A stretch of 64,000 nucleotides of DNA from Macrostomum lignano. Its lineage: Eukaryota. Position 1 is the first letter of the stretch; each line of letters begins with the position of its first letter. Under the pieces are notes generated by a model. The model did not search any database, was not told the DNA's origin, and saw only the letters and a list, made by a program, of their open reading frames with translations. Below, piece by piece: positions 1 through 64,000 of this stretch. The stretch spans positions 62,001 through 126,000 of the forward strand of contig NIVC01000632.1 in NCBI GenBank assembly GCA_002269645.1. Reading direction: 5' to 3'. A program made the translations under genes and the position numbers.

Positions 1-390
1 GCGGTAAGGTGGCATGAGCTGAGAGCGGGAAGGTGGCGGGAGCTGAGAGTGGGAAGGTAGCGGGAGCTGAGAGCGGGAAGGTGGCGGGAGCTGAGAGTGG
101 GAAGGTAGCGGGAGCTGAGAGCGGGAAGGTGGCGGGAGCTGATAGCGGGTAGGTGGCGGGAGCTGAGAGCGGGTAGGTGGCGGGAGCTGAGAGCGGGTAG
201 GTGGCGGGAGCTGAGAGCGGGAAGGTGGCGGGAGCTGAGAGCGGGTAGGTGGCGGGAGCTGAGAGCGGGTAGGTGGCGGGAGCTGAGAGCGGGAAGGTGG
301 CGGGAGCTGAGAGCGGGTAGGTGGCGGGAGCTGAGAGCGGGAAGATTGGCGGGAGCTGAGAGCGGGAAGGTGGCGGAAGTTGAGAGCTGA
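1..390. repeat. 24-bp G-rich minisatellite (GCGGGAAGGTGGCGGGAGCTGAGA)n, runs off the window start
   Basis: Period 24 (CGGGAGCTGA at 61 and 85); about 16 copies. Confidence 0.95.
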
Positions 391-800
391 GAGGTTTGAC
401 CAAAGGACTGTCGTAGCGCTCTAACAGTGTTGCTGAACTGACCACTTGTACCTTCTGCATATTTTATATTTTGGTCAAAAAATCATAAGTTGACTTGTAG
501 GTGTTCACGTCGTGGTACGTTCGTTTTTGCGGCTGTTGCTAAGTCTTGTGGAATTGTTAAATCGAATTGTCCGTGTTCTTTTCTCGTTTTTTATTATAGT
601 GTGCCATTTAGTGTACCTGAATTGTGCCATTTTTTAAAAAAAGAACGACAAAGGGAAAATACTAGTAGCTGACAATTCCATTCTTTGGAATTGGAATTCC
701 ATTCCAAGAAAAAAATAAAGGATATGTTGTACGAAAACTGAGAAATAATTGTTCTTTTTTGTTTGCAATAAAAAAGCCAATAAAAGGAAGAGAAGTTTAA

Positions 801-1210
801 GTGGATGAGTCCAATTTTTTCATCGCAAATACCACCAGGGAGCTTACCGCGAGGGCCACTGGGTGCTTGGGATGGTCAAGCAAGGTACACGCAAATGCAT
901 GATGGTACAAGTACCCAACCGTTCTGCTGAGTCACTTATTCAGCAGTGTGTTGCCTGGGACACGCATTTTAACTGACGGCTGGCAGGTATATAGTGCGCT
1001 TCCCCACGTGTTTGTCAATCACCGTCTGCATTTCGTTGATCCGAACGATCAAACTGTGCCCACAAACAACATCGAAGGCACCTGGGCACTCGTGAAGGCA
1101 AAGTTTTGCAGCCAGCATGGCGCTAGTGATGACCTTTTTTGAGTCCCATCTTAGCGAGTTCCTCTGGCGCCAACTCTAGCCAGAGAAGTGCTTTGGGAAC
1201 TTCCTGTACT
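801..1210 (+). pseudogene. Merlin (IS1595/ISXO2-like) DDE transposase relic
   Basis: Across frameshifts it reads VDES..HRKYHQGAYREGHWVLGMVKQGTRKCMMVQVPNRSAESL..LPGTRILTDGWQVY..HVFVNHRLHFVDP..TNNIEGTWALVK..FESHLSEFLWR. These are the catalytic D, D and E motifs of the Merlin/ISXO2 family. Frameshifts fall near 820, 947 and 1140. Confidence 0.85.
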
Positions 1211-3234
1211 AGGGGAATATAGCTGTGTAACGCTATTTTTAAGACCTTAAGTATGCTCAAATAAACTTGTTTTAGTTCGTTTGTTAAAAAAACTAGGACA
1301 TGCTAAAAAGCCTTATTGATGAAAGCGCCACATACAATTACGTATGTGATGAGGACGCACTTTTTCGAAACCCCGCGCTAGCACATGGGCTCTAAACTTA
1401 CTAGCCTACTAACAGTGAGGAATGGGCATTTTTATCATTTTCCTGCGAATAGTCTTAGAATCTATACTAGATATAATGTCTGGCCATACTAGTAGTCATA
1501 ATAACATAGGCGCAGCTTTTTGGGTCATAAATCATCGCTTTCGAAGCTGGTCTGACAGCCACCTGCGCCTCACTCAGTGCTGAGGCGGGCGCCAGATGGT
1601 CTGAGAGGATGCGGGCGGTAGCTTTTTTCTCATCATTTTGACAGGCCATCAAGATTTATGAGGTCAGAGCCTATTGTTTGGGTTCACTCAAGCGTGTGAC
1701 AGCTTTGACAGCTATACGTTTTACCCCTAAAAGTACTTCGGGATTAGCGATTAGCGGTTTCTCTTCATTATCTTCACTTTCTATTTAATACGAGCTAAGA
1801 GCTTTCTAATGTATATTTTTTCATTTATTTCTGTCAACAATCCTACGCGAAAAGTCAAATCATTTTGTTGCGATTTTGATTGATTTATGGCCGCACCTGT
1901 CATCTTTTTACGACCCTGTGGGAACTGATAGGATCTCTCGGTCACGTGATTCTGGGTAGCAACACGCTTAGCCAATCAGAAAATTCGGCGCTCCTTCTAA
2001 CAAAACGGCTCAGCCAATCAGAATCGACGTGTTCCATTATAACAAACTGCGGTCCAGTTGGCGACTATTTAAACCGGAGTTTTCGGCCCGCTCGGACCCC
2101 AACTTGTATTGCGACGCTGCGCTTCGCCCAACCTGGTTCCTGCTCCACCGGCTAGGAACTGAACGTCGTTTCTTGATCCCCGGATTGCGACTTCCCCCCA
2201 TCATCATCAAGGACGAGTCCCCCGGTCATCAGCAGCGAACATCAAGTGAAGAGCATCACCTGCTAGCTAACAGCGAAGATTGTGACAGCATCATCCCGAG
2301 TCTACAGCTGCAGCTAGAGCATCAGGCCGATTCGGTCACTGTGGATTACCTGGTCTCCGGCTGTTGAGTTTCTGATTGGTTGGGTGAGAGGCTACCTAGA
2401 CTTGCTTGATTGGGTGATCCCCTATCTGTCCCCTGTTTCAGTAGCTGAATTAGGCGCACACTTTTGCTCATTTTGTCCAGTAGTGCTGTTGCTGAGGCAG
2501 AAGTCATTCAATAATACTGCTAGTAGTCTAAAACTCCAATTCAATCTGAAGTGTGAAGTGATCTAAGGAGAAGGTTAAATCTGACAGTTATTTTTGTCGG
2601 TTTTTTCTTTGTTCGCCGATGGCTCAGATGAGTAGCTAAGCTAGTAGGCGCCGGTCACAGTGGACTAATGGCAAGGCAGTTCTCAGTCGATCAATCTATC
2701 GAATCAGTTAGCGAAACTGCCAGGAGTGCAGAATCGGCGCCAGAGATGTACTTTGTGCACTTTAGGTTAGCCAAGCGGCTCGGGTAATGAATCATGCGGT
2801 CTCTGAAGTTCGAGTTAGTCTATCATCAGCGCTATGAGAGGCTAGTTGGCGCGTTGAAGGCCAAAAGTACAATTCTTCGTATTTAGCAATGTAATAGTAC
2901 ATGTAGCTACCCCATAGTCTCGCCACTGCAAGAATCCCCTGCACAAGTCCCCTCTGTACCTGCATGGCCAATGCGATTCAGTCCCAGCAGTCCCTTATCA
3001 TCGGCTATGACTTCGAGATAGACAGCAAAAAGACACTAGTTGGCAGGTAAGTGCAAAGCCCCTTCATAGTCGGAAGCCCGATTTCGCGAGTCCCGGTGTG
3101 GTGAGCCAGAGCGCACGGGCTGGTGGCAGCAAGTTAGTTGATCTGCGGATTAGCTAATTTCTATTTTCAAAATTCTCCCTGCTCGTCTCTCGCTGTCCCT
3201 CTCTTAGCTATAGGACCTAGACTGCTCGCCACAC

Positions 3235-3475
3235 GATTCTATGTTAATTTTTTATTCTACGTACATTTGCGCATGTCGTGCTCAAAAATCATTAAAATAG
3301 CACAGCTTGGCTCTTTGGTTTTATGAGTCTATTTTATCATTCTTAGCTGACTGTGTAACAAATATGCGTAGCACAAGCTGCACAAACGATAAAATGGATT
3401 CATAAAACCAATGATTTGGTGCTGTTCAATGCATTATTATTTCGGTGACGACCATTTCGGCGACAAATATGATCG
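3235..3475 (-). repeat. Dispersed repeat, inverted copy of 21925-22187
   Basis: The reverse complement of about 3235-3385 matches about 22045-22187 closely; the TGTCGCCGAAATGG motif is also shared. Confidence 0.8.
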
Positions 3476-3932
3476 GAAAAATTACAAGTATCTACGGTAC
3501 AGAGTGAACTACCCCCCAGCTGACATGACCCCCAGCAAGCATTTAATTGTTGAAACTGTTTTAGAATTGAATGCCTAAGTTTCAGACTCGCCTTATTATA
3601 TTATCTGATTGATACACTGTCCCTCTATGTACATCATGTACATCATATTGCTCTGCCCAAGTGACCATCAGTTCACACCCACCCCATCTCTCTCGTCTTA
3701 GTTGCTACTAGCAATCTACGCCCCCCGTTGGGGAGCCAAAGAAATGCAATACACGTTTTTTTATTAAGCTACATGTATCCTTGAAATCTTAAAAAATCTC
3801 CTGTCAAACCTTGTAAGCCTTGACATGTCAGTCATTCCCCCCCCCACAAGCTTTAACATATCAACTTCCCCCCTTGACATCTCAGCAATGCCCCCAATAA
3901 GCCTTGGAAATCTAAAAATATCTGTCAACCTT

Positions 3933-3994
3933 CTAACCCTAACCCTAGCCTAACCCTAACCCTAACCCTAACCCTAACCCTAACCCTAACCCTA
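3933..3994. repeat. Interstitial (CCCTAA)n telomere-like tract, copy 1
   Basis: About 10 CCCTAA units inside unit 1. Confidence 0.9.
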
Positions 3995-4659
3995 AAGCAT
4001 TGAAATTTCAGTAATTCTCTCTAAGAGTCATTATAGCACTACTACAGCATTATAGCGATTCCCTGCAAGCCTCGACATCGTAGGGATTCCCAAATGAATC
4101 TCTTAACTTCGACATGAAGCTTCTTGTAAGCCTTGACATGTCAGCAATGGCCCCCATAAACCTTGAAATCTAAAAAATCCCCTGTTAACCTTGAAACCCG
4201 ATAAAATATAACCCTCAACCCAAACCTGACCTAAACCTAACTTTAACCCAACCTAAAGTCTTGAAATCTCAGCAATTCTTCTCCCCTAAGCCTTGACATT
4301 TTAGTGATTCCTTCTTTAAGAATCACAGCACTATAACGATTTCCACCAAGCTTTGACATCGTAGCAATTCCCAAATGAATCTTTTAACTTCGACATGACT
4401 TTTCTTTTATGTATACATAGTGCTACTTTTATTTTTTACATGACTCTTCTTCTATCAGCGCCCCCCGTGGCGAGGCAACAAAGAATGCAATAAAAAATTG
4501 AGTAAAGTACATGAACTTTGAAGTAGCTTCTGACTTTTGCTTTGACATCTCAGAAACCCCCCCCTCCGTAATCTCAGTTATTCTCTGATCAGTTATTCTC
4601 TGAGAGCCTTTACGTCTCAGTTTTTCTCCCCAGCACAGCATTATAGCTGCATTTAATTT

Positions 4660-6256
4660 TTACATGACACCCTTCATGTCTGACATGACGCTTCTTTTAT
4701 TCTACCATGATGCTTCTTAATTTTTTAAATGACACTTTCATTAGTTTTTAAATGAGGCTTCTAAGATTTTTTCATGACGCTCCTATGATTTTTTTACATG
4801 ACGCTTCTATGATTGTTTACATGACGCTTCTATGCTTTTTATATGACGCTTCTATGATTTTTACATAACGCTTTTATGATTTTTTACATGACGCTTCCAT
4901 GATTTTTTACATGACGCTTCTATGATTGTTTACATGACGTTTCTATGATTTTTTTACATGACGCTTCTATGATTGTTTACATGACGCTTCTATGTTTTTT
5001 ATATGACGCTTCTATGATTTTTTATATGACGCTTCTATGATTTTTTTACATGACGCTTCTATGATTGTTTACATGACGTTTGTATTATTGTTTACATGAC
5101 GCTTCTATGATTTTTTTAAATAACGCTTCTATGATTTTTTTAAATAACGCTTCTATGATTTTCAAATGACGCTTCTATGATTTTTTACATGACGCTTCTA
5201 TGATTTTTACATGACGCTTCTATGATTGTTTACATGACGCTTCTATGATTGTTTACATGACGCTTCTATGATTGTTTACATGACGCTTCTATGATTGTTT
5301 ACATGACGCTTCTATGATTGTTTACATGACGCTTCTATGATTTTTAAAAAAAACGCTTCTATGATTTTTAAATGACGCTTGTACGATTTTTTACATGAGG
5401 CTTCTATGATTTTTTACATGACGCTTCTATGATTGTTTACATGGCGCTTCTATGATTTTTTAAAAAAAACGCTTCTATGATTGTTTACATGACGCTTCTA
5501 TGATTGTTTACATGACGCTTCTATGATTGTTTACATGACGCTTCTACGATTTTTATATGACGCTTCTATGATTTTTTACATGACGCTTCTATGATTTTTT
5601 AAATTACGCTTCTATGATTTTTACATGACGCTTCTATGATTGTTTACATGACGCTTCTATGATTGTTTACATGACGCTTCTATGATTGTTTACATGACGC
5701 TTCTATAATTGTTTACATGACGCTTCTATGATTTTTTACATGAGGCTTCTATGATTTTTTACATGACGCTTCTATGATTGTTTACATGACGCTTCTATGA
5801 TTTTTTACATGAGGCTTCTATGATTTTTTACATGACGCTTCTATGATTGTTTACATGGCGCTTCTATGATTTTTTAAAAAAACGCTTCTATGATTGTTTA
5901 CATGACGCTTCTAAGATTTTTTACATGACGCTTCTACGATTGTTTACATGACGCTTCTATGATTTTTTACTTGACGCTTCTATGATTTTTTCAATGACGC
6001 TTCTATGATATTTTACATGACGCTTCTACGATTTTTTACATGACGCTTCTATGATTGTTTACATGACGCTTCTATGATTTTTTACATGACGCTTCTATGA
6101 TTTTTTAAATTACGCTTCTATGATTTTTACTTGACGCTTCTATGATTGTTTACATGACGCTTCTATGATTTTTTACATGACGCTTCTATGATTTTTTACA
6201 TGACGCTTCTATGATTTTTTAAATGAAGCTTCTATGATTTTTACATGACGCTTCTT
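4660..6256. repeat. 22-23-bp satellite (ACATGACGCTTCTATGATTGTTT)n, short array
   Basis: Period 23 (5221 and 5244); degenerate monomers at the 5' edge; roughly 70 copies. Confidence 0.97.
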
Positions 6257-7086
6257 TTTAAAAAGTCTTTTAGTTTTCCTGACGATGAAAAGCTTTAATT
6301 AAAAAAATTATACTCTATGAAAATTCGAACCATCGTCGCTGCATTTGGCAGTTCAGTTTGTTCACCTCTAGGCTAGCTCTCATCGTTTTGATAACATCAA
6401 ATTTTGCACTTATATAATTCAACACTTTAAAATCCAAGCATAGAGTAAATCACACGAAGCAGTTATGACATAATCAGTTTCTCAGTCAGTCAGTATCAGT
6501 TAACAATATGGTTACGCAATTTAAATCAAGTCTGGTGCTACGCTTCCACACTGCATTTTCAATTCAAGTCGGAGTTACAATTCAGTTATGATGCAATCTA
6601 TTTCAGAATCAGAATCAACCAGTCAGTTTTTTCTCTAGCATTCTTACAATGCATTTCAAGTCGAAAAGTTTGCTTGACCTTTGCAAAAAAGCATGTTTTT
6701 CGAATATTTAATGCCTTTAGCATTTAGCAATTTCTTAGCCAAGATACATGTACAGTCACGGAAAAATTTCTGATCGAATGGTGCAAGTTTGAACAAAATC
6801 GGATGAGCCATTTTTGCTAAAATCGATTGCGCACAAACAAGATTTTCATTTTTAGTATATAGGACTAGCAATCAACGCCCCCCGTTGGGGAGCCAAAGAA
6901 ATGCAATACACGTTTTTTTAATAAGCTACATGTATCCTTGAAATCTTAAATAATCTCCTGTCAAACCTTGTAAGCCTTGACATGTCAGTTATCCCCCCCA
7001 CAAGCTTTAACATATCAACTTCCCCCCTTGACATCTCAGCAATGCCCCCAATAAGCCTTGGAAATCTAAAAATATCTGTCAACCTT

Positions 7087-7148
7087 CTAACCCTAACCCT
7101 AGCCTAACCCTAACCCTAACCCTAACCCTAACCCTAACCTAACCCTAA
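7087..7148. repeat. Interstitial (CCCTAA)n telomere-like tract, copy 2
   Basis: Same position inside unit 2. Confidence 0.9.
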
Positions 7149-7929
7149 AGCATTGAAATTTCAGTAATTCTCCCTAAGAGTCATTATAGCACTACTACAG
7201 CATTATAGCGATTCCTTGCAAGCCTCAACATCGTAGGGATTCCCAAATGAATCTCTTAACTTCGACATGAAGCTTCTTTTATTTTTTACATTACGCTTTT
7301 TTATCAGCGATCCCTCCCCTGAGGAGGCATCAAATAATGTAATAAAAAGTTTTCAATAAACTACATGTAGCTTCTGACTTTAGCCTTGAAATCTCATTTA
7401 TACCCCCGTAAGCCTTGACATGTCAGCAATGGCCCCCATAAACCTTGAAATCTAAAAAATCCACTGTTAACCTTGAAACCCGATAAAATATAACCCTCAA
7501 CCCACACCTGACCTAAACCTAACTTTAACCCAACCTAAAGCCTTGAAATCTCAGCAATTCTTCTCCCCTAAGCCTTAACATTTTAGTGATTCTTTCTTTA
7601 AGAATCACAGAACTATAACGATTTCCACCAAGCTTTGACATCGTAGCAATTCCCAAATGAATCTTTTAACTTCGACATGACTTTTCTTTTATGTATACAT
7701 AGTGCTACTTTTATTTTTTACATGACTTTTCTTCTATCAGCGCCCCCCCCGTGACGAGCCAACAAAGAATGCAATAAAAAAATGGAGTAAAGTACATGAA
7801 CTTTGAAGTAGCTTCTGACTTTTGCTTTGACATCTCAGAAACCCCCCCCCGTAATCTCAGTTATTCTCTGAGAGCCTTGACGTCTCAGTTTTTCTCCCCA
7901 GCACAGCATTATAGTTGCATTTAATTTTT

Positions 7930-10900
7930 ACATAACACCTTTCATGTCAGACATGACGCTTCTTTTATTCTACCATGATGCTACTTAATTTTTTAAATGA
8001 CACTTTCATTAGTTTTTAAATGAGGCTTCTAAGATTTTTTCATGACGATCCTATGATTTTTTTACATGACGCTTCTATGATTGTTTACATGACGCTTCTA
8101 TGCTTTTTATATGACGCTTCTATGATTTTTACATGACGCTTTTATGATTTTTACATGACGCTTCCATGATTTTTTACATGACGCTTCTATGATTGTTTAC
8201 ATGACGTTTCTATGATTTTTTTACATGACGCTTCTATGATTGTTTACATGACGCTTCTATGTTTTTTATATGACGCTTCTATGATTTTTTATAAGACGCT
8301 TCTATGATTTTTTACATGACGCTTCTATGATTGTTTACATGACGTTTGTATGATTGTTTACATGACGCTTCTATGATTTTTTAAATACGCTTCTATGATT
8401 TTTTTAATACGCTTCTATGATTTTCATGACGCTTCTATGATTTTTTACATGACGCTTCTATGATTTTTACATGACGCTTCTATGATTGTTTACATGACGC
8501 TTCTATGATTTTTTACATGACGCTTCTATGATTGTTTACATGACGCTTCTATGATTGTTTACATGACGCTTCTATGATTGTTTACATGACGCTTCTATGA
8601 TTTTTACATGACGCTTCTATGATTTTTTACATGACGCTTCTATGATTGTTTACATGACGCTTCTATGATTGTTTACATGACGCTTCTATGATTTTTACAT
8701 GACGCTTCTACGATTTTTTACATGACGCTTCTATGATTGTTTACATGACGCTTCTATGATTTTTATATGACGCTTCTATGATTTTTTACATGACGCTTCT
8801 ATGATTTTTACATGACGCTTCTATGATTTTTACATGACGCTTCTATGATTGTTTACATGACGCTTCTATGATTGTTTACATGACGCTTCTATGATTTTTT
8901 ATGACGCTTCTATGATTGTTTACATGACGCTTCTACGATTTTTACATGACGCTTCTATGATTGTTTACATGACGCTTCTATGATTTTTACATGACGCTTC
9001 TACGATTTTTTACATGACGCTTCTATGATTGTTTACATGACGCTTCTACGATTTTTATATGACGCTTCTATGATTTTTACATGACGCTTCTATGATTTTT
9101 TACATGACGCTTCTATGATTGTTTACATGACGCTTCTATGATTGTTTACATGACGCTTCTATGATTTTTACATGACGCTTCTACGATTTTTACATGACGC
9201 TTCTATGATTGTTTACATGACGCTTCTACGATTTTTATATGACGCTTCTATGATTTTTACATGACGCTTCTATGATTTTTATATGACGCTTCTATGATTG
9301 TTTACATGACGCTTCTATGATTGTTTACATGACGCTTCTATGATTTTTTAAATGACGCTTCTATGATTGTTTACATGACGCTTCTATGATTTTTACATGA
9401 CGCTTCTATGATTGTTTACATGACGCTTCTATGATTGTTTACATGACGCTTCTATGATTTTTTACATGACGCTTCTATGATTGTTTACATGACGCTTCTA
9501 TGATTTTTTACATGACGCTTCTATGATTGTTTACATGACGCTTCTATGATTTTTACATGACGCTTCTATGATTTTTTACATGACGCTTCTACGATTTTTA
9601 CATGACGCTTTATGATTGTTTACATGACGCTTCTATGATTTTTATGACGCTTCTATGATTTTTTACATGACGCTTCTATGATTTTTTACATGACGCTTCT
9701 ATGATTGTTTACATGACGCTTCTATGATTGTTTACATGACGCTTCTATGATTGTTTACATGACGCTTCTATGATTTTTTATGACGCTTCTATGATTGTTT
9801 ACATGACGCTTCTACGATTTTTATATGACGCTTCTATGATTGTTTACATGACGCTTTATGATTTTTACATGACGCTTCTATGATTTTTTACATGACGCTT
9901 TATGATTGTTTACATGACGCTTCTATGATTTTTACATGACGCTTCTATGATTTTTTACATGACGCTTCTATGATTGTTTACATGACGCTTCTATGATTGT
10001 TTACATGACGCTTCTATGATTTTTACATGACGCTTCTACGATTTTTACATGACGCTTCTATGATTGTTTACATGACGCTTCTACGATTTTTACATGACGC
10101 TTCTATGATTTTTTACATGACGCTTCTATGATTTTTACATGACGCTTCTATGATTGTTTACATGACGCTTCTATGATTGTTTACATGACGCTTCTATGAT
10201 TTTTACATGACGCTTCTATGATTTTTACATGACGCTTCTATGATTGTTTACATGACGCTTCTACGATTTTTATGACGCTTCTATGATTTTTACATGACGC
10301 TTCTATGATTTTTACATGACGCTTCTATGATTGTTTACATGACGCTTCTATGATTGTTTACATGACGCTTCTATGATTGTTTACATGACGCTTCTATGAT
10401 TGTTTACATGACGCTTCTATGATTGTTTACATGACGCTTCTATGATTTTTACATGACGCTTCTATGATTTTTACATGACGCTTCTATGATTTTTACATGA
10501 CGCTTCTATGATTTTTAATGACGCTTCTATGATTTTTACATGACGCTTCTATGATTGTTTACATGACGCTTCTATGATTTTTACATGACGCTTCTATGAT
10601 TGTTTACATGACGCTTCTATGATTGTTTACATGACGCTTCTATGATTGTTTACATGACGCTTCTATGATTGTTTACATGACGCTTCTATGATTGTTTACA
10701 TGACGCTTCTATGATTGTTTACATGACGCTTCTATGATTGTTTACATGACGCTTCTATGATTTTTACATGACGCTTCTATGATTTTTACATGACGCTTCT
10801 ATGATTGTTTACATGACGCTTCTATGATTTTTACATGACGCTTCTATGATTGTTTACATGACGCTTCTATGATTTTTTACATGACGCTTCTATGATTGTT

Positions 10901-13900
10901 TACATGACGCTTCTATGATTGTTTACATGACGCTTCTATGATTTTTACATGACGCTTCTATGATTTTTACATGACGCTTCTATGATTTTTACATGACGCT
11001 TCTATGATTTTTACATGACGCTTCTATGATTTTTACATGACGCTTCTACGATTTTTACATGACGCTTCTATGATTTTTTACATGACGCTTCTATGATTGT
11101 TTACATGACGCTTCTATGATTTTTATATGACGCTTCTATGATTTTTTACATGACGCTTCTACGATTTTTACATGACGCTTCTATGATTGTTTACATGACG
11201 CTTCTATGATTGTTTACATGACGCTTCTATGATTTTTACATGACGCTTCTACGATTTTTACATGACGCTTCTATGATTGTTTACATGACGCTTCTACGAT
11301 TTTTATATGACGCTTCTATGATTGTTTACATGACGCTTCTATGATTGTTTACATGACGCTTCTATGATTGTTTACATGACGCTTCTATGATTGTTTACAT
11401 GACGCTTCTATGATTTTTACATGACGCTTCTATGATTGTTTACATGACGCTTCTATGATTTTTACATGACGCTTCTAAGATTTTTTACATGACGCTTCTA
11501 CGATTTTTACATGACGCTTCTATGATTGTTTACATGACGCTTCTATGATTTTTATATGACGCTTCTATGATTTTTTACATGACGCTTCTATGATTTTTTA
11601 CATGACGCTTCTATGATTGTTTACATGACGCTTCTATGATTGTTTACATGACGCTTCTATGATTGTTTACATGACGCTTCTATGATTTTTAATGACGCTT
11701 CTATGATTGTTTACATGACGCTTCTACGATTTTTATGACGCTTCTATGATTGTTTACATGACGCTTCTAAGATTTTTTACATGACGCTTCTATGATTTTT
11801 ACATGACGCTTTATGATTGTTTACATGACGCTTCTATGATTTTTATATGACGCTTCTATGATTTTTTACATGACGCTTCTATGATTGTTTACATGACGCT
11901 TCTATGATTGTTTACATGACGCTTCTATGATTGTTTACATGACGCTTCTAAGATTTTTACATGACGCTTCTACGATGTTTTACATGACGCTTTATGATTG
12001 TTTACATGACGCTTCTACGATTTTTATATGACGCTTCTATGATTTTTACATGACGCTTCTATGATTTTTTACATGACGCTTCTATGATTGTTTACATGAC
12101 GCTTCTATGATTGTTTACATGACGCTTCTATGATTGTTTACATGACGCTTCTATGATTTTTTACATGACGCTTCTATGATTTTTTACATGACGCTTCTAT
12201 GATTTTTTAATGACGCTTCTATGATTTTCATGACGCTTCTATGATTTTTTACATGACGCTTCTATGATTTTTACATGACGCTTCTATGATTGTTTACATG
12301 ACGCTTCTATGATTTTTACATGACGCTTCTACGATTGTTTACATGACGCTTCTATGATTGTTTACATGACGCTTCTATGATTGTTTACATGACGCTTCTA
12401 TGATTGTTTACATGACGCTTCTACGATTTTTTACATGACGCTTCTATGATTGTTTACATGACGCTTCTATGATTGTTTACATGACGCTTCTATGATTTTT
12501 ACATGACGCTTCTACGATTTTTTACATGACGCTTTATGATTGTTTACATGACGCTTCTACGATTTTTATATGACGCTTCTATGATTTTTACATGACGCTT
12601 CTACGATTTTTACATGACGCTTCTATGATTGTTTACATGACGCTTCTATGATTGTTTACATGACGCTTCTATGATTGTTTACATGACGCTTCTATGATTT
12701 TTTAAATGACGCTTCTATGATTGTTTACATGACGCTTCTACGATTTTTATATGACGCTTCTATGATTGTTTACATGACGCTTCTACGATTTTTTACATGA
12801 CGCTTCTACGATTTTTTACATGACGCTTTTATGATTGTTTACATGACGCTTCTACGATTTTTATATGACGCTTCTATGATTTTTTACATGACGCTTCTAC
12901 GATTTTTTACATGACGCTTCTATGATTATTTACATGACGCTTCTATGATTGTTTACATGACGCTTCTAAGATTTTTTACATGACGCTTCTACGATTTTTT
13001 ACATGACGCTTTTATGATTGTTTATATGACGCTTCTACGATTTTTATATGACGCTTCTATGATTGTTTACATGACGCTTCTATGATTGTTTACATGACGC
13101 TTCTATGATTGTTTACATGACGCTTCTATGATTGTTTACATGACGCTTCTATGATTTTTTACATGACGCTTCTATGATTGTTTACATGACGCTTCTATGA
13201 TTTTTTACATGACGCTTCTATGATTTTTTACATGACGCTTCTATGATGTTTTACATGACGCTTTATGATTGTTTACATGACGCTTCTACGATTTTTATAT
13301 GACGCTTCTATGATTTTTACATGACGCTTCTATGATTTTTTACATGACGCTTCTATGATTGTTTACATGACGCTTCTATGATTGTTTACATGACGCTTCT
13401 ATATTGTTTACATGACGCTTCTATGATTTTTTAAATGACGCTTCTATGATTGTTTACATGACGCTTCTACGATTTTTATATGACGCTTCTATGATTGTTT
13501 ACATGACGCTTCTAAGATTTTTTACATGACGCTTCTACGATTTTTTACATGACGCTTTTATGATTGTTTACATGACGCTTCTACGATATTTATATGACGC
13601 TTCTATGATTTTTTACATGACGCTTCTATGATTGTTTACATGACGCTTCTATGATTGTTTACATGACGCTTCTATGATTTTTTACATGACGCTTCTACGA
13701 TTTTTTACATGACGCTTTATGATTGTTTACATGACGCTTCTACGATTTTTATATGACGCTTCTATGATTTTTTGACATGACGCTTCTATGATTTTTTACA
13801 TGACGCTTCTATGATTGTTTACATGACGCTTCTATGATTGTTTACATGACGCTTCTAAGATTTTTTACATGACGCTTCTACGATGTTTTACATGACGCTT

Positions 13901-16900
13901 TTATGATTGTTTACATGACGCTTCTACGATTTTTATATGACGCTTCTATGATTTTTTACATGACGCTTCTATGATTGTTTACATGACGCTTCTATGATTG
14001 TTTACATGACGCTTCTATGATTTTTACATGACGCTTCTACGATTTTTTACATGACGCTTTTATGATTGTTTACATGACGCTTCTACGATTTTTATATGAC
14101 GCTTCTATGATTTTTTACATGACGCTTCTACGATTTTTTACATGACGCTTCTATGATTTTTTACATGACGCTTCTATGATTGTTTACATGACGCTTCTAT
14201 GATTGTTTACATGACGCTTCTATGATTTTTTAAATGACGCTTCTATGATTGTTTACATGACGCTTCTATGATTGTTTACATGACGCTTCTAAGATTTTTT
14301 ACATGACGCTTCTACGATTTTTTACATGACGCTTTTATGATTGTTTACATGACGCTTCTACGATTTTTATATGACGCTTCTATGATTTTTTACATGACGC
14401 TTCTATGATTTTTATATGACGCTTCTATGATTGTTTACATGACGCTTCTATGATTGTTTACATGACGCTTCTATGATTGTTTACATGACGCTTCTATGAT
14501 TTTTTACATGACGCTTCTACGATTTTTACATGACGCTTTTATGATTGTTTACATGACGCTTCTACGATTTTTATATGACGCTTCTATGATTTTTTACATG
14601 ACGCTTCTATGATTTTTTACATGACGCTTCTATGATTGTTTACATGACGCTTCTATGATTGTTTACATGACGCTTCTATGATTGTTTACATGACGCTTCT
14701 ATGATTTTTTAAATGACGCTTCTATGATTGTTTACATGACGCTTCTACGATTTTTATATGACGCTTCTATGATTGTTTACATGACGCTTCTATGATTGTT
14801 TACATGACGCTTCTATGATTGTTTACATGACGCTTCTATGATTGTTTACATGACGCTTCTATGATTGTTTACATGACGCTTCTATGATTGTTTACATGAC
14901 GCTTCTTTGATTTTTTACATGACGCTTCTATGATTTTTTACATGACGCTTCTACGATGTTTTACATGACGCTTTTATGATTGTTTACATGACGCTTCTAC
15001 GATTTTTATATGACGCTTCTATGATTTTTTACATGACGCTTCTATGATTTTTTACATGACGCTTCTATGATTGTTTACATGACGCTTCTATGATTGTTTA
15101 CATGACGCTTCTATAATTGTTTACATGACGCTTCTATGATTTTTTAAATGACGCTTCTATGATTGTTTACATGACGCTTCTACGATTTTTATATGACGCT
15201 TCTATGATTGTTTACATGACTTTTCTAAGATTTTTTACATGACGCTTTTACGATTTTTTACATGACGCTTTTATGATTGTTTACATGACGCTTCTACGAT
15301 TTTTATATGACGCTTCTATGATTTTTTACATGACGCTTCTATGATTGTTTACATGACGCTTCTATGATTGTTTACATGACGCTTCTATGATTTTTTACAT
15401 GACGCTTCTACGATTTTTTACATGACGCTTTTATGATTGTTTACATGACGCTTCTACGATTTTTATATGACGCTTCTATGATTTTTTACATGACGCTTCT
15501 ATGATTTTTTACATGACGCTTCTATGATTGTTTACATGACGCTTCTATGATTGTTTACATGACGCTTCTAAGATTTTTTACATGACGCTTCTACGATGTT
15601 TTACATGACGCTTTTATGATTGTTTACATGACGCTTCTACGATTTTTATATGACGCTTCTATGATTTTTTACATGACGCTTCTATGATTTTTTACATGAC
15701 GCTTCTATGATTGTTTACATGACGCTTCTATGATTGTTTACATGACGCTTCTATAATTGTTTACATGACGCTTCTATGATTTTTTAAATGACGCTTTTAT
15801 GATTGTTTACATGACGCTTCTACGATTTTTATATGACGCTTCTATGATTGTTTACATGACGCTTCTATGATTTTTTACATGACGCTTCTACGATTTTTTA
15901 CATGACGCTTTTATGATTGTTTACATGACGCTTCTACGATTTTTATATGACGCTTCTATGATTTTTTACATGACGCTTCTATGATTGTTTACATGACGCT
16001 TCTATGATTGTTTACATGACGCTTCTATGATTTTTTACATGACGCTTCTACGATTTTTTACATGACGCTTTTATGATTGTTTACATGACGCTTCTACGAT
16101 TTTTATATGACGCTTCTATGATTTTTTACATGACGCTTCTATGATTTTTTACATGACGCTTCTATGATTGTTTACATGACGCTTTTATGATTGTTTACAT
16201 GACGCTTCTATGATTGTTTACATGACGCTTCTATGATTTTTTAAATGACGCTTCTATGATTGTTTACATGACGCTTCTACGATTTTTATATGACGCTTCT
16301 ATGATTGTTTACATGACGCTTCTATGATTGTTTACATGACGCTTCTATGATTTTTATATGACGTTCTATGATTGTTTACATGACGCTTCTATGATTGTTT
16401 ACATGACGCTTCTATGATTGTTTACAGACGCTTCTATGATTTTTACATGACGCTTCTATGATTGTTTACATGACGCTTCTATGATTGTTTACATGACGCT
16501 TCTATGATTGTTTACATGACGCTTCTATGATTTTTTACATGGCGCTTCTATGATTGTTTACATGACGCTTCTATGATTGTTTACATGACGCTTCTATGAT
16601 TGTTTACATGACGCTTCTAAGATTTTTTACATGACGCTTCTATGATTTTTTACATGACGCTTCTACGATTTTTTACATGACGCTTTTATGATTGTTTACA
16701 TGACGCTTCTACGATTTTTATATGACGCTTCTATGATTGTTTACATGACGCTTCTATGATTGTTTACATGACGCTTCTACGATGTTTTACATGACGCTTT
16801 TATGATTGTTTACATGACGCTTCTACGATTTTTATATGACGCTTCTATGATTTTTTACATGACGCTTCTATGATTTTTTACATGACGCTTCTATGATTGT

Positions 16901-17897
16901 TTACATGACGCTTCTATGATTGTTTACATGACGCTTCTATGATTGTTTACATGACGCTTCTATGATTTTTTAAATGACGCTTCTATGATTGTTTACATGA
17001 CGCTTCTACGATTTTTATATGACGCTTCTATGATTGTTTACATGACGCTTCTAAGATTTTTTACATGACGCTTCTACGATTTTTTACATGACGCTTTTAT
17101 GATTGTTTACATGACGCTTCTACGATTTTTATATGACGCTTCTATGATTTTTTACATGACGCTTCTATGATTGTTTACATGACGCTTCTATGATTGTTTA
17201 CATGACGCTTCTATGATTTTTTACATGACGCTTCTACGATTTTTACATGACGCTTTATGATTGTTTACATGACGCTTCTACGATTTTTATATGACGCTTC
17301 TATGATTTTTTACATGACGCTTCTATGATTTTTTACATGACGCTTCTATGATTGTTTACATGACGCTTCTATGATTGTTTACATGACGCTTCTATGATTG
17401 TTTACATGACGCTTCTATGATTTTTTAAATGACGCTTCTATGATTGTTTACATGACGCTTCTACGATTTTTATATGACGCTTCTATGATTGTTTACATGA
17501 CGCTTCTATGATTGTTTACATGACGCTTCTATGATTTTTATATGACGTTTCTATGATTGTTTACATGACGCTTCTATGATTGTTTACATGACGCTTCTAT
17601 GATTGTTTACAGTACGCTTCTATGATTTTTACATGACGCTTCTATGATTGTTTACATGACGCTTTCTATGATTGTTTACATGACGCTTCTATGATTGTTT
17701 ACATGACGCTTCTATGATTTTTTACATGGCGCTTCTATGATTGTTTACATGACGCTTCTATGATTGTTTACATGACGCTTCTATGATTGTTTACATGACG
17801 CTTCTAAGATTTTTTACATGACGCTTCTACGATTTTTTACATGACGCTTGTATGATTGTTTACATGACGCTTCTACGATTTTTATATGACGCTTCTT
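7930..17897. repeat. 22-23-bp satellite (ACATGACGCTTCTATGATTGTTT)n, about 10-kb array
   Basis: Same monomer as 4660-6256; roughly 430-440 copies by length divided by period. Confidence 0.98.
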
Positions 17898-18671
17898 TTT
17901 AAAAAGTCTTTTAGTTTTCCTGACGTTGAAAAGCTTTAATTAAAAAAATTATACTCAAATTCAAACCATCAAAAATTCAAACCATCGTCACTGCATTTAG
18001 CAGTTCAGTTTGTTCACCTTTAGGCTAGCTCTCATCGTTTTGATAACATCAACTTTTGCACTTATATAACTCAACACTTTTAAATCCAAGCATAGAGTAA
18101 ATCACACGAAGCAGTTATGACATAATCAGTTTCTCAGTCAGTCAGTATCAGTTAACAATATGGTTACGCAATTTAAATCAAGTCTGGTGCTACGCTTCCA
18201 CACTGCATTTTCAATTCAAGTCGGAGTTACAATTCAGTTATGATGCAATCTATTTCAGAGTCAGAATTCAACCAGTCAGTTTTTTCTCTAGCATTCTTAC
18301 AATGCATTTCAAGTCGAAAAGTTTGCTTGACCTTTGCAAAAAAGCATGTTTTTCGAATATTTAATGCCTTTAGCATTGAGAAATTTCTTATCCACGATGC
18401 ATGTACCGTCACGGGAAAATTTCTGATCGAACAGTGCAAGTTCGAACAAAATCGGTCCAGCCATTTTTTCTCTAATCTATCACATATATATATATATATA
18501 TATATAGACATCACATTTTTAGTATATAGGACTAGCAATCTTCGCCCCCCGTTGGGGGACATCTGTATAGAATCTCTGTTCTCTACAAGTAACAAAAAGA
18601 TAGCAAAAAAGCCTTCACAAAGAAAACAGACAAAATACTCAAATGAAGTGCAATGCAAAAAGAAATCATCC

Positions 18672-18895
18672 CAAGACAGCAAGCATCCCCCTGATAGCAA
18701 GCATCCCCCAGATTGCAAGCATCCCCCAGATAGCAAGCATCCCCCAAATAGCAAGCATCCCCTAGATAGCAAGCATCCCCCAAATAGCAAGCATCCCCCA
18801 GATAGCAAGCATCCCCCAGATAGGAAGCATCCCCCCTCCCGGATAGCAAGCATCCCCCAGATAGCAAGCATCCCAAAATAGTAAACATCCACCAG
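18672..18895. repeat. 18-bp minisatellite (GATAGCAAGCATCCCCCA)n
   Basis: About 12 copies; produces the spurious DSKHPP / SGGCLL ORFs. Confidence 0.95.
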
Positions 18896-18954
18896 ACAAT
18901 AAGTAGCTAGTGCAACAATTTCCTTTGCTCTATAGTGGCTCCCTTAAAATTGGC

Positions 18955-21270
18955 ATGACGCTTACTTTTACGTTTGAAATTGTGTATCTTTTATGTTTGA
19001 CATGGTGGCTCTTTTATGTTCTACATGGTGGCTCTTTAATGTTCTACATGGTGGCTCTTTGATGTTTGATTCGGAGTTTTTTAATGTCTGACATGGTGTC
19101 ACTTTAATGTTTGACATTGTGGCTCTTTTATGTTTGACATGGTGGCTCTTAGTGTTTGACATGGTGGCTCTATAATGTTAGACATGGTGGCTCCATAATG
19201 TTAGACATGGTGGCTCTTTAATGTTCGACATGGTGGCTCTTTAATGTTAGACATGTTGGCTATTAAATTTTTGACATGGTGGCTCTTTAATGTTCGACAT
19301 AGTGGTCCTTTTATGCTTGAAATGGTGGCTCTTTAATATTTGACATGGTGGCTCTTTTATGTTTGGCATGATGGCTCTTTGATGTTTGATATAGAGTCAC
19401 GAATATACTTGACATGGTGACTCGTTAATGTTAGACATGGTGGCTCTTTAATGTTTGACATGGTGGCTCTTTAATGTTCGACATGGTATATCTATAATGT
19501 TAGACATGGTGGCTTTTTAATGTTCGACATGGTGCCTCTTTAATATTTGACATGGTGGTCCTTTTATGTTCTACACGGTGGCTCTTTTATGTTTGACATG
19601 ATGGCTCTTTAATGTTTGACATGGAGTCACATATATGTTGGACATGGTGGCTCTTTAATGTTCGACATGGTGGATCTATAATGTTTGACATGGTGGCTTT
19701 TTAATGTTCGACATGGTGGCTCTTTAATGTTAGACATGGTGGCTCTTTAATGTTTGACATGGTGGCTCTTTAATTTTTGACATGGTAGCTCTTTTATGTT
19801 TGACATGATGGCTCTTTTATGTTTGACATGATGGCCCTTTTATGTTCTTCATGGTGGCTCTTTTATGTTAGACATGGAGTCACGAATATACTTGACATGG
19901 TGACTCGTTAATGTTAGACATGGTGGCTCTTTAATGTTTGAAGTGGTGGCTCTTTAATATTTGACATGGTGGCTCTTTAATGTTTGACATGGTGGCTCTT
20001 TAATGTTCGACATGGTGCCTCTTTAATGTTTGACATGGTGGTCCTTTTATGTTTGACATGGTGGCTCTTTAATATTAGACATGGTGGCTCTTTAATGTTA
20101 GACATGGTAGCTCTTTAATGTTCGAGATGGTGGTTCTTTAATGTTCGACATGGTGGCTCTTTAATGTTAGACATGGTGGTTCTTTAATGTTCGACATGGT
20201 GGCTCTGTAATGTTTGACGTTGTGGCTCTTTAATGTTTGACATGGTGGCTCTATATTGTTCGACATGGTGGTTCTTTATGTTCGACATGGTGGCTCTTTT
20301 ATGCTTGACATGGTGGCTCTTTACTTTTTGACATGGAGTCACATATATGTTTGACATGGTGGCTCTTTAATTTTTGACATGGTGGCTCTTTTATGTTTGA
20401 CATGATGGCTCTTTTATGTTTGACATGGTGGCTCTTTAATGTTCGACATGGTGGCTCTTTAGTGTTTGACATGGTGGCTCTTTAAGGTTTAACATGGATT
20501 CACGAATATACTTGACATGGTGACTCGTTAATGTTAGACATGGTGGCACCCTAGTGTAATGAATGCTCTTTAATGTTTGAAATGGTGGCTCTATATTGTT
20601 CGACATGGTGGTTCTTTATGTTCGACATGGTGGCTCTTTTATGCTTGACATGGTGGCTCTTTACTTTTTGACATGGAGTCACATATATGTTTGACATGGT
20701 GGCTTTTTAATGTCAGACATGGTGGCTCTTTAATGTTCGACATGGTGGTACTTTTATGCTTGACATGGTGGCTCTATAATGTTCGACATGGTGGTTCTTT
20801 TATGTTCGACATGGTGGCTCTTTTATGCTTGACATGGTCGCTCTTTACTTTTTGACATGGAGTCACATATATGTTTGACATGGTGGCTCTTTTATGTTGG
20901 ACATGGTGGCTCTTTTATGTTGGACATGGTGGCTCTTTAGTGTTTGACATGGTGGCTCTTTTATGTTTGACATGGATTCACGAATATACTTGACATGGTG
21001 ACTCGATAATGTTAGACATGGTGGCTCTTTAATGTTTGACCTGGTGGCACCCTAGTGTAATGATGGCTCTTTAATGTTTGAAATGGTGGCTCTTTAATAT
21101 TTGACATGGTGGCTCTTTAATGTTCGACATGGTGGCTCTATAATGTTAGACATGGTGGCTCTTTAATGTTCGACATGGTGGCTCTTTAATGTTAGACATG
21201 GTGGCTCTTTAATGTTAGACATGGTGGATCTTTTATGTTTGACATGATGGCTCTTTAATGTTTTACATTG
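18955..21270. repeat. 23-bp satellite (ACATGGTGGCTCTTTAATGTTTG)n
   Basis: Period 23 (19981 and 20004); about 100 moderately diverged copies. Confidence 0.95.
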
Positions 21271-22164
21271 TGCTTTTTGTTTTTAGCATTTAAAATGTTT
21301 TTATTAGGGTTTTTTTAATAAAAAAATCTTTTTGCACTACTAAGCTTTGAACCCAGGTCGCTACATAAGCAGTCCAATCTGTTTGCATCGAGGCTTTCTC
21401 TTTTCAATTGGCGAACATGATTTGTGGCCCTTATAATTCAATGCTTACAGCAAGTTGGTTAGAGTAAAAAGTTATGACATAATCAATTTCTTAGTCAGCC
21501 AGTATCAGTGTCAATTTAAGTTAGCAATATTGTTACGCAATTTCAATCAAGTTGTGTGTGCATTTCTTTGGCACTGTTTTCAACTTGTTGTGATGCAATC
21601 TTTATCAGAATTGAAATTCAGTCAGTCAGTTTTTTCTCTAGCATTCTTACAATGCATTTCAGATCGAAAGAGCCGCTTGACCTTTGCAAAAAAGCCTGTT
21701 TTTCGAATATTTAATCCCTTTAATATTGAGCAATTTCTTAGCCAAGATGCATGTACCGTCCCAGGAAAATTTCTGATCGAATGGTGCAAGTTTGAAGAAA
21801 ATCGGTTGAGCCATTTTTTCTGAAATCTATCGCATACCTACCCACATACATACAGACAACTCATTTTTAGTATATAGGATTAATTTTTTGTTGCTATGAG
21901 ATAAGAATACATTCAAAATCCTATTTAAGAATTGTCGCCGAAATGGTTGTCGCCGAATTGACCTGTCGCCGAAATGGATGTCGCCGAAATGGTTTTTCGC
22001 CGAAATGGACCGGATTCCCGTTTTTATTTATTGTTTGGGCAGCTTGCATGTGCTACGCATTGTTACACAGTCAGCTAAAGAATGATAAAATAGACTCATT
22101 AAACCAAAGAGCCAAGCTGTGCTATTTTAATGGTTTTTGAGCACGACATGCGCAAATGTACGTA

Positions 22165-22398
22165 GAATAAAAAATTAACATAGAATCCTAATTTTCTGAA
22201 CGAAAAGCTTTATTATATCGATAGAGCAATAAAAAGGGCACAACATATCAAAAGATGAACACTGGAACTGCCTCCCATCAAAATCAATAACAATTTTAGT
22301 GCTGAAAAATGAAAACTTCCTATCTCCGTAGTATATTTTTTCGGGAAAACCTGCCTTCTAAAATTTTCGAAGAAACGAGGTTTCCCATCCTTCTACTT
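22165..22398 (+). repeat. Dispersed repeat, direct copy at about 39723-39958
   Basis: AATAAAAAATTAACATAGAATCCTAATTTTCTGAACGAAAAGC...GAAACGAGGTTTCCC is shared between the two sites. Confidence 0.9.
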
Positions 22399-23178
22399 GG
22401 TAAGTCAACCTTTAATTCGGTGCCATACGGGTGGGCGCAGCGGTCAGGTGGGAATGGAAAAGAGGCGCGGTTAGGACTCGGTCGCTAAACAGTTAAATTT
22501 CTGTGAATTTCTTTTTTGTTACCTACCTGTTTTAAGACATACGACAGCATCAGAGCAATATTTTATTTTAATCAAGTGAATTTTTAACTTTTCAGTTTTC
22601 TTTGGATACGATGGTTCGCTTCATATGCAATAATCAGATATATTCAGAACGCAATAGCTAGGCAACATAGGCCTTAGTTACTGAAGCCTAAATCTCTAAG
22701 TAAACAGATAGCGAATTCAATAAATTTCTTTACCGACACAAAGAATAGATATTCGAAAATTTGATAACCGTCTAAGCCGAAAAATAATTTATTTTTTATT
22801 AGGCCTACCCTTTATACATTTATCACTTAGCAGTAGCCTAGCTTAAATTATAATATAGTGTGACCCATTCGCTTTTTAGTCTATTTTACTTTAAAGCTAA
22901 TGCTAAATGTCACAAGAACTTCTAAGTGTTCTTCAAAATCCTGATGTACAGGGAGGACAGGATGAAAAAGTCATTGGAGGTAAGATATTTTTTGACCTAC
23001 TTTATTATCAAATTATTTTTAGTATTTGATATATATGCTCCTATGTCGTGTATTGAAATTGGATCAGTGACGTTCTACCTAATGCCAATCGACATTTTGT
23101 CAGAATACTCACTATTTGTTTAAGCATTTAAAATTCTGCCATTTAAAATTATCTCACATTTATAATAATTAAAATTAT

Positions 23179-23845
23179 GGCAGTGCTTATCCCCACGGTA
23201 CCGTAGGAATAATTTCTGTCTTATTCCAACAGTACCGTGCGAATAATTTTCTGCTTATCCGCACGGCACACTGACGAGATAGCTGCCCTATCTTCTACAT
23301 ATGCCGTGGGAATAATTTTCTGCTTATCCGCACGGCACACTGATGAGATAGCTGCCCTACACGTCCTCTGTTTTATTCCCTCTGCTTTACTAGCTGCCCT
23401 ATCGGTTTTTATCTGCTACATATATATGCTGTGCGTGAATAGTTTATAGCTTATTGAAAGGGAATTTGAACTGAGGATACTAAGAAGCTGTTGATCTTGA
23501 TGTATAAACTCGAATCAGTTCTAGACTAGTATATGCATGTGTAAATGCGTGTTATTCTGCTTTACTGATACCCTTCTGTATACTTATTCAACAATAATTC
23601 AACAAAGTTGTTATACTGCACTCAAATCGTATGTACTAAACTTCCCACACACATATGTAGAAGATAGGGCAGCTATCTCGTCAGTGTGCCGTGCGGATAA
23701 GCAGAAAATTATTCGCACGGCATATGTAGAAGATAGGGCAGCTATCTCCTCAGTGTGCCGTGCGGATAAGCAGAAAATTATTCGCACGGTACCATTGGAA
23801 TAAGACAGAAATTATTCCTACGGTACCGTGGGGATAAGCACTGCC
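23179..23845. mobile_element. Foldback/Mutator-like MITE with about 170-200-bp TIRs containing 69-bp subrepeats
   Basis: Ends are GGCAGTGCTTATCCCC...GGGGATAAGCACTGCC. An exact 9-bp TSD TAAAATTAT lies at 23170-23178 and 23846-23854. Confidence 0.9.
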
Positions 23846-23857
23846 TAAAATTATTAT

Positions 23858-24468
23858 GGGAACTGGTTACAGTGACAGTTAGTTTGGTAACAATCACTTT
23901 GGTGATATCTGTTTTAATAACAGGTTACTTTGGTAATATCCACTTTAGTGACAGGTTAGTTTGGGGCAAAATATGTATATAGAATATAGCCTGTCTATTA
24001 TTTATAAGTCTGATTTGTTTTTATAATGAATCAATGATAGGGAATTCTTATTAATAGTTATCATTCTTTTTTTAAATGCCTTTCACTTTGTTATATACAA
24101 TTATTATTTTTATTAACTGAAGTTTGTTAACTGAGATTTGATCTTAAGGTTTTATTTTATGCACATTTTAATTTGTAGCTAACTTGACATATGTAATTGT
24201 AATTGGCATTCAATTCATATAATAGATTTAATAAAATATTTTATGCAGTCTATTTTAAAATGCAAATATTTGAGAATGTTTTCAAATATACATGGAAATT
24301 TGCATGCATTTTTATTCACTTTTAAAAATAAATGGAAATATATTATAATTATGAATAATCAAGTAAATGCTCTATGTATATATATATTTGGCACCGAAGT
24401 AACCTGTCACCAAAATAGATGTCAAATGACTCTCACCAAACTGACTATTACCAAAGTAACTATAATCC
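23858..24468. mobile_element. Older degenerate MITE-like element with imperfect TIRs
   Basis: 23858-23950 (GTTACTTTGGT / GTTAGTTTGGT motifs) is the approximate reverse complement of 24390-24468 (ACCAAAGTAAC / ACCAAACTGAC). Confidence 0.45.
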
Positions 24469-26676
24469 CTATTTATACTATTCTATTTATCAATGGTAAT
24501 ATTCATATATTATATGTGCAATCTCCAAATTTAGTTGGCCATGCAACTTAGTTTTAACAAAAATGTGATAGTTTTTGGCCAAAAATGCAACTTGTATGTA
24601 AAAGAAACCCTAAAGCAAAATTAATGCAACTTTGGGTAAATAGCAGGAGTTATTATGACTGGTTTATTAAGGCAAAATGCCTTGTTATCTGCTTATACTA
24701 CTTGGGTATTTATTTGGGTGGGAATTTTTGCAACTTACCTTGGTTGGCCACCAAATGGTCGTCAACTATTGTGCATGTATAGTAATATTGTTATTTTTTA
24801 AATATATATAATGATGTTAAAAGAAAAAAAACAATGATTAATTAATATTAAGCTTGTTAATTACTTAATACATATCAAATGTAAGTATGATATTGAATAA
24901 TATTGGCAAGTTTCTAGCTTGTTTTTCAATATTATTTTCAAGTTTAAATTGGTATTATAAAATACTGCCTTTAAGCACTAGATAAAGCAGTTTACAGATA
25001 GTACATAGAGTAATAGCTAGTGTTAGAGCAATAGATAAGGCAATAAAAGTAGCAATGGATGGTGCAATAGATAGAGCCATAGATAGAATGATAAATAGCA
25101 GTTATAGATACAAGCTAGAGGCTAAAGCATTTTCTAAAGCAATTTCCTATCCCTTTTGGCCATAGATAGTCTTGTGCATTATAATTGCAATTCTTGACTT
25201 TTTATAAGATCTTGAAAGTGAGATTGAGACCTAAAAAGTATTAAGATCTTGTCCAACTCCCAACTGTAGATTAGGATATAAGGTTAGGATTAGAATAGGT
25301 ATAGTCATTGCTAGTATATAGTTAAAAATAGTATATGTCCTATGATAGCTATAGCAATATACAGTTGTAAAGCATGGTAAAAAAGTTATATTTAGCAATG
25401 CTAATAGCAATATAAATATATGTTTAAATATTTATTATCAAAATATAGTATATTCTATACTCAAGATATCACATGTGAGTTAAAATATATTTTAGCATAT
25501 TTTTAGAATATGTATAGGCTAATTGCAATTTGTACACTAAGGCCTTTAATCAATATTGACAAGTGTATAACTAAAGTGTGTGATAGCAATAAAAATAGAA
25601 TAAAGCCTGGAATAAATAATACATCAGTATATTTAGATTTTATATATTTATAATTTGCAACTTTGTGTTTTTCTTAGCCAATATTATGATTAAAAATGTC
25701 TAACCAAATTAAAATCAATTAAAACTTTTTAGGAAAGTGCCATTTTGAATTCTCATTTATTAATACTAAAATAATTAGTGTATACACCAATTGTCTTGGA
25801 AAAAATTAAAAAGGATACTCATATTTTATATATTACATAGTTTGGATAACCTATTATTAGCTAAAAAAATTGATTAGCTTTTGCTATATGCCATTGTGCA
25901 CTAAATATCTGCTAGGCTTTTGCTATATTTAAGATGTACCAATTCATGCATATTGTTTGTTTATATATGCCCAAAGTTTCTACCATAATGTACATCTTTT
26001 GAAATATAGGTTGTAATGAATATTCTAATAAATATTCATATACAATTGTTTAAAGACCTTAAAAATTTATTGTATTTTTGTATTCATGTATGACATTGTT
26101 TTTAATAGTCTTAAGTTCTATTATGCTTTTATAAACTGTAATGTTTTAAAGTCTTCCCATATTGCTAATAGGAAAAGAAATATTTGACAAAGCAATATTA
26201 TCAATAGGATTGATACTCATATCTATCAATTTTAATAACCTTTCAACTTTTATTTGCTAAAGCTACTTTATGAGAAGTGATTGGCTGTCGCATTCCAAAT
26301 CTAGCTATTAGCTGAGATACCCTGTAATGCAAGTAGATTTACTTATAATATAATGGACTACAAATGCCAATGCTACTTTGGAGATAATATAAGGGGAATT
26401 CTAGGCTCATGTGAGCTATTGAAAACTTGCAAGTATTTTATCATATTGTCTGAACAGCATTTATTCTTAATAATTTTTGAACTGATTATATACAATTTTA
26501 TAAATGAAGTACACTGTGTGGTGATATAGGTTTATATGTAAAATTCATGATAGGTTCTTTTACATTTTACAACTTACAGTTTGTTCTCTATTCTCTTGAA
26601 GTGAACTAGATTGTCATCCTACTCTAAACAACTCGTTGTTGTCAATTGTCTATTAAAAATCAATGTAATTCAAAGC

Positions 26677-28278
26677 ATGCTTAATACCACTGCTTCCTCT
26701 GCAGAGCTGCTTGAGATCTTCTTCTTTCGCATTGCCTCTGCTGACACTGATGAAGCATTTGAAGCTGCTCTGGACAACTTTCTCGTGTTCATTCTACAGA
26801 ATCTTGACACATCAACTGAACGCATTCGGCGAAAGGTAATAAGTGGGGACCTTAGTATGATTGAGGAATGAACTTCAAATTTAACTTAAAATTCAGAGCT
26901 AGAGGTAGCAATGCCACCTGCAGTATAGGGGTAGAAGTCACCTGAAAGATTGCAGGCAGCGTGCCCTGAAGGATCGGGGGTAGCAGTGGCCTGAAGGATC
27001 GGGGGTAGCAGTGGCCTGAAGGATCGGGGGTAGCAGTGGCCTGAAGGATCGGGGGTAGCAGTGGCCTGAAGGATTGGGGTAGCAGTGGCCTGAAGGATCG
27101 GGGGTAGCAGTGGCCTGAAGAATCGGGGGTAGCAGTGGCCTGAAGAATCGGGGGTAGCAGTGGCCTGAAGGATCGGGGGTAGCAGTGGCCTGAAGCATCG
27201 GGGGTAGCAGTGGCCTGAAGGATCGGGGGTAGCAGTGGCCTGAAGCATCGGGGGTAGCAGTGGCCTGAAGGATCGGGGGTAGCAGTGGCCTGAAGGATCG
27301 GGGGTAGCAGTGGCCTGAAGAATCGGGGGTAGCAGTGGCCTAAAGGATTGGGGGTAGCAGGGGCCTGAAGGATCAGGGGTAGCAGTGGCCAGAAGCATCG
27401 GGGTTAGCAGTGGCCTGAAGGATTGGGGGTAGCAGTGGCCTGAAGGATCAGGGGTAGCCGTGGCCTGAAGGATAGGGGGTATCAGTGGCCTGAAGAATCG
27501 GGGGTAGCAGTGGCCTGAAGGATCGGGGGTAGCAGTGGCCTGAAGGATCGGGGGTAGCAGTGGCCTGAAGGATCGGGGGTAGCAGTGGCCTGAAGGATCG
27601 GGGGTAGCAGTGGCCTGAAGGATCGGGGGTAGCAGTGGCCTGAAGGATCGGGAGTAGCGGTGCCCTCAAGTAGGGGGTAGCGGTGCCCTCAAATAAAGGG
27701 GTGCCCTCCAGTAGGGAGTAGTTTAGGTGTCACGGATGCATTTGTTGACCCATCGCCCTTATCAGATCCTGGAGCTGCTGGTGCACATCAACAAAAGACT
27801 GCGCAGCCGGTCGCAGATCCAGCTGCCAATCGACAGTCTCATCAAGCAGTACGCCAATCCTGACAACAGCTTCTTCATCACAAATTTCTCCATAATCTAC
27901 ATTAAGATGGGCTTTCCGCGCATGCCCAGACCGAAACAGCTGCAGCTGCTGCCGGAGCTGCTGAGCTCCTACAGCGGCAAGCCGCCTGTGCAGAAGGACT
28001 CGTAAGGATTAATTCAACATAAACTGTTTGAATAAAATGTTTTTCATATGAGTCGCAAATGCAAATCACCCGCCCCAGAATCCTGCATCTGTCGCTTTGC
28101 CTGCTGAAAGACGTGAAAATTGACGACTCCAACCGGGCGGCCTATTCAATGACTGACAGGCCGGACGACAGGCGGTACATGCTGCACTTCTTCCAGTGCG
28201 TCCTGCTCATCAGCTACCAGTGAGTAAGGGAGATTTGGGAATGGGCTGACGGGTGGACAGCCAGACACTAACGCTGGC

Positions 28279-28347
<69 letters not shown>

Positions 28348-29474
28348 AACACTATGACAGACAGGTCCAGACACTAAGACACTAAGACAGGTAGGTCCAG
28401 ACAGACAGACACTAAGACAGGCAGGTCCAGACAGACACTAAGACAGGCAGGTCCAGACAGATACTACAAGACAGGCAGGTCCAGACAGACACTAAGACAG
28501 GCAGGTCCAGACAGACACTAAGACAGGCAGGTCCAGACAGATACTACAAGACAGGCAGGTCCAGACAGACACTAAGACAGGCAAGTCCAGACAGACACTA
28601 AGACAGGCAAGTCCAGACAGACACTAAGACAGACAGGTCCAGACAGACACTAAGACAGGCAGGTCCAGACAGGCAACCCGTCCACAACCCACTGAGCTGC
28701 CCTGCGCCCCTCAGCTTCCAGAAGCCGACCGACCCGCCCTCGGCCGCCAGTATCGCAGCAGACGCAGACGCCGGCGGCGCAGCGGCGGCCGGTAGCAGCG
28801 GCGCCGTGTCGCTGGCATGCGACGGTGTCTGCGACCAGGACTTCCGGCGGGTCGCCGGCCAACCGGATTTCCTGCGCAGCCCCGAAGAGCTTGAATCCGC
28901 TAAAATTGGCATTCTCCGGTTCCTTGGCAACAAGATCTACACCTCGGAGGAGATTGTGCTGCACTTCCTCATTGGCAACGCGGACACCCGGCACAGCGTG
29001 GTGTCGGAGGCCGAGACCTGCCTGAAGTTCCTGGCCATGACGGCCAATTGGGAGAATGAAAGTCTGATCAGCCAGCTGTTCGTGCTGCTGCTGGGCAGCG
29101 AGAAGACGGAGGCCAGCAAGCCCAGCCTGTTCCGCCTGCCCGCCTCCGCTCTGGTCCGGCGCCGCCTGCTGCCGTACCTGCTGCGGTCTCGGCTGACAGT
29201 GCCAAACTCCATGATAGCCAGCACTGTGGAGATCGTGTTCGACTGCTTAGACGAGGGCGAGCGCAGCAATAAAAAGTTGATGAGCCTCGGCCTGGATCTG
29301 ATCAATCACGTGGCCCAGTATTCCACTAGCTTGACCGCCAAGCAGGCCAACGATATTCTCAAGCGGCTGATGCTGTTTATCTATAAGAAGTGTCCTGACG
29401 TGAGTGCCACATATCCCTGATTCGATTCTGTGCGCAAACATTCATTTGGGGTCTTGTGCGCGAAAATTGGCTAT

Positions 29475-29548
<74 letters not shown>

Positions 29549-29575
29549 GAGACAGACACAGACAGACAGACAGAC

Positions 29576-29618
<43 letters not shown>

Positions 29619-29623
29619 GAGAC

Positions 29624-29670
<47 letters not shown>

Positions 29671-29701
29671 GAGACAGAGAGACAGACACAGACAGACAGA
29701 C

Positions 29702-29744
<43 letters not shown>

Positions 29745-31009
29745 GAGACAGAGAGACAGACACAGACAGACAGACAGATAGACAGACAGACAGACAGAGA
29801 GACAGACAGACAGACACAGACAGACAGACAGATAGACAGACACAGATAAAAAGACAGACAGACAGATGGGGATTTGCCAGCGAAATATGCATGACTGGCT
29901 GCTCATGGAAACACCCCCCCCCCTACGTTCTCCGCGCAGGACGCCAGCCTGAAGGCCAAGGCGTTCATCGCATTCGGCAACATGGTGCCAAAGAGTCCGG
30001 AGTTCGCGGCCAACGGCCTGGCCCTGCTGCAGGAGCTGTTCCAGTCTCTCTCTGACGAAACTGGAGACGTTAAAATGGCCGTTCGCACCTGCCTGAACGC
30101 CATGGCCCCCATCTTCGTTGGCACCTGGCTGTCCGGCTCGCTGATGGAGGCCCTGCTGTTTGAGAATATCGAGAAAAACGACGCGGCCTGTCGTCAGGTG
30201 GTCATCCACTTTGCTGACGTCATCTATCCGAAGGATCATATACCGTCTCGTTACATCATCCTGCAGGGACTGGGCGACGAGTGAGTTAGAGAGAGAGAGA
30301 AGAGAGGTCACGGCGTGTTTAAAAAATAATTAATTTAGTATCGGCTACCGGTTTCGAGCCTCTGGGCTCTTCGTCAGGCCAAAAATCAGTGTTTCATGCA
30401 GTGCAAGTTGGTCTTTTAAGTATTAGTTTTCTCAGTCTAATAAAATCGCTGAGCTGCTGTACATATGAGGGGTGTACATTTAAACTGGGTTCATTCTAGC
30501 TCTAACTTGTCCCAGAGGCTTTCAACCGGTCAGTTTAAGCGACGGTATATTTAGTATATTAAAAAATTGTTTTTTCGAAGTACGATTAAATAAAATGCGG
30601 TATTGAGGGTGGGAGCATAAAAATCTATATTTGTGCGTACAGTCAAGCAGTTTGAATAAAATACACGACAAAGTGAATAAATATTGTAGTTCTATAGGTA
30701 AAAAGAGCGCATTGGTTAAAACGATTCAGTGGTTTCCTGGCTGGGACTTAAACCTATTGGGAGCCAGGAGGCTCTGTAAATTTCGTTGCCGTGTAAAAGC
30801 GGGCAGTATGCGGGAGCCTGGTTTATTTTGTAGCTTCTCAAAGTTTTTAGCAATCTCGTTGGCAAGCCAGACCGTAGATGGGTGAAAAGGAAGGACCATT
30901 GGGATGGGTCGAAGAAGATGATTGTCAACCCTGATGTTCGTACCTGGCGGTTTGTCTGTCCCCAGTTTTTTAATCCGGATTTCTTCCCTTAGTTCGAGAG
31001 AGAGAGAGA

Positions 31010-31060
<51 letters not shown>

Positions 31061-34000
31061 GCAAGCTGAATAGGCTGCCTGTGTTATCTACTTTCAGTAG
31101 AAGTTTTTCTACTTTCAGTTCAGTAGTAAGGAAGAATTCGTTAGCTATTTTATAAAAAGAATGGCAGTGTTAGGACTGACTGGCAGATTATTAATATTAA
31201 CAACTTGCTATTAGTGCAGACGTACGCTCGTAATGTACATTAGCCAGAGCCACTGAAATGTGCGTACATGTAGGGCAGGGCATATAGGTCGTGGGGGTCA
31301 TTTACCCCCCTAGAATTTTGAATGCTAAGTTGGCGCTAAAATCTAGTACTAACCGCGGCCAACCCTGCTTAACTTGCAGGCGCTAGCGGAAAATCACCAG
31401 AATAAGCCATCCTTATCCCCCATCTCACTCTAGCGACGAGACGGTGAAGAGCGAAGCGCAGAAGGCGTTCGCCTACTGCACGCAGCCCAACGTCATGCGG
31501 GACATTGTCGATGGCCGAATCAAAATGCCGCCATTTGTTGACTTTGTCAATCACGACACACACTACGCCAAAAAGAATCCCTTTGTTGACGTGTGCCGCC
31601 TCATACCTGTTGTTGAGTTCATTCGGCTCTGTCTGCTGGCCGGCAACGACGGTCTGCCCGAGGGCGTCGCCGATCCGCTACAGTACGAGGAGGAGGCCGA
31701 GTTTCACCATAGAATCATGCGCAATGTCCGACACTACATGGCCGAGGAGCCCGGGCCGGATGGCGCCGTGTCCGCTGGGCGTCGTGCTGTTGACACCTAC
31801 TTCCGGCTTATCCAGGTGGTGATTCTCACTCAGCCGGTGACGTCACATTTCACAGCCTATCTGCAAGAAGTTCTGCTGGGCCATACCAGGTGACATTTTT
31901 TACTTTTCGGTCGCCCGTGAGGAAGGGTAGCGGCTCCCACTGAAGCATCCCTGAGGAAGGGTAGCGGCTCCCACTGAAGCATCCCTGAGGAAGGGTAGCG
32001 GCTCCCACTGAAGCATCCCTGAGGAAGGGTAGCGGCTCCCACTGAAGCATCCCTGAGGAAGGGTAGCGGCTCCCACTGAAGCATCCCTGAGGAAGGGTAG
32101 CGGCTCCCACTGAAGCATCCCTGAGGAAGGGTAGCGGGTCCCACTGAAGCATCCCTGAGGAAGGGTAGCGGCTCCCACTGAAGCATCCCTGAGGAAGGGT
32201 AGCGGCTCCCACTGAAGCATCCCTGAGGAAGGGTAGCGGCTCCCACTGAAGCATCCCTGAGGAAGGGTAGCGGCTCCCACTGAAGCATCCCTGAGGAAGG
32301 GTAGCGGCTCCCACTGAAGCATCCCTGAGGAAGGGTAGCGGCTCCCACTGAAGCATCCCTGAGGAAGGGTAGCGGCTCCCACTGAAGCATCCCTGAGGAA
32401 GGGTAGCGGCTCCCACTGAAGCATCCCTGAGGAAGGGTAGCGGCTCCCACTGAAGCATCCCTGAGGAAGGGTAGCGGCTCCCACTGAAGCATCCCTGAGG
32501 AAGGGTAGCGGCTCCCACTGAAGCATCCCTGAGGAAGGGTAGCGGCTCCCACTGAAGCATCCCTGAGGAAGGGTAGCGGCTCCCACTGAAGCATCCCTGA
32601 GGAAGGGTAGCGGCTCCCACTGAAGCATCCCTGAGGAAGGGTAGCGGCTCCCACTGAAGCATCCCTGAGGAAGGGTAGCGGGTCCCACTGAAGCATCCCT
32701 GAGGAAGGGTAGCGGCTCCCACTGAAGCATCCCTGAGGAAGGGTAGCGGGTCCCACTGAAGCATCCCTGAGGAAGGGTAGCGGCTCCCACTGAAGCATCC
32801 CTGAGGAAGGGTAGCGGCTCCCACTGAAGCATCCCTGAGAGAAGGGTAGGGGCTCCCATACAAGAACCTAAAATCTGATTGCGTGTCCTATACCAGAAAT
32901 CGAGCCCATGACCTCCTACTGAAGCCTGACTCCACACTCCCCACCTCCTCGCACCGACAGAGACCTAGTCACCAACTGCAAGCAGGTGTTCGACAAGATT
33001 CGAACCAACGTACTCTACACAAGCCGCGGCGCCGCCTGCCGATCAGAGTGCGCCACCATCCTGGCGCTGGTGTCAGCGGAGACGGAGACCAAGGAGCAGC
33101 TGCACGCCACTCTGGCTGAGTACGCCAGCAAGCTGCGGGCCAAGGAGCCGGACACCAGCCAGGGCGCCCTGCTAGGCCTGTGCCACCTGCTGGACCGGCT
33201 GGCTTATAAAAAGCGGGCCGGCTCGGCTGGCAAAGCCAAGAGCCGCATGACCCTGGCTGGTCACGTGACCGATCTGCTCAAGGAGGCCGAGAAGCGCCTG
33301 CAGTCGCCCGGCAGGCATCCCGCTTGTACGGTGCTATGCAACGGCATTAGCGTCCTTGGCAACGCGGGCTTGCTGGCCCACCTACCGGCCGGCGGCCAGG
33401 CGGAGGACACCTGGCCGAATAAGCAGGCCCTGGTCAAGCGGCTGCTGGCTCTGGTCAAGTCCACGACCACGGATCGGCAGTGCAGGGAGGCCGCCTTGCG
33501 CGCCATCAGCGGTAAGGGTGGCGCTTGAAAGGGCTGTAGGCTACTCTCTTTCGGTAGGTCGCTTCATCCTCTTAAAGTTTTAGCGGTAGGTTTTAGAACC
33601 CTCCGAAATCTACCAAACCATTGTAGGACCCTGTGAGATCTATCAGACCATTGTAGGACCCTGTGGGATCTATCAAACTGAAGCATCCCTGAAGCATTCC
33701 TATTGTAGGACCCTGTGGGATCTATCAAACTGAAGCATCCCTGAAGCATTCCTATTGTAGGACCCTGTGAGATCGATCAAACTATTGTAGGACCCTGTGA
33801 GATCGATCAAACTATTGTAGGACCCTTTAAGATCTATCAAACTATTGTAGGACCCTGTGAGATCGATCAAACTATTGTAGGACCCTGTGAGATCGATCAA
33901 ATCATCGTAGGACCATGCGGAAGTCCATCAGACCATTGTAGGACCATGCGGGATGTAGCGGCCCATCTTAGGACCCTGTGGGATGCAGAGGCCCATCTTA

Positions 34001-37000
34001 GGACCCTGTGGGATGCAGAGGCCCATCTTAGGACCCTGTGGGATGCAGAGGCCCATCTTAGGACCCTGCGGGATGCAGAGGCCCATCTTAGGACCCTGTG
34101 GGATGCAGAGGCCCATCTTAGGACCCTGTGGGATGCAGAGGCCCATCTTAGGACCCTGCGAGATGCAGCGGCCCATCTTAGGACCCTGCGGGATGCAGAG
34201 GCCCATCTTAGGACCCTGTGGGATGCAGAGGCCCATCTTAGGACCCTGTGGGATGCAGCAGCCCATCTTAGGACCCTGTGGGATGCAGAGGCCCATCTTA
34301 GGACCCTGCGGGATGCAGAGGCCAATGCAAGCCGCCGGTCGCCAACCCCGAACGCATTGGCAGGCCTGGCGCACGGCGAGCCGCAGATGCCGCACAGCCG
34401 CCTGGCAGCTGAAGGCCTGGTGGAGCTGTGCAACCAGCGCGACCCGGAGCTGCACCTGTCCATCGCGGAGACTCTCTGCGCGCTGAGCCTCGGCTCCGCC
34501 AGCCCCTATCGTGGTCAGTGGTTCGATCGCGAGTACCCGTTGGAGGTGCCAACTAAATCGTCCGAGCTGTTGCTATGGGCTTGCGATCAGGTGTGCAAGA
34601 CGTGCTCGGAGCCGGCTAACAGGGGGGCTGGACTGGCCTGGTGCTGGGGGCTGCTGCGCCGGCTGGCCAGACACCCGGAGATGCCCCTGGTTCGGCTGCA
34701 CGCTGCCACCGCGCCCTGCCTTACCGACCGGGACGCAGTGAGCCAGGTATGCTGCTTTGCTATGCATATCGGCTGTAAACTAATTCGATAGTTATCATTC
34801 ATTGAGCAGTGCGGGTTGTAACCTAGCGGTTAGAGCGTCGCGACTGAAAGGTCGGGGGTTCGATTCTCGACCCACTCAGAACAATTTGTATCCTTGAGCA
34901 AGACACTTAACTCTGCATTGCTTCAGTTCACCCAGCTGTAAAATGGGTGTCAGCATTAGCTGGGGCAATTGAGGGTGTGTGTGGCGACCCCCTCAGTCCT
35001 TAGACTGAACAGCCGTACTCAGCCTTCAGATGCGCCGCGCAATAGCTGCGGCTGAGCTGTCGGTTGCACATCTGGCCATTAACATCCTATACGTAGCCAT
35101 ATTTAACATTAAAATGCTACTTTTTCTACTGTAAGTAGTTAAACTTCAAACTTATACATTTTATTCTTACGCCAGGAGCTGGCCTGCCGGTGCCTCTGCC
35201 TGGCCAGTGAAGTCCTTGGCGAGGCCGCCACGCCTGACCTGCCCGCCGGCCTGCTCAACGCTAGCACCGGCGCCGCCGCGCCCTACGCCGAGCTCGCCAC
35301 CGCCTGCCGCGCCGCCGGCCTCCGCGCCCTCGCCTATCCACTAATGAGCCTCGCCTGCGCCTCCTCCGACCTCGCCGCGTTCGCCGACATCCGCGGCCTG
35401 GCCGGCCGGCGCGCCCTTCGCCAGCTGCGGCCTCACCTGGACCAGCTGGCGCCCCGTCTCTACCGGCTGCAGTTCGAGCCGCGTCTGCAACCGCAGGCCG
35501 GCGCCGTCTGGCGCGCCATGTCCGGCCTGGAGGCCAGCCTGGCCGACCGTCTGCTGGAGCCGCTGCTGGCCGAGCAGCTCATCGCCGCTGGCAGCGCCGA
35601 CTGGCGGCTCCGCGAGTCCGCCTGCCTGGCCCTGTCCGCCCTGCTCACCCGGCCGTCCGCCGCCACCTCCCAGCAGCTGCCGGCTCTGCTGCCCCGCCTC
35701 GTCTCCTGCCTGCTGCGTCTCATGGACGACTCCCGGGACACTGTCCGAGAGGCGGCCGGCCAGGCTTTCAACGTCTGCTCTCGGCTGGCGGCGCGCGAAC
35801 CCCGGACCTCACTGCCCGGACTGCTGCCGGTGCTGCTTGAGCTGGGCCTCGCCTCCGGCGCCACCGAGGCCCGGACCGCCGCCCTGCGCTGCCTGACCGA
35901 GTTGGCCCGTAGTTCTGAGGCCGCGCTCCGGCCTCATCTGGTGAAGCTTGTCACCGACCTCCTGCAGGCTTTGTCCGGCCTGGAGCCCGCGGCCTTCATC
36001 ACCTTCAGCCAGCGGCTGTCTGGCGCGGCCAGGGAGCAGGTGGACACGGCTAGAATTAGCGCTATGCAGACTACACCAGTGTTTGACCTGCTCAAAGTCT
36101 GCGTGAAACAGGTGGACCAACCGGTGAGTTCTTCTTGAGAATTTTAGATAAGTTTCTGAGTGAGCACTCCCCTAGCTATCTGAGTTAGCACTCTCCTATC
36201 TATCTGAGTGAGCACTCCCCTAGCTATCTGAGTTAGCACTCTCCTATCTATCTGAGTTAGCACTCCCCTAGCTATCTGAGTTAGCACTCTCCTATCTATC
36301 TGAGTTAGCACTCTCCTATCTATCCCAGTGAGCACTCTCCTAGCTATCTGAGTGAGCACTCCCCTACCTATTTGAGTAAGCACTCCTAGCTGTTTGAGTA
36401 AGCACTCCTAGCTGTTTGAGTAAGCACTCCTAGCTATTTGAGTAAGCACTCCTAGCTATCTGAGTGAGCACTCCTAGCTATCTGAGTGAGCACTCTCCTA
36501 GCTATCTGAGTGAGCACTCTCCTAGCTATCTGAGAGAGCACTCTCCTAGCTATCTGAGTGAGCACTCCCCATCAATCTGAGTGAGCACTCTCGTAGCTAT
36601 CTAAGTGAGCACTCCCCTATCTATCTGAGTGAGCACAACTCTACCCTGAAACCGCACCCAACAGACCCTGGACTCGCTGGTGCCGCACCTCACCGAGCTG
36701 ATCCGCAAAGGTGTCGGCCTTGGCACCAAATGCGGCACCGCCCAGCTGCTAGTCAGCATCACCGACCACTGCGGCTCCATCGTGGCCCCCTACACCGGCA
36801 AGCTGCTTGCCGCCCTGCTGTACGGCGTGGCGGACAGAAACCCAGTAGTTCAACGCTGCATGTCCCTGGCCATCGGCCAGCTCATCAGCTACGCCAAGCA
36901 GGCCAGCGTTGAGAAGCTGCTCACCCACGTGCGCGCCTGGTACCTGGAGAAGGAGGACGATTATATGCGCCGCGCCTGCGGCCAGCTGTTCCACGCCTGC

Positions 37001-38529
37001 GCCAGGCACGCCTCCGACATCTTGCGCCGGCACTCTGCCTCTGCTTTGCCGCTCATCTTCCTGGCCGCCGCTGATGTTGTCGACCCCGCCGAGGCCGCCG
37101 CTACTGCTGCCGCGGCCACCGACCCGGCTGAGGCTGAGGCCGCCGCCGCGGCCGCCGAAGACGCCGCGCTGTGGAAGGAGGCCTGGACAGACTGCGCCGG
37201 CTCGGCCACCGCTCTGGCCGACTGCGTGTCCGAGGCGCTGACCCTGTTCGGACAGGCCATTCGCTCTGCCTACTGGCCGCTCAGAGCTCAGGGCGCGGCC
37301 GCCGTCAAGCAGCTGGCCGCTCAGCTGGACCTGGGCGTCGAGCGGACCGCCTGGCTGCTCAACGACCTGCTCATCCCTGCTATGCAGTCCAAGCACCAGC
37401 AGGCCCAGGTCAGGCGGGTCATGTGCGAGGCCGCCGCCACCCTGTGCGTCCGCTGTCCCCAGCTGGCCGAGGCGCCCCGGGCCGCCACTCTGAAGCTGCT
37501 GGTGGCCGCTGCCGAGTCTCAGTCGGCCTGTCTGGCGCCGGCTGCCCAAGTGGTCCGGCTGTGCGGCACCCCTGTGCTGGACCGGCTGTGGGAACAGGTG
37601 GGTCATCATTTCATGCGTGTGTGAGCTTTGGAATTGGCTTTTCTCTGCGCTGAGGATTTGAGTCCCTGTGAACTGGGGATTTGAGTCCCTGTGAACTGGG
37701 GATTTGAGTCCCTAGTGAACTGGAGATTTGAGTCCCCTGTGAACTGGGGATTTGAGTCCCTAGTGAACTGGGGATTTGAGTCCCCTGTGAACTGGGGATT
37801 TGAGTCCCTGTGAACTGGGGATTTGCGTCCCTAGTGAACTGGGGACTTGCGCAATACTTAATTTACCATTACCTGACTGAATTAGGCGTTCTATTCTCAA
37901 TATCAATTCTCAATTCCCAGGTGAAGGCCAACCTGCCCGGCTCCCTGCCCGCTCTCGGCCAGCTTTGGGTGGCCGACCCGGACCAGCAGAACCGCTACCT
38001 GGCCCAGGTGTGCGAGCAGCTAGTTGCGCACGATAAGGACCTGCACGGCTGTCTGCGCACCTGCCGGGAGCTGGTAGAGCGGGACTGCGCCCTGGCCAGT
38101 GGCGGCTCCCCGCCGGAGCCTCTGCTTGCCTGCGCGCAACACCTGCTGACCGCCGTGCGGCACCGCCGGACTCACTTCTACCAGGACGCGCTGCACCTCA
38201 TCACCTGCCTGGTCACCTGTATGAGCCCGTCGGGGGCCAGCAAGCTCAGCGCCGAGTTCCAGGACATGTGCACCGCGCTCATCGACCTGGCCCAGCAGCA
38301 GGCCTCGCCGTCTCTGCAGTCGCACTTCGATCCTCTGCTGCAGGATGGAGGCGTAGCCGCAGCTGCCGCCGCCGCCGCTGCCGCAGCCGCCGCAGCCGCT
38401 GCAGCATCGACAGCAACAAAAACGGCGGGCGCAGAAGGCGAAGGCGAGGGCGAATTCTCCGGCGAGGCGTCGCCAACCGTCAGGCCGCCGTCGCCAATGC
38501 CGGAGGATGAGGCTTCGTCGACTCAATGA
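26677..38529 (+). CDS. ECM29: Proteasome adaptor and scaffold protein ECM29 (HEAT-repeat), complete 11-exon model of about 1813 aa
   Basis: Exons 26677-26835, 27766-28001, 28079-28219, 28715-29399, 29940-30280, 31434-31889, 32961-33511, 34364-34746, 35176-36123, 36665-37597 and 37921-38529. All are GT-AG with consistent phases, totalling 5442 nt. Recognisable ECM29 motifs: [78 protein letters not shown]. Confidence 0.93.
26960..27660. repeat. 25-bp minisatellite (GGATCGGGGGTAGCAGTGGCCTGAA)n, ECM29 intron 1
   Basis: Period 25 (27001 and 27026); about 28 copies. Confidence 0.95.
28278..28670. repeat. (CAGA)n plus derived 26-bp repeat (AGACAGACACTAAGACAGGCAGGTCC)n, ECM29 intron 3
   Basis: Pure CAGA at 28278-28344, then period about 26. 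Confidence 0.93.
29476..29866. repeat. (CAGA)n microsatellite, ECM29 intron 4
   Basis: Direct observation; source of the QTDR / CLSV ORFs. Confidence 0.97.
30330..30930 (-). mobile_element. Penelope-like element relic in ECM29 intron 5
   Basis: The minus frame reads [37 protein letters not shown], resembling the PLE RT-to-GIY-YIG linker (P.V..YHP...P..A.RR..NL..LL). A hammerhead motif lies downstream on the same strand. Confidence 0.6.
30341..30382 (-). ncRNA. Minimal type I hammerhead ribozyme motif
   Basis: Minus strand: UGGC CUGACGA A GAGC-CCAGAG-GCUC GAAA CCGGU A GCCG. Core boxes, stem II, palindromic stem III, GUA cleavage triplet and a GGC/GCC stem I are all present. Confidence 0.7.
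30996..31059. repeat. (GA)n microsatellite
   Basis: Direct observation. Confidence 0.95.
31919..32860. repeat. 34-bp near-perfect minisatellite (GAGGAAGGGTAGCGGCTCCCACTGAAGCATCCCT)n, ECM29 intron 6
   Basis: Period 34 (31921 and 31955); about 27 copies. Confidence 0.97.
33618..34325. repeat. Two related 30-bp minisatellites, ECM29 intron 7
   Basis: (ATTGTAGGACCCTGTGAGATCGATCAAACT)n grades into (GCCCATCTTAGGACCCTGTGGGATGCAGAG)n; both share TAGGACCCTGTG.GAT. Confidence 0.93.
34812..35083 (+). mobile_element. tRNA-derived SINE, family A
   Basis: A box (TAGCGGTTAG) and B box (GGTTCGATTC), followed by CCTTGAGCAAGACACTTAAC..CAGTTCACCCAGCTGTAAAATGG. A second copy is at 57916-58191. Confidence 0.8.
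36152..36636. repeat. 22-24-bp minisatellite (TCTGAGTGAGCACTCCCCTAGCTA)n, ECM29 intron 9
   Basis: Direct observation. Confidence 0.93.
37655..37845. repeat. About 23-24-bp minisatellite (GGGGATTTGAGTCCC(T)AGTGAACT)n, ECM29 intron 10
   Basis: About 8 copies. Confidence 0.92.
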
Positions 38530-39030
38530 TTCTCTATCTGTATCTGTGCAAACTGATGCTTCATCTGTTTATCCCGAATAGCCGGCTTGACCGCGCCGCT
38601 CCGAGTTAGCGATTTGGATTTATTTTATGCCGACTTGAACTGTTCTTGTTGTCTCAATTAGTGCGGTCCAAGAGTTGCTCTCTGTTCGCAGTGCTGCTTG
38701 TTTGGTTAGCAGAGCCTTACTACTGTGAATCATCCGCAACCAAGCGATATGCTTGTTTTTGCTTTTCTATGGCGCTAAATTCTTAAGAAATTAATAAATA
38801 ATAAATCAACCCAGCCAATGCAGGCTTTGTCGAACTGATTGTTGAATTTTTGTTGGCAATGAAGGCTTGCTGAAAAATGAGACAGGTCTGCTTGTTTATT
38901 AGTTAGCTTTTTATTAATTAATGTGTGCCACGGTCTGAGCACTGGCGCTGTCGTGATACAGATCAACTCAGTCTGCATTGCCCGATCGCAAATCTTTCCA
39001 ACAGAACGAGCTGCCGGTTGTCGAGATGTC

Positions 39031-39183
39031 GGCGAGATGAAAGCTGACGACTCAGCCACTGAGGTTGAAATGACAGACAAAATGACAGACATTGCAGCAG
39101 CTGAGGTCTCCATCTCGGTTCATTGAGAGCACCTACCGAACAGCAGTGAATAACTGATGGAACAGCAAATGCTTGAGGTTGCT
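39031..39183 (+). pseudogene. Orphan copy of the DEG/ENaC C-terminus and 3'UTR start
   Basis: GEMKADDSATEVEMTDKMTDIAAAEVSISVH* plus about 55 nt of UTR, near-identical to the reverse complement of about 54058-54210. Confidence 0.85.
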
Positions 39184-40079
39184 TTGATGTCTCCGATAAA
39201 CTAACTCAGAGAGCGGCAGATACTCGTAATTGGGGCAAGTAAGAATCCGAAAAAACAATCCTTTCACTCAGTTTGAAAACCCCGCGCTTCTATTTGAATC
39301 CGAGCAATAATTATTACACGATCGATAATTTTGGCGACACAAAAATTATTATATATTTTCAAAAAAATTTACGTAGAAGCCTACTTATAGTAGAGTAGTA
39401 ACAAAGATACCCTAAATAAACCTAAGCTTGTTATTTAGCAAAACGGCCCTTTTAAGCCCTTCCTTGTCACGACACAACAGTTACTTACGCTAGTCACCTA
39501 AAGAGCTGAGTTCTAAAATTGTCAAATTCATATTTTTTGCTTTTTCGAGCCGTTTTAAAAAGCAACCTTACTTTTCCTTTCATAGATTTTTGAATTATTA
39601 CAACAATATTACACCGTATATTATACCTGTTGCAGTGCTTTATTAATAAATGTCGAATAAGTGTCCTGTATTTGCAAACGAATTTTTACTAAACATAGTA
39701 CAATAATTTAATATCGGATCGGAATAAAAAATTAACATAGAATCCTAATTTTCTGAACGAAAAGCTTTATGAATATCGATAGAGCAATAAGAAAGGCACA
39801 ACATATCAAAAGATTAACACTGGATCCGCCTCCTATCAAACGCAATAACAATTTTTGTGCTGAAAAAATGAAAACTTCCTATCTCCGCAGTGTATTTTTT
39901 CGGGAAAACCTGCCTTCTAAATTTTCTAAGAAACGAGGTTTCCCGTCCTTCTACTTAAGTCGTCCTTGCGTTGATGCGCCTGCGTTTGAGCTCGCCGTCA
40001 AGGTGTAAAGAAGGTCTGCTGCTCAATTTCCGCTACGGGAAAACTAACCAGTTCGACAGGGACGAACAGACTGCTGCTG

Positions 40080-40490
40080 CCAGCACCGACACCCGGCCAC
40101 CCGCTTCAGCCCGTTGCGTCACTGCAAGACCACATCCGCTGCATTCATTTGAGGCTGTCGCAGCAGGGTCTGTTTTCTTCCGTCAATTGTTTATCAGATC
40201 ACCAAACGTCAAGACGTCTCGCTAACTAGACTCGCAGTTGAAGTCCTGTCTCTGCGAGGCGGGCATCAGTACTCGGAGCACAGCCTGTCTCTGCGAGGCG
40301 GGCATCAGTACTCGGAGCACAGCCTGTCTCTGCGAGGCGGGCATCAGTACTCGGAGCACAGCCTGTCTCTGCGAGGCGGGCATCAGTACTCGGAGCACAG
40401 CCTGTCTCTGCGAGGCGGGCATCAGTACTCGGAGCACAGCCTGTCTCTGCGAGGCGGGCATCAGTACTCGGAGCACAGCCTGTCTCTGGC
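40080..40490 (+). mobile_element. Tyrosine-recombinase (DIRS/Ngaro/Crypton-like) relic ending in a 39-bp minisatellite
   Basis: ARPHPLHSFEAVAAGSVFFRQL..LKSCLCEAGIS matches the relic at 52830-53120. The repeat unit (40238-40487, period 39) contains TAC TCG GAG CAC AGC CTG, i.e. YSEHSL. Confidence 0.7.
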
Positions 40491-42080
40491 TTCGGCTTTG
40501 GGCAGGCTCTGTGCCCTCTTTTTAGCTTTCGCCAGCTCTTTGTTCTGTTCTTTGTGAAGGAGTGGCAGTGAAGTGTACATCTTTAAGTTTAAAATCGAAT
40601 CGTTTCAAGCTCGGATGAGAAAAGTCTTCAGACAGATTATCTGTAGCCAACTCATTTGTTTGTGTTTTCAGGACTGAGAGCTCGCTTAATAAGTCAACTT
40701 CGTCTACCAGGCTCAGCTTGCAGCTTCTATAGAACTGAATCATTATCGACCACGCCCAAGCAGACTGGTAGATGGACCGAAACCCACGGGGCTATAAATA
40801 TTCTTTAATTACCAAAGAGAGAGGGAGGGATGCAGAATTGGGCCTGCGCAGGGTATGGAAAAATCTCGTAGTTAGATAAAATGACTTCTATTAAAATAGT
40901 TTAATATGCTCACCTATACCGGACAGTTCCTCTCTGAGCGGCTGACGCCCAGAGATGTGACTGTGCGTCCCAGTCTCCCGGATGCGTCAGCCCAATTAAT
41001 TTTAGAATCTGGGGCGGCAGTCTCAAAATCGTTTTCTGTATTTTTGTAATTTGCCCATCTGCACTCAACCAAGAGCTGTGTACCATACTCGCACAACTAC
41101 CTGAGAGTTCTTTGACGCTAAATAAACTTTCTATAGCTAATCGCATTTTTGCTTTGTTATAATTTATAGATTGATAAGATTTCTTACGTTTTTTAAACTC
41201 GTAAAATTATAATGCTTGTGATTAGTTGGAACTGCTTGTGATTAATGGAGTTGTGGATAGGTTATCCAGCTTTAAAATGCGTTCACGCTTTTAAAAATCG
41301 AATGCACAGTTTCGATTACAAAAGAAACTATTTTCGATATGCTTTTGAAATTTTCGGTCCATCTCTTGTGTGTAAATGGAGAATTTCATTGACTTAAATT
41401 CGTTGAAAATGCGTATCCAGTGGTCAGGTCAGAGCTGTCCAGGTTTCCCTTCCAGATTTCTAGCTTGAAGCATCCATGGTTGTTAGTCTGCAAATTTCAA
41501 TATGCAGTACGAGGGGTACCGCCTGACTATGCACAGGGATGATGGTAGTTTGCCACTCCTAATTGCCACTCTCTCAGAAAAAAATTATAACAGATTAAGG
41601 ACTCAAAACCTCCCAGCCCAATCAACGGTACGGTTGAGGTAGATGGACGAGGCATCAGCCAATTAATCAGGCAGCATCTGCTGCACAAGGCTGAGCTTTT
41701 GAATGCCTTTGGGAAATGCTAAATATTGGCAGGCTGGCAGGCATTTCTGCACTCCCAGCGTAACAGTATGACTAATTTCTCGGAATAGGCTTCGGAAGGT
41801 GAGTCCTATCCAAACTCTATTGCGACTAGCCAGTTTAAGCAGATTTTATCTTTATACTCTATCTTTTCTACATGAGCTTCGGTTTGTTATTTTGTCGCTT
41901 GAAGCTTTTGGGTAGTGGAACCATGCGATCTTTGTGTCCACAGACTCCAAAACTAATGTGTCTGCGTGTCGGAATCAGACTATTTCGATACCTCACTGTG
42001 AACTGCTTGGCTTGAAATATATTTCAGCACAAATGAGATATCGATTCGCGCGTGATCAGAATCAATAATAGGGGGAGTTC

Positions 42081-45000
42081 ATGGAGAAATCGGGCTTGGA
42101 GAAATCTTCCCAGTCCAGCGACGGAGTCCGCAGCTCCTTGACGCAGTTCTGCAACTACACCACCGCCCACGGACTGGGCAGATTTGGGGCCCAGGCCAGC
42201 ACCTTCGGCAAAACCCTGTGGCTCTGCTTCCTGCTGGGCACCTACGGCGGGTTCACCTACCACATATACACTCTGGGCCTACATTTCGCCAGCGTGCCGC
42301 TCTCCACCAGCCTATCCACCTCGCTGCCGTTCGAGTTTCCCGACGTGTACATCTGCCCAACAGACACCGTGACCATGAGCCGGCTGGCCTCACCAATTGA
42401 CACCAACGAAATATTAAGAAACAGTCTTTGCAGCAGCGAGTGCGTTCTGAGAAAATTACTGTTCGAGATCAATTCTAAAGTCAGCTACAGTGCTAGCACA
42501 GAGGCTCTGCTCAATACTGTCATCTCTGCAGAGGAGGCCGTCCTGAACGAGCTGCAATATGGCAATACAAGTGAGAAAATTCTATTGAAGTTTGAATTGA
42601 ATGAAGATCAACTGGACTAAGCTGCATTTATGTTTTCTTAGACACATTTTCCCTGTCTAAGCTCGTAATTTCAAGGAGGTAAACCTCAATAAGAGCGCGT
42701 TGGAAGGTCATCTAAACTTAGAATTTCTCGTGCCAGTATTGGTCGTCAACTGAAGGGTATGTTTGGTGTGACGAGTGCCTGACGGGCTTGTAGTAATAAA
42801 ACAAAACTATAGTCTAAAAGGTCGAGAAACTGATCCAATTATCCAAAGAATCAATTTTACTTTCCATCCTAGCAATCAATCATTTGAGTGGCAGTGTATC
42901 CTACTTTGTAGAAGGATCACAAATTCACAAAGGAATCAATGTTGTTATTCCATTCACATGTCGAGAGCAGAAAGGCAGTCAAGACTCTTGAACAAAAATG
43001 TGAGCTAGTGAATCAACCTAACATCCAGAACCAGAGCAGAAAATGATTTCAGTTGATACTCATAAACTCCATGATTGGGCCGGTCGCTTTAAACAGTGCA
43101 GGCAGGTCACAATCATTGCATCGAAAGGAATGCCGGGTTAATTAAGCAACACAATGGACTTACAAGCAAAGCTCCGAACTAGACATGACATGCCAGCCAG
43201 TTTGATTCCAGTTGGTTTTGTTCCGCTTTACTTTAGACTGCATTCCGGTGCTTAATTTGACATCCCATTTAGGGAGAGCATAAAATAAGTCTATTTTACC
43301 ATAAAAGCTCATAAGATAGTTTCAACAAACCAAATTTTCGACCCTATGCCTGTTTCTGTTTTGATTCTCAAAACTCGCCATAAAAATATTCTCGCGCCGA
43401 CACGCCTCTCTCCAGCTTCTAGCGACACCTGTCGTGTCACAGCGGCTGGCGAAGAATACACAGGCAGCCTCTCCGTGGTCCCCGTCTACGAAAGTCTCTT
43501 TGTAGAATTCAGGAATGTCGCCCTCACGACTGCGCCAGCCAAACCCCATGTGACACTCACCAGCTGCATCGGCTGGAACGAGGCCGCTAGGGAGCTGCAA
43601 GCTGCGGGCCTGGACCAGCTGGCTGGCAGAGTTTTCAGTGCAGGCTTCGCTGACACCGACCGCAGCTGCAGGCAGCCTCCCAATCTGCCGTTGACGGCTC
43701 TAAAGCAAAATTTTACCTGTGAGTTGTTTGGTCACAGTATGGCTATTCAAGCTTTCAGCTTTGTCATGACACCACAGTCGTAAAAATGGCAGATCCGGTA
43801 TCGGAGTTCGTCGGTTGCATTGGACTGAGGGCCTGGCAGGAGAATGAAACTTGCATTGAGACCAAGTTCAATGTCATGACGGTGACCATGTGCCGGCAGT
43901 GCTGCTACAACAAGCAGTTTCCTTACGCCGGGGTGCATCGGTTCGCTTGCTATTGCTCCGATCGAATAGTTTCTGACCGGAAAGATTACCTCGATACCAA
44001 CGCGGACAATTCTTGCACTGAAAAGTGTCCGGGACATCTCAACCAAATCTGTGGCGGAGGCGATGGAAGCGAAGCCTACTTGTCTGTGTACAGAGTCATT
44101 GCTCTTGGTAAGCCATGAATAGTACCGAGGATAAGTGGAGAATTCCTCAGCTTGACGTTCACTCTTTTTTCACTCAGGCAGCGTTCCGGGTTTCGTACTG
44201 CCGTTCAGGCCCAACCTGGCAGGCCTGAGCAATGGGCCGTACTGCTTTTTTAGGGACTCCAGAAACAGTCTGTCTGCGTCCTACTGCAACATACCCTACT
44301 GCCGTGAGGACACGAGTGCATTCAAATATTGTGTACTCTAAACAGAGCAGTCCCTCAAAATCCAATAAAACAATTTTGGGCTTCAGAAATTTCGCATAAC
44401 AACGACTGTCTGCGGACAAATGATGCTTCTCAAGCAGACGACCTTCAAATGGCGAGGTACTCCGGCTTCGTGAACTTTACGGAAAGCGGCGAAGGCTGCA
44501 TGGACTGGCGCAGCTTCAGGGTGCTTGTGCTTTCCGGGAATTTGAACTACACCTGGGACATCAGCTACTCTGCGAATAGAGTAGGTAAGAAACTCACCTG
44601 ACAGTAGACGAGTTTTTTAACATTCAATTTCAAATTCCATTGAATTCATTTTTATGCCCTCCGCTTCGAGTTTAGCTCGAGTGGTGAGTCTGGACGTAGA
44701 GACGCCAGACTACCAAATGAGAGACTGCAGCCCGCTGCCCTATAACCACTGCCGAGCCGTTCGCCTGGTCGCTGACTTGATTGTCTACGAGTTTGAGTCG
44801 GGGGTGTACTCTTACATGTGAGTCGGGAGTGTACTCTTACATGCGAGTCGGGAGTGTACTCTTACATGTGAGTCGGGGAGTGTACTCTTACATGCGAGTC
44901 GGGAGTGTACTCTTACATGTGAGTCGGGGAGTGTACTCTTACATGTGAGTCGGGGGTGTACTCTTACATGCGAGTCGGGAATGTACTCTTACATGTGATT

Positions 45001-48000
45001 TCAAAGTCTTCCAAACTATGGTACAGTCCACAGACTATATTAAAAAAGACAGCAAATCTCAGGACCCTGTCCAGACAAGTTTTGGGTCAAACAACAATGT
45101 AGAAAATGGTTGCAGCTTCAGCCAAACTCATTTCGATCGATGGGTGATAGTTGAAAGTTGAAAGGTGAAAGTTGATTTTTTTATTCGGCGTATTCATGTC
45201 TATACAAATTCTATAGCCCAGGCTCGATTTCAAATTTCACATTTATCTGGGACTTAACTGAAATCTTAGCTCGGGTCTGCTCCTGCAATTGACGCCCTTG
45301 AGGGCCGACCCCCAAAGCACAGTGAAGTGTACATGCCTAACGATAAATAAAGTCTGGGCCACTGTACACTCCTGTGTGAGTGTGTGCCTGTGCGTATGAC
45401 TGCGTACGTATCCACACGCTTGTGTGCCTGCTCAGGGGAGTCGGCGGAATGGCAGTAATCTCTTGCCGGTTGTGTGACAATGTCGCCTAAAGTGTGTTAT
45501 GGTGCACAAAGCCCCCTGCCTCTAATAAAAACTTAGAGAATGGTTGTTGGACTTGACTCAGGCGCAGGTGGCTGCGGGCATCTGGATGCAGCGGGGAGGC
45601 GTCGACGCCCATTACGCTAACCCCTGGGGACCACGGGCAGCTCGTGCTGCGGTGTCGCGCAGGGAGATCCGGAGGTGCCGGTGACAGCAGCGTGGTCCCC
45701 CTTCGGAGAGTCCAGGAGGGGGTGGTCGCTCGCATGATAGCCCTTAGGTAGCGGACGAGCTGGCAGAGATTCTCGGGCCTGAAAATTTCCAAGGGTACGA
45801 GTTTGGGCCGAAGTAGGTGAGCCTGTCCTGAGTAAAGAACGGGCATTCACAGATGAAGTGCTCCGCATTCTCAACACCGGGGAGGCAGGATCACGGCTGG
45901 CTTTGTGCAACCACGGCTTTGCTAACACCCACACAGAATCGAACCGGCCTAACGAGGGAGTCGATCCCCACCGTGCATCTGTTAAATATCGTTAAGCAGA
46001 AGTTGTATTTTTTCATTTCAGCCGCAAGATCCACGAGTTCTCCAGCGCTGCTTGCGCCTATGCAAAGTCTGGCGAGGCCCGCATCGGACACTGCAGCATT
46101 CCGCTCTGCTGTAAGCCAGGAGGGTTGCTGCAAGGCCAGTCAGCAGCTGCCATTGCTTTTTTAGCGGGACAGAGCGTAAACCCCGGGATCTTATAAAAGA
46201 CAAGCTGTTGAAACCCTCGGGTATTTTACCCGCTTGAATTTCAATCCCCGGAACTATTTCTAAAGTATTTCTACTATTTCTAATGTGTTGTGAGCCCCGT
46301 CCTCCGGAGCAACGCCTACAGCTTTAACCTGTCGGGAAGCTGCGACCCCCAGGTCCCCAGTCAGAGCTCCCGTCCCGCGCCCTAGGGAGAAGCAGAAAAA
46401 GGACAGTAAATCGCGAACACGAACTTACACACCGTAGCCGATGCAGTTCGCCGTGCACTTTTTATGGTAGATCGACGAGTCGTTTTAGTCAATAGCCAAC
46501 GGAGGCGGACCAACGCGCGCAAGGGAGGAGTCTGCCCTCCAGACAGCGACTATATATTTTTCATTGGTCCTACGCGTACATGAATATACCTTAAGAACAA
46601 ATGTACGGTACAGCAGGGGAGGTGGGGCGGGGTGGCGTGATCGGCGTACGCATTGATTATTGATTGGAGGGGTGGGGCAGACTGGAGGGTTGGGGCGGGG
46701 CAGGAGGGCGAGAAAGGGCACGATTGCACAACAAATGTTTTGTTTTTCTTTGTACCTTAAATCTGAAGCCATGCTACGACAAAAACTTGTGAATACGAGT
46801 AGTTAGAACAAGGACTACTACGAACACTTAGTGTCTAGTAGTCGTTAAGTTAGGATAGAGGTAAAAAAGCTTAGAGTAAATTCGTGATAAATTGAATGTT
46901 GCGTTTTATGCGTTGACACTGCGTTGAGCCGAAGAGCGTGGCTTAAGTTGCATTTATATTTTGTTTAGAACGATATAAGTCGAGGCAAGCCTTAATAGAG
47001 TCAGTCGGTAGCTGCTTGTGACACAGACAAATAAATTAAACGCTGGGGCAACGACTGAAAATAAAAGTACATTGGATTCGGATCGGTGTACAACATTATA
47101 ATTTGGGGCTTTTGAAACGATCTCTCATCTCTCCTCTCTAATCTCTCCACTCTCTTCTCGTTTCTCTCTCCCATATTCTCTCTCCCCTCTCTCTCTCGTC
47201 TCATCTCTTCTCCTCTCCTCTCTTGTCTCCCATTTCTGCTCTCTATCGTCTCGTAGCTAAAAATGCGCTTTTAGCAGTTTCTTGCACTTTTAGGCAGGAA
47301 GACTTCGATTTAGGAAATTCTAAGGTAGCCTAAGACATTCTCCGTAGTGAGTTTAGGTTGGGCTCAGATAGCTTTCAGACTTAATGTTCCATTAAAAACT
47401 ATTTATGCAGACAATGTTCTCGGCTGTCAGTATTCTGTTGTAATGAGCCGAGTTGGAGCCGAGCTGCTACTCAGCAGGTTCGGCAGCAACCTGGGCATCG
47501 GACTCAGCGGTTGCCGCCTCGGTCGTCGCCGCTGCCGCATGGAAAACTTCACAACACTGCATCATCCGAATCTGGGCGTCTGCCATCGGTTCAATCAGGG
47601 CGGAGCCAGGTTAATTAACTCAGAATCTTCTAATGTCGACGACACAGAACTCGTGATTAACTACTTCACGGATGCGACGGACAGTCGCGGCCGCCAGTTC
47701 GCTGGCACGAAACTCCTGACTAACGCGCTTTCGCATTGGGCACTGGAAGCTGACGAGAAAGTAGCAATGAAGGTCAGTAAAATTCAAAAAAACTTTTAAA
47801 CACATTTATCTTCGATATAACCCAGGATGTAGTCGGGTTATTTTTATCAAGGACTACTCAAAATGAACAAATTGCGGGTCATTTTAATTTTCTTTTACTT
47901 CTTTGTTGACCCGTTGGGACAAGTGAGCTGAGATGAAAGCAATAATAGAAAGACTTCTGCTGCATGCAAGAAACCTGACGTTATTAAGCTCAACCCCCAG

Positions 48001-50601
48001 TAAAATCCAGTCAATAGCACAACTATTTCTATCTCTACAGGTGATTATAGTGCCACCGGGGCAATATCCCAGGCCTCAAGACACAGTCACCGTGGGTCCT
48101 GGCCAGCACATGAGGCTCATGATCCGATACGATCGAACCGTTCGATACTCGAAGCTGACCGATAAAGAATGCGCTGCCTCGGCCCAGCCTGTGGAATACG
48201 TTCTGCCGAATTGGAAGTCCTCGCTTCGGCTGTTTGATAAGAATAGAAGGTGAGCTGCGGTGCCCATTGCTCTCAGTCATCTTTTTTTATTAGAGGCAAG
48301 GGGGTTGTGTGCACCCTGGCGCACTTTAAGCGACATAGGCACACAACCGGCGAGAGGCATTACTGCCCATTCCGCCGACTCCCCTGAGCAGGCATACAAG
48401 CGCGCGGATACGTACGCACAGGCACACACTCACACAGGAGTGTACAGCGGCCCTAACTTTATATTATCGTTAGGCATGTACACTTCACTGCGCCTTGGGG
48501 GGTTGGCTCTCAAGGCCGTTAATTGCACGAGCAGAGCCAAGCCGAGATTCCAATTCAGCCCCAAATTAATGTGACTGCACTTGGAATCGAGCCAGGGTCG
48601 CTGCACACCAGAGCAGCTGCGCTACCGCTGGGCTACGGCCCCCTGCTCTCAGTCATCAAGTTCAGGCCACAGATAGTGCACATACCTGACGATTAGAGAG
48701 TCAGGGCGGGTGTACACCCTATGCGTACAGTATTGGCGAATGGCAGAATCGCCTCCCCGCTGGCCGTACAATTCGTCGATAGAGTTGTGCCACGTCGGGG
48801 CTTGCAGCCCTCCTGCCAATATCTATTTTTCAACTACTTACAAAGGATTACTCCAGAAATCCTACAAAATGAATTACAGAGAGAATGTGAACTATACAGC
48901 ATTTCAATCAGCCTCCGATTGGATGGAGAGGACGGATCTGCTTCGTGAAATGCTCGAAGGACAAACCAACGGAAGGTGCGTCTTTGAAAATTAGACTTCT
49001 AAAATATTAGAGCTTTCACTTAGCTACTGAAATACTCGCGGGCGTACCCTATAGCTGTAAAGAAACTCTAAAAAACAAATTTGCATATTAATTAAGCTAC
49101 TTTTGCTAGCTAAAATCAAACGGTTGTCAACAAAAATCGATCGAGAGATTTGTTAAGCATCGCAAATTTAGGTCGATCTTGGGTCAAAAGTAAAGAATTT
49201 TCGCTGCTTGCTAGTCCTATATACTAGTCCCATACGAATCTATGTGATCGTTTTTAGAAAAATTTATAACCAAAAATGTCCTGTAATTTTTCATTACTGA
49301 GCAAATCTTCAACCCGTTTCAGATCGGCAATCAGCCCGACCATGCGATTCGCAGCCAGCACTGTGGACGACTGCATAGACGAGTTCGTTGCGCGCCGATT
49401 CCTTGAGAACTGCAGCTGCCTCCCGCTGTTCCTGCCTGTCCGAGTGGGCGCGTTCCCGCCCGAGGTCAAGCAGTGCTTCAATGTGACCTCGCTAGAGGGC
49501 ATTGGCTCAGTGGAGCAGTGCTACCAGAGCCAGATTGAACAGCTGGCCTCACTGCAGAAAAGCGCTCGCCAAGCCTGCGTCCCCCTGTGCGAAACTCGCA
49601 GCTACTCTGTGAAGCTGGCCAGCTATCGGTGGCCAGAGATATCCACGCTGAATGCTCACGATTTCTTCCAGAGCCACCTCTTCGATTGGAATTATCCGAA
49701 CAACTTTCTCGGCTCCGAGGGAATTTCAACTCTATTTGGACTAAACTATTTCTCCAGACTGGTGAGCCAGATGGACACCTCTGTAGACGGCAGTATTAAC
49801 AAGGCAACGGCCGTCAAGGAGCTCACAGAAAATCTCAGTCTGATTGAAAAGAACTTTGTCAGAGTTACTGTGCAGGCTTCGAGTCTGTACGGTCAGGAGA
49901 TCAAGGAGGAGCCTTCGTACACAAGCAAGAACCTATTGGCTGATTTAGGCGGTAAGTCAGAAGAGTTGCACCAAGCCACCTGGTATAGATTTAGTTTGGG
50001 AAATGTATGGGCAAATAGAGATCAAGTGACTCAGCTCCTTACAATGGATGAGTCTACGACAATTGACTGCAGCGAGTTGACTGCTGACCCAATTCTAACC
50101 CTAGACCTGACCTAAATCGTGGGTAGTCAAATGTCATCGGCAGTCAAATTGATAGAAGTCAAATTGTGTCAGTCAGTCACGGTATCCCAAAATATTCATG
50201 TCTCAATAACTAGACCGGCTGTTTTGGCTCAGTTGTTTACGCTTTAGACTCCCATGCCAATGTCTGGTACACGAAAATTTCGATTCACGTAAGGACGACC
50301 CCAGGGCGCAGTGTGCACGTGTCTGTAGCCGAGGTCATCTGTGCTTGGTTAAAAATTTTACGCTGTGACTTGCTCTGATGCAAGGGCTGGGGAAAAATTG
50401 ACATCATCTGTTCCCCATCCACCAGGTGCTCTCGGTCTGTGGTCGGGGGTGTCGGTCCTGACGGCATGCGAGCTGATAGAGCTGTTGGTGTACCTGGCCA
50501 TCGCTCTGCAGCAGAAGCTCGGTCACACCCAAGTGTCAGAGAACGGCGCACCCCGGCAGAGTGAGCACGAGAACCCAGTCTCGATTTCCGATTGTGTTTA
50601 A
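42081..50601 (+). CDS. DEG/ENaC (ASC family) sodium channel with kringle-WSC-kringle ectodomain insert, paralog A, about 1025 aa
   Basis: Exons 42081-42570, 43416-43718, 43793-44107, 44178-44303, 44387-44584, 44676-44817, 47379 (or 47411)-47772, 48041-48249, 48880-48975, 49323-49951 and 50426-50601. Hallmarks: FCNYTTAHG, TM1, FPDVYIC, GVCHRFN, the Cys-rich thumb, and LLADLGGALGLWSGVSVLTACELIE. The 44817-47379 junction is uncertain. Confidence 0.88.
43420..44303 (+). other. Kringle-like domain 1 interrupted by a WSC domain (paralog A)
   Basis: Kringle N-half C-RVTAAGEEYTG..C-IGW..RSC-RQP (exon 2); WSC domain FVGC..MTVTMCRQCC..YAGV..CYC..C..KCPG..ICGG..LSVY (exon 3); kringle C-half GPYC-FF..SYC-NIPYC (exon 4). 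Confidence 0.8.
44795..45000. repeat. 25-26-bp minisatellite copying the exon/intron junction (GAGTCGGGAGTGTACTCTTACATGT)n
   Basis: About 8 copies beginning inside exon 44676-44817. Confidence 0.92.
45215..45480 (+). mobile_element. tRNA-derived SINE family B, 5'-truncated
   Basis: Body matches the reverse complement of 48282-48643. Confidence 0.8.
45740..45900 (-). mobile_element. Non-LTR retrotransposon ORF2 C-terminal zinc-knuckle relic
   Basis: Minus strand CLPGVENAEHFICECPFFTQDRLTYFG resembles the C..C...E..EH....C..F...R motif. Confidence 0.5.
48282..48643 (-). mobile_element. Full-length tRNA-derived SINE family B with A-tail and 14-bp TSD
   Basis: Minus-strand head GGGGCCGTAGCCCAGCGG (A box) and GGCTCGATTCC (B box). 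A T7 tract lies at 48282-48288. TSD TGCTCTCAGTCATC at 48268-48281 and 48644-48657. Confidence 0.9.
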
Positions 50602-50984
50602 GTGATGATTAATTAAATATGCTGTCAATGCTTTGTTTATTAACATGTAATAGTTTTAGCCATGGTAAGTCTTAGTATATTTATGTACCCATCAATATTT
50701 ACAATATTAAATGATAAAATTTATGTCTTTGCTTTGAAGAAATATGCTAATTGTTTCTTACTTCATCGCCATTCGATAATGTTTGATTATAAAAGTTGAG
50801 CACTATGAGACAATATTTTCCTTGGAAATTCGAGCTCAGAAGTTCGAAACGTCAACAGATGCTCTTGTTGGTCTTGTGTGTCAAAGACAAAAACTCAAGA
50901 ACTGCGATGCGGTCGAGTTTTTTATTTTATTTTCCGACAGTCAAATTTAGTATTCGTCTTGTCTTCATAGTTTACACTAGTGCT

Positions 50985-51240
50985 GGATAGAGACTCAGGT
51001 TGTAGATAGAGATTCAGGTAGTAGATAGGGATTCAGGTACTGGATAGAGATTCAGGTACTGGATAAAGATTCAGGTACTGGATAAAGATTTAGGTACTGG
51101 ATAGAGATTCAGGTACTGGATAAAGATTTAGGTACTGGATAAAGATTCAGGTACTGGATAAAGATTCAGGTACTGGATAAAGATTCAAGTAGTAGAATGA
51201 GATACAGGTACTAGATGGAGATATAGGTAGTAGATAAAGA
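50985..51240. repeat. 19-bp minisatellite (GGTACTGGATAAAGATTCA)n
   Basis: Period 19 (51061 and 51080). Confidence 0.92.
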
Positions 51241-51377
51241 TCGAAGTATACCATATAGAGGAGGCTCAGAAGCTACTGGTGATGGATATTCAGGCAACTA
51301 CTGCAGGCTGTGTCGCAGTGAGACAGTATCAAGCTCCGGCTGCATCTTTAACAGATCATCGATTCGTACGCAGTCAT

Positions 51378-51602
51378 AAGCACAGGCACACCCTCACACA
51401 GGAGTGTACAGCGGCCCTAACTTTACTAATCGTTAGGCATGTACACTTCACTGTGCCTTGGGGGTTGGGCCTCAGTTGGCGTTAATTGCACGAGTTATCC
51501 CAAGCCAAGATTCCAATTTAGCACCAAATTAATGTGACTGCACTTGGAATCGAGCCTGAGCCGCTGGCACATCAGAGCTCCGCGCTAGACCACTGGGCTC
51601 CC
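51378..51602 (-). mobile_element. SINE family B copy, 3'-truncated
   Basis: Matches about 48420-48640. Confidence 0.82.
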
Positions 51603-52269
51603 GTGGTCCACTGGTGGTCCGGTGGTAATTGCCCGTAAGCGTGAGCCTTTACGGGGTCCGCTCCTTTGCACTCTCCCCCCTGCTCTGGCCGCTTTGTACT
51701 CCGTGCGTACTCTCTGTCCCTCCGTCGCGCCCCCTCCGTCGCGCTTATCTATAAGTTTATTTCCGATCGCTTGTTTAACTCAATAAATCGTTTTATTGTC
51801 CCACGTCTATAGGGCTCTTTTGCTCGTCTGTGTGCCTCGTTCCCCCAAGTTCGCGTCCCTCTGGCTTCGTGCTCCGACCGTGGAGTTAATCTGTATAATC
51901 TGTATAAGCGTATCAACATAAAGTCATTCATGTTGAATGAATAATCAATCATTCTGATGAAAACTTGCAACTCGAGATTTTTCTTGCAATAGTGTCGGAG
52001 AACGTCAGTAAAGATTGTTTGAGCACAGCATCGAACTAAGGGTACTCAAAAACTTGAACTAACTACGTGATCGACGGTCTCTTCAAATGATGAAGTGCTG
52101 CGAAAATCCGTTTTTTTGTAGCATATTTACTAGTTATGTTTTTTTCTAGAAAATGACTTGCTCTTTCAGTCACAGGGTTGCTCACATTGACATTGAATTG
52201 ATCCCGTCTGGCTGACATAAGGGCGACGGAACTTCTGTCAGCAGTATGTCTTGCTGTTTGATTCCCGGT

Positions 52270-52480
52270 AGAGAGCGGCGCTGTTCCAGGCGTTGATCGA
52301 GACCGTCCTGATGTACAACGCCGAGAACAGCAAGCTGACACACCGCCTTCAAGATCAAATCCAGTGAGTTACCATCACGACACCAGTTGTACAACACTCG
52401 GCCAGTGCAAGAGCTGCTGCTAATGTTGTAGACGCCCAGGATTCGGTCGGCTGGGGCGGTCTTTGTTCGAGCTCTAGCAC
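52270..52480 (+). mobile_element. RTE-clade LINE relic
   Basis: RAALFQALIETVLMYNAENSKLTHRLQDQI matches the post-RT motif LF.A.V..VLLY..E...LT......D. Confidence 0.6.
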
Positions 52481-52829
52481 TGGGTCACGGCCTGTAACGC
52501 AGCTATTGATTTAATTAATACCCTATGACAGCGTATTTTGTTTTTGTTTTTGTTGTTTTTATCGTATAAGTCTCCAAAAAATTAAGACGTATAAATCTCC
52601 ACAGCCACCCGGAAAAAAAGCAGAACGAGGACAGAACAAAGAACTAGCAAAAACAGAAACAAGGGCACATTTCCCTCCTAAAGCAAAGACAAAAACCGCG
52701 AGCAAAAATAAAAAAATAGCAAGAGTCTCTGGCAATTGAGTAAAGAAAAATAACTATTCGAAAAAGCGCCAGCACCGAAGCTTCCAATTTTTGAGTTGCA
52801 AAAAACGCCGCATCGTCTTTAAAAAGGTA

Positions 52830-53120
52830 TCAGCTGTTCACCACATCGCTGCGCCAGCTGCCCATGCGCTGGACGGGCGACTGGTGGACATTCAGGCCGG
52901 CCCGGGCTGCCCAAGTATCCGAAGCTCTTTGCAAGCCGTGCACTGAGTACCCGGCCGCACTGATGCCCACCTTGCCGAGCCAGGATTTAAGCTGAGTTTG
53001 CAAGACGTCAAAGCCTGGTGTTCTGATTAGCAATTGGCGAAATAAAACAGACCCTGCTGCGACAGCCTCAGACAACTGCAGCGGATGTGGGCGTGCACTG
53101 CTATGCGTCCCTGTCAAACT
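52830..53120 (-). mobile_element. Tyrosine-recombinase C-terminal relic
   Basis: LKSWLGKVGISAAGYSVHGLQRASDTWAARAG..VQRMGSWRSDVVNS matches the YS.HS.RRG.AT.A..AG...I...G.W.SD...Y pattern of DIRS/Ngaro/Crypton recombinases, with decayed catalytic residues. Confidence 0.75.
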
Positions 53121-54114
53121 GGTTGGTTTTCCAACCAGCAAGTAAGCAGCAGACCTACATGTACTTTGTACTGTGACATTGAGCTCAAACGCAGCACACG
53201 TCAGCGCGAATCGCTGGCAGCAGGCTGGACTTCCTGAACATTCCCCACCAAGCGCACAAAATTCCCCCTCACCATGCCACCTGCAAATGGTTTGAGCAGT
53301 CAATTCGATTGTGCAGTGCAGGATCTCCGATAACGCTGCAGCGCGAATCAGTGCCGCCCTGAGGTCGCGCTTGGCCCTATCTCCGGACGAAACGACTCAC
53401 CGGACGGAATCACTCACTGGACGAAAGCTCCAAAATTTAGCTAAAGCAATAAAACCGTGTTCAAAACTCAACCTTTGACGTTATTTGAGTTCTGCGATCT
53501 AGTCAGCATTTCTCGCAGTGCCAAAGGTTCCACAAATGATAAAATCTGGTCTGATATTAAAGTAACGTTACTATGTATTGCAGAAAAGTACGTGGAGAAA
53601 AAGAAAATAATATCGAGGCAATACCTGGAGCTCATGATGAGATGGAGAGAGACCAAAATCCTGACAGCAAGGGCTACACAACGGCGATGGTAAATACAAT
53701 GATTTAGTAAACTAACTTGCAACAGCGCGAATAGAGCAAGAAATACAATTCAAAAACAAAAAAAAACTATTGGTTCTCTGCGGCATTCAAGCAGTCACAA
53801 CTGGGGTAGTTTTGCTAGGCAGAAATACACTGAGGATATGGGACAAATAGACATTTATCATTAAAGCTGTATCAGGTCTAGACAAAGGTACGCTCGTATA
53901 ATATTATTGCAATAAGTCCAACTCTATTAAAAATAAAAGGAAGGTTGCTTTTGAAGCAGCTTGTATCAGCAAAAAATATAAATTCGACGATTTTTTACCA
54001 TTCTAAAAAGTCTGTATTTAAACGATGCAATCCTGATCAGCACGAGACCTCAAGTTAAGCAACCTCGAGCATTTGCTGTTCCATCAGTTATTCACTGCTG
54101 TTCGGTAGGTGCTC

Positions 54115-57100
54115 TCAATGAACCGAGATGGAGACCTCAGGTGCTGCAATGTCTGTCATTTTGTCTGTCATTTCAACCTCAGTGGCTGAGTCGTCAGCTT
54201 TCATCTCGCCGCTGTCTTGCTGCTCAGCGTTGCCAGTCGCAGGCCCTGACGGCTGGGCGGGCTGCTCTGTACGTCGAGTCGCTGCCACCAGGTAGACCAG
54301 CAGCTCAATCAGCTCACACGCGGTAAGAACTGAGATGCCGGACCAGAGACCGAGAGCGCCTAAAAAATGCTTACATATTAGCCATTGTTCGGAACTGCAA
54401 ATGACAGCATAACACGGTAGCTTTGAAATGCTCACCGCCAAGGTCGGCCAGCAGATTCTTGATGGTGTAAGAAGGCTCTTCCGTCATCTCCTGTCCGAAG
54501 TCGCTGACCGGCTTGATTGACACCTTGACCAGGCTCTCCTGCAAAACTTCCAGCTTGTTTCTAAAATCGAGCAGCTCAGAGGCCGAGAGCATCGTTGAGC
54601 GGTTGTACATTTCGCTACTCCGGATGTCCAGGTAGAACAGATTCGCGATGCCTTTGGAGAACAGGAAGTTGTAGGGGTAGGACCAGTCCCCTTGGCTGTT
54701 CTGCATGAAGTCCACCGCTGTCTCGATGGTCAGGCCGGGCCACGGGTAGGTGATGGGTCGGAAAGTGTAGAAGCGAGTGTTGCACATCGTTAGGCAGACC
54801 TGGCGGGCTTCCATTTCGTAACGCGATATTGAGCTCATTCGCTCTGTGTAACACTTCTCCATCCTCTTGATGCTCTCCATGTCTGTCTGGTTGAAGCAGT
54901 AGGTGTAGTTCTGGAAGAGCTGCACCGAAACAGGAAGAAACGAGGGCAGACAGCCGCAGTGTTCGATGAACTTCTTCACCGCGTACAGGTTGACGCAGTC
55001 GCGCTGATCTTGCATCTCGAATGTCAAGTTTTCGCTCATCGGACTGCTGCAAGTCGCAATGGAATAATTTTAAGCAGAAAAGGGCAAAGCGAAAGCTGAG
55101 AGCAGCAATGCCCTGCAAGAGAGGAACTTACATGCTGCTATTTACAGTCCTCAGCCGGCCTCGTAAAGTCTGGAGCTTTGCTGACCAGTTCAGTGAGGAA
55201 ATTGTAGTCGTCATATTGAATGAATCTCTGGAGATTTTAATTCAAGACGTTTTTGCTCTGCTTGTCAGTTCAAAGGCTATGCAATGCTAAACAGAAAATT
55301 CAAGCTCACAACTCAGGACTTGAGTAGTTCCAGCTGGTGCGCCACGAGGGAATCCGGTAGACTGTGGGCCCCGCGGGCGGACGGCACTCCTGCGTTGGAG
55401 GCTTCGAATACCTGTTCAGCTTGTCGAAGCGAATGTTCAGCTGCAGGTGCTGGCCCGGGCTGGCGGTGATGGCGTTTTCTCGCCAGGGAAACTGGCCCTT
55501 AGGAACCAGAATCACCTGGAGGGTTTCGGGCTGCCAATATTCATTTCAATTAGAAGTAACTGGTCTGGAACAAACCATAAGCCCCTGTTGTAGTTACTTG
55601 CTATTGCGGAAACGTTTTTCTCGCTCTATACTCCATTTTCTGAGTCATGAGCGCCCTGCCCACCATTTCTAGTCTAGTTCGTTAATATTGTGAGGTTGCG
55701 TTTGATTTGTGGAGTTGGGGTGGGGGCTGCTCTGTCAGTTGGCAGGGCGCGTTGCACTGTGGGTCTGGTTGGGGGGGGGGGGTTGGCGGGCGTGGCAGGG
55801 TCTGGCCGCCGGCCGGGCTTTGCGCGTGCCCCTCCCCAGCCGTGCCCCTGCCCCGTGCTCAGGGCTGGTTGGCTGCGGCCGGGCCAGCTTTGGCGCGGGT
55901 GCGGCCCCTCCCCCCTAGGCGGGGTTTTGATTGGCTGGCCGGCGCGGTCAGTCTCTATTTTGTTGGGGTAGCTTGTTTGGTTGGGCTTAGCCGGTGGGGC
56001 CATCTGCCCCAGGGTTTGATTATTATTTAATGCGGCTCTGGGCCTTGCTCACGCCCTTCGCTCGGTTTGCTCTGTTTGCTCTGTTTGTTCTGTTTGTTCT
56101 GTTCGTGCTGTTTTGTGTTTTGAATTGGTGTGCTCGGAGAGTACAAGTGCGAGACTAGACCGTTAAACAGCAATTCTAGCTATTGAATACGAGAAAAGAA
56201 ACAGAAGAGCCTTGAGAAGAATCTTGGAAGTTAGAACCTGCACGAGCGAATCAATAAACGTAACGGCGATTTGGCCACTGGTAAGCCGCCTGCTGCTTGA
56301 GTTCGTTCTTTTCTGGGAGCTTGTTAGGCCGAGTTCTTGCCAGAGCGTCATAACGCCGGGAGATCATATAGCTTTTTGTAGTATTGTACCGTCTACTCTA
56401 TATAGTGTGTACAACCTACAGTATTTAGACTAGAAGCACTCGAGAGTGTCACCACACCCCGAGCCGCAGCGTGAACTCTGAGTGTCACAACACCAGAGGG
56501 ATCGAACAATTATCGCAGAGCGTCGTCACGCCTGCTCGTATCCATAAAAGTACAGACAGAGCGTCACTACGCCTGTATCTTACGTATAATATATATTGTA
56601 CTCGGGACTGGGCACCCAAACCGACCCGGGTTACAACACTTGCATCTCGCTTTACTCTGTGCATGCCACCACCCCAGTTGGGTGAGTCCTTTTATAACCT
56701 TTCTATCGCGGACTATTATAATCGCTCCCCAGTTATCGTGCATGCCAAATATACTTCGTGAGTTGACTCTAAATTCTCGGCTCTTACAATATTTTTATAT
56801 CTCTATTCAGGCAGTACTATTTAAGCGGCTTACGCAAGTTTGCCGAAAGTTTTGGGACAAAGTTCTTGCCTTCATGGCGCTCAGCGTGTCGTCATTCGCG
56901 TCGACCAGTCCGGGAAAAATCACTTTGGCCATCCGGCTCAGACCGGGCAGCCGCCGGCCCTTGGAGTCTGTAGAGTCGGTGAAGTAATTAAAAGACAGCA
57001 ACGATTCCGTGGCCTTGAGATCTTTGGTGAGCCCGACGAACTTTTCCTGGTTGAACCGGTGGCACAGTCCGAGCTCCGGGTGCAGCAGGGTGGTGAAGTC

Positions 57101-60100
57101 CTCCATTGTGCAGGCCTGGTTGCCGAAAGAGCAGCCGGTGAAGCCGATGCCGATGCTGCTGCCGAACCGGCTGGCCAGCAGGGCGTTGCCCACCTGGTCC
57201 CGCACCAGGCCGGGGATGCTCTGCGTCACTCGGGCTGGCGTAAGAGATTTTGGTTGCGGCAGCGTCTCAGGATCAGTTCGAATCAATCACGAAATTGAAT
57301 AAGGCTTTGAACCTAGCCATGAGCTTTGGGGCTCAGTAGTTCGGCGGCTACCGTGTCTGACTCTCGCGCCAGAGTACCCAGATTTGATTCCGTGTGCCAA
57401 CCCCAGGGCACAGAATGTTCTACCGCCTGACGATTAGACAAGCAGGGCTGCTGTGCACCCTGTGTGAGCGTGTGCATGCTCAGGGGTCAGCGGTATGGAC
57501 ATGACTGCTTGCGTTCACTCTGGCTGTCTCCTTGATTAGCGGCAGTGCCCAGCGCCTTACTGAATACTCACTAAATCCATGAAGATTTAAAGGCTTGTAA
57601 CGACCTTGACTTGGCTTGAAAAGACTTGTATCGATCAACCTTGAATGGAATCCCGCCTTTCTAGCAAATTAAATCAATAAAACCACTCACAGCAGGCGTC
57701 CACTCTGCAGGCGCCCAGGATCGCACTTCTCTGGTTGATCATGACGAAGCAGACAGGAGTATCGGATTTGACAATCTGGTGACGGCTGGGTGTGTGGGGA
57801 ACTTGTGACTTTCGCAATTTTTTAAATAATGAAATGTCGTGCATCCAATGAAAGAAAAAAGACATGTAAAGCTATTAAATATTGGTATAACATTAAGAAA
57901 TGTATTGAATGTAATAGGGGCGTCCTAGCCTAGTGGTTAAAGCGTCGGTTTCACGACTGAACGGTCGGGAGATCGATTCTCTACAGATTCGAAATAATTG
58001 GTGTCATTGAGCAGGAAATTTAACTTTGTATTGCTTCAGTTCACCCAGCTGTAAAATGGTAGCCAACAGCTGGGGTAACTAAGGGTGTGTGTGGCGACCC
58101 TCAAGTCTTTGGACTCAACAGCCGCATGCAGCCTTCAGATTCGCCGGCAATAGCTGCGGCTGAGCTATTGGTTGCACATCTGCCCATTAACGCGGATTCA
58201 ATTTATTATTATTATTGGTATGGAGTGTGGAAAATTCAACTAATCTAAGCTAGCAGATTCGCAATTTTGTCTCTTTAGACTTACTCGGGCAAGGTCTTAC
58301 TTAAGGAACATTTAATGGCCTTAAATGTTGTAAAGAAAATTGCTGGTGACAGAGCTCTGCTTCCTGTTCGAATTTCTAGTTCTAGACCTTCATATCTGGA
58401 TTCTGTGTGCTCAAAACGACAGTTGAGTCTGGACTGGGAACCTCTACTGACAATCGCGATACTCCAAGAACGCCCGTCAATACTTACATAAAGTAGTACC
58501 CATCAGATCTGCCGGTCTTATAGACGAAGGCATCAATAACCACCCTGGCAGCCCGGCAGAAGTTTCCCGTGTTGTTCGTGTACAAGCTGTAGTCCGGAGT
58601 CTCAACGTACATTTTTTTTATTTCAACTGCGAAAGTTGTAAAATTTTTGTGGCTTTGCTGTATAATAAAATTTCTGTCCATTGAGTTTAGTTGAGTTGGA
58701 GAGTAACTGAAATAGATTGAAATACTCCTGACCCGCTGGGTGCATAACGGTGTACCGCTTGTAAAGTGTTATATCTCATCTTTGAAACGCTAAAAAGTTG
58801 ACGATTGAGTCAGCAACGCCGCACTCAACCGTCACGCCGACCTGACCCAAGTGACCTGCTTCGGCGGCGCCCAGCACTGATTGTGGTGGTTGTTGGTTTT
58901 TGTGTTTTTGTAGATGAGGCTGTTTTTTCCGGTGGTTTCTTGCAGAAAACCTCCAGTGGTGCAGAGTTTTTCTAAAGTCACTTATACATTTCTAGTGCGC
59001 ACTGTCAGTAGCACTCTAATTATTTTTTCTGAACACGTCTTGCAATAAAAACTTACTCATTCTCACATCGTAGGAAAGCAATCTGAAACTTAATTTGAAA
59101 GAATTCCACTGGCCTAAAAATGTGGTTTCTAAATCAGACCAGTTGAGGCAGTTGTCGCGAGTCTTGGTCTTGGATCTGTGGCCGGTGTAGCGTAGGTACT
59201 GCGAATCACTGATGGAGCCATCGTTGCTGCTGGATAGACAGTCGAAGGATGAGGAAATGGCTGTGGGAATGCGGAAAACAAGTCATGAAGTTAAAACAAT
59301 GCCGTCTTGCTGCAATTGTTGAATTAGTTTTAATTTTTGACCTTTTGTAGCTAGCTGTCGGATTGCAACAAAGGACTTAAGTAGCTCAGAGTAGTCGCTC
59401 CTTCAACGCTAAGAAATATCTGCTTGATATGACCAAAACTATTGGCGCTCAACAGGTAAACTAGAAAAAGTAGCTTTTGGTCACTTGTAGTTTCTTGTAT
59501 AAGGCCAGAGTATCAAAGCTTTGAGGCCTGGCAAGTATTTGGTCAAGGGCTAAAGGTCGAATCGATCATCAATATGGGTGGGGGCACAGCCTAGTGGTCT
59601 AGTGGGGCGCTCTGATGTATCAGTGGCTCGGTATCGATTCCAGGTACAGTCACACTACGACGTCTACGACTACGACGAGGCTAAATTGAATTCTCGGCTT
59701 AGCTCTGCTCGTGCAATTAACGCCCTTAATGAACAACCCCCAAGGCTCAGGGAAGTTTACGTGCCTAACGATAAATAAAGTTAGGGCCCATTTACACTCC
59801 TGTGTGAGTGTGTGCCTGCGTACGTAGCCACGCGCTTGTTTGCCTGCTCAGTGGAGTCGGCGGAATGGGCAGTAATGCCTCTCGCCGGTTGTGTGCCTAT
59901 GCTATTAATATAAGGACTGTTGAGTCGATTACAAAAATTGTTGAAAATTTTTGTAATTACAAAGTTTAATTAATTAGCAGTTTTACAAAAACTGCTGAAA
60001 ACTTATTGCTCGTAATTGTATTGCTAATTTTATATACTGAGAAGTTGTAACTGTAATGACTGAAAAATTAACAAATTCCCAGGTAAAAACAGCGGTGCTC

Positions 60101-62072
60101 ACGGCAGTAAGGCACATTGCAGTAGGTGGCACCCAGGCGGCCCCCAGCGGCTCTGTAGAAGCAGTAGGGCCCGACTCTGAGGCTGTCTAATGCGGGGCTG
60201 AACGGGATGAACAGAGGCTTGGGGTCTGCAGGTGAGAAATCGAAATAGTAAAGTTAATCAATGCCTGCGCATGCCAGAGCATCGAATGCATTAAAAAACA
60301 ACGCTCGTATTGTAATTAACTATTACATGTGCATTGGGTGCATTGCGCAAGTGTCTTCTGTAGGACTAGATACGCCGTTGTAAGGTGCTAAGGTGTGACA
60401 GCTAACATCACAGACGGCAGGGCAAACTGCAGCTCAGCCTTAGCAAATGAGCCATAATGCCACGCACATACAGAATATGAAATGATTCAGGAAAGCTTAG
60501 CAGGACTGCTTTATCTCCAACTTAAAATGTCTTGAAAAGAGTGACACAATTTTAATCGATGGAAGGTCGTGTTCATTTTGCGCACTGACAACTGGATTGC
60601 ACAAACGCACTCGTGACGCTCACCCAGACTCCGCACCAGATAGACGCTGAGCGCTCTCTCGCCTCCGCAGATCTCCTTAGCATCTCCTGGGCAGCGAACT
60701 CCGCACGCAGAGTTCTTATGCTTGAGGCTATCGTTGCCAGGCAGCTCGTTGCCGCAGTAGCAGGTGTCGCCAGCCAGCAGGCTCATGTAGCTGTAGGCAG
60801 CGTTGTAGCAGCACTCTGCGCACAGGCCGAGCCGGAGCTGGTCAAACATGAAGCCGCTCAGGCACTTGTGCTGCCGCAGCCCTGTGCCTTCTGCGTCGCT
60901 TGCGGGCAAGCAACCGACGTAAGTTTGCAGCGGACCTGCATTTGAACACCCGGTTGCAGAAATCCGCTTTCAGTTCAGTAGCAAGGAATAATGCGTGAGC
61001 TATTGTTGACGAGACGTACCGGTAAATATCTTAGCGAGACTAAAATATATTAGTGAAGCTGTACGTAATTTATGAGTACGTCAGACAGCACAACTAAAAA
61101 TATGCAAAGAGGCTTGAGGCTGGAACACCAAAGCAGACAATGGAGATTGGGCGGTGAGGCTGGGATTGGAGGGGTTAAGCTGGGAGGTAGGAATGTGAGT
61201 TTTCATTCAAAGAAGGAATTGCCCTTTTTATTGCTGCGCCGCACGGAACTAAGACGCACGAAATTCGAGGACACGTCAAATTTTTGCTGCGCACCTTCCT
61301 AAGCAAGAATCAAGTCGCCAGCCCTTCGGACCGTCGAGATATTCAACGAGTTAGCCTAATACTCGGATACTCGAACTTTGTCACCTGGTGTCATCTGCTG
61401 AAACGCCGACAGCTTTGGGGGATGACTGAAGTTCTTGTGAACTTTGTTGAGGATACCCAGCAGTGAGATACGCACTGGCACTTATGGAAAAATCCAAGTG
61501 TCTGGGTGAATCGTTGAATATCTCGACGTTCCGAAGGGCTGGCGTCTTGATTCTTCTTTGAGAAGGTGCGCAGGAAAACGTTGGCCTGCATTTTGTGAGC
61601 CTGAGTTGCTCTATGTCTGTTCAGGAGCACCGTCGTGTCCAAAAGAACATTAAAATGCTTCAAATGAACAACGCACCAATCTATTTATTAGCATATCCGT
61701 GATACAAGTAGAACTTTTAAAATGCCATCTCTTGCCACTCACGCGTCGCATTGTCGTGGAAGGCGGTGAGCGGCAGGCCGGTTGGCTGCCTACAGCTGCG
61801 GTGGCTGTCGGCGAAGCCAGCGGCGAGGATTCTTCCAGCCAGCTGGCGCAGTCCGGCCGCCTGCAGCTCCCTGGCGGCCTCATTCCAGCCGATGCAGTCG
61901 CTGTAGCTCACATGGGGCGGCTGGTCTTTCCACTGGAAACGTGTATAATAAAAAAACAGAAAGTACATTTTTATTTTTGCAACAATGATGGAAGCATTAA
62001 ACACGGGCACCCGGGACAGGTTGCCGCGGTACTCTTCTCCATCCGGAGTTATTCGGCACACGTTCAAAGGCA
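54115..62072 (-). CDS. DEG/ENaC channel with kringle-WSC-kringle insert, paralog B (5'-partial; TM1 exon not found in the window)
   Basis: Exons 62072-61743, 60935-60624, 60225-60103, 59260-59057, 58626-58488, 57785-57691, 57234-56870 (GC donor), 55515-55310, 55227-55132, 55046-54436 and 54359-54115. Phases are consistent and intron positions match paralog A. TM2 reads LLADLGGALGLWSGISVLTACELIE. Confidence 0.88.
57916..58191 (+). mobile_element. tRNA-derived SINE family A, copy 2
   Basis: Matches 34812-35083. Confidence 0.8.
59577..59905 (+). mobile_element. SINE family B copy
   Basis: tRNA-like head (TAGTGGTCTAG, TCGATTCC); body matches 48282-48643. Confidence 0.82.
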
Positions 62073-62979
62073 CTGCAACGGAAGAGGGGTCGAATTTGAT
62101 AAAATAAAGACTGCCAGAGCTCGGACTAGGTCCCGTCCCGAGTTCTGACGTAAACCCCGTGTACCGACACAGAAACCCGCACTCAGGGACTACTAAATAC
62201 TCCTGATGCTTGCCCCCACTGTTCGGGACAAGCCTGGACGAAAATTACCAGTCGGAAGTTTTTTGAAAAATGACTTTTCAGGCAGTCTGCAAATCTCTGA
62301 AGTTGTCCAAGATGGCAGGATGAAACAGCAACGAACGTGTCTCAAATGAAACTCAAACTTGTGTTGTCAGCTGCGCTTTACAATGCCCTTATAGCCCGAC
62401 CCTTTCGCTCTCCGCCTCTCCTCTCCCTGCCGCTGGCTCATTCTAGACTGCCCCTGTCTGAAGTTGCCATTCTTGTTTTCGTTTAAGATGTCTCGTAGTT
62501 TGTATTTAAATTGGCTGCCCCTTTCAGTTCCTCTCTCGTTTCGGCCAGTCCAATCATGTCTCTGGATTGGCTTCCCCCTCTCTTTCTTTTGCCCTTCAAC
62601 TCGGTGAGTTTTGCCCCCCCCCTTAGCCCGCGTGGCTAAGCCCCACCCAGCCCCCGCTCTCACTGAGTGCTGCAGTGTTTATGCGCGCGCACGGCCCTTG
62701 CCCGGCTCTCACCTCCCTCTTGCAGGATTGTAGGAGTGTCAGTACGCTCCCGGCCCATCCACTTCCGCCCCGCAGTGTTTGTGCGCCTAGGGGTCCCCTC
62801 CTATCACACTCGGCAGGCTCTAGACAGTCCATGCAGTACCCGAACCCCAATCACCCCGTCTGCGGTCCGCACGGATGGTAGCGGAAACTACAACACTGGC
62901 TCTATTTGCAAGCTGAAAGTCTAAGACTGAAAACTTCGACATTGAAGTTGCAGCGAAAACCAGTCTCCAGCGAAATCTG

Positions 62980-63903
62980 GGGGGTCTTTCTCGAAAGCAA
63001 CTTACGATCGACCATAGACGTAAGTTGGGTAAGCTACACTAACGGGTTGCTCGAAGGGCTCGCAAGTTAGCTATGCGTAAGATTGATCGCAACTTTACGA
63101 GTTCGTAACTTTGCGCAAAAGACTGTTTCTCAAAACGTTCGTATGTCTATGGTCTTTCGTAAGGTTGATCTTAACCCTACGACTGCTCGGTATCAGTCGT
63201 AAGACGCACTTAAGCACTAATCGCATAGTACGTGAAGCTTTAGTCAAGCCAAGTCAAGTTAAACTTTATCGAAGGTGGGTCTTTCTCGGAAGCAACTTAC
63301 GACAGACTAAGTAAAGATATTTGCAGATTTAAGACCATAGACATGCAACTTTTCGTTTCAGATACGACTTACGAACAGCGTAAGCCCATGGATGAATGAA
63401 TAGAATGGATTGCTATTCTGGCTCTGGCTATTTTCGTTTTTGACTCTTTTGCATCCGGTTCCCCCCCGTGCCTTTTCATTGGTTGATGATTGCCATAGAC
63501 AATTTTCGGCCTTCGCCCCTTTCTTTCGATGCACAAGCGAAAAGAACTGAGAATGTCAGTTACTTGCAGAGAATATCGAGCGCTCGTAGGTCTTCCCCCT
63601 TTATTTCAAAACACGAGCGAAAGCGCTTGTGCATCGAAAGAAAGGGGCGAAGGCCGAAAATTGTCTATGGCAATCATCAACCAATGAAAAGGCACGGGGG
63701 GGAACCGGATGCAAAAGAGTCAAAAACGAAAATAGCCAGAGCCAGAACAGCAATCCATTCTATTCACCCATCCATGCGTAAGCCACGCAAAGTCTAAGTG
63801 AGTTTTGAGAAAGCGTCTTACGAGCAAACTTACGCTACACGTAAATTTCTTTCTTACGATCTAACTTACCATAGAACTTACGTGAGTTTCGAGAAACACC
63901 CCC
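62980..63903. mobile_element. PIF/Harbinger-like MITE
   Basis: TIRs GGGGGTCTTTCTCGAAA ... TTTCGAGAAACACCCCC; 3-bp TSD CTG at 62977-62979 and 63904-63906. Confidence 0.7.
63387..63776. mobile_element. hAT-like palindromic MITE nested in the Harbinger-like MITE
   Basis: About 150-bp near-perfect TIRs starting CATGGA; exact 8-bp TSD CGTAAGCC at 63379-63386 and 63777-63784. Confidence 0.88.
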
Positions 63904-64000
63904 CTGAACTACCTCGTATTTTCGAGTGTTGCGTCCTTCGAGTTTAGTTGTCTATGGTTCAGGAATCCTCGTGTCCATTATTTCTTACTTCGTATTTTCA

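Follow-up and report, generated by a model that had tools for sequence, protein, structure and literature searches.

A nested kringle-like and WSC module encoded within the finger region of DEG/ENaC channel paralogs of Macrostomum lignano

The window analysed, a stretch of 64,000 nucleotides from Macrostomum lignano, contained two convergent, intact paralogs of a DEG/ENaC (ASC-family) channel gene. In both, some 390 additional residues form a module in which 22 cysteines are conserved and N-glycosylation sequons are present. It sits in the chain behind the post-TM1 strand and the initial helices of the finger, and ahead of the last finger helix of the channel. On balance, the best explanation for the whole is that these genes encode DEG/ENaC subunits with a shuffled finger module that would sense or tether an extracellular partner.

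Paralog A was found on the plus strand (42081-50601), where 12 exons beginning with an ATG at 42081 encode a protein of 1044 aa. Paralog B, on the minus strand (62072-54115), enters the window at a splice acceptor, with an exon that starts at 62072, and its 11 exons within the window encode 907 aa up to a stop codon at 54117-54115. The reading frame of the spliced models was uninterrupted across the 12 exons of A and the 11 of B, with matching intron phases. All the introns were GT-AG except for a single GC-AG, and their positions were common to both paralogs. Six extra exons (2 to 7), amounting to about 391 codons (residues 164-555 of A), kept the frame open in both genes; these sizes agree with the roughly 350-400 additional residues and total of about 1000 proposed in the first-pass annotation. 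A search with Rfam detected no RNA family in the window.

The channel identity of both proteins, also proposed in that annotation, was clear from the Pfam ASC profile (PF00858), which scored 141 bits for A and 91.9 bits for B over a cut-off of 23.6, with the match split around the insert. Paralog A has all the DEG/ENaC marks, namely two TM helices, the HG motif, the FPxVxxC strand, the Cys-rich thumb and the GxS filter. Its exon 1 (42081-42570) encodes the N-terminus, the HG motif (42168-42173), TM1 (42213-42281), the FPDVYICP strand (42336-42359) and the first finger helices, and ends in phase 1 at a GTGAGA donor (ASC E 3.4e-13, profile positions 1-87). The second ASC stretch covers residues 588-1006 of spliced A. 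It resumes in exon 8 (47411-47772) with the last finger helix, CRLGRRRC, CHRFN (47581-47595) and YFTDATDS, and is followed by exon 9 (48041-48249), with palm and beta-ball strands, and exon 10 (48880-48975), a short helical segment with NxT...DW whose B homologue was confirmed by the protein P0157. Exon 11 (49323-49951) encodes the Cys-rich thumb, the knuckle and the pre-TM2 palm strand (ASC E 4e-13), and exon 12 (50426-50601) encodes TM2 with a G-V-S filter (50446-50454), the C-terminus and the stop codon (50599-50601).

Paralog B showed the same marks, including CHRFN and the thumb, except for HG and TM1. The exon encoding them was not found in 62100-64000 even with permissive settings; this first exon of B is outside the window, in agreement with the earlier remark that HG and TM1 are visible in A alone. 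On the minus strand, the ASC domain of B resumes in exon 8 (56870-57234) and continues through exon 9 (55310-55515), supported by a protein match, exon 10 (55132-55227), which P0157 includes and which the older prediction P0158 skips, and exon 11 (54436-55046), with the thumb and a Pfam ASC match, to exon 12 (54115-54359), with TM2, its G-I-S filter (54339-54331) and the stop codon. Exon 8 ends at a GC donor (AAG/GCAAGA) at 56870, which was preferred to a read-through to "...QNFRQTC" with a donor at 56834, because the resulting junction SAMK/VILVP is found in the transcript-based protein P0157. In word-indexed searches, a profile of the C-terminal part of ASC matched only M. lignano proteins, and exon 1 as query yielded no homologues.

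Within the insert of A, exon 2 (43416-43718; 303 nt, phase 1-1) encodes the N-terminal half of a first kringle-like domain, with Cys1 in CRVTAAGEEYTG, Cys2 in CIGW and Cys3 in CRQPPNLPL; these three cysteines and their motifs were invariant in 8 paralogs, and the matches obtained, weak ones, were to kringles only. Exon 3 (43793-44107; 315 nt, phase 1-1) contains a complete WSC domain. The C-terminal half of the first kringle-like domain is encoded by exon 4 (44178-44303; 126 nt, phase 1-1), which carries GPYCFF and CNIPYC (Cys4-6), aligns with the kringle C-termini of ROR2, neurotrypsin and Kremen, and has junctions identical to those in UniProt A0A1I8HZ70 (P0076). The second kringle-like domain, with enlarged loops, starts in exon 5 (44387-44584; 198 nt, phase 1-1; 100% identical to P0076) with Cys1, an ARYSG motif and Cys2 in CMDW. 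It continues in exon 6 (44676-44817) with a long middle loop and Cys3 (NHCRAV), and ends in exon 7 (46022-46110) with Cys4-6 (AACAYA, then CSIPLC). Exons 6 and 7 combined are 231 nt long and of phase 1-1; the donor at 44817 is the last one usable in exon 6, because the frame closes one codon beyond it.

The corresponding minus-strand exons of B are exon 2 (61743-62072), the first in the window, for the N-terminal half of the first kringle-like domain; exon 3 (60624-60935; 312 nt, 100% identical in P0154) for the WSC domain; exon 4 (60103-60225) for the C-terminal half; and exons 5 (59057-59260; Cys1-2), 6 (58488-58626; Cys3 in NFCRAARV) and 7 (57691-57785; Cys4-6, within both P0154 and P0157) for the second kringle-like domain. 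An AT-rich in-frame stretch of 51 nt in exon 2 of B may be a micro-intron.

The WSC domain, with a PAN/Apple-like fold, was firmly confirmed in both paralogs, as the first-pass annotation had claimed. The Pfam profile (PF01822) gave 33.8-47.8 bits, above its cut-off of 27.8 (40.2 bits for exon 3 of A and 47.8 for exon 3 of B), and Kremen1 and Wsc1 were matched in the PDB by exon 3 of A. Eight conserved cysteines plus a CGG motif define WSC domains (PMC9024836), and in this family C285, C298, C301, C302, C317, C319, C339 and C351 were invariant, with the motif present as ICGGG, ICGGE or ACGGD. An AlphaFold model of the WSC domain from the paralog P0001 superimposed on the CRD of yeast Wsc1 (7pz2) with a TM of 0.75, an rmsd of 3.4 and an E value of 3.5e-6, and Kremen1 was also matched by Foldseek. 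Wsc1, a cell-wall stress sensor with the same eight cysteines and CGG motif (PMC9024836), matched the WSC exon better than any other structure (30% identity), although it is a fungal single-pass sensor.

Gating inputs among DEG/ENaC channels are very diverse, including protons, peptides, proteases and force, and the divergence is found in the finger, which receives the peptide in FaNaC, GRIP proteolysis in ENaC and, in ASIC, houses the acidic pocket. When A was aligned to Aplysia FaNaC (7yvb), residues 18-110 corresponded to FaNaC 66-160 and residues 586-621 to FaNaC 207-242. Therefore, about 475 residues replace about 47, and the module lies in the finger, as the first-pass annotation had placed it. 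The FaNaCs of Aplysia (7yvb) and Malacoceros (8on7) were the closest solved relatives by sequence in the PDB ranking (E 7e-18 and 6e-11), with which the DEG/ENaC core, TM2 and the GxS filter are shared. The finger region of FaNaC is a family-specific ligand site, but it has about 47 residues in place of some 475 and no autonomous disulfide-rich modules. ENaC's alpha, beta and gamma subunits were matched at E 4e-7 to 1e-5. Their GRIP is also a lineage-specific finger insertion acting as a regulatory gating input; however, it consists of a small beta-strand element, from which proteases release inhibitory tracts, and is not a shuffled kringle/WSC module. No conserved furin-type sites were noted in the M. 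lignano insert.

From this placement, a scheme can be proposed in which the subunits would form trimeric Na+-selective channels, with the three copies of the module making a crown on the fingers. The module would probably bind a partner outside the cell, either a protein or a glycan, and relay this binding to the gate, whether by sensing a ligand or by tethering the channel to the matrix. The specific version in which protein or glycan binding, or matrix pull, on the nested kringle[WSC]-kringle crown opens the pore is put forward as a tentative and rather improbable one. EGAS-1 to -4 of C. elegans, DEG/ENaC proteins with added EGF modules, are a precedent for subunits of this family acquiring mobile extracellular modules, but their module differs from kringle/WSC and they offer no functional model; as they gave no currents in oocytes, channel activity cannot be assumed for the M. 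lignano subunits (PMC10424705).

Were that specific version true, with the pore opened through the crown, the M. lignano proteins would be naturally occurring receptor-module-gated DEG/ENaC channels built by exon shuffling, and the WSC exon, in-frame and skippable, could work as a splice switch between sensor variants. A self-contained binding module spliced into the finger would in turn represent a natural experiment in swapping gating inputs, and the family a possible template for engineering ligand-gated channels. Transgenesis is established in M. lignano, a tractable model organism (PMC5730564), so the function of the module is directly testable.

The strongest competitor, though still on the unlikely side, is that the module has no gating role and serves for anchoring, clustering or trafficking (it might fasten the channel to the glycocalyx or the matrix, or drive subunit assembly), while the gate is driven by protons or a peptide, or is constitutively open. 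Sequence alone cannot tell tethering from gating, and the domains themselves fit such a role: yeast sensors use WSC domains as wall-anchored heads and PAN-type folds bind both protein and carbohydrate (PMC9024836), and the kringle and WSC domains of Kremen1 form a rigid binding platform (PMC5014086). In contrast, the insertion is found in the finger, the gating-input subdomain of the best-studied members, and not at a neutral terminus, and the conservation of the insert (35% pairwise identity among paralogs) is near that of the channel core (42-45%).

The first-pass annotation had described the module as a serial kringle-WSC-kringle array. Both kinds of domain were present, but not in that order: the chain runs from the N-terminal half of kringle 1 (Cys1-3) through the WSC domain (8 Cys) to the C-terminal half of kringle 1 (Cys4-6) and then to kringle 2. 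As the WSC exon falls between Cys3 and Cys4, the WSC domain is nested in kringle 1 and not flanked by two complete kringles. To our knowledge, among well-known proteins only Kremen1/2, the Dickkopf receptors, have kringle and WSC domains together, and Kremen1 was the best PDB match of the insert profile (E 3e-10, at the WSC domain and the kringle C-terminus). However, Kremen has a serial Kringle-WSC-CUB order on a single-pass receptor, in contrast to the nested WSC, the second kringle and the channel host found here; no CUB domain was matched by Pfam in A or B, so these two-TM channels are not Kremen-type proteins.

The kringle identity stood better for the second copy than for the first, and both scored below the Pfam threshold (PF00051; 13-17.4 bits, cut-off 34.3), although kringle was the sole recurrent Pfam family, matched by 6 of 8 sequences of the first domain and 7 of 8 of the second. 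With the profile of the second domain, 56 of the 59 PDB matches were kringles, the best being tPA kringle 2 (4e-6), ROR1 (3e-5) and prothrombin (2e-4); these data support a kringle-derived origin of that domain. For the first domain, with the WSC excised, all 8 PDB matches were kringles and the alignments ran seamlessly across the excision point, but with E values of only 0.14-0.25, so that a kringle is weakly suggested.

Exons 2 and 4 could instead form a lineage-specific Cys-rich scaffold around the WSC domain, only the second domain being kringle-derived, a possibility to which we give a minor share of belief. Besides the E values above and Pfam scores of at most 17 bits, it is favoured by the structural data. 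Foldseek gave no significant kringle match for the first domain in the model, where no more than 18 residues could be matched locally, to the neurotrypsin kringle (E 2.4), and AlphaFold predicted two helices between Cys2 and Cys3 (pLDDT > 90), unlike classical kringles, which are triple-loop folds with 1-6, 2-4 and 3-5 disulfides. In the model of the whole P0001 insert (389 aa, 6 sequences; mean pLDDT 58), only the WSC domain was recognisable, and a shorter construct of the first domain and its WSC, modelled with exon fragments from the window added, reached pLDDT 73, still with no kringle fold match. Moreover, hhalign aligned only the C-terminal 28 columns of the two domains (probability 11.5%). 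Against this scaffold stand the correctly ordered motifs (C-x5-G-x2-Y-x-G, C-x2-W, C-R-x-P, G-P-Y-C-F and C-x-[IV]-P-x-C), the exact 3 + 3 cysteines flanking a self-contained 8-Cys WSC, and the joined halves, which matched kringles in every database match. The six cysteines and the motifs YxG, CxxW, CRxP, PWC-like and CxxPxC were in order in both domains of the 8 paralogs, and all 22 cysteines of the module were invariant despite an identity of only about 35%.

The lysine-binding pocket of kringles is formed by an acidic pair in CRNPDxD and an aromatic PWC/W. In the paralog alignment, the equivalent motifs read CRxPxGLPL and PYC in the first domain, and CRAARVV and PVC in the second. The canonical residues were conserved in neither, which makes plasminogen-type lysine binding unlikely because both the anionic and the aromatic pocket residues are affected.

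The spliced models were corroborated by public M. lignano proteins, the annotation of which derives from an RNA-seq-based transcript assembly (PMC5730564). Residues 139-503 of B were 100% identical, ungapped, to UniProt A0A1I8HZS3; residues 384-906 were 99.6% identical, ungapped, to NCBI BOX15_Mlig029271g1; and residues 307-477 of A were 100% identical to A0A1I8HZ70. Exons 1-2 of both paralogs and exons 6-8 of A were covered by no transcript-derived protein in the databases, and what is currently annotated for these genes is fragmentary, the kringle-like parts being absent. As the public proteins coincide with the models at 99.6-100%, exons 2 to 7 belong to the channel genes, as first annotated, and do not constitute a nested gene. 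A separate nested gene, an annotation artefact or decaying pseudogenes, for which it could be argued that M. lignano precursors are polycistronic and trans-spliced, with about 7% of assembled transcripts encoding at least two proteins (PMC5730564), and that A and B are represented in the databases by fragments, are highly improbable and effectively refuted by one frame open for 1044 codons with matching intron phases, by database proteins whose WSC, kringle and ASC exons are connected just as in the models, and by an identical part order with all cysteines invariant at at least ten paralogous loci.

Exons 2, 3, 4 and 5 are each of phase 1-1, exons 6 and 7 jointly so, and the whole insert lies between phase-1 introns, a signature of exon shuffling. 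Judging from this structure, an ancestral channel gene may have gained the module by exon shuffling into one of its phase-1 introns, and the WSC exon itself could have been dropped into the intron splitting kringle 1. Read in this way, the genes would illustrate phase-1-1 exon shuffling in clean textbook form, even to the point of one domain having entered an intron within another. A later expansion in this lineage would have led to the present number of loci.

The literature search found nothing on ENaC with kringle or WSC domains or on these Mlig genes, in line with the earlier statement that no functional description was known. Although the literature thus contains no description of this architecture, its sequences were already public: UniProt and NCBI list these proteins, unstudied, as "WSC domain-containing protein" with PF01822 and PF00858. 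In an exhaustive search with a profile built from M. lignano sequences only, the complete module was found at at least ten loci, all of M. lignano, and in no other organism. Hence, as first proposed, the layout appears to be confined to this lineage, where the parts also follow one another in this order in full-length paralogs of 1052 and 1049 aa.

Comparison of stop-to-stop fragments of the + strand at 41-51.5 kb with those of the - strand at 54-62 kb revealed seven collinear blocks with 31-53% amino-acid identity, corresponding to the convergent paralogs A and B. Both are eukaryotic protein-coding genes with short GT-AG introns, whose splicing was modelled with M. lignano proteins as guides and enumeration of the canonical splice sites. 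Paralog A (42081-50601, +) consists of 12 exons encoding 1044 aa, and paralog B (62072-54115, -), numbered after A and beginning at exon 2, has 11 exons in the window encoding 907 aa. The intron positions are common to both genes, and every intron is GT-AG except for one GC-AG in B, where the donor of intron 7 reads AAG/GCAAGA at 56869 (-) and the equivalent position of A reads AAG/GTCAGT. This junction is confirmed by BOX15_Mlig029271g1, a transcript-based protein. Exon 1 of B, encoding the N-terminus, HG and TM1, was not found in 62100-64000 under permissive settings and presumably lies beyond the window edge.

Two details of these models deserve mention. Exon 2 of B holds an AT-rich in-frame stretch of 51 nt (61943-61993, -; GTTGCA...TTTCCAG) that could be a micro-intron; the Cys1-Cys2 loop of B has 55 residues with this stretch and 38 without it, compared to 46-47 in the other paralogs, and no database protein spans it. 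In A, a 25-bp tandem repeat (8 copies, 44794-44998) begins within the last 24 nt of exon 6 and copies the donor context ACATG/TGAGT several times; only the first of these donors preserves the frame, because a stop is found one codon further on.

The spliced proteins matched Pfam ASC with 141 bits for A and 92 bits for B, in two stretches flanking the insert. In A (+ strand), AHGLG with the HG motif (42168-42173), TM1 (42213-42281), FPDVYICP (42336-42359), CHRFN (47581-47595) and TM2, LGLWSGVSVLTACELIELLVYL, with G-V-S at 50446-50454, could all be placed, and the thumb exon shows the usual cysteine ladder, confirming the standard DEG/ENaC parts described in the first-pass annotation. When raw ORFs were scanned with Pfam, ASC was assigned to the first exon as well as to the large late ones and WSC to one exon per copy, with kringle no better than E 0.064. 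The nearest solved structures by sequence were Aplysia FaNaC (7yvb, E 7e-18), ASIC5, Malacoceros FaNaC1 and ENaC subunits.

In the FaNaC alignment, residues 18-110 of A pair with FaNaC 66-160, and residues 586-621 with FaNaC 207-242. Therefore, about 475 residues of A stand in place of about 47 in Aplysia FaNaC, and as the interval between the aligned blocks is the finger subdomain, the large extra segment proposed for this region of the ectodomain is indeed there. The insert of A comprises 1173 nt, or 391 codons (aa 164-555), in exons 2-7, in agreement with the 350-400 extra residues and the protein of about 1000 aa originally estimated.

Alignment of eight paralogs revealed 22 invariant cysteines in the insert. 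Exon 2 contributes three, in C-R-x-T-x2-G-E-E-Y-x-G, C-I-x-W and R-C-R-x-P-x-G-L-P-L, exon 3 carries eight plus a CGG motif as a canonical WSC domain, and exon 4 contributes three more, in G-P-Y-C-F-F and C-N-[IV]-P-Y-C. Exons 2 and 4 joined give the kringle pattern Cys1-Cys6, interrupted between 'CRNP' and 'PWC', and therefore the WSC domain is nested within this first kringle (K1). A second six-Cys kringle pattern, whose loops are considerably longer, is encoded by exons 5-7 (K2: D-C, R-Y-T-G, C-x2-W, N-F-C-R, P-V-C, C-x-I-P-x-C). Thus, the domains of the kringle-WSC-kringle module first described were recovered, and their serial order was not. The module is disulfide-rich and contains N-glycosylation sequons.

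The identity of the WSC domain is secure. Its scores (33.8-47.8 bits) exceed the Pfam cut-off of 27.8 bits, the best PDB sequence matches of the insert profile were Kremen1 and the Wsc1 CRD, and the AlphaFold model of K1 with its nested WSC in P0001, a full-length M. lignano paralog (mean pLDDT 73 for this segment), matched the yeast Wsc1 CRD (TM 0.75, rmsd 3.4 Å, E 3.5e-6) and also Kremen1. The kringle-like domains held up unequally. K2 is very probably kringle-derived, its profile matching tPA kringle 2 (4e-6), ROR1 (3e-5), prothrombin (2e-4) and ROR2 (6e-4) in the PDB, where kringle proteins made up 56 of the 59 listed matches. With the WSC residues cut out, all eight PDB matches of K1 were kringles, at E values of only 0.14-0.25, and the alignments ran on over the excision point (e.g. 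ROR2 HAYCRNPGG--QMEGPWCF...CDVPSC). Of 24,736 Pfam models, only kringle recurred, in six of eight K1 and seven of eight K2 sequences, with every match below the gathering score. Foldseek gave no significant kringle match for the K1 part of the predicted model, and its Cys2-Cys3 segment is predicted as two confident helices, which differs from classical kringles. A kringle origin is, on balance, probable for K1. The lysine-binding pocket of kringles is formed by the acidic pair after CRNP and the tryptophan of PWC; these residues are missing in both copies and, therefore, plasminogen-type lysine binding by K1 or K2 would be unlikely.

Exon 1 of A ends in phase 1 and exon 8 starts in phase 1. 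Between them, exons 2, 3, 4 and 5 (303, 315, 126 and 198 nt) are each phase 1-1, as are exons 6 and 7 jointly (231 nt), and the pattern is repeated in B. A series of phase 1-1 exons is what the shuffling of extracellular modules classically leaves behind, and two events are implied. A kringle-kringle unit would have been inserted into a phase-1 intron of a channel gene, where the finger is encoded, and the WSC exon into the intron splitting kringle 1. Skipping of the WSC exon leaves the frame unchanged, and a hypothetical isoform of this kind would, judging from the sequence, restore an uninterrupted kringle.

Database proteins removed two refutations raised in the first-pass annotation, namely that the insert exons form a nested gene or are skipped. 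A rough concatenate used as query retrieved seven proteins of 650-1360 aa, all from Macrostomum lignano and with the precomputed Pfam pair PF01822 + PF00858. By exhaustive profile search, fragments belonging to the A/B locus itself were recovered, which identifies the window as M. lignano DNA: UniProt A0A1I8HZS3 (P0154, 365 aa), 100% identical without gaps to residues 139-503 of B, from the WSC through both kringle parts to the ASC palm; NCBI BOX15_Mlig029271g1 (P0157, 524 aa), 99.6% identical without gaps to residues 384-906 of B, spanning the junction at the GC donor as well as the small exon 10; and A0A1I8HZ70 (P0076), 100% identical to residues 307-477 of A. The Mlig gene set comes from a genome-guided assembly of transcripts based on RNA-seq, with ORFs called by TransDecoder (PMC5730564), and from their names the BOX15_Mlig proteins appear to belong to it. 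In the paralogs P0001 (1052 aa) and P0002 (1049 aa), both of them full-length, the parts are present in complete order.

The insert profile was run with HMMER on 1.84 billion representative proteins. Among the best 150 matches, the whole module was matched in one stretch in M. lignano proteins only, consistent with the lineage-specific family originally proposed; the remaining proteins, mostly multi-WSC, matched at the WSC positions only (three sampled: diplonemid, oyster and yeast). An ASC model, applied locally to all retrieved proteins, matched none outside the M. lignano set, to which it added one more locus, P0078. At least 10 paralogous loci were counted (A, B, P0001, P0002/9, P0003, P0004/6, P0005, P0007/10, P0078 and P0159), and the full-length paralogs share pairwise 35% identity in the insert and 42-45% in the channel parts. 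Full-text literature searches retrieved nothing published on a protein joining ASC with WSC or with kringle, in line with the earlier statement that no functional description was known. The DEG/ENaCs of M. lignano that Dandamudi et al. tested (Mlig049925, Mlig051885 and Mlig041003; PMC9234716) are other genes than the A/B family, and the nearest precedent for added modules, C. elegans EGAS ('EGF plus ASC'), gave no currents in oocytes (PMC10424705). A and B belong to a well-known channel family, of which they are a lineage-specific variant with inserted domains, and are already in the databases as unstudied, fragmentary predictions.

With two TM helices, the topology puts the module on the extracellular side, and the invariance of all its cysteines indicates that it is under constraint. 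As a hypothesis, the subunits may assemble as trimeric Na+ channels, in which the three modules would form a peripheral crown binding a protein or glycan partner. Because FaNaC, ENaC and ASIC receive gating inputs at the finger, binding of the partner, or pull on the module, might modulate channel opening; the chief alternative, equally compatible with the sequence alone, is a module that only anchors or clusters the channel.

Outside the exons, the window is unusually rich in repeats. Four copies of a roughly 250-bp interspersed repeat, which may be SINE- or MITE-like and has no match in Rfam, are present (73% mean column identity), two in introns of A (45265-45474, 48305-48559), one downstream of A (51369-51467) and one in intron 4 of B (59685-59924). 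Upstream of A lies a multi-exon gene encoding a homologue of the proteasome adaptor ECM29 (28806-38529, +; ECM29_N E 3e-30, HEAT_ECM29 E 9e-25), with introns dense in minisatellites, such as a 34-bp unit repeated 27.6 times at 31918-32858 with 99% matches. Further minisatellites with units of 4-39 bp (18965-21272, 26928-27689, 29475-29866, 36155-36636, 40245-40488, 50983-51241) in some cases create spurious long ORFs in both orientations. The stretch 7951-17896, about 10 kb, is a satellite array of some 439 copies of the 23-bp unit ACATGACGCTTCTATGATTTTTT, with a 114-bp higher-order period and a strong AT skew (-0.33), and a second block of the same unit extends over 1.6 kb (4683-6255).

What the first reader, a model, noticed from the sequence alone, without database searches (positions are those of the whole stretch)
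43420..44303. WSC domain nested inside a kringle rather than next to it
Seen in both paralogs: kringle Cys1-3 (C..G..Y.G..C.GW..CRQP) are on one exon and Cys4-6 (GPYCF..YCN(I/V)PYC) on another. A complete WSC domain sits between them on its own phase 1-1 exon (43793-44107; 60935-60624 in paralog B). All six kringle cysteines are kept. Established: symmetric phase-1 exons are the classic exon-shuffling units for extracellular modules, and Kremen has the two domains in tandem, not nested. Inference: a WSC exon was shuffled into a kringle intron so that the kringle presents it on a loop, and the WSC exon could be skipped in frame.
Basis: partly seen in the sequence, partly recalled or inferred. 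Interest (0 to 1): 0.8.

Follow-up and report, generated by a model that had tools for sequence, protein, structure and literature searches.

The report
WSC-split kringle in flatworm ENaC channel
In two neighbouring sodium-channel genes of the flatworm Macrostomum lignano, a WSC module on its own exon interrupts a very divergent kringle module; this is a clean natural case of one protein module shuffled into another, but it is not yet shown that the split kringle still folds as one unit.

Summary
Exons 43416-43718, 43793-44107 and 44178-44303 all have AG/GT sites and phase-1 borders. They encode three cysteines, then a Pfam-significant WSC domain, then three cysteines. Paralog B has the same layout on the minus strand.

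Both genes are DEG/ENaC (amiloride-sensitive) channels of Macrostomum lignano. The unit sits in the variable extracellular region after TM1 and is followed by a second, uninterrupted kringle-like module (K2). At least seven paralog lineages keep the same order. In all five with genomic sequence, the WSC exon is phase 1-1.

Kringle ancestry rests on sequence profiles only:
- K2 hits PDB kringles at E 4.5e-6 and matches reference kringles in hhalign at 95%.
- K1 without the WSC exon scores 75% (E 2.4e-5), about 9 SD above cysteine-fixed shuffles, with C2-C6 in register and the gap exactly in the C3-C4 loop.
- No natural sequence passes Pfam's kringle threshold.

AlphaFold models were shallow (pLDDT about 70). 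They did not reproduce a kringle fold, so assembly of the two halves is untested. Exon skipping is also untested.

Verdict: a real, previously unannotated architecture and a new variant of known exon-shuffling mosaics, so far seen in one species.

The parts
42081..42570 (+). Gene A exon 1: start codon, HG motif (TTAHGLGRF), TM1, FPDVYICP, first helices of the ectodomain; ends in phase 1
   Evidence: Pfam ASC PF00858 E 3.6e-13, profile 1-87. Gene model assembled.
43416..43718 (+). K1N exon: N-half of kringle-like module K1 (Cys1-3; C..GEEY.G, C.GW, CRQP), phase 1-1
   Evidence: hhalign; trimmed Pfam Kringle E 1.2e-5.
43793..44107 (+). WSC exon (315 nt, phase 1-1, 10 cysteines), nested in the C3-C4 loop of K1
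   Evidence: Pfam WSC 37.5 bits, above the 27.8 cut-off. The paralog model matches yeast Wsc1 7pz2 at E 3.5e-4 and Kremen1 at E 0.01 in Foldseek.
44178..44303 (+). K1C exon: C-half of K1 (Cys4-6; GPYCF...YCNIPYC), phase 1-1; Cys6 is the last full codon
   Evidence: Pfam Kringle profile 59-79. Junctions confirmed by P0001.
44387..44584 (+). K2N exon: Cys1-2 of the second kringle-like module (RYSG..T.SG..C.DW), phase 1-1
   Evidence: Pfam Kringle profile 8-28. Family profile against PDB kringles E 4.5e-6.
44676..44817 (+). K2mid exon: VETPDY...NHCRAVR (Cys3), phase 1 in and phase 2 out; its 3' end starts a 25-nt tandem repeat
46022..46110 (+). K2C exon: Cys4-6 of K2 (AACAY...HCSIPLC), phase 2 in and phase 1 out
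   Evidence: The homologous junctions appear in P0004.
47411..50601 (+). Gene A exons 8-11 (47411-47772, 48041-48249, 49323-49951, 50426-50601): rest of the DEG/ENaC ectodomain, TM2 (GLWSGVSVLT) and stop codon
   Evidence: Pfam ASC E 5.8e-43 on the assembled 1012-aa protein; the profile resumes at position 155. Best solved relative is FaNaC 7yvb, E 6.9e-19.
61743..62072 (-). Paralog B K1N exon (possible 72-nt internal intron at 62004-61933)
60624..60935 (-). Paralog B WSC exon (312 nt, phase 1-1)
   Evidence: Pfam WSC 49.3 bits; coordinates.
60103..60225 (-). Paralog B K1C exon (phase 1-1)
   Evidence: P0004.
57691..59260 (-). Paralog B K2 exons: K2N 59260-59057, K2mid 58626-58488, K2C 57785-57691
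   Evidence: junctions as in P0004.
54245..57234 (-). Paralog B remaining DEG/ENaC exons (approximate span). Exon 1 with TM1 lies beyond the window end.
   Evidence: tblastx of A against B.

Best explanation
What it is:
- The window holds two convergently oriented paralogous DEG/ENaC channel genes of Macrostomum lignano.
- Their extracellular region just after TM1 corresponds to the variable finger region of ASIC, ENaC and FaNaC. It carries a cassette of two highly divergent kringle-derived modules, K1 and K2.
- K1 is interrupted in its Cys3-Cys4 surface loop by a complete WSC module encoded on one exon.

Most likely origin (inferred):
- Class 1-1 exon shuffling in two steps. A kringle cassette entered a phase-1 intron of the channel gene. 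A WSC exon then entered a phase-1 intron inside K1.
- The gene then multiplied into at least seven paralog lineages that all keep the nesting.

Most likely workings (inferred):
- The three cysteines of K1N pair with the three of K1C as in a kringle (1-6, 2-4, 3-5). This closes the kringle around the base of the WSC.
- K1 and WSC then form one rigid composite binding head, comparable to the KR-WSC face that Kremen1 uses to bind Dickkopf.
- Mounted on the gating-sensitive finger, this head would let an external ligand or matrix attachment (glycan or protein) modulate or gate the channel.

Shown: exon structure and phases, WSC and ASC identity, kringle homology at profile level, family-wide conservation, and expression of the WSC-containing form in paralogs.

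Inferred: the order of the evolutionary events, the disulfide pairing, the composite fold and the function.
For: - Exons, phases and a full 1012-aa ORF with canonical splice sites.
- Pfam ASC E 5.8e-43 and WSC above its cut-off.
- With the insert removed, the protein aligns to FaNaC 7yvb. The insert falls between FaNaC residues about 160 and 207.
- K2 family profile against PDB: about 50 kringle chains, best E 4.5e-6. hhalign against reference kringles gives 95%, E 3.7e-8. Trimmed K2 of P0011 scores 36.9 bits, above the Pfam cut-off of 34.3.
- K1 without the WSC exon: hhalign 75%, E 2.4e-5, with C2-C6 in register and the gap at the WSC site. This is about 9 SD above cysteine-fixed shuffles. 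The only two PDB hits are kringles. K1 against K2 gives E 1.6e-4. Trimmed Pfam Kringle gives E 1e-5 to 2e-4 in 5 of 8 K1 sequences.
- The WSC exon is phase 1-1 in A, B, P0008, P0156 and P0011. The module ends coincide with phase-1 introns, and removing exons 2-7 keeps the frame.
- Cysteine parity of 3 | 10 | 3 means K1N and K1C cannot be self-contained.
- GenBank models of the paralogs come from an RNA-seq-guided transcriptome (PMC5730564).
- In Kremen1 the KR C3-C4 loop (residues 90-92) and the WSC both face the ligand. WSC strands beta1 and beta5 are neighbours in an antiparallel sheet, so its ends should lie close together (PMC5014086).
- Class 1-1 modules insert into pre-existing phase-1 introns (PMC3927616).
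Against: - No natural (untrimmed) sequence reaches Pfam's kringle threshold. K1 reaches only 22-26 bits even after trimming, and three paralog K1s give no hit.
- Loop lengths are far from canonical: C1-C2 is 41-45 in six lineages, and C2-C3 is 32-36.
- The AF2 model of K1 predicts two helices at pLDDT above 90 between C2 and C3, where kringles have none. Foldseek shows no significant kringle match.
- The AF2 model of K2 matches nothing in the PDB. Both models rest on 8-9 sequences and have pLDDT about 70.
- K2's intron in the same loop is phase 2, so it does not show an empty phase-1 recipient site.
- No paralog with an uninterrupted K1 was found.
- Function is pure inference.
Confidence: 0.65

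Rival explanations
1. The flanking halves are not a kringle. They are a lineage-specific cysteine-rich scaffold, partly helical, that only shares short motifs (C.W, CR.P, GP[WY]CF, C....C) with kringles. On this reading the WSC is simply one domain among linkers.
For: All natural sequences are below Pfam's threshold. AF2 predicts confident helices between C2 and C3. Foldseek finds no significant kringle match for the K1 or K2 models. PDB phmmer with the single sequence finds no kringle.
Against: Profile-level evidence points to kringle only. The scores are 9-20 SD above cysteine-fixed shuffles. All six cysteines are in register, with canonical C4-C5 and C5-C6 spacing (13 and 4) in every paralog. 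The AF2 models are shallow and of low confidence.
Confidence: 0.15
2. The order K1N-WSC-K1C did not arise by insertion. It arose from a tandem kringle-WSC-kringle ancestor that lost the C-half exon of the first kringle and the N-half exon of the second. The surviving halves then complemented each other.
For: All these exons are phase 1-1, so such deletions stay in frame. Kringle next to WSC exists elsewhere, as in Kremen (PMC5014086). K2 shows that tandem kringles exist in the same gene.
Against: This needs two independent deletions and a non-functional intermediate, against one insertion. No tandem intermediate was seen among nine family members. K1N and K1C together align to one kringle without overlap or gap other than the WSC site.
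Confidence: 0.1
3. The nesting is an annotation or assembly artefact, or the WSC exon is normally skipped, so the mature protein carries an uninterrupted kringle.
For: The K1N->WSC junction in genes A and B is inferred only. Database models for A and B are fragments. Skipping would be in frame.
Against: The same order and phases occur at five separate loci. RNA-seq-guided GenBank models of P0008, P0156, P0011 and P0157 include the WSC. The WSC keeps 10 cysteines and its Pfam signal in most paralogs. Skipping in A would create a seventh, unpaired cysteine (TGC junction codon).
Confidence: 0.05

Closest known systems
Kremen1/2 (Kringle-WSC-CUB Wnt co-receptors)
   Same: The same two module types sit side by side. 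In Kremen1 the KR and WSC pack tightly and jointly bind Dickkopf, using the KR C3-C4 loop among other parts (PMC5014086). Kremen1 is a Foldseek hit of the paralog model (E 0.01, 175 columns).
   Different: Kremen is tandem (a complete KR, then WSC, then CUB) on a single-pass receptor. Here the WSC lies inside the kringle between Cys3 and Cys4, there is no CUB, the host is an ion channel, and the kringle is far more divergent.
Gelatinases MMP-2/MMP-9: FN2 modules inserted into the catalytic domain
   Same: Class 1-1 modules placed by exon insertion into a phase-1 intron that splits a folded host domain, giving a nested architecture (PMC3927616). From memory, FN2 belongs to the kringle-like fold group.
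   Different: There the host is a large catalytic domain. Here the host is itself a small, roughly 80-residue disulfide-knotted mobile module, and the composite is in turn nested in a channel ectodomain.
DEG/ENaC channels with elaborated finger regions (FaNaC, ENaC, ASIC, C. elegans degenerins)
   Same: Same channel family (Pfam ASC; best solved relative is FaNaC 7yvb). From memory, the region after beta1 is the family's most variable part and holds ligand, protease or modulatory sites.
   Different: I know of no described member with kringle or WSC modules. A full-text search for kringle, WSC and ENaC together found none. Three other M. lignano FaNaC-like channels tested in oocytes carry other gene identifiers.
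Plasminogen / HGF (PAN-apple plus kringle arrays)
   Same: Kringles are combined with a PAN-type module. The WSC fold is PAN-like according to the Kremen1 structure (PMC5014086). Module borders are phase 1.
   Different: Those are tandem arrays with canonical kringles in secreted proteases or growth factors. They are not nested and not in a channel.
Other nested cysteine-rich modules (laminin L4 inside an LE module; integrin beta PSI/hybrid/beta-I), from memory
   Same: A whole domain is inserted between cysteines of a small disulfide-rich module, whose halves rejoin around it.
   Different: Different module families. No test was run here.

Membership tests
Kringle (PF00051) | Six cysteines in conserved order with motifs C..G..Y.G, C..W, CR.P, PWC, C....C | tested here: met
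   All six cysteines and these motifs (with GPYCF in place of PWC) are present in K1 of A, B and five other paralog lineages. C4-C5 is 13-14 and C5-C6 is 4.
Kringle (PF00051) | Score above Pfam's gathering threshold (34.3 bits) | tested here: not met
   Natural sequences score 13-18 bits. K1 with insert and loops trimmed scores 22-26 bits. Only the trimmed K2 of P0011 reaches 36.9 bits.
Kringle (PF00051) | Profile-level homology to bona fide kringles | tested here: met
   K2 profile against PDB E 4.5e-6. hhalign gives K2 95% and K1 75%, which is 20 and 9 SD above cysteine-fixed shuffles.
Kringle (PF00051) | Canonical loop lengths (about 20 / 28 / 11 / 11 / 4, from memory) | tested here: not met
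   K1 spacings are 41-45 / 32-36 / 129-153 / 13-14 / 4. K2 spacings are 28-29 / 42-53 / 30-34 / 12-26 / 4.
Kringle (PF00051) | Kringle fold with 1-6, 2-4, 3-5 disulfides | tested here: inconclusive
   The AF2 models have pLDDT about 70 from 8-9 sequences. Foldseek finds no significant kringle match. The 3 | 10 | 3 cysteine parity requires cross-links between the halves.
WSC (PF01822) | Pfam gathering threshold and WSC/PAN-like fold | tested here: met
   A scores 37.5 bits and B 49.3 bits against a cut-off of 27.8. The paralog model matches Wsc1 7pz2 at E 3.5e-4, probability 1.0.
DEG/ENaC (PF00858 ASC) | Two TM segments, HG motif, cysteine-rich ectodomain, G-x-S motif in TM2, Pfam threshold | tested here: met
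   148 bits against a cut-off of 23.6. TTAHGLGRF, FPDVYICP and GLWSGVSVLT were read in the sequence. FaNaC 7yvb matches at E 6.9e-19. Channel activity was not tested.
Kremen family | Tandem KR-WSC-CUB ectodomain on a single-pass receptor | tested here: not met
   There is no CUB hit, the WSC is nested rather than tandem, and the host is a two-TM channel.
Class 1-1 mobile module (exon shuffling) | Module encoded by an exon or exon set flanked by phase-1 introns on both sides | tested here: met
   The WSC exon, K1 (exons 2-4), K2 (exons 5-7) and the whole cassette are all 1-1 in gene A. The WSC exon is 1-1 in B, P0008, P0156 and P0011.

The most novel reading that the evidence does not exclude
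K1 and its embedded WSC fold into a Kremen-like composite binding head with permuted connectivity. Sitting on the finger of a DEG/ENaC channel, this head makes the channel directly gated or tuned by an extracellular protein or glycan ligand, or by a matrix tether. That would be a new sensory modality for this channel family, built by two rounds of exon shuffling.
Probability: 0.15. Interest if true: 0.8.

Novelty: new variant of a known kind. Interest (0 to 1): 0.55.

Why it matters
If the halves do rejoin, this would be an unusually clear natural example of three-level nesting: WSC inside a kringle inside a channel ectodomain. Every boundary is still marked by a phase-1 intron. It would show that even an 80-residue disulfide-knotted module can accept a whole domain in a surface loop.

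For ion-channel biology, it adds kringle and WSC modules to the list of things a DEG/ENaC finger can carry. It also gives a testable family of candidate ligand- or matrix-sensing channels in a transgenic-tractable flatworm.

For annotation, it shows kringles that standard Pfam scanning misses. Database records list only WSC and ASC.

Tried and rejected
- Single-sequence phmmer of the WSC-skipped K1 against PDB found no kringle.
- The word-indexed homolog search with the A/B alignment returned only P0004 and missed known relatives.
The window's own K1N-WSC-K1C therefore could not be folded, and paralog P0008 was used instead.
- Hits of the representative search that seemed to extend beyond the WSC into K1C (P0031, P0032, P0056 and others) turned out to be fungal-type multi-WSC proteins with low-complexity linkers, not kringles.
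- Folding K2 to obtain a contiguous kringle for Foldseek gave no PDB match.
- I looked for a small intron in A's long C1-C2 loop. No in-frame GT..AG option exists, and other paralogs have equally long loops, so it is coding.
- Minus-strand ORFs under the finding are incidental.
- The M. lignano channels tested by Dandamudi et al. have other gene identifiers, so I can claim no link to this family.
- A literature search found no kringle with an inserted domain and no kringle or WSC in DEG/ENaC.
Full report
**Observation**

I read the region and translated it. Three consecutive plus-strand exons have canonical AG/GT sites and phase-1 borders:
- 43416-43718 (303 nt) encodes ..DTCRVTAAGEEYTGS...SCIGWNEAA...SCRQPPNLPLTALKQNFT.
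- 43793-44107 (315 nt) encodes a complete WSC domain.
- 44178-44303 (126 nt) encodes ..GSVPGF...NGPYCFFRDSRNSLSASYCNIPYC.

Paralog B on the minus strand has the same three exons: 62072-61743, 60935-60624 and 60225-60103. Pfam calls WSC above its curated threshold in both exons, at 37.5 and 49.3 bits against 27.8. UniProt fragments that are 100% identical to the window (P0001, and the B-type P0004) confirm the WSC>K1C>next-exon junctions.

The organism is the flatworm Macrostomum lignano (source names).

The flanking exons are a DEG/ENaC channel. I assembled an 11-exon, 1012-aa ORF for gene A (42081-50601) with canonical splice sites throughout. Pfam gives ASC at E 5.8e-43, with the profile interrupted between positions 87 and 155. 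With the insert removed, the best solved relative is FaNaC 7yvb (E 6.9e-19), and the insert falls between FaNaC residues about 160 and 207. From established knowledge of ASIC, ENaC and FaNaC structures, this is the variable finger region.

Gene B is a convergent paralog, about 42% identical in the insert. Its first exon lies beyond the window.

Downstream of the split module there is a second kringle-like module, K2, on exons 44387-44584, 44676-44817 and 46022-46110. It has six cysteines and no embedded domain.

Intron phases are 1 at every module border: exon 1/K1N, K1N/WSC, WSC/K1C, K1C/K2N and K2C/channel. The WSC exon, K1, K2 and the whole cassette are therefore each symmetric 1-1 units.

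**Family**

An exhaustive search with P0004 found full-span relatives only in M. lignano: P0008, P0010, P0011, P0012/P0156, P0013/P0157, P0025 and P0051. All other hits were multi-WSC proteins.

Every complete member has the order K1N-WSC-K1C-K2 inside an ASC channel.

At the three GenBank loci that I mapped, the WSC is again a separate exon with phase-1 introns on both sides. The exon lengths are P0011 312 nt, P0008 300 nt and P0156 288 nt.

These GenBank models derive from an RNA-seq-guided transcriptome assembly (PMC5730564). The WSC-containing mRNA is therefore real for those paralogs. Database records list only WSC and ASC for them, and the kringles are unannotated.

**Is it a kringle?**

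Evidence for:
- After removing only the WSC exon, the seven-sequence K1 alignment matches a reference kringle alignment in hhalign at 75% probability, E 2.4e-5. Cys2 to Cys6 are in register, and the single long gap lies exactly between CR.P and GPYCF.
- That score (32.3) compares with 11.8 +/- 2.2, maximum 17.7, for 60 column shuffles of the kringle alignment that keep the cysteine columns fixed.
- The same K1 profile finds only two PDB sequences at E <= 10, and both are kringles.
- With insert and extra loops trimmed, Pfam Kringle matches end to end (profile 3-79) at E 1e-5 to 2e-4 in 5 of 8 K1 sequences. None of 10 cysteine-fixed shuffles hit.
- K2 is clearer. Its untrimmed family profile hits about 50 PDB kringle chains, with HGF at 4.5e-6, ROR1 at 7.8e-5 and tPA K2 at 9e-5. 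hhalign gives 95%, E 3.7e-8. One trimmed K2 passes Pfam's threshold.
- K1 aligns to K2 with the cysteines in register at E 1.6e-4.
- Cysteine counts are 3 | 10 | 3 (K1N | insert | K1C) in A, P0008, P0156 and P0011. Neither half can satisfy its own disulfides, which is what the 1-6, 2-4, 3-5 kringle pattern predicts.

Evidence against, or missing:
- No natural sequence passes Pfam's kringle threshold.
- The loops are far longer than canonical.
- The only structure predictions I could run are weak. This gave pLDDT 69.5 and pTM 0.63, with two helices at pLDDT above 90 between Cys2 and Cys3.
- Foldseek recovers yeast Wsc1 (E 3.5e-4) and Kremen1 (E 0.01), but only a 22-column, non-significant match to a kringle.
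- A model of K2 (pLDDT 70) matched nothing.

I therefore treat kringle ancestry as well supported. Retention of the fold and reassembly of the halves remain untested.

Notably, the Cys2-Cys3 core is the most conserved piece between A and B, at 84% identity against 32% for the WSC exon.

**Mechanism**

The phase pattern fits the established rule that class 1-1 modules insert into pre-existing phase-1 introns. The same symmetry would allow loss by exon skipping (PMC3927616).

The Kremen1 structure shows three relevant things (PMC5014086):
- The kringle C3-C4 loop is exposed and contributes to ligand binding.
- KR and WSC form one binding face.
- WSC strands beta1 and beta5 are neighbours in an antiparallel sheet. 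From this I infer that the WSC ends lie close together, which makes it insertable.

My best reading is a two-step exon-shuffling origin and a composite K1/WSC binding head on the channel finger. The functional part is inference.

Three caveats apply. K2's intron in the same loop is phase 2. No relative with an uninterrupted K1 was seen.

**Skipping**

Skipping the WSC exon is in frame. In A the junction codon would be TGC, adding a seventh cysteine. In B it would be CAC. No expression data were available to test skipping.

**Verdict**

This is a new variant of known kinds: exon-shuffled mosaic proteins, nested domains, and elaborated DEG/ENaC fingers. It is unannotated in databases and I found no description of it in the searchable literature.

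Noticed in passing
window 28600-38530 (+): The upstream neighbour is an ECM29 proteasome-adaptor gene (Pfam ECM29_N E 2e-30, HEAT_ECM29 E 4e-27). Its introns are packed with 24-34-nt minisatellites.
   Followed up: partly
window 3933-3995, 4683-6255, 7087-7148, 7951-17896: A 23-nt satellite (ACATGACGCTTCTATGATTTTTT) has about 440 copies over 10 kb plus a 1.6-kb block. It is bracketed by short telomere-like (CTAACC)n runs, which are interstitial telomeric repeats next to the satellite.
   Followed up: no
window 44794-44998: A 25-nt tandem repeat (8 copies) begins inside the last 24 nt of gene A's K2mid exon. It copies the exon end plus its splice donor (ACAT|GTGAGT) eight times, giving potential alternative, frame-shifting donors. 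It is absent from paralog B.
   Followed up: partly
window 48326-48600 (+), 59680-59909 (-), 51369-51467 (+), 45219-45453 and 59647-59869: A dispersed repeat is shared by introns of both channel genes and the intergenic space (tblastx). It is probably a transposable element and was not classified.
   Followed up: no
window 40245-40488: A perfect 39-nt tandem repeat (6.3 copies, 100% matches) lies about 1.6 kb upstream of gene A's start codon.
   Followed up: no
window 61933-62004 (-): Paralog B's K1N exon contains an in-frame, AT-rich 72-nt stretch. UniProt model P0003 splices it out and P0002 reads it through. This changes the C1-C2 loop from about 53 residues (read through) to about 29 (spliced out). 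The true splice form is unresolved.
   Followed up: partly
P0025 (UniProt A0A1I8HMR1, another M. lignano paralog): This model keeps the WSC but lacks the K1C exon and the first part of K1N. It is either a real exon-skipped or degenerate paralog, or a gene-prediction error.
   Followed up: no
window 43550-43680 (gene A residues 214-251); paralog B 61915-61790: The Cys2-Cys3 core of K1 (CIGWNEAARELQAAGL..LAGR..A.GFAD...SCRQP) is 84% identical between A and B, while the WSC is 32%. AF2 predicts it as a helical hairpin at pLDDT above 90. The most constrained part is the least kringle-like part.
   Followed up: partly
gene A residue about 495 (window about 44725): Gene A's K2 has a seventh cysteine (..QMRDCSPLP..) that is absent in B and the other paralogs.
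   Followed up: no
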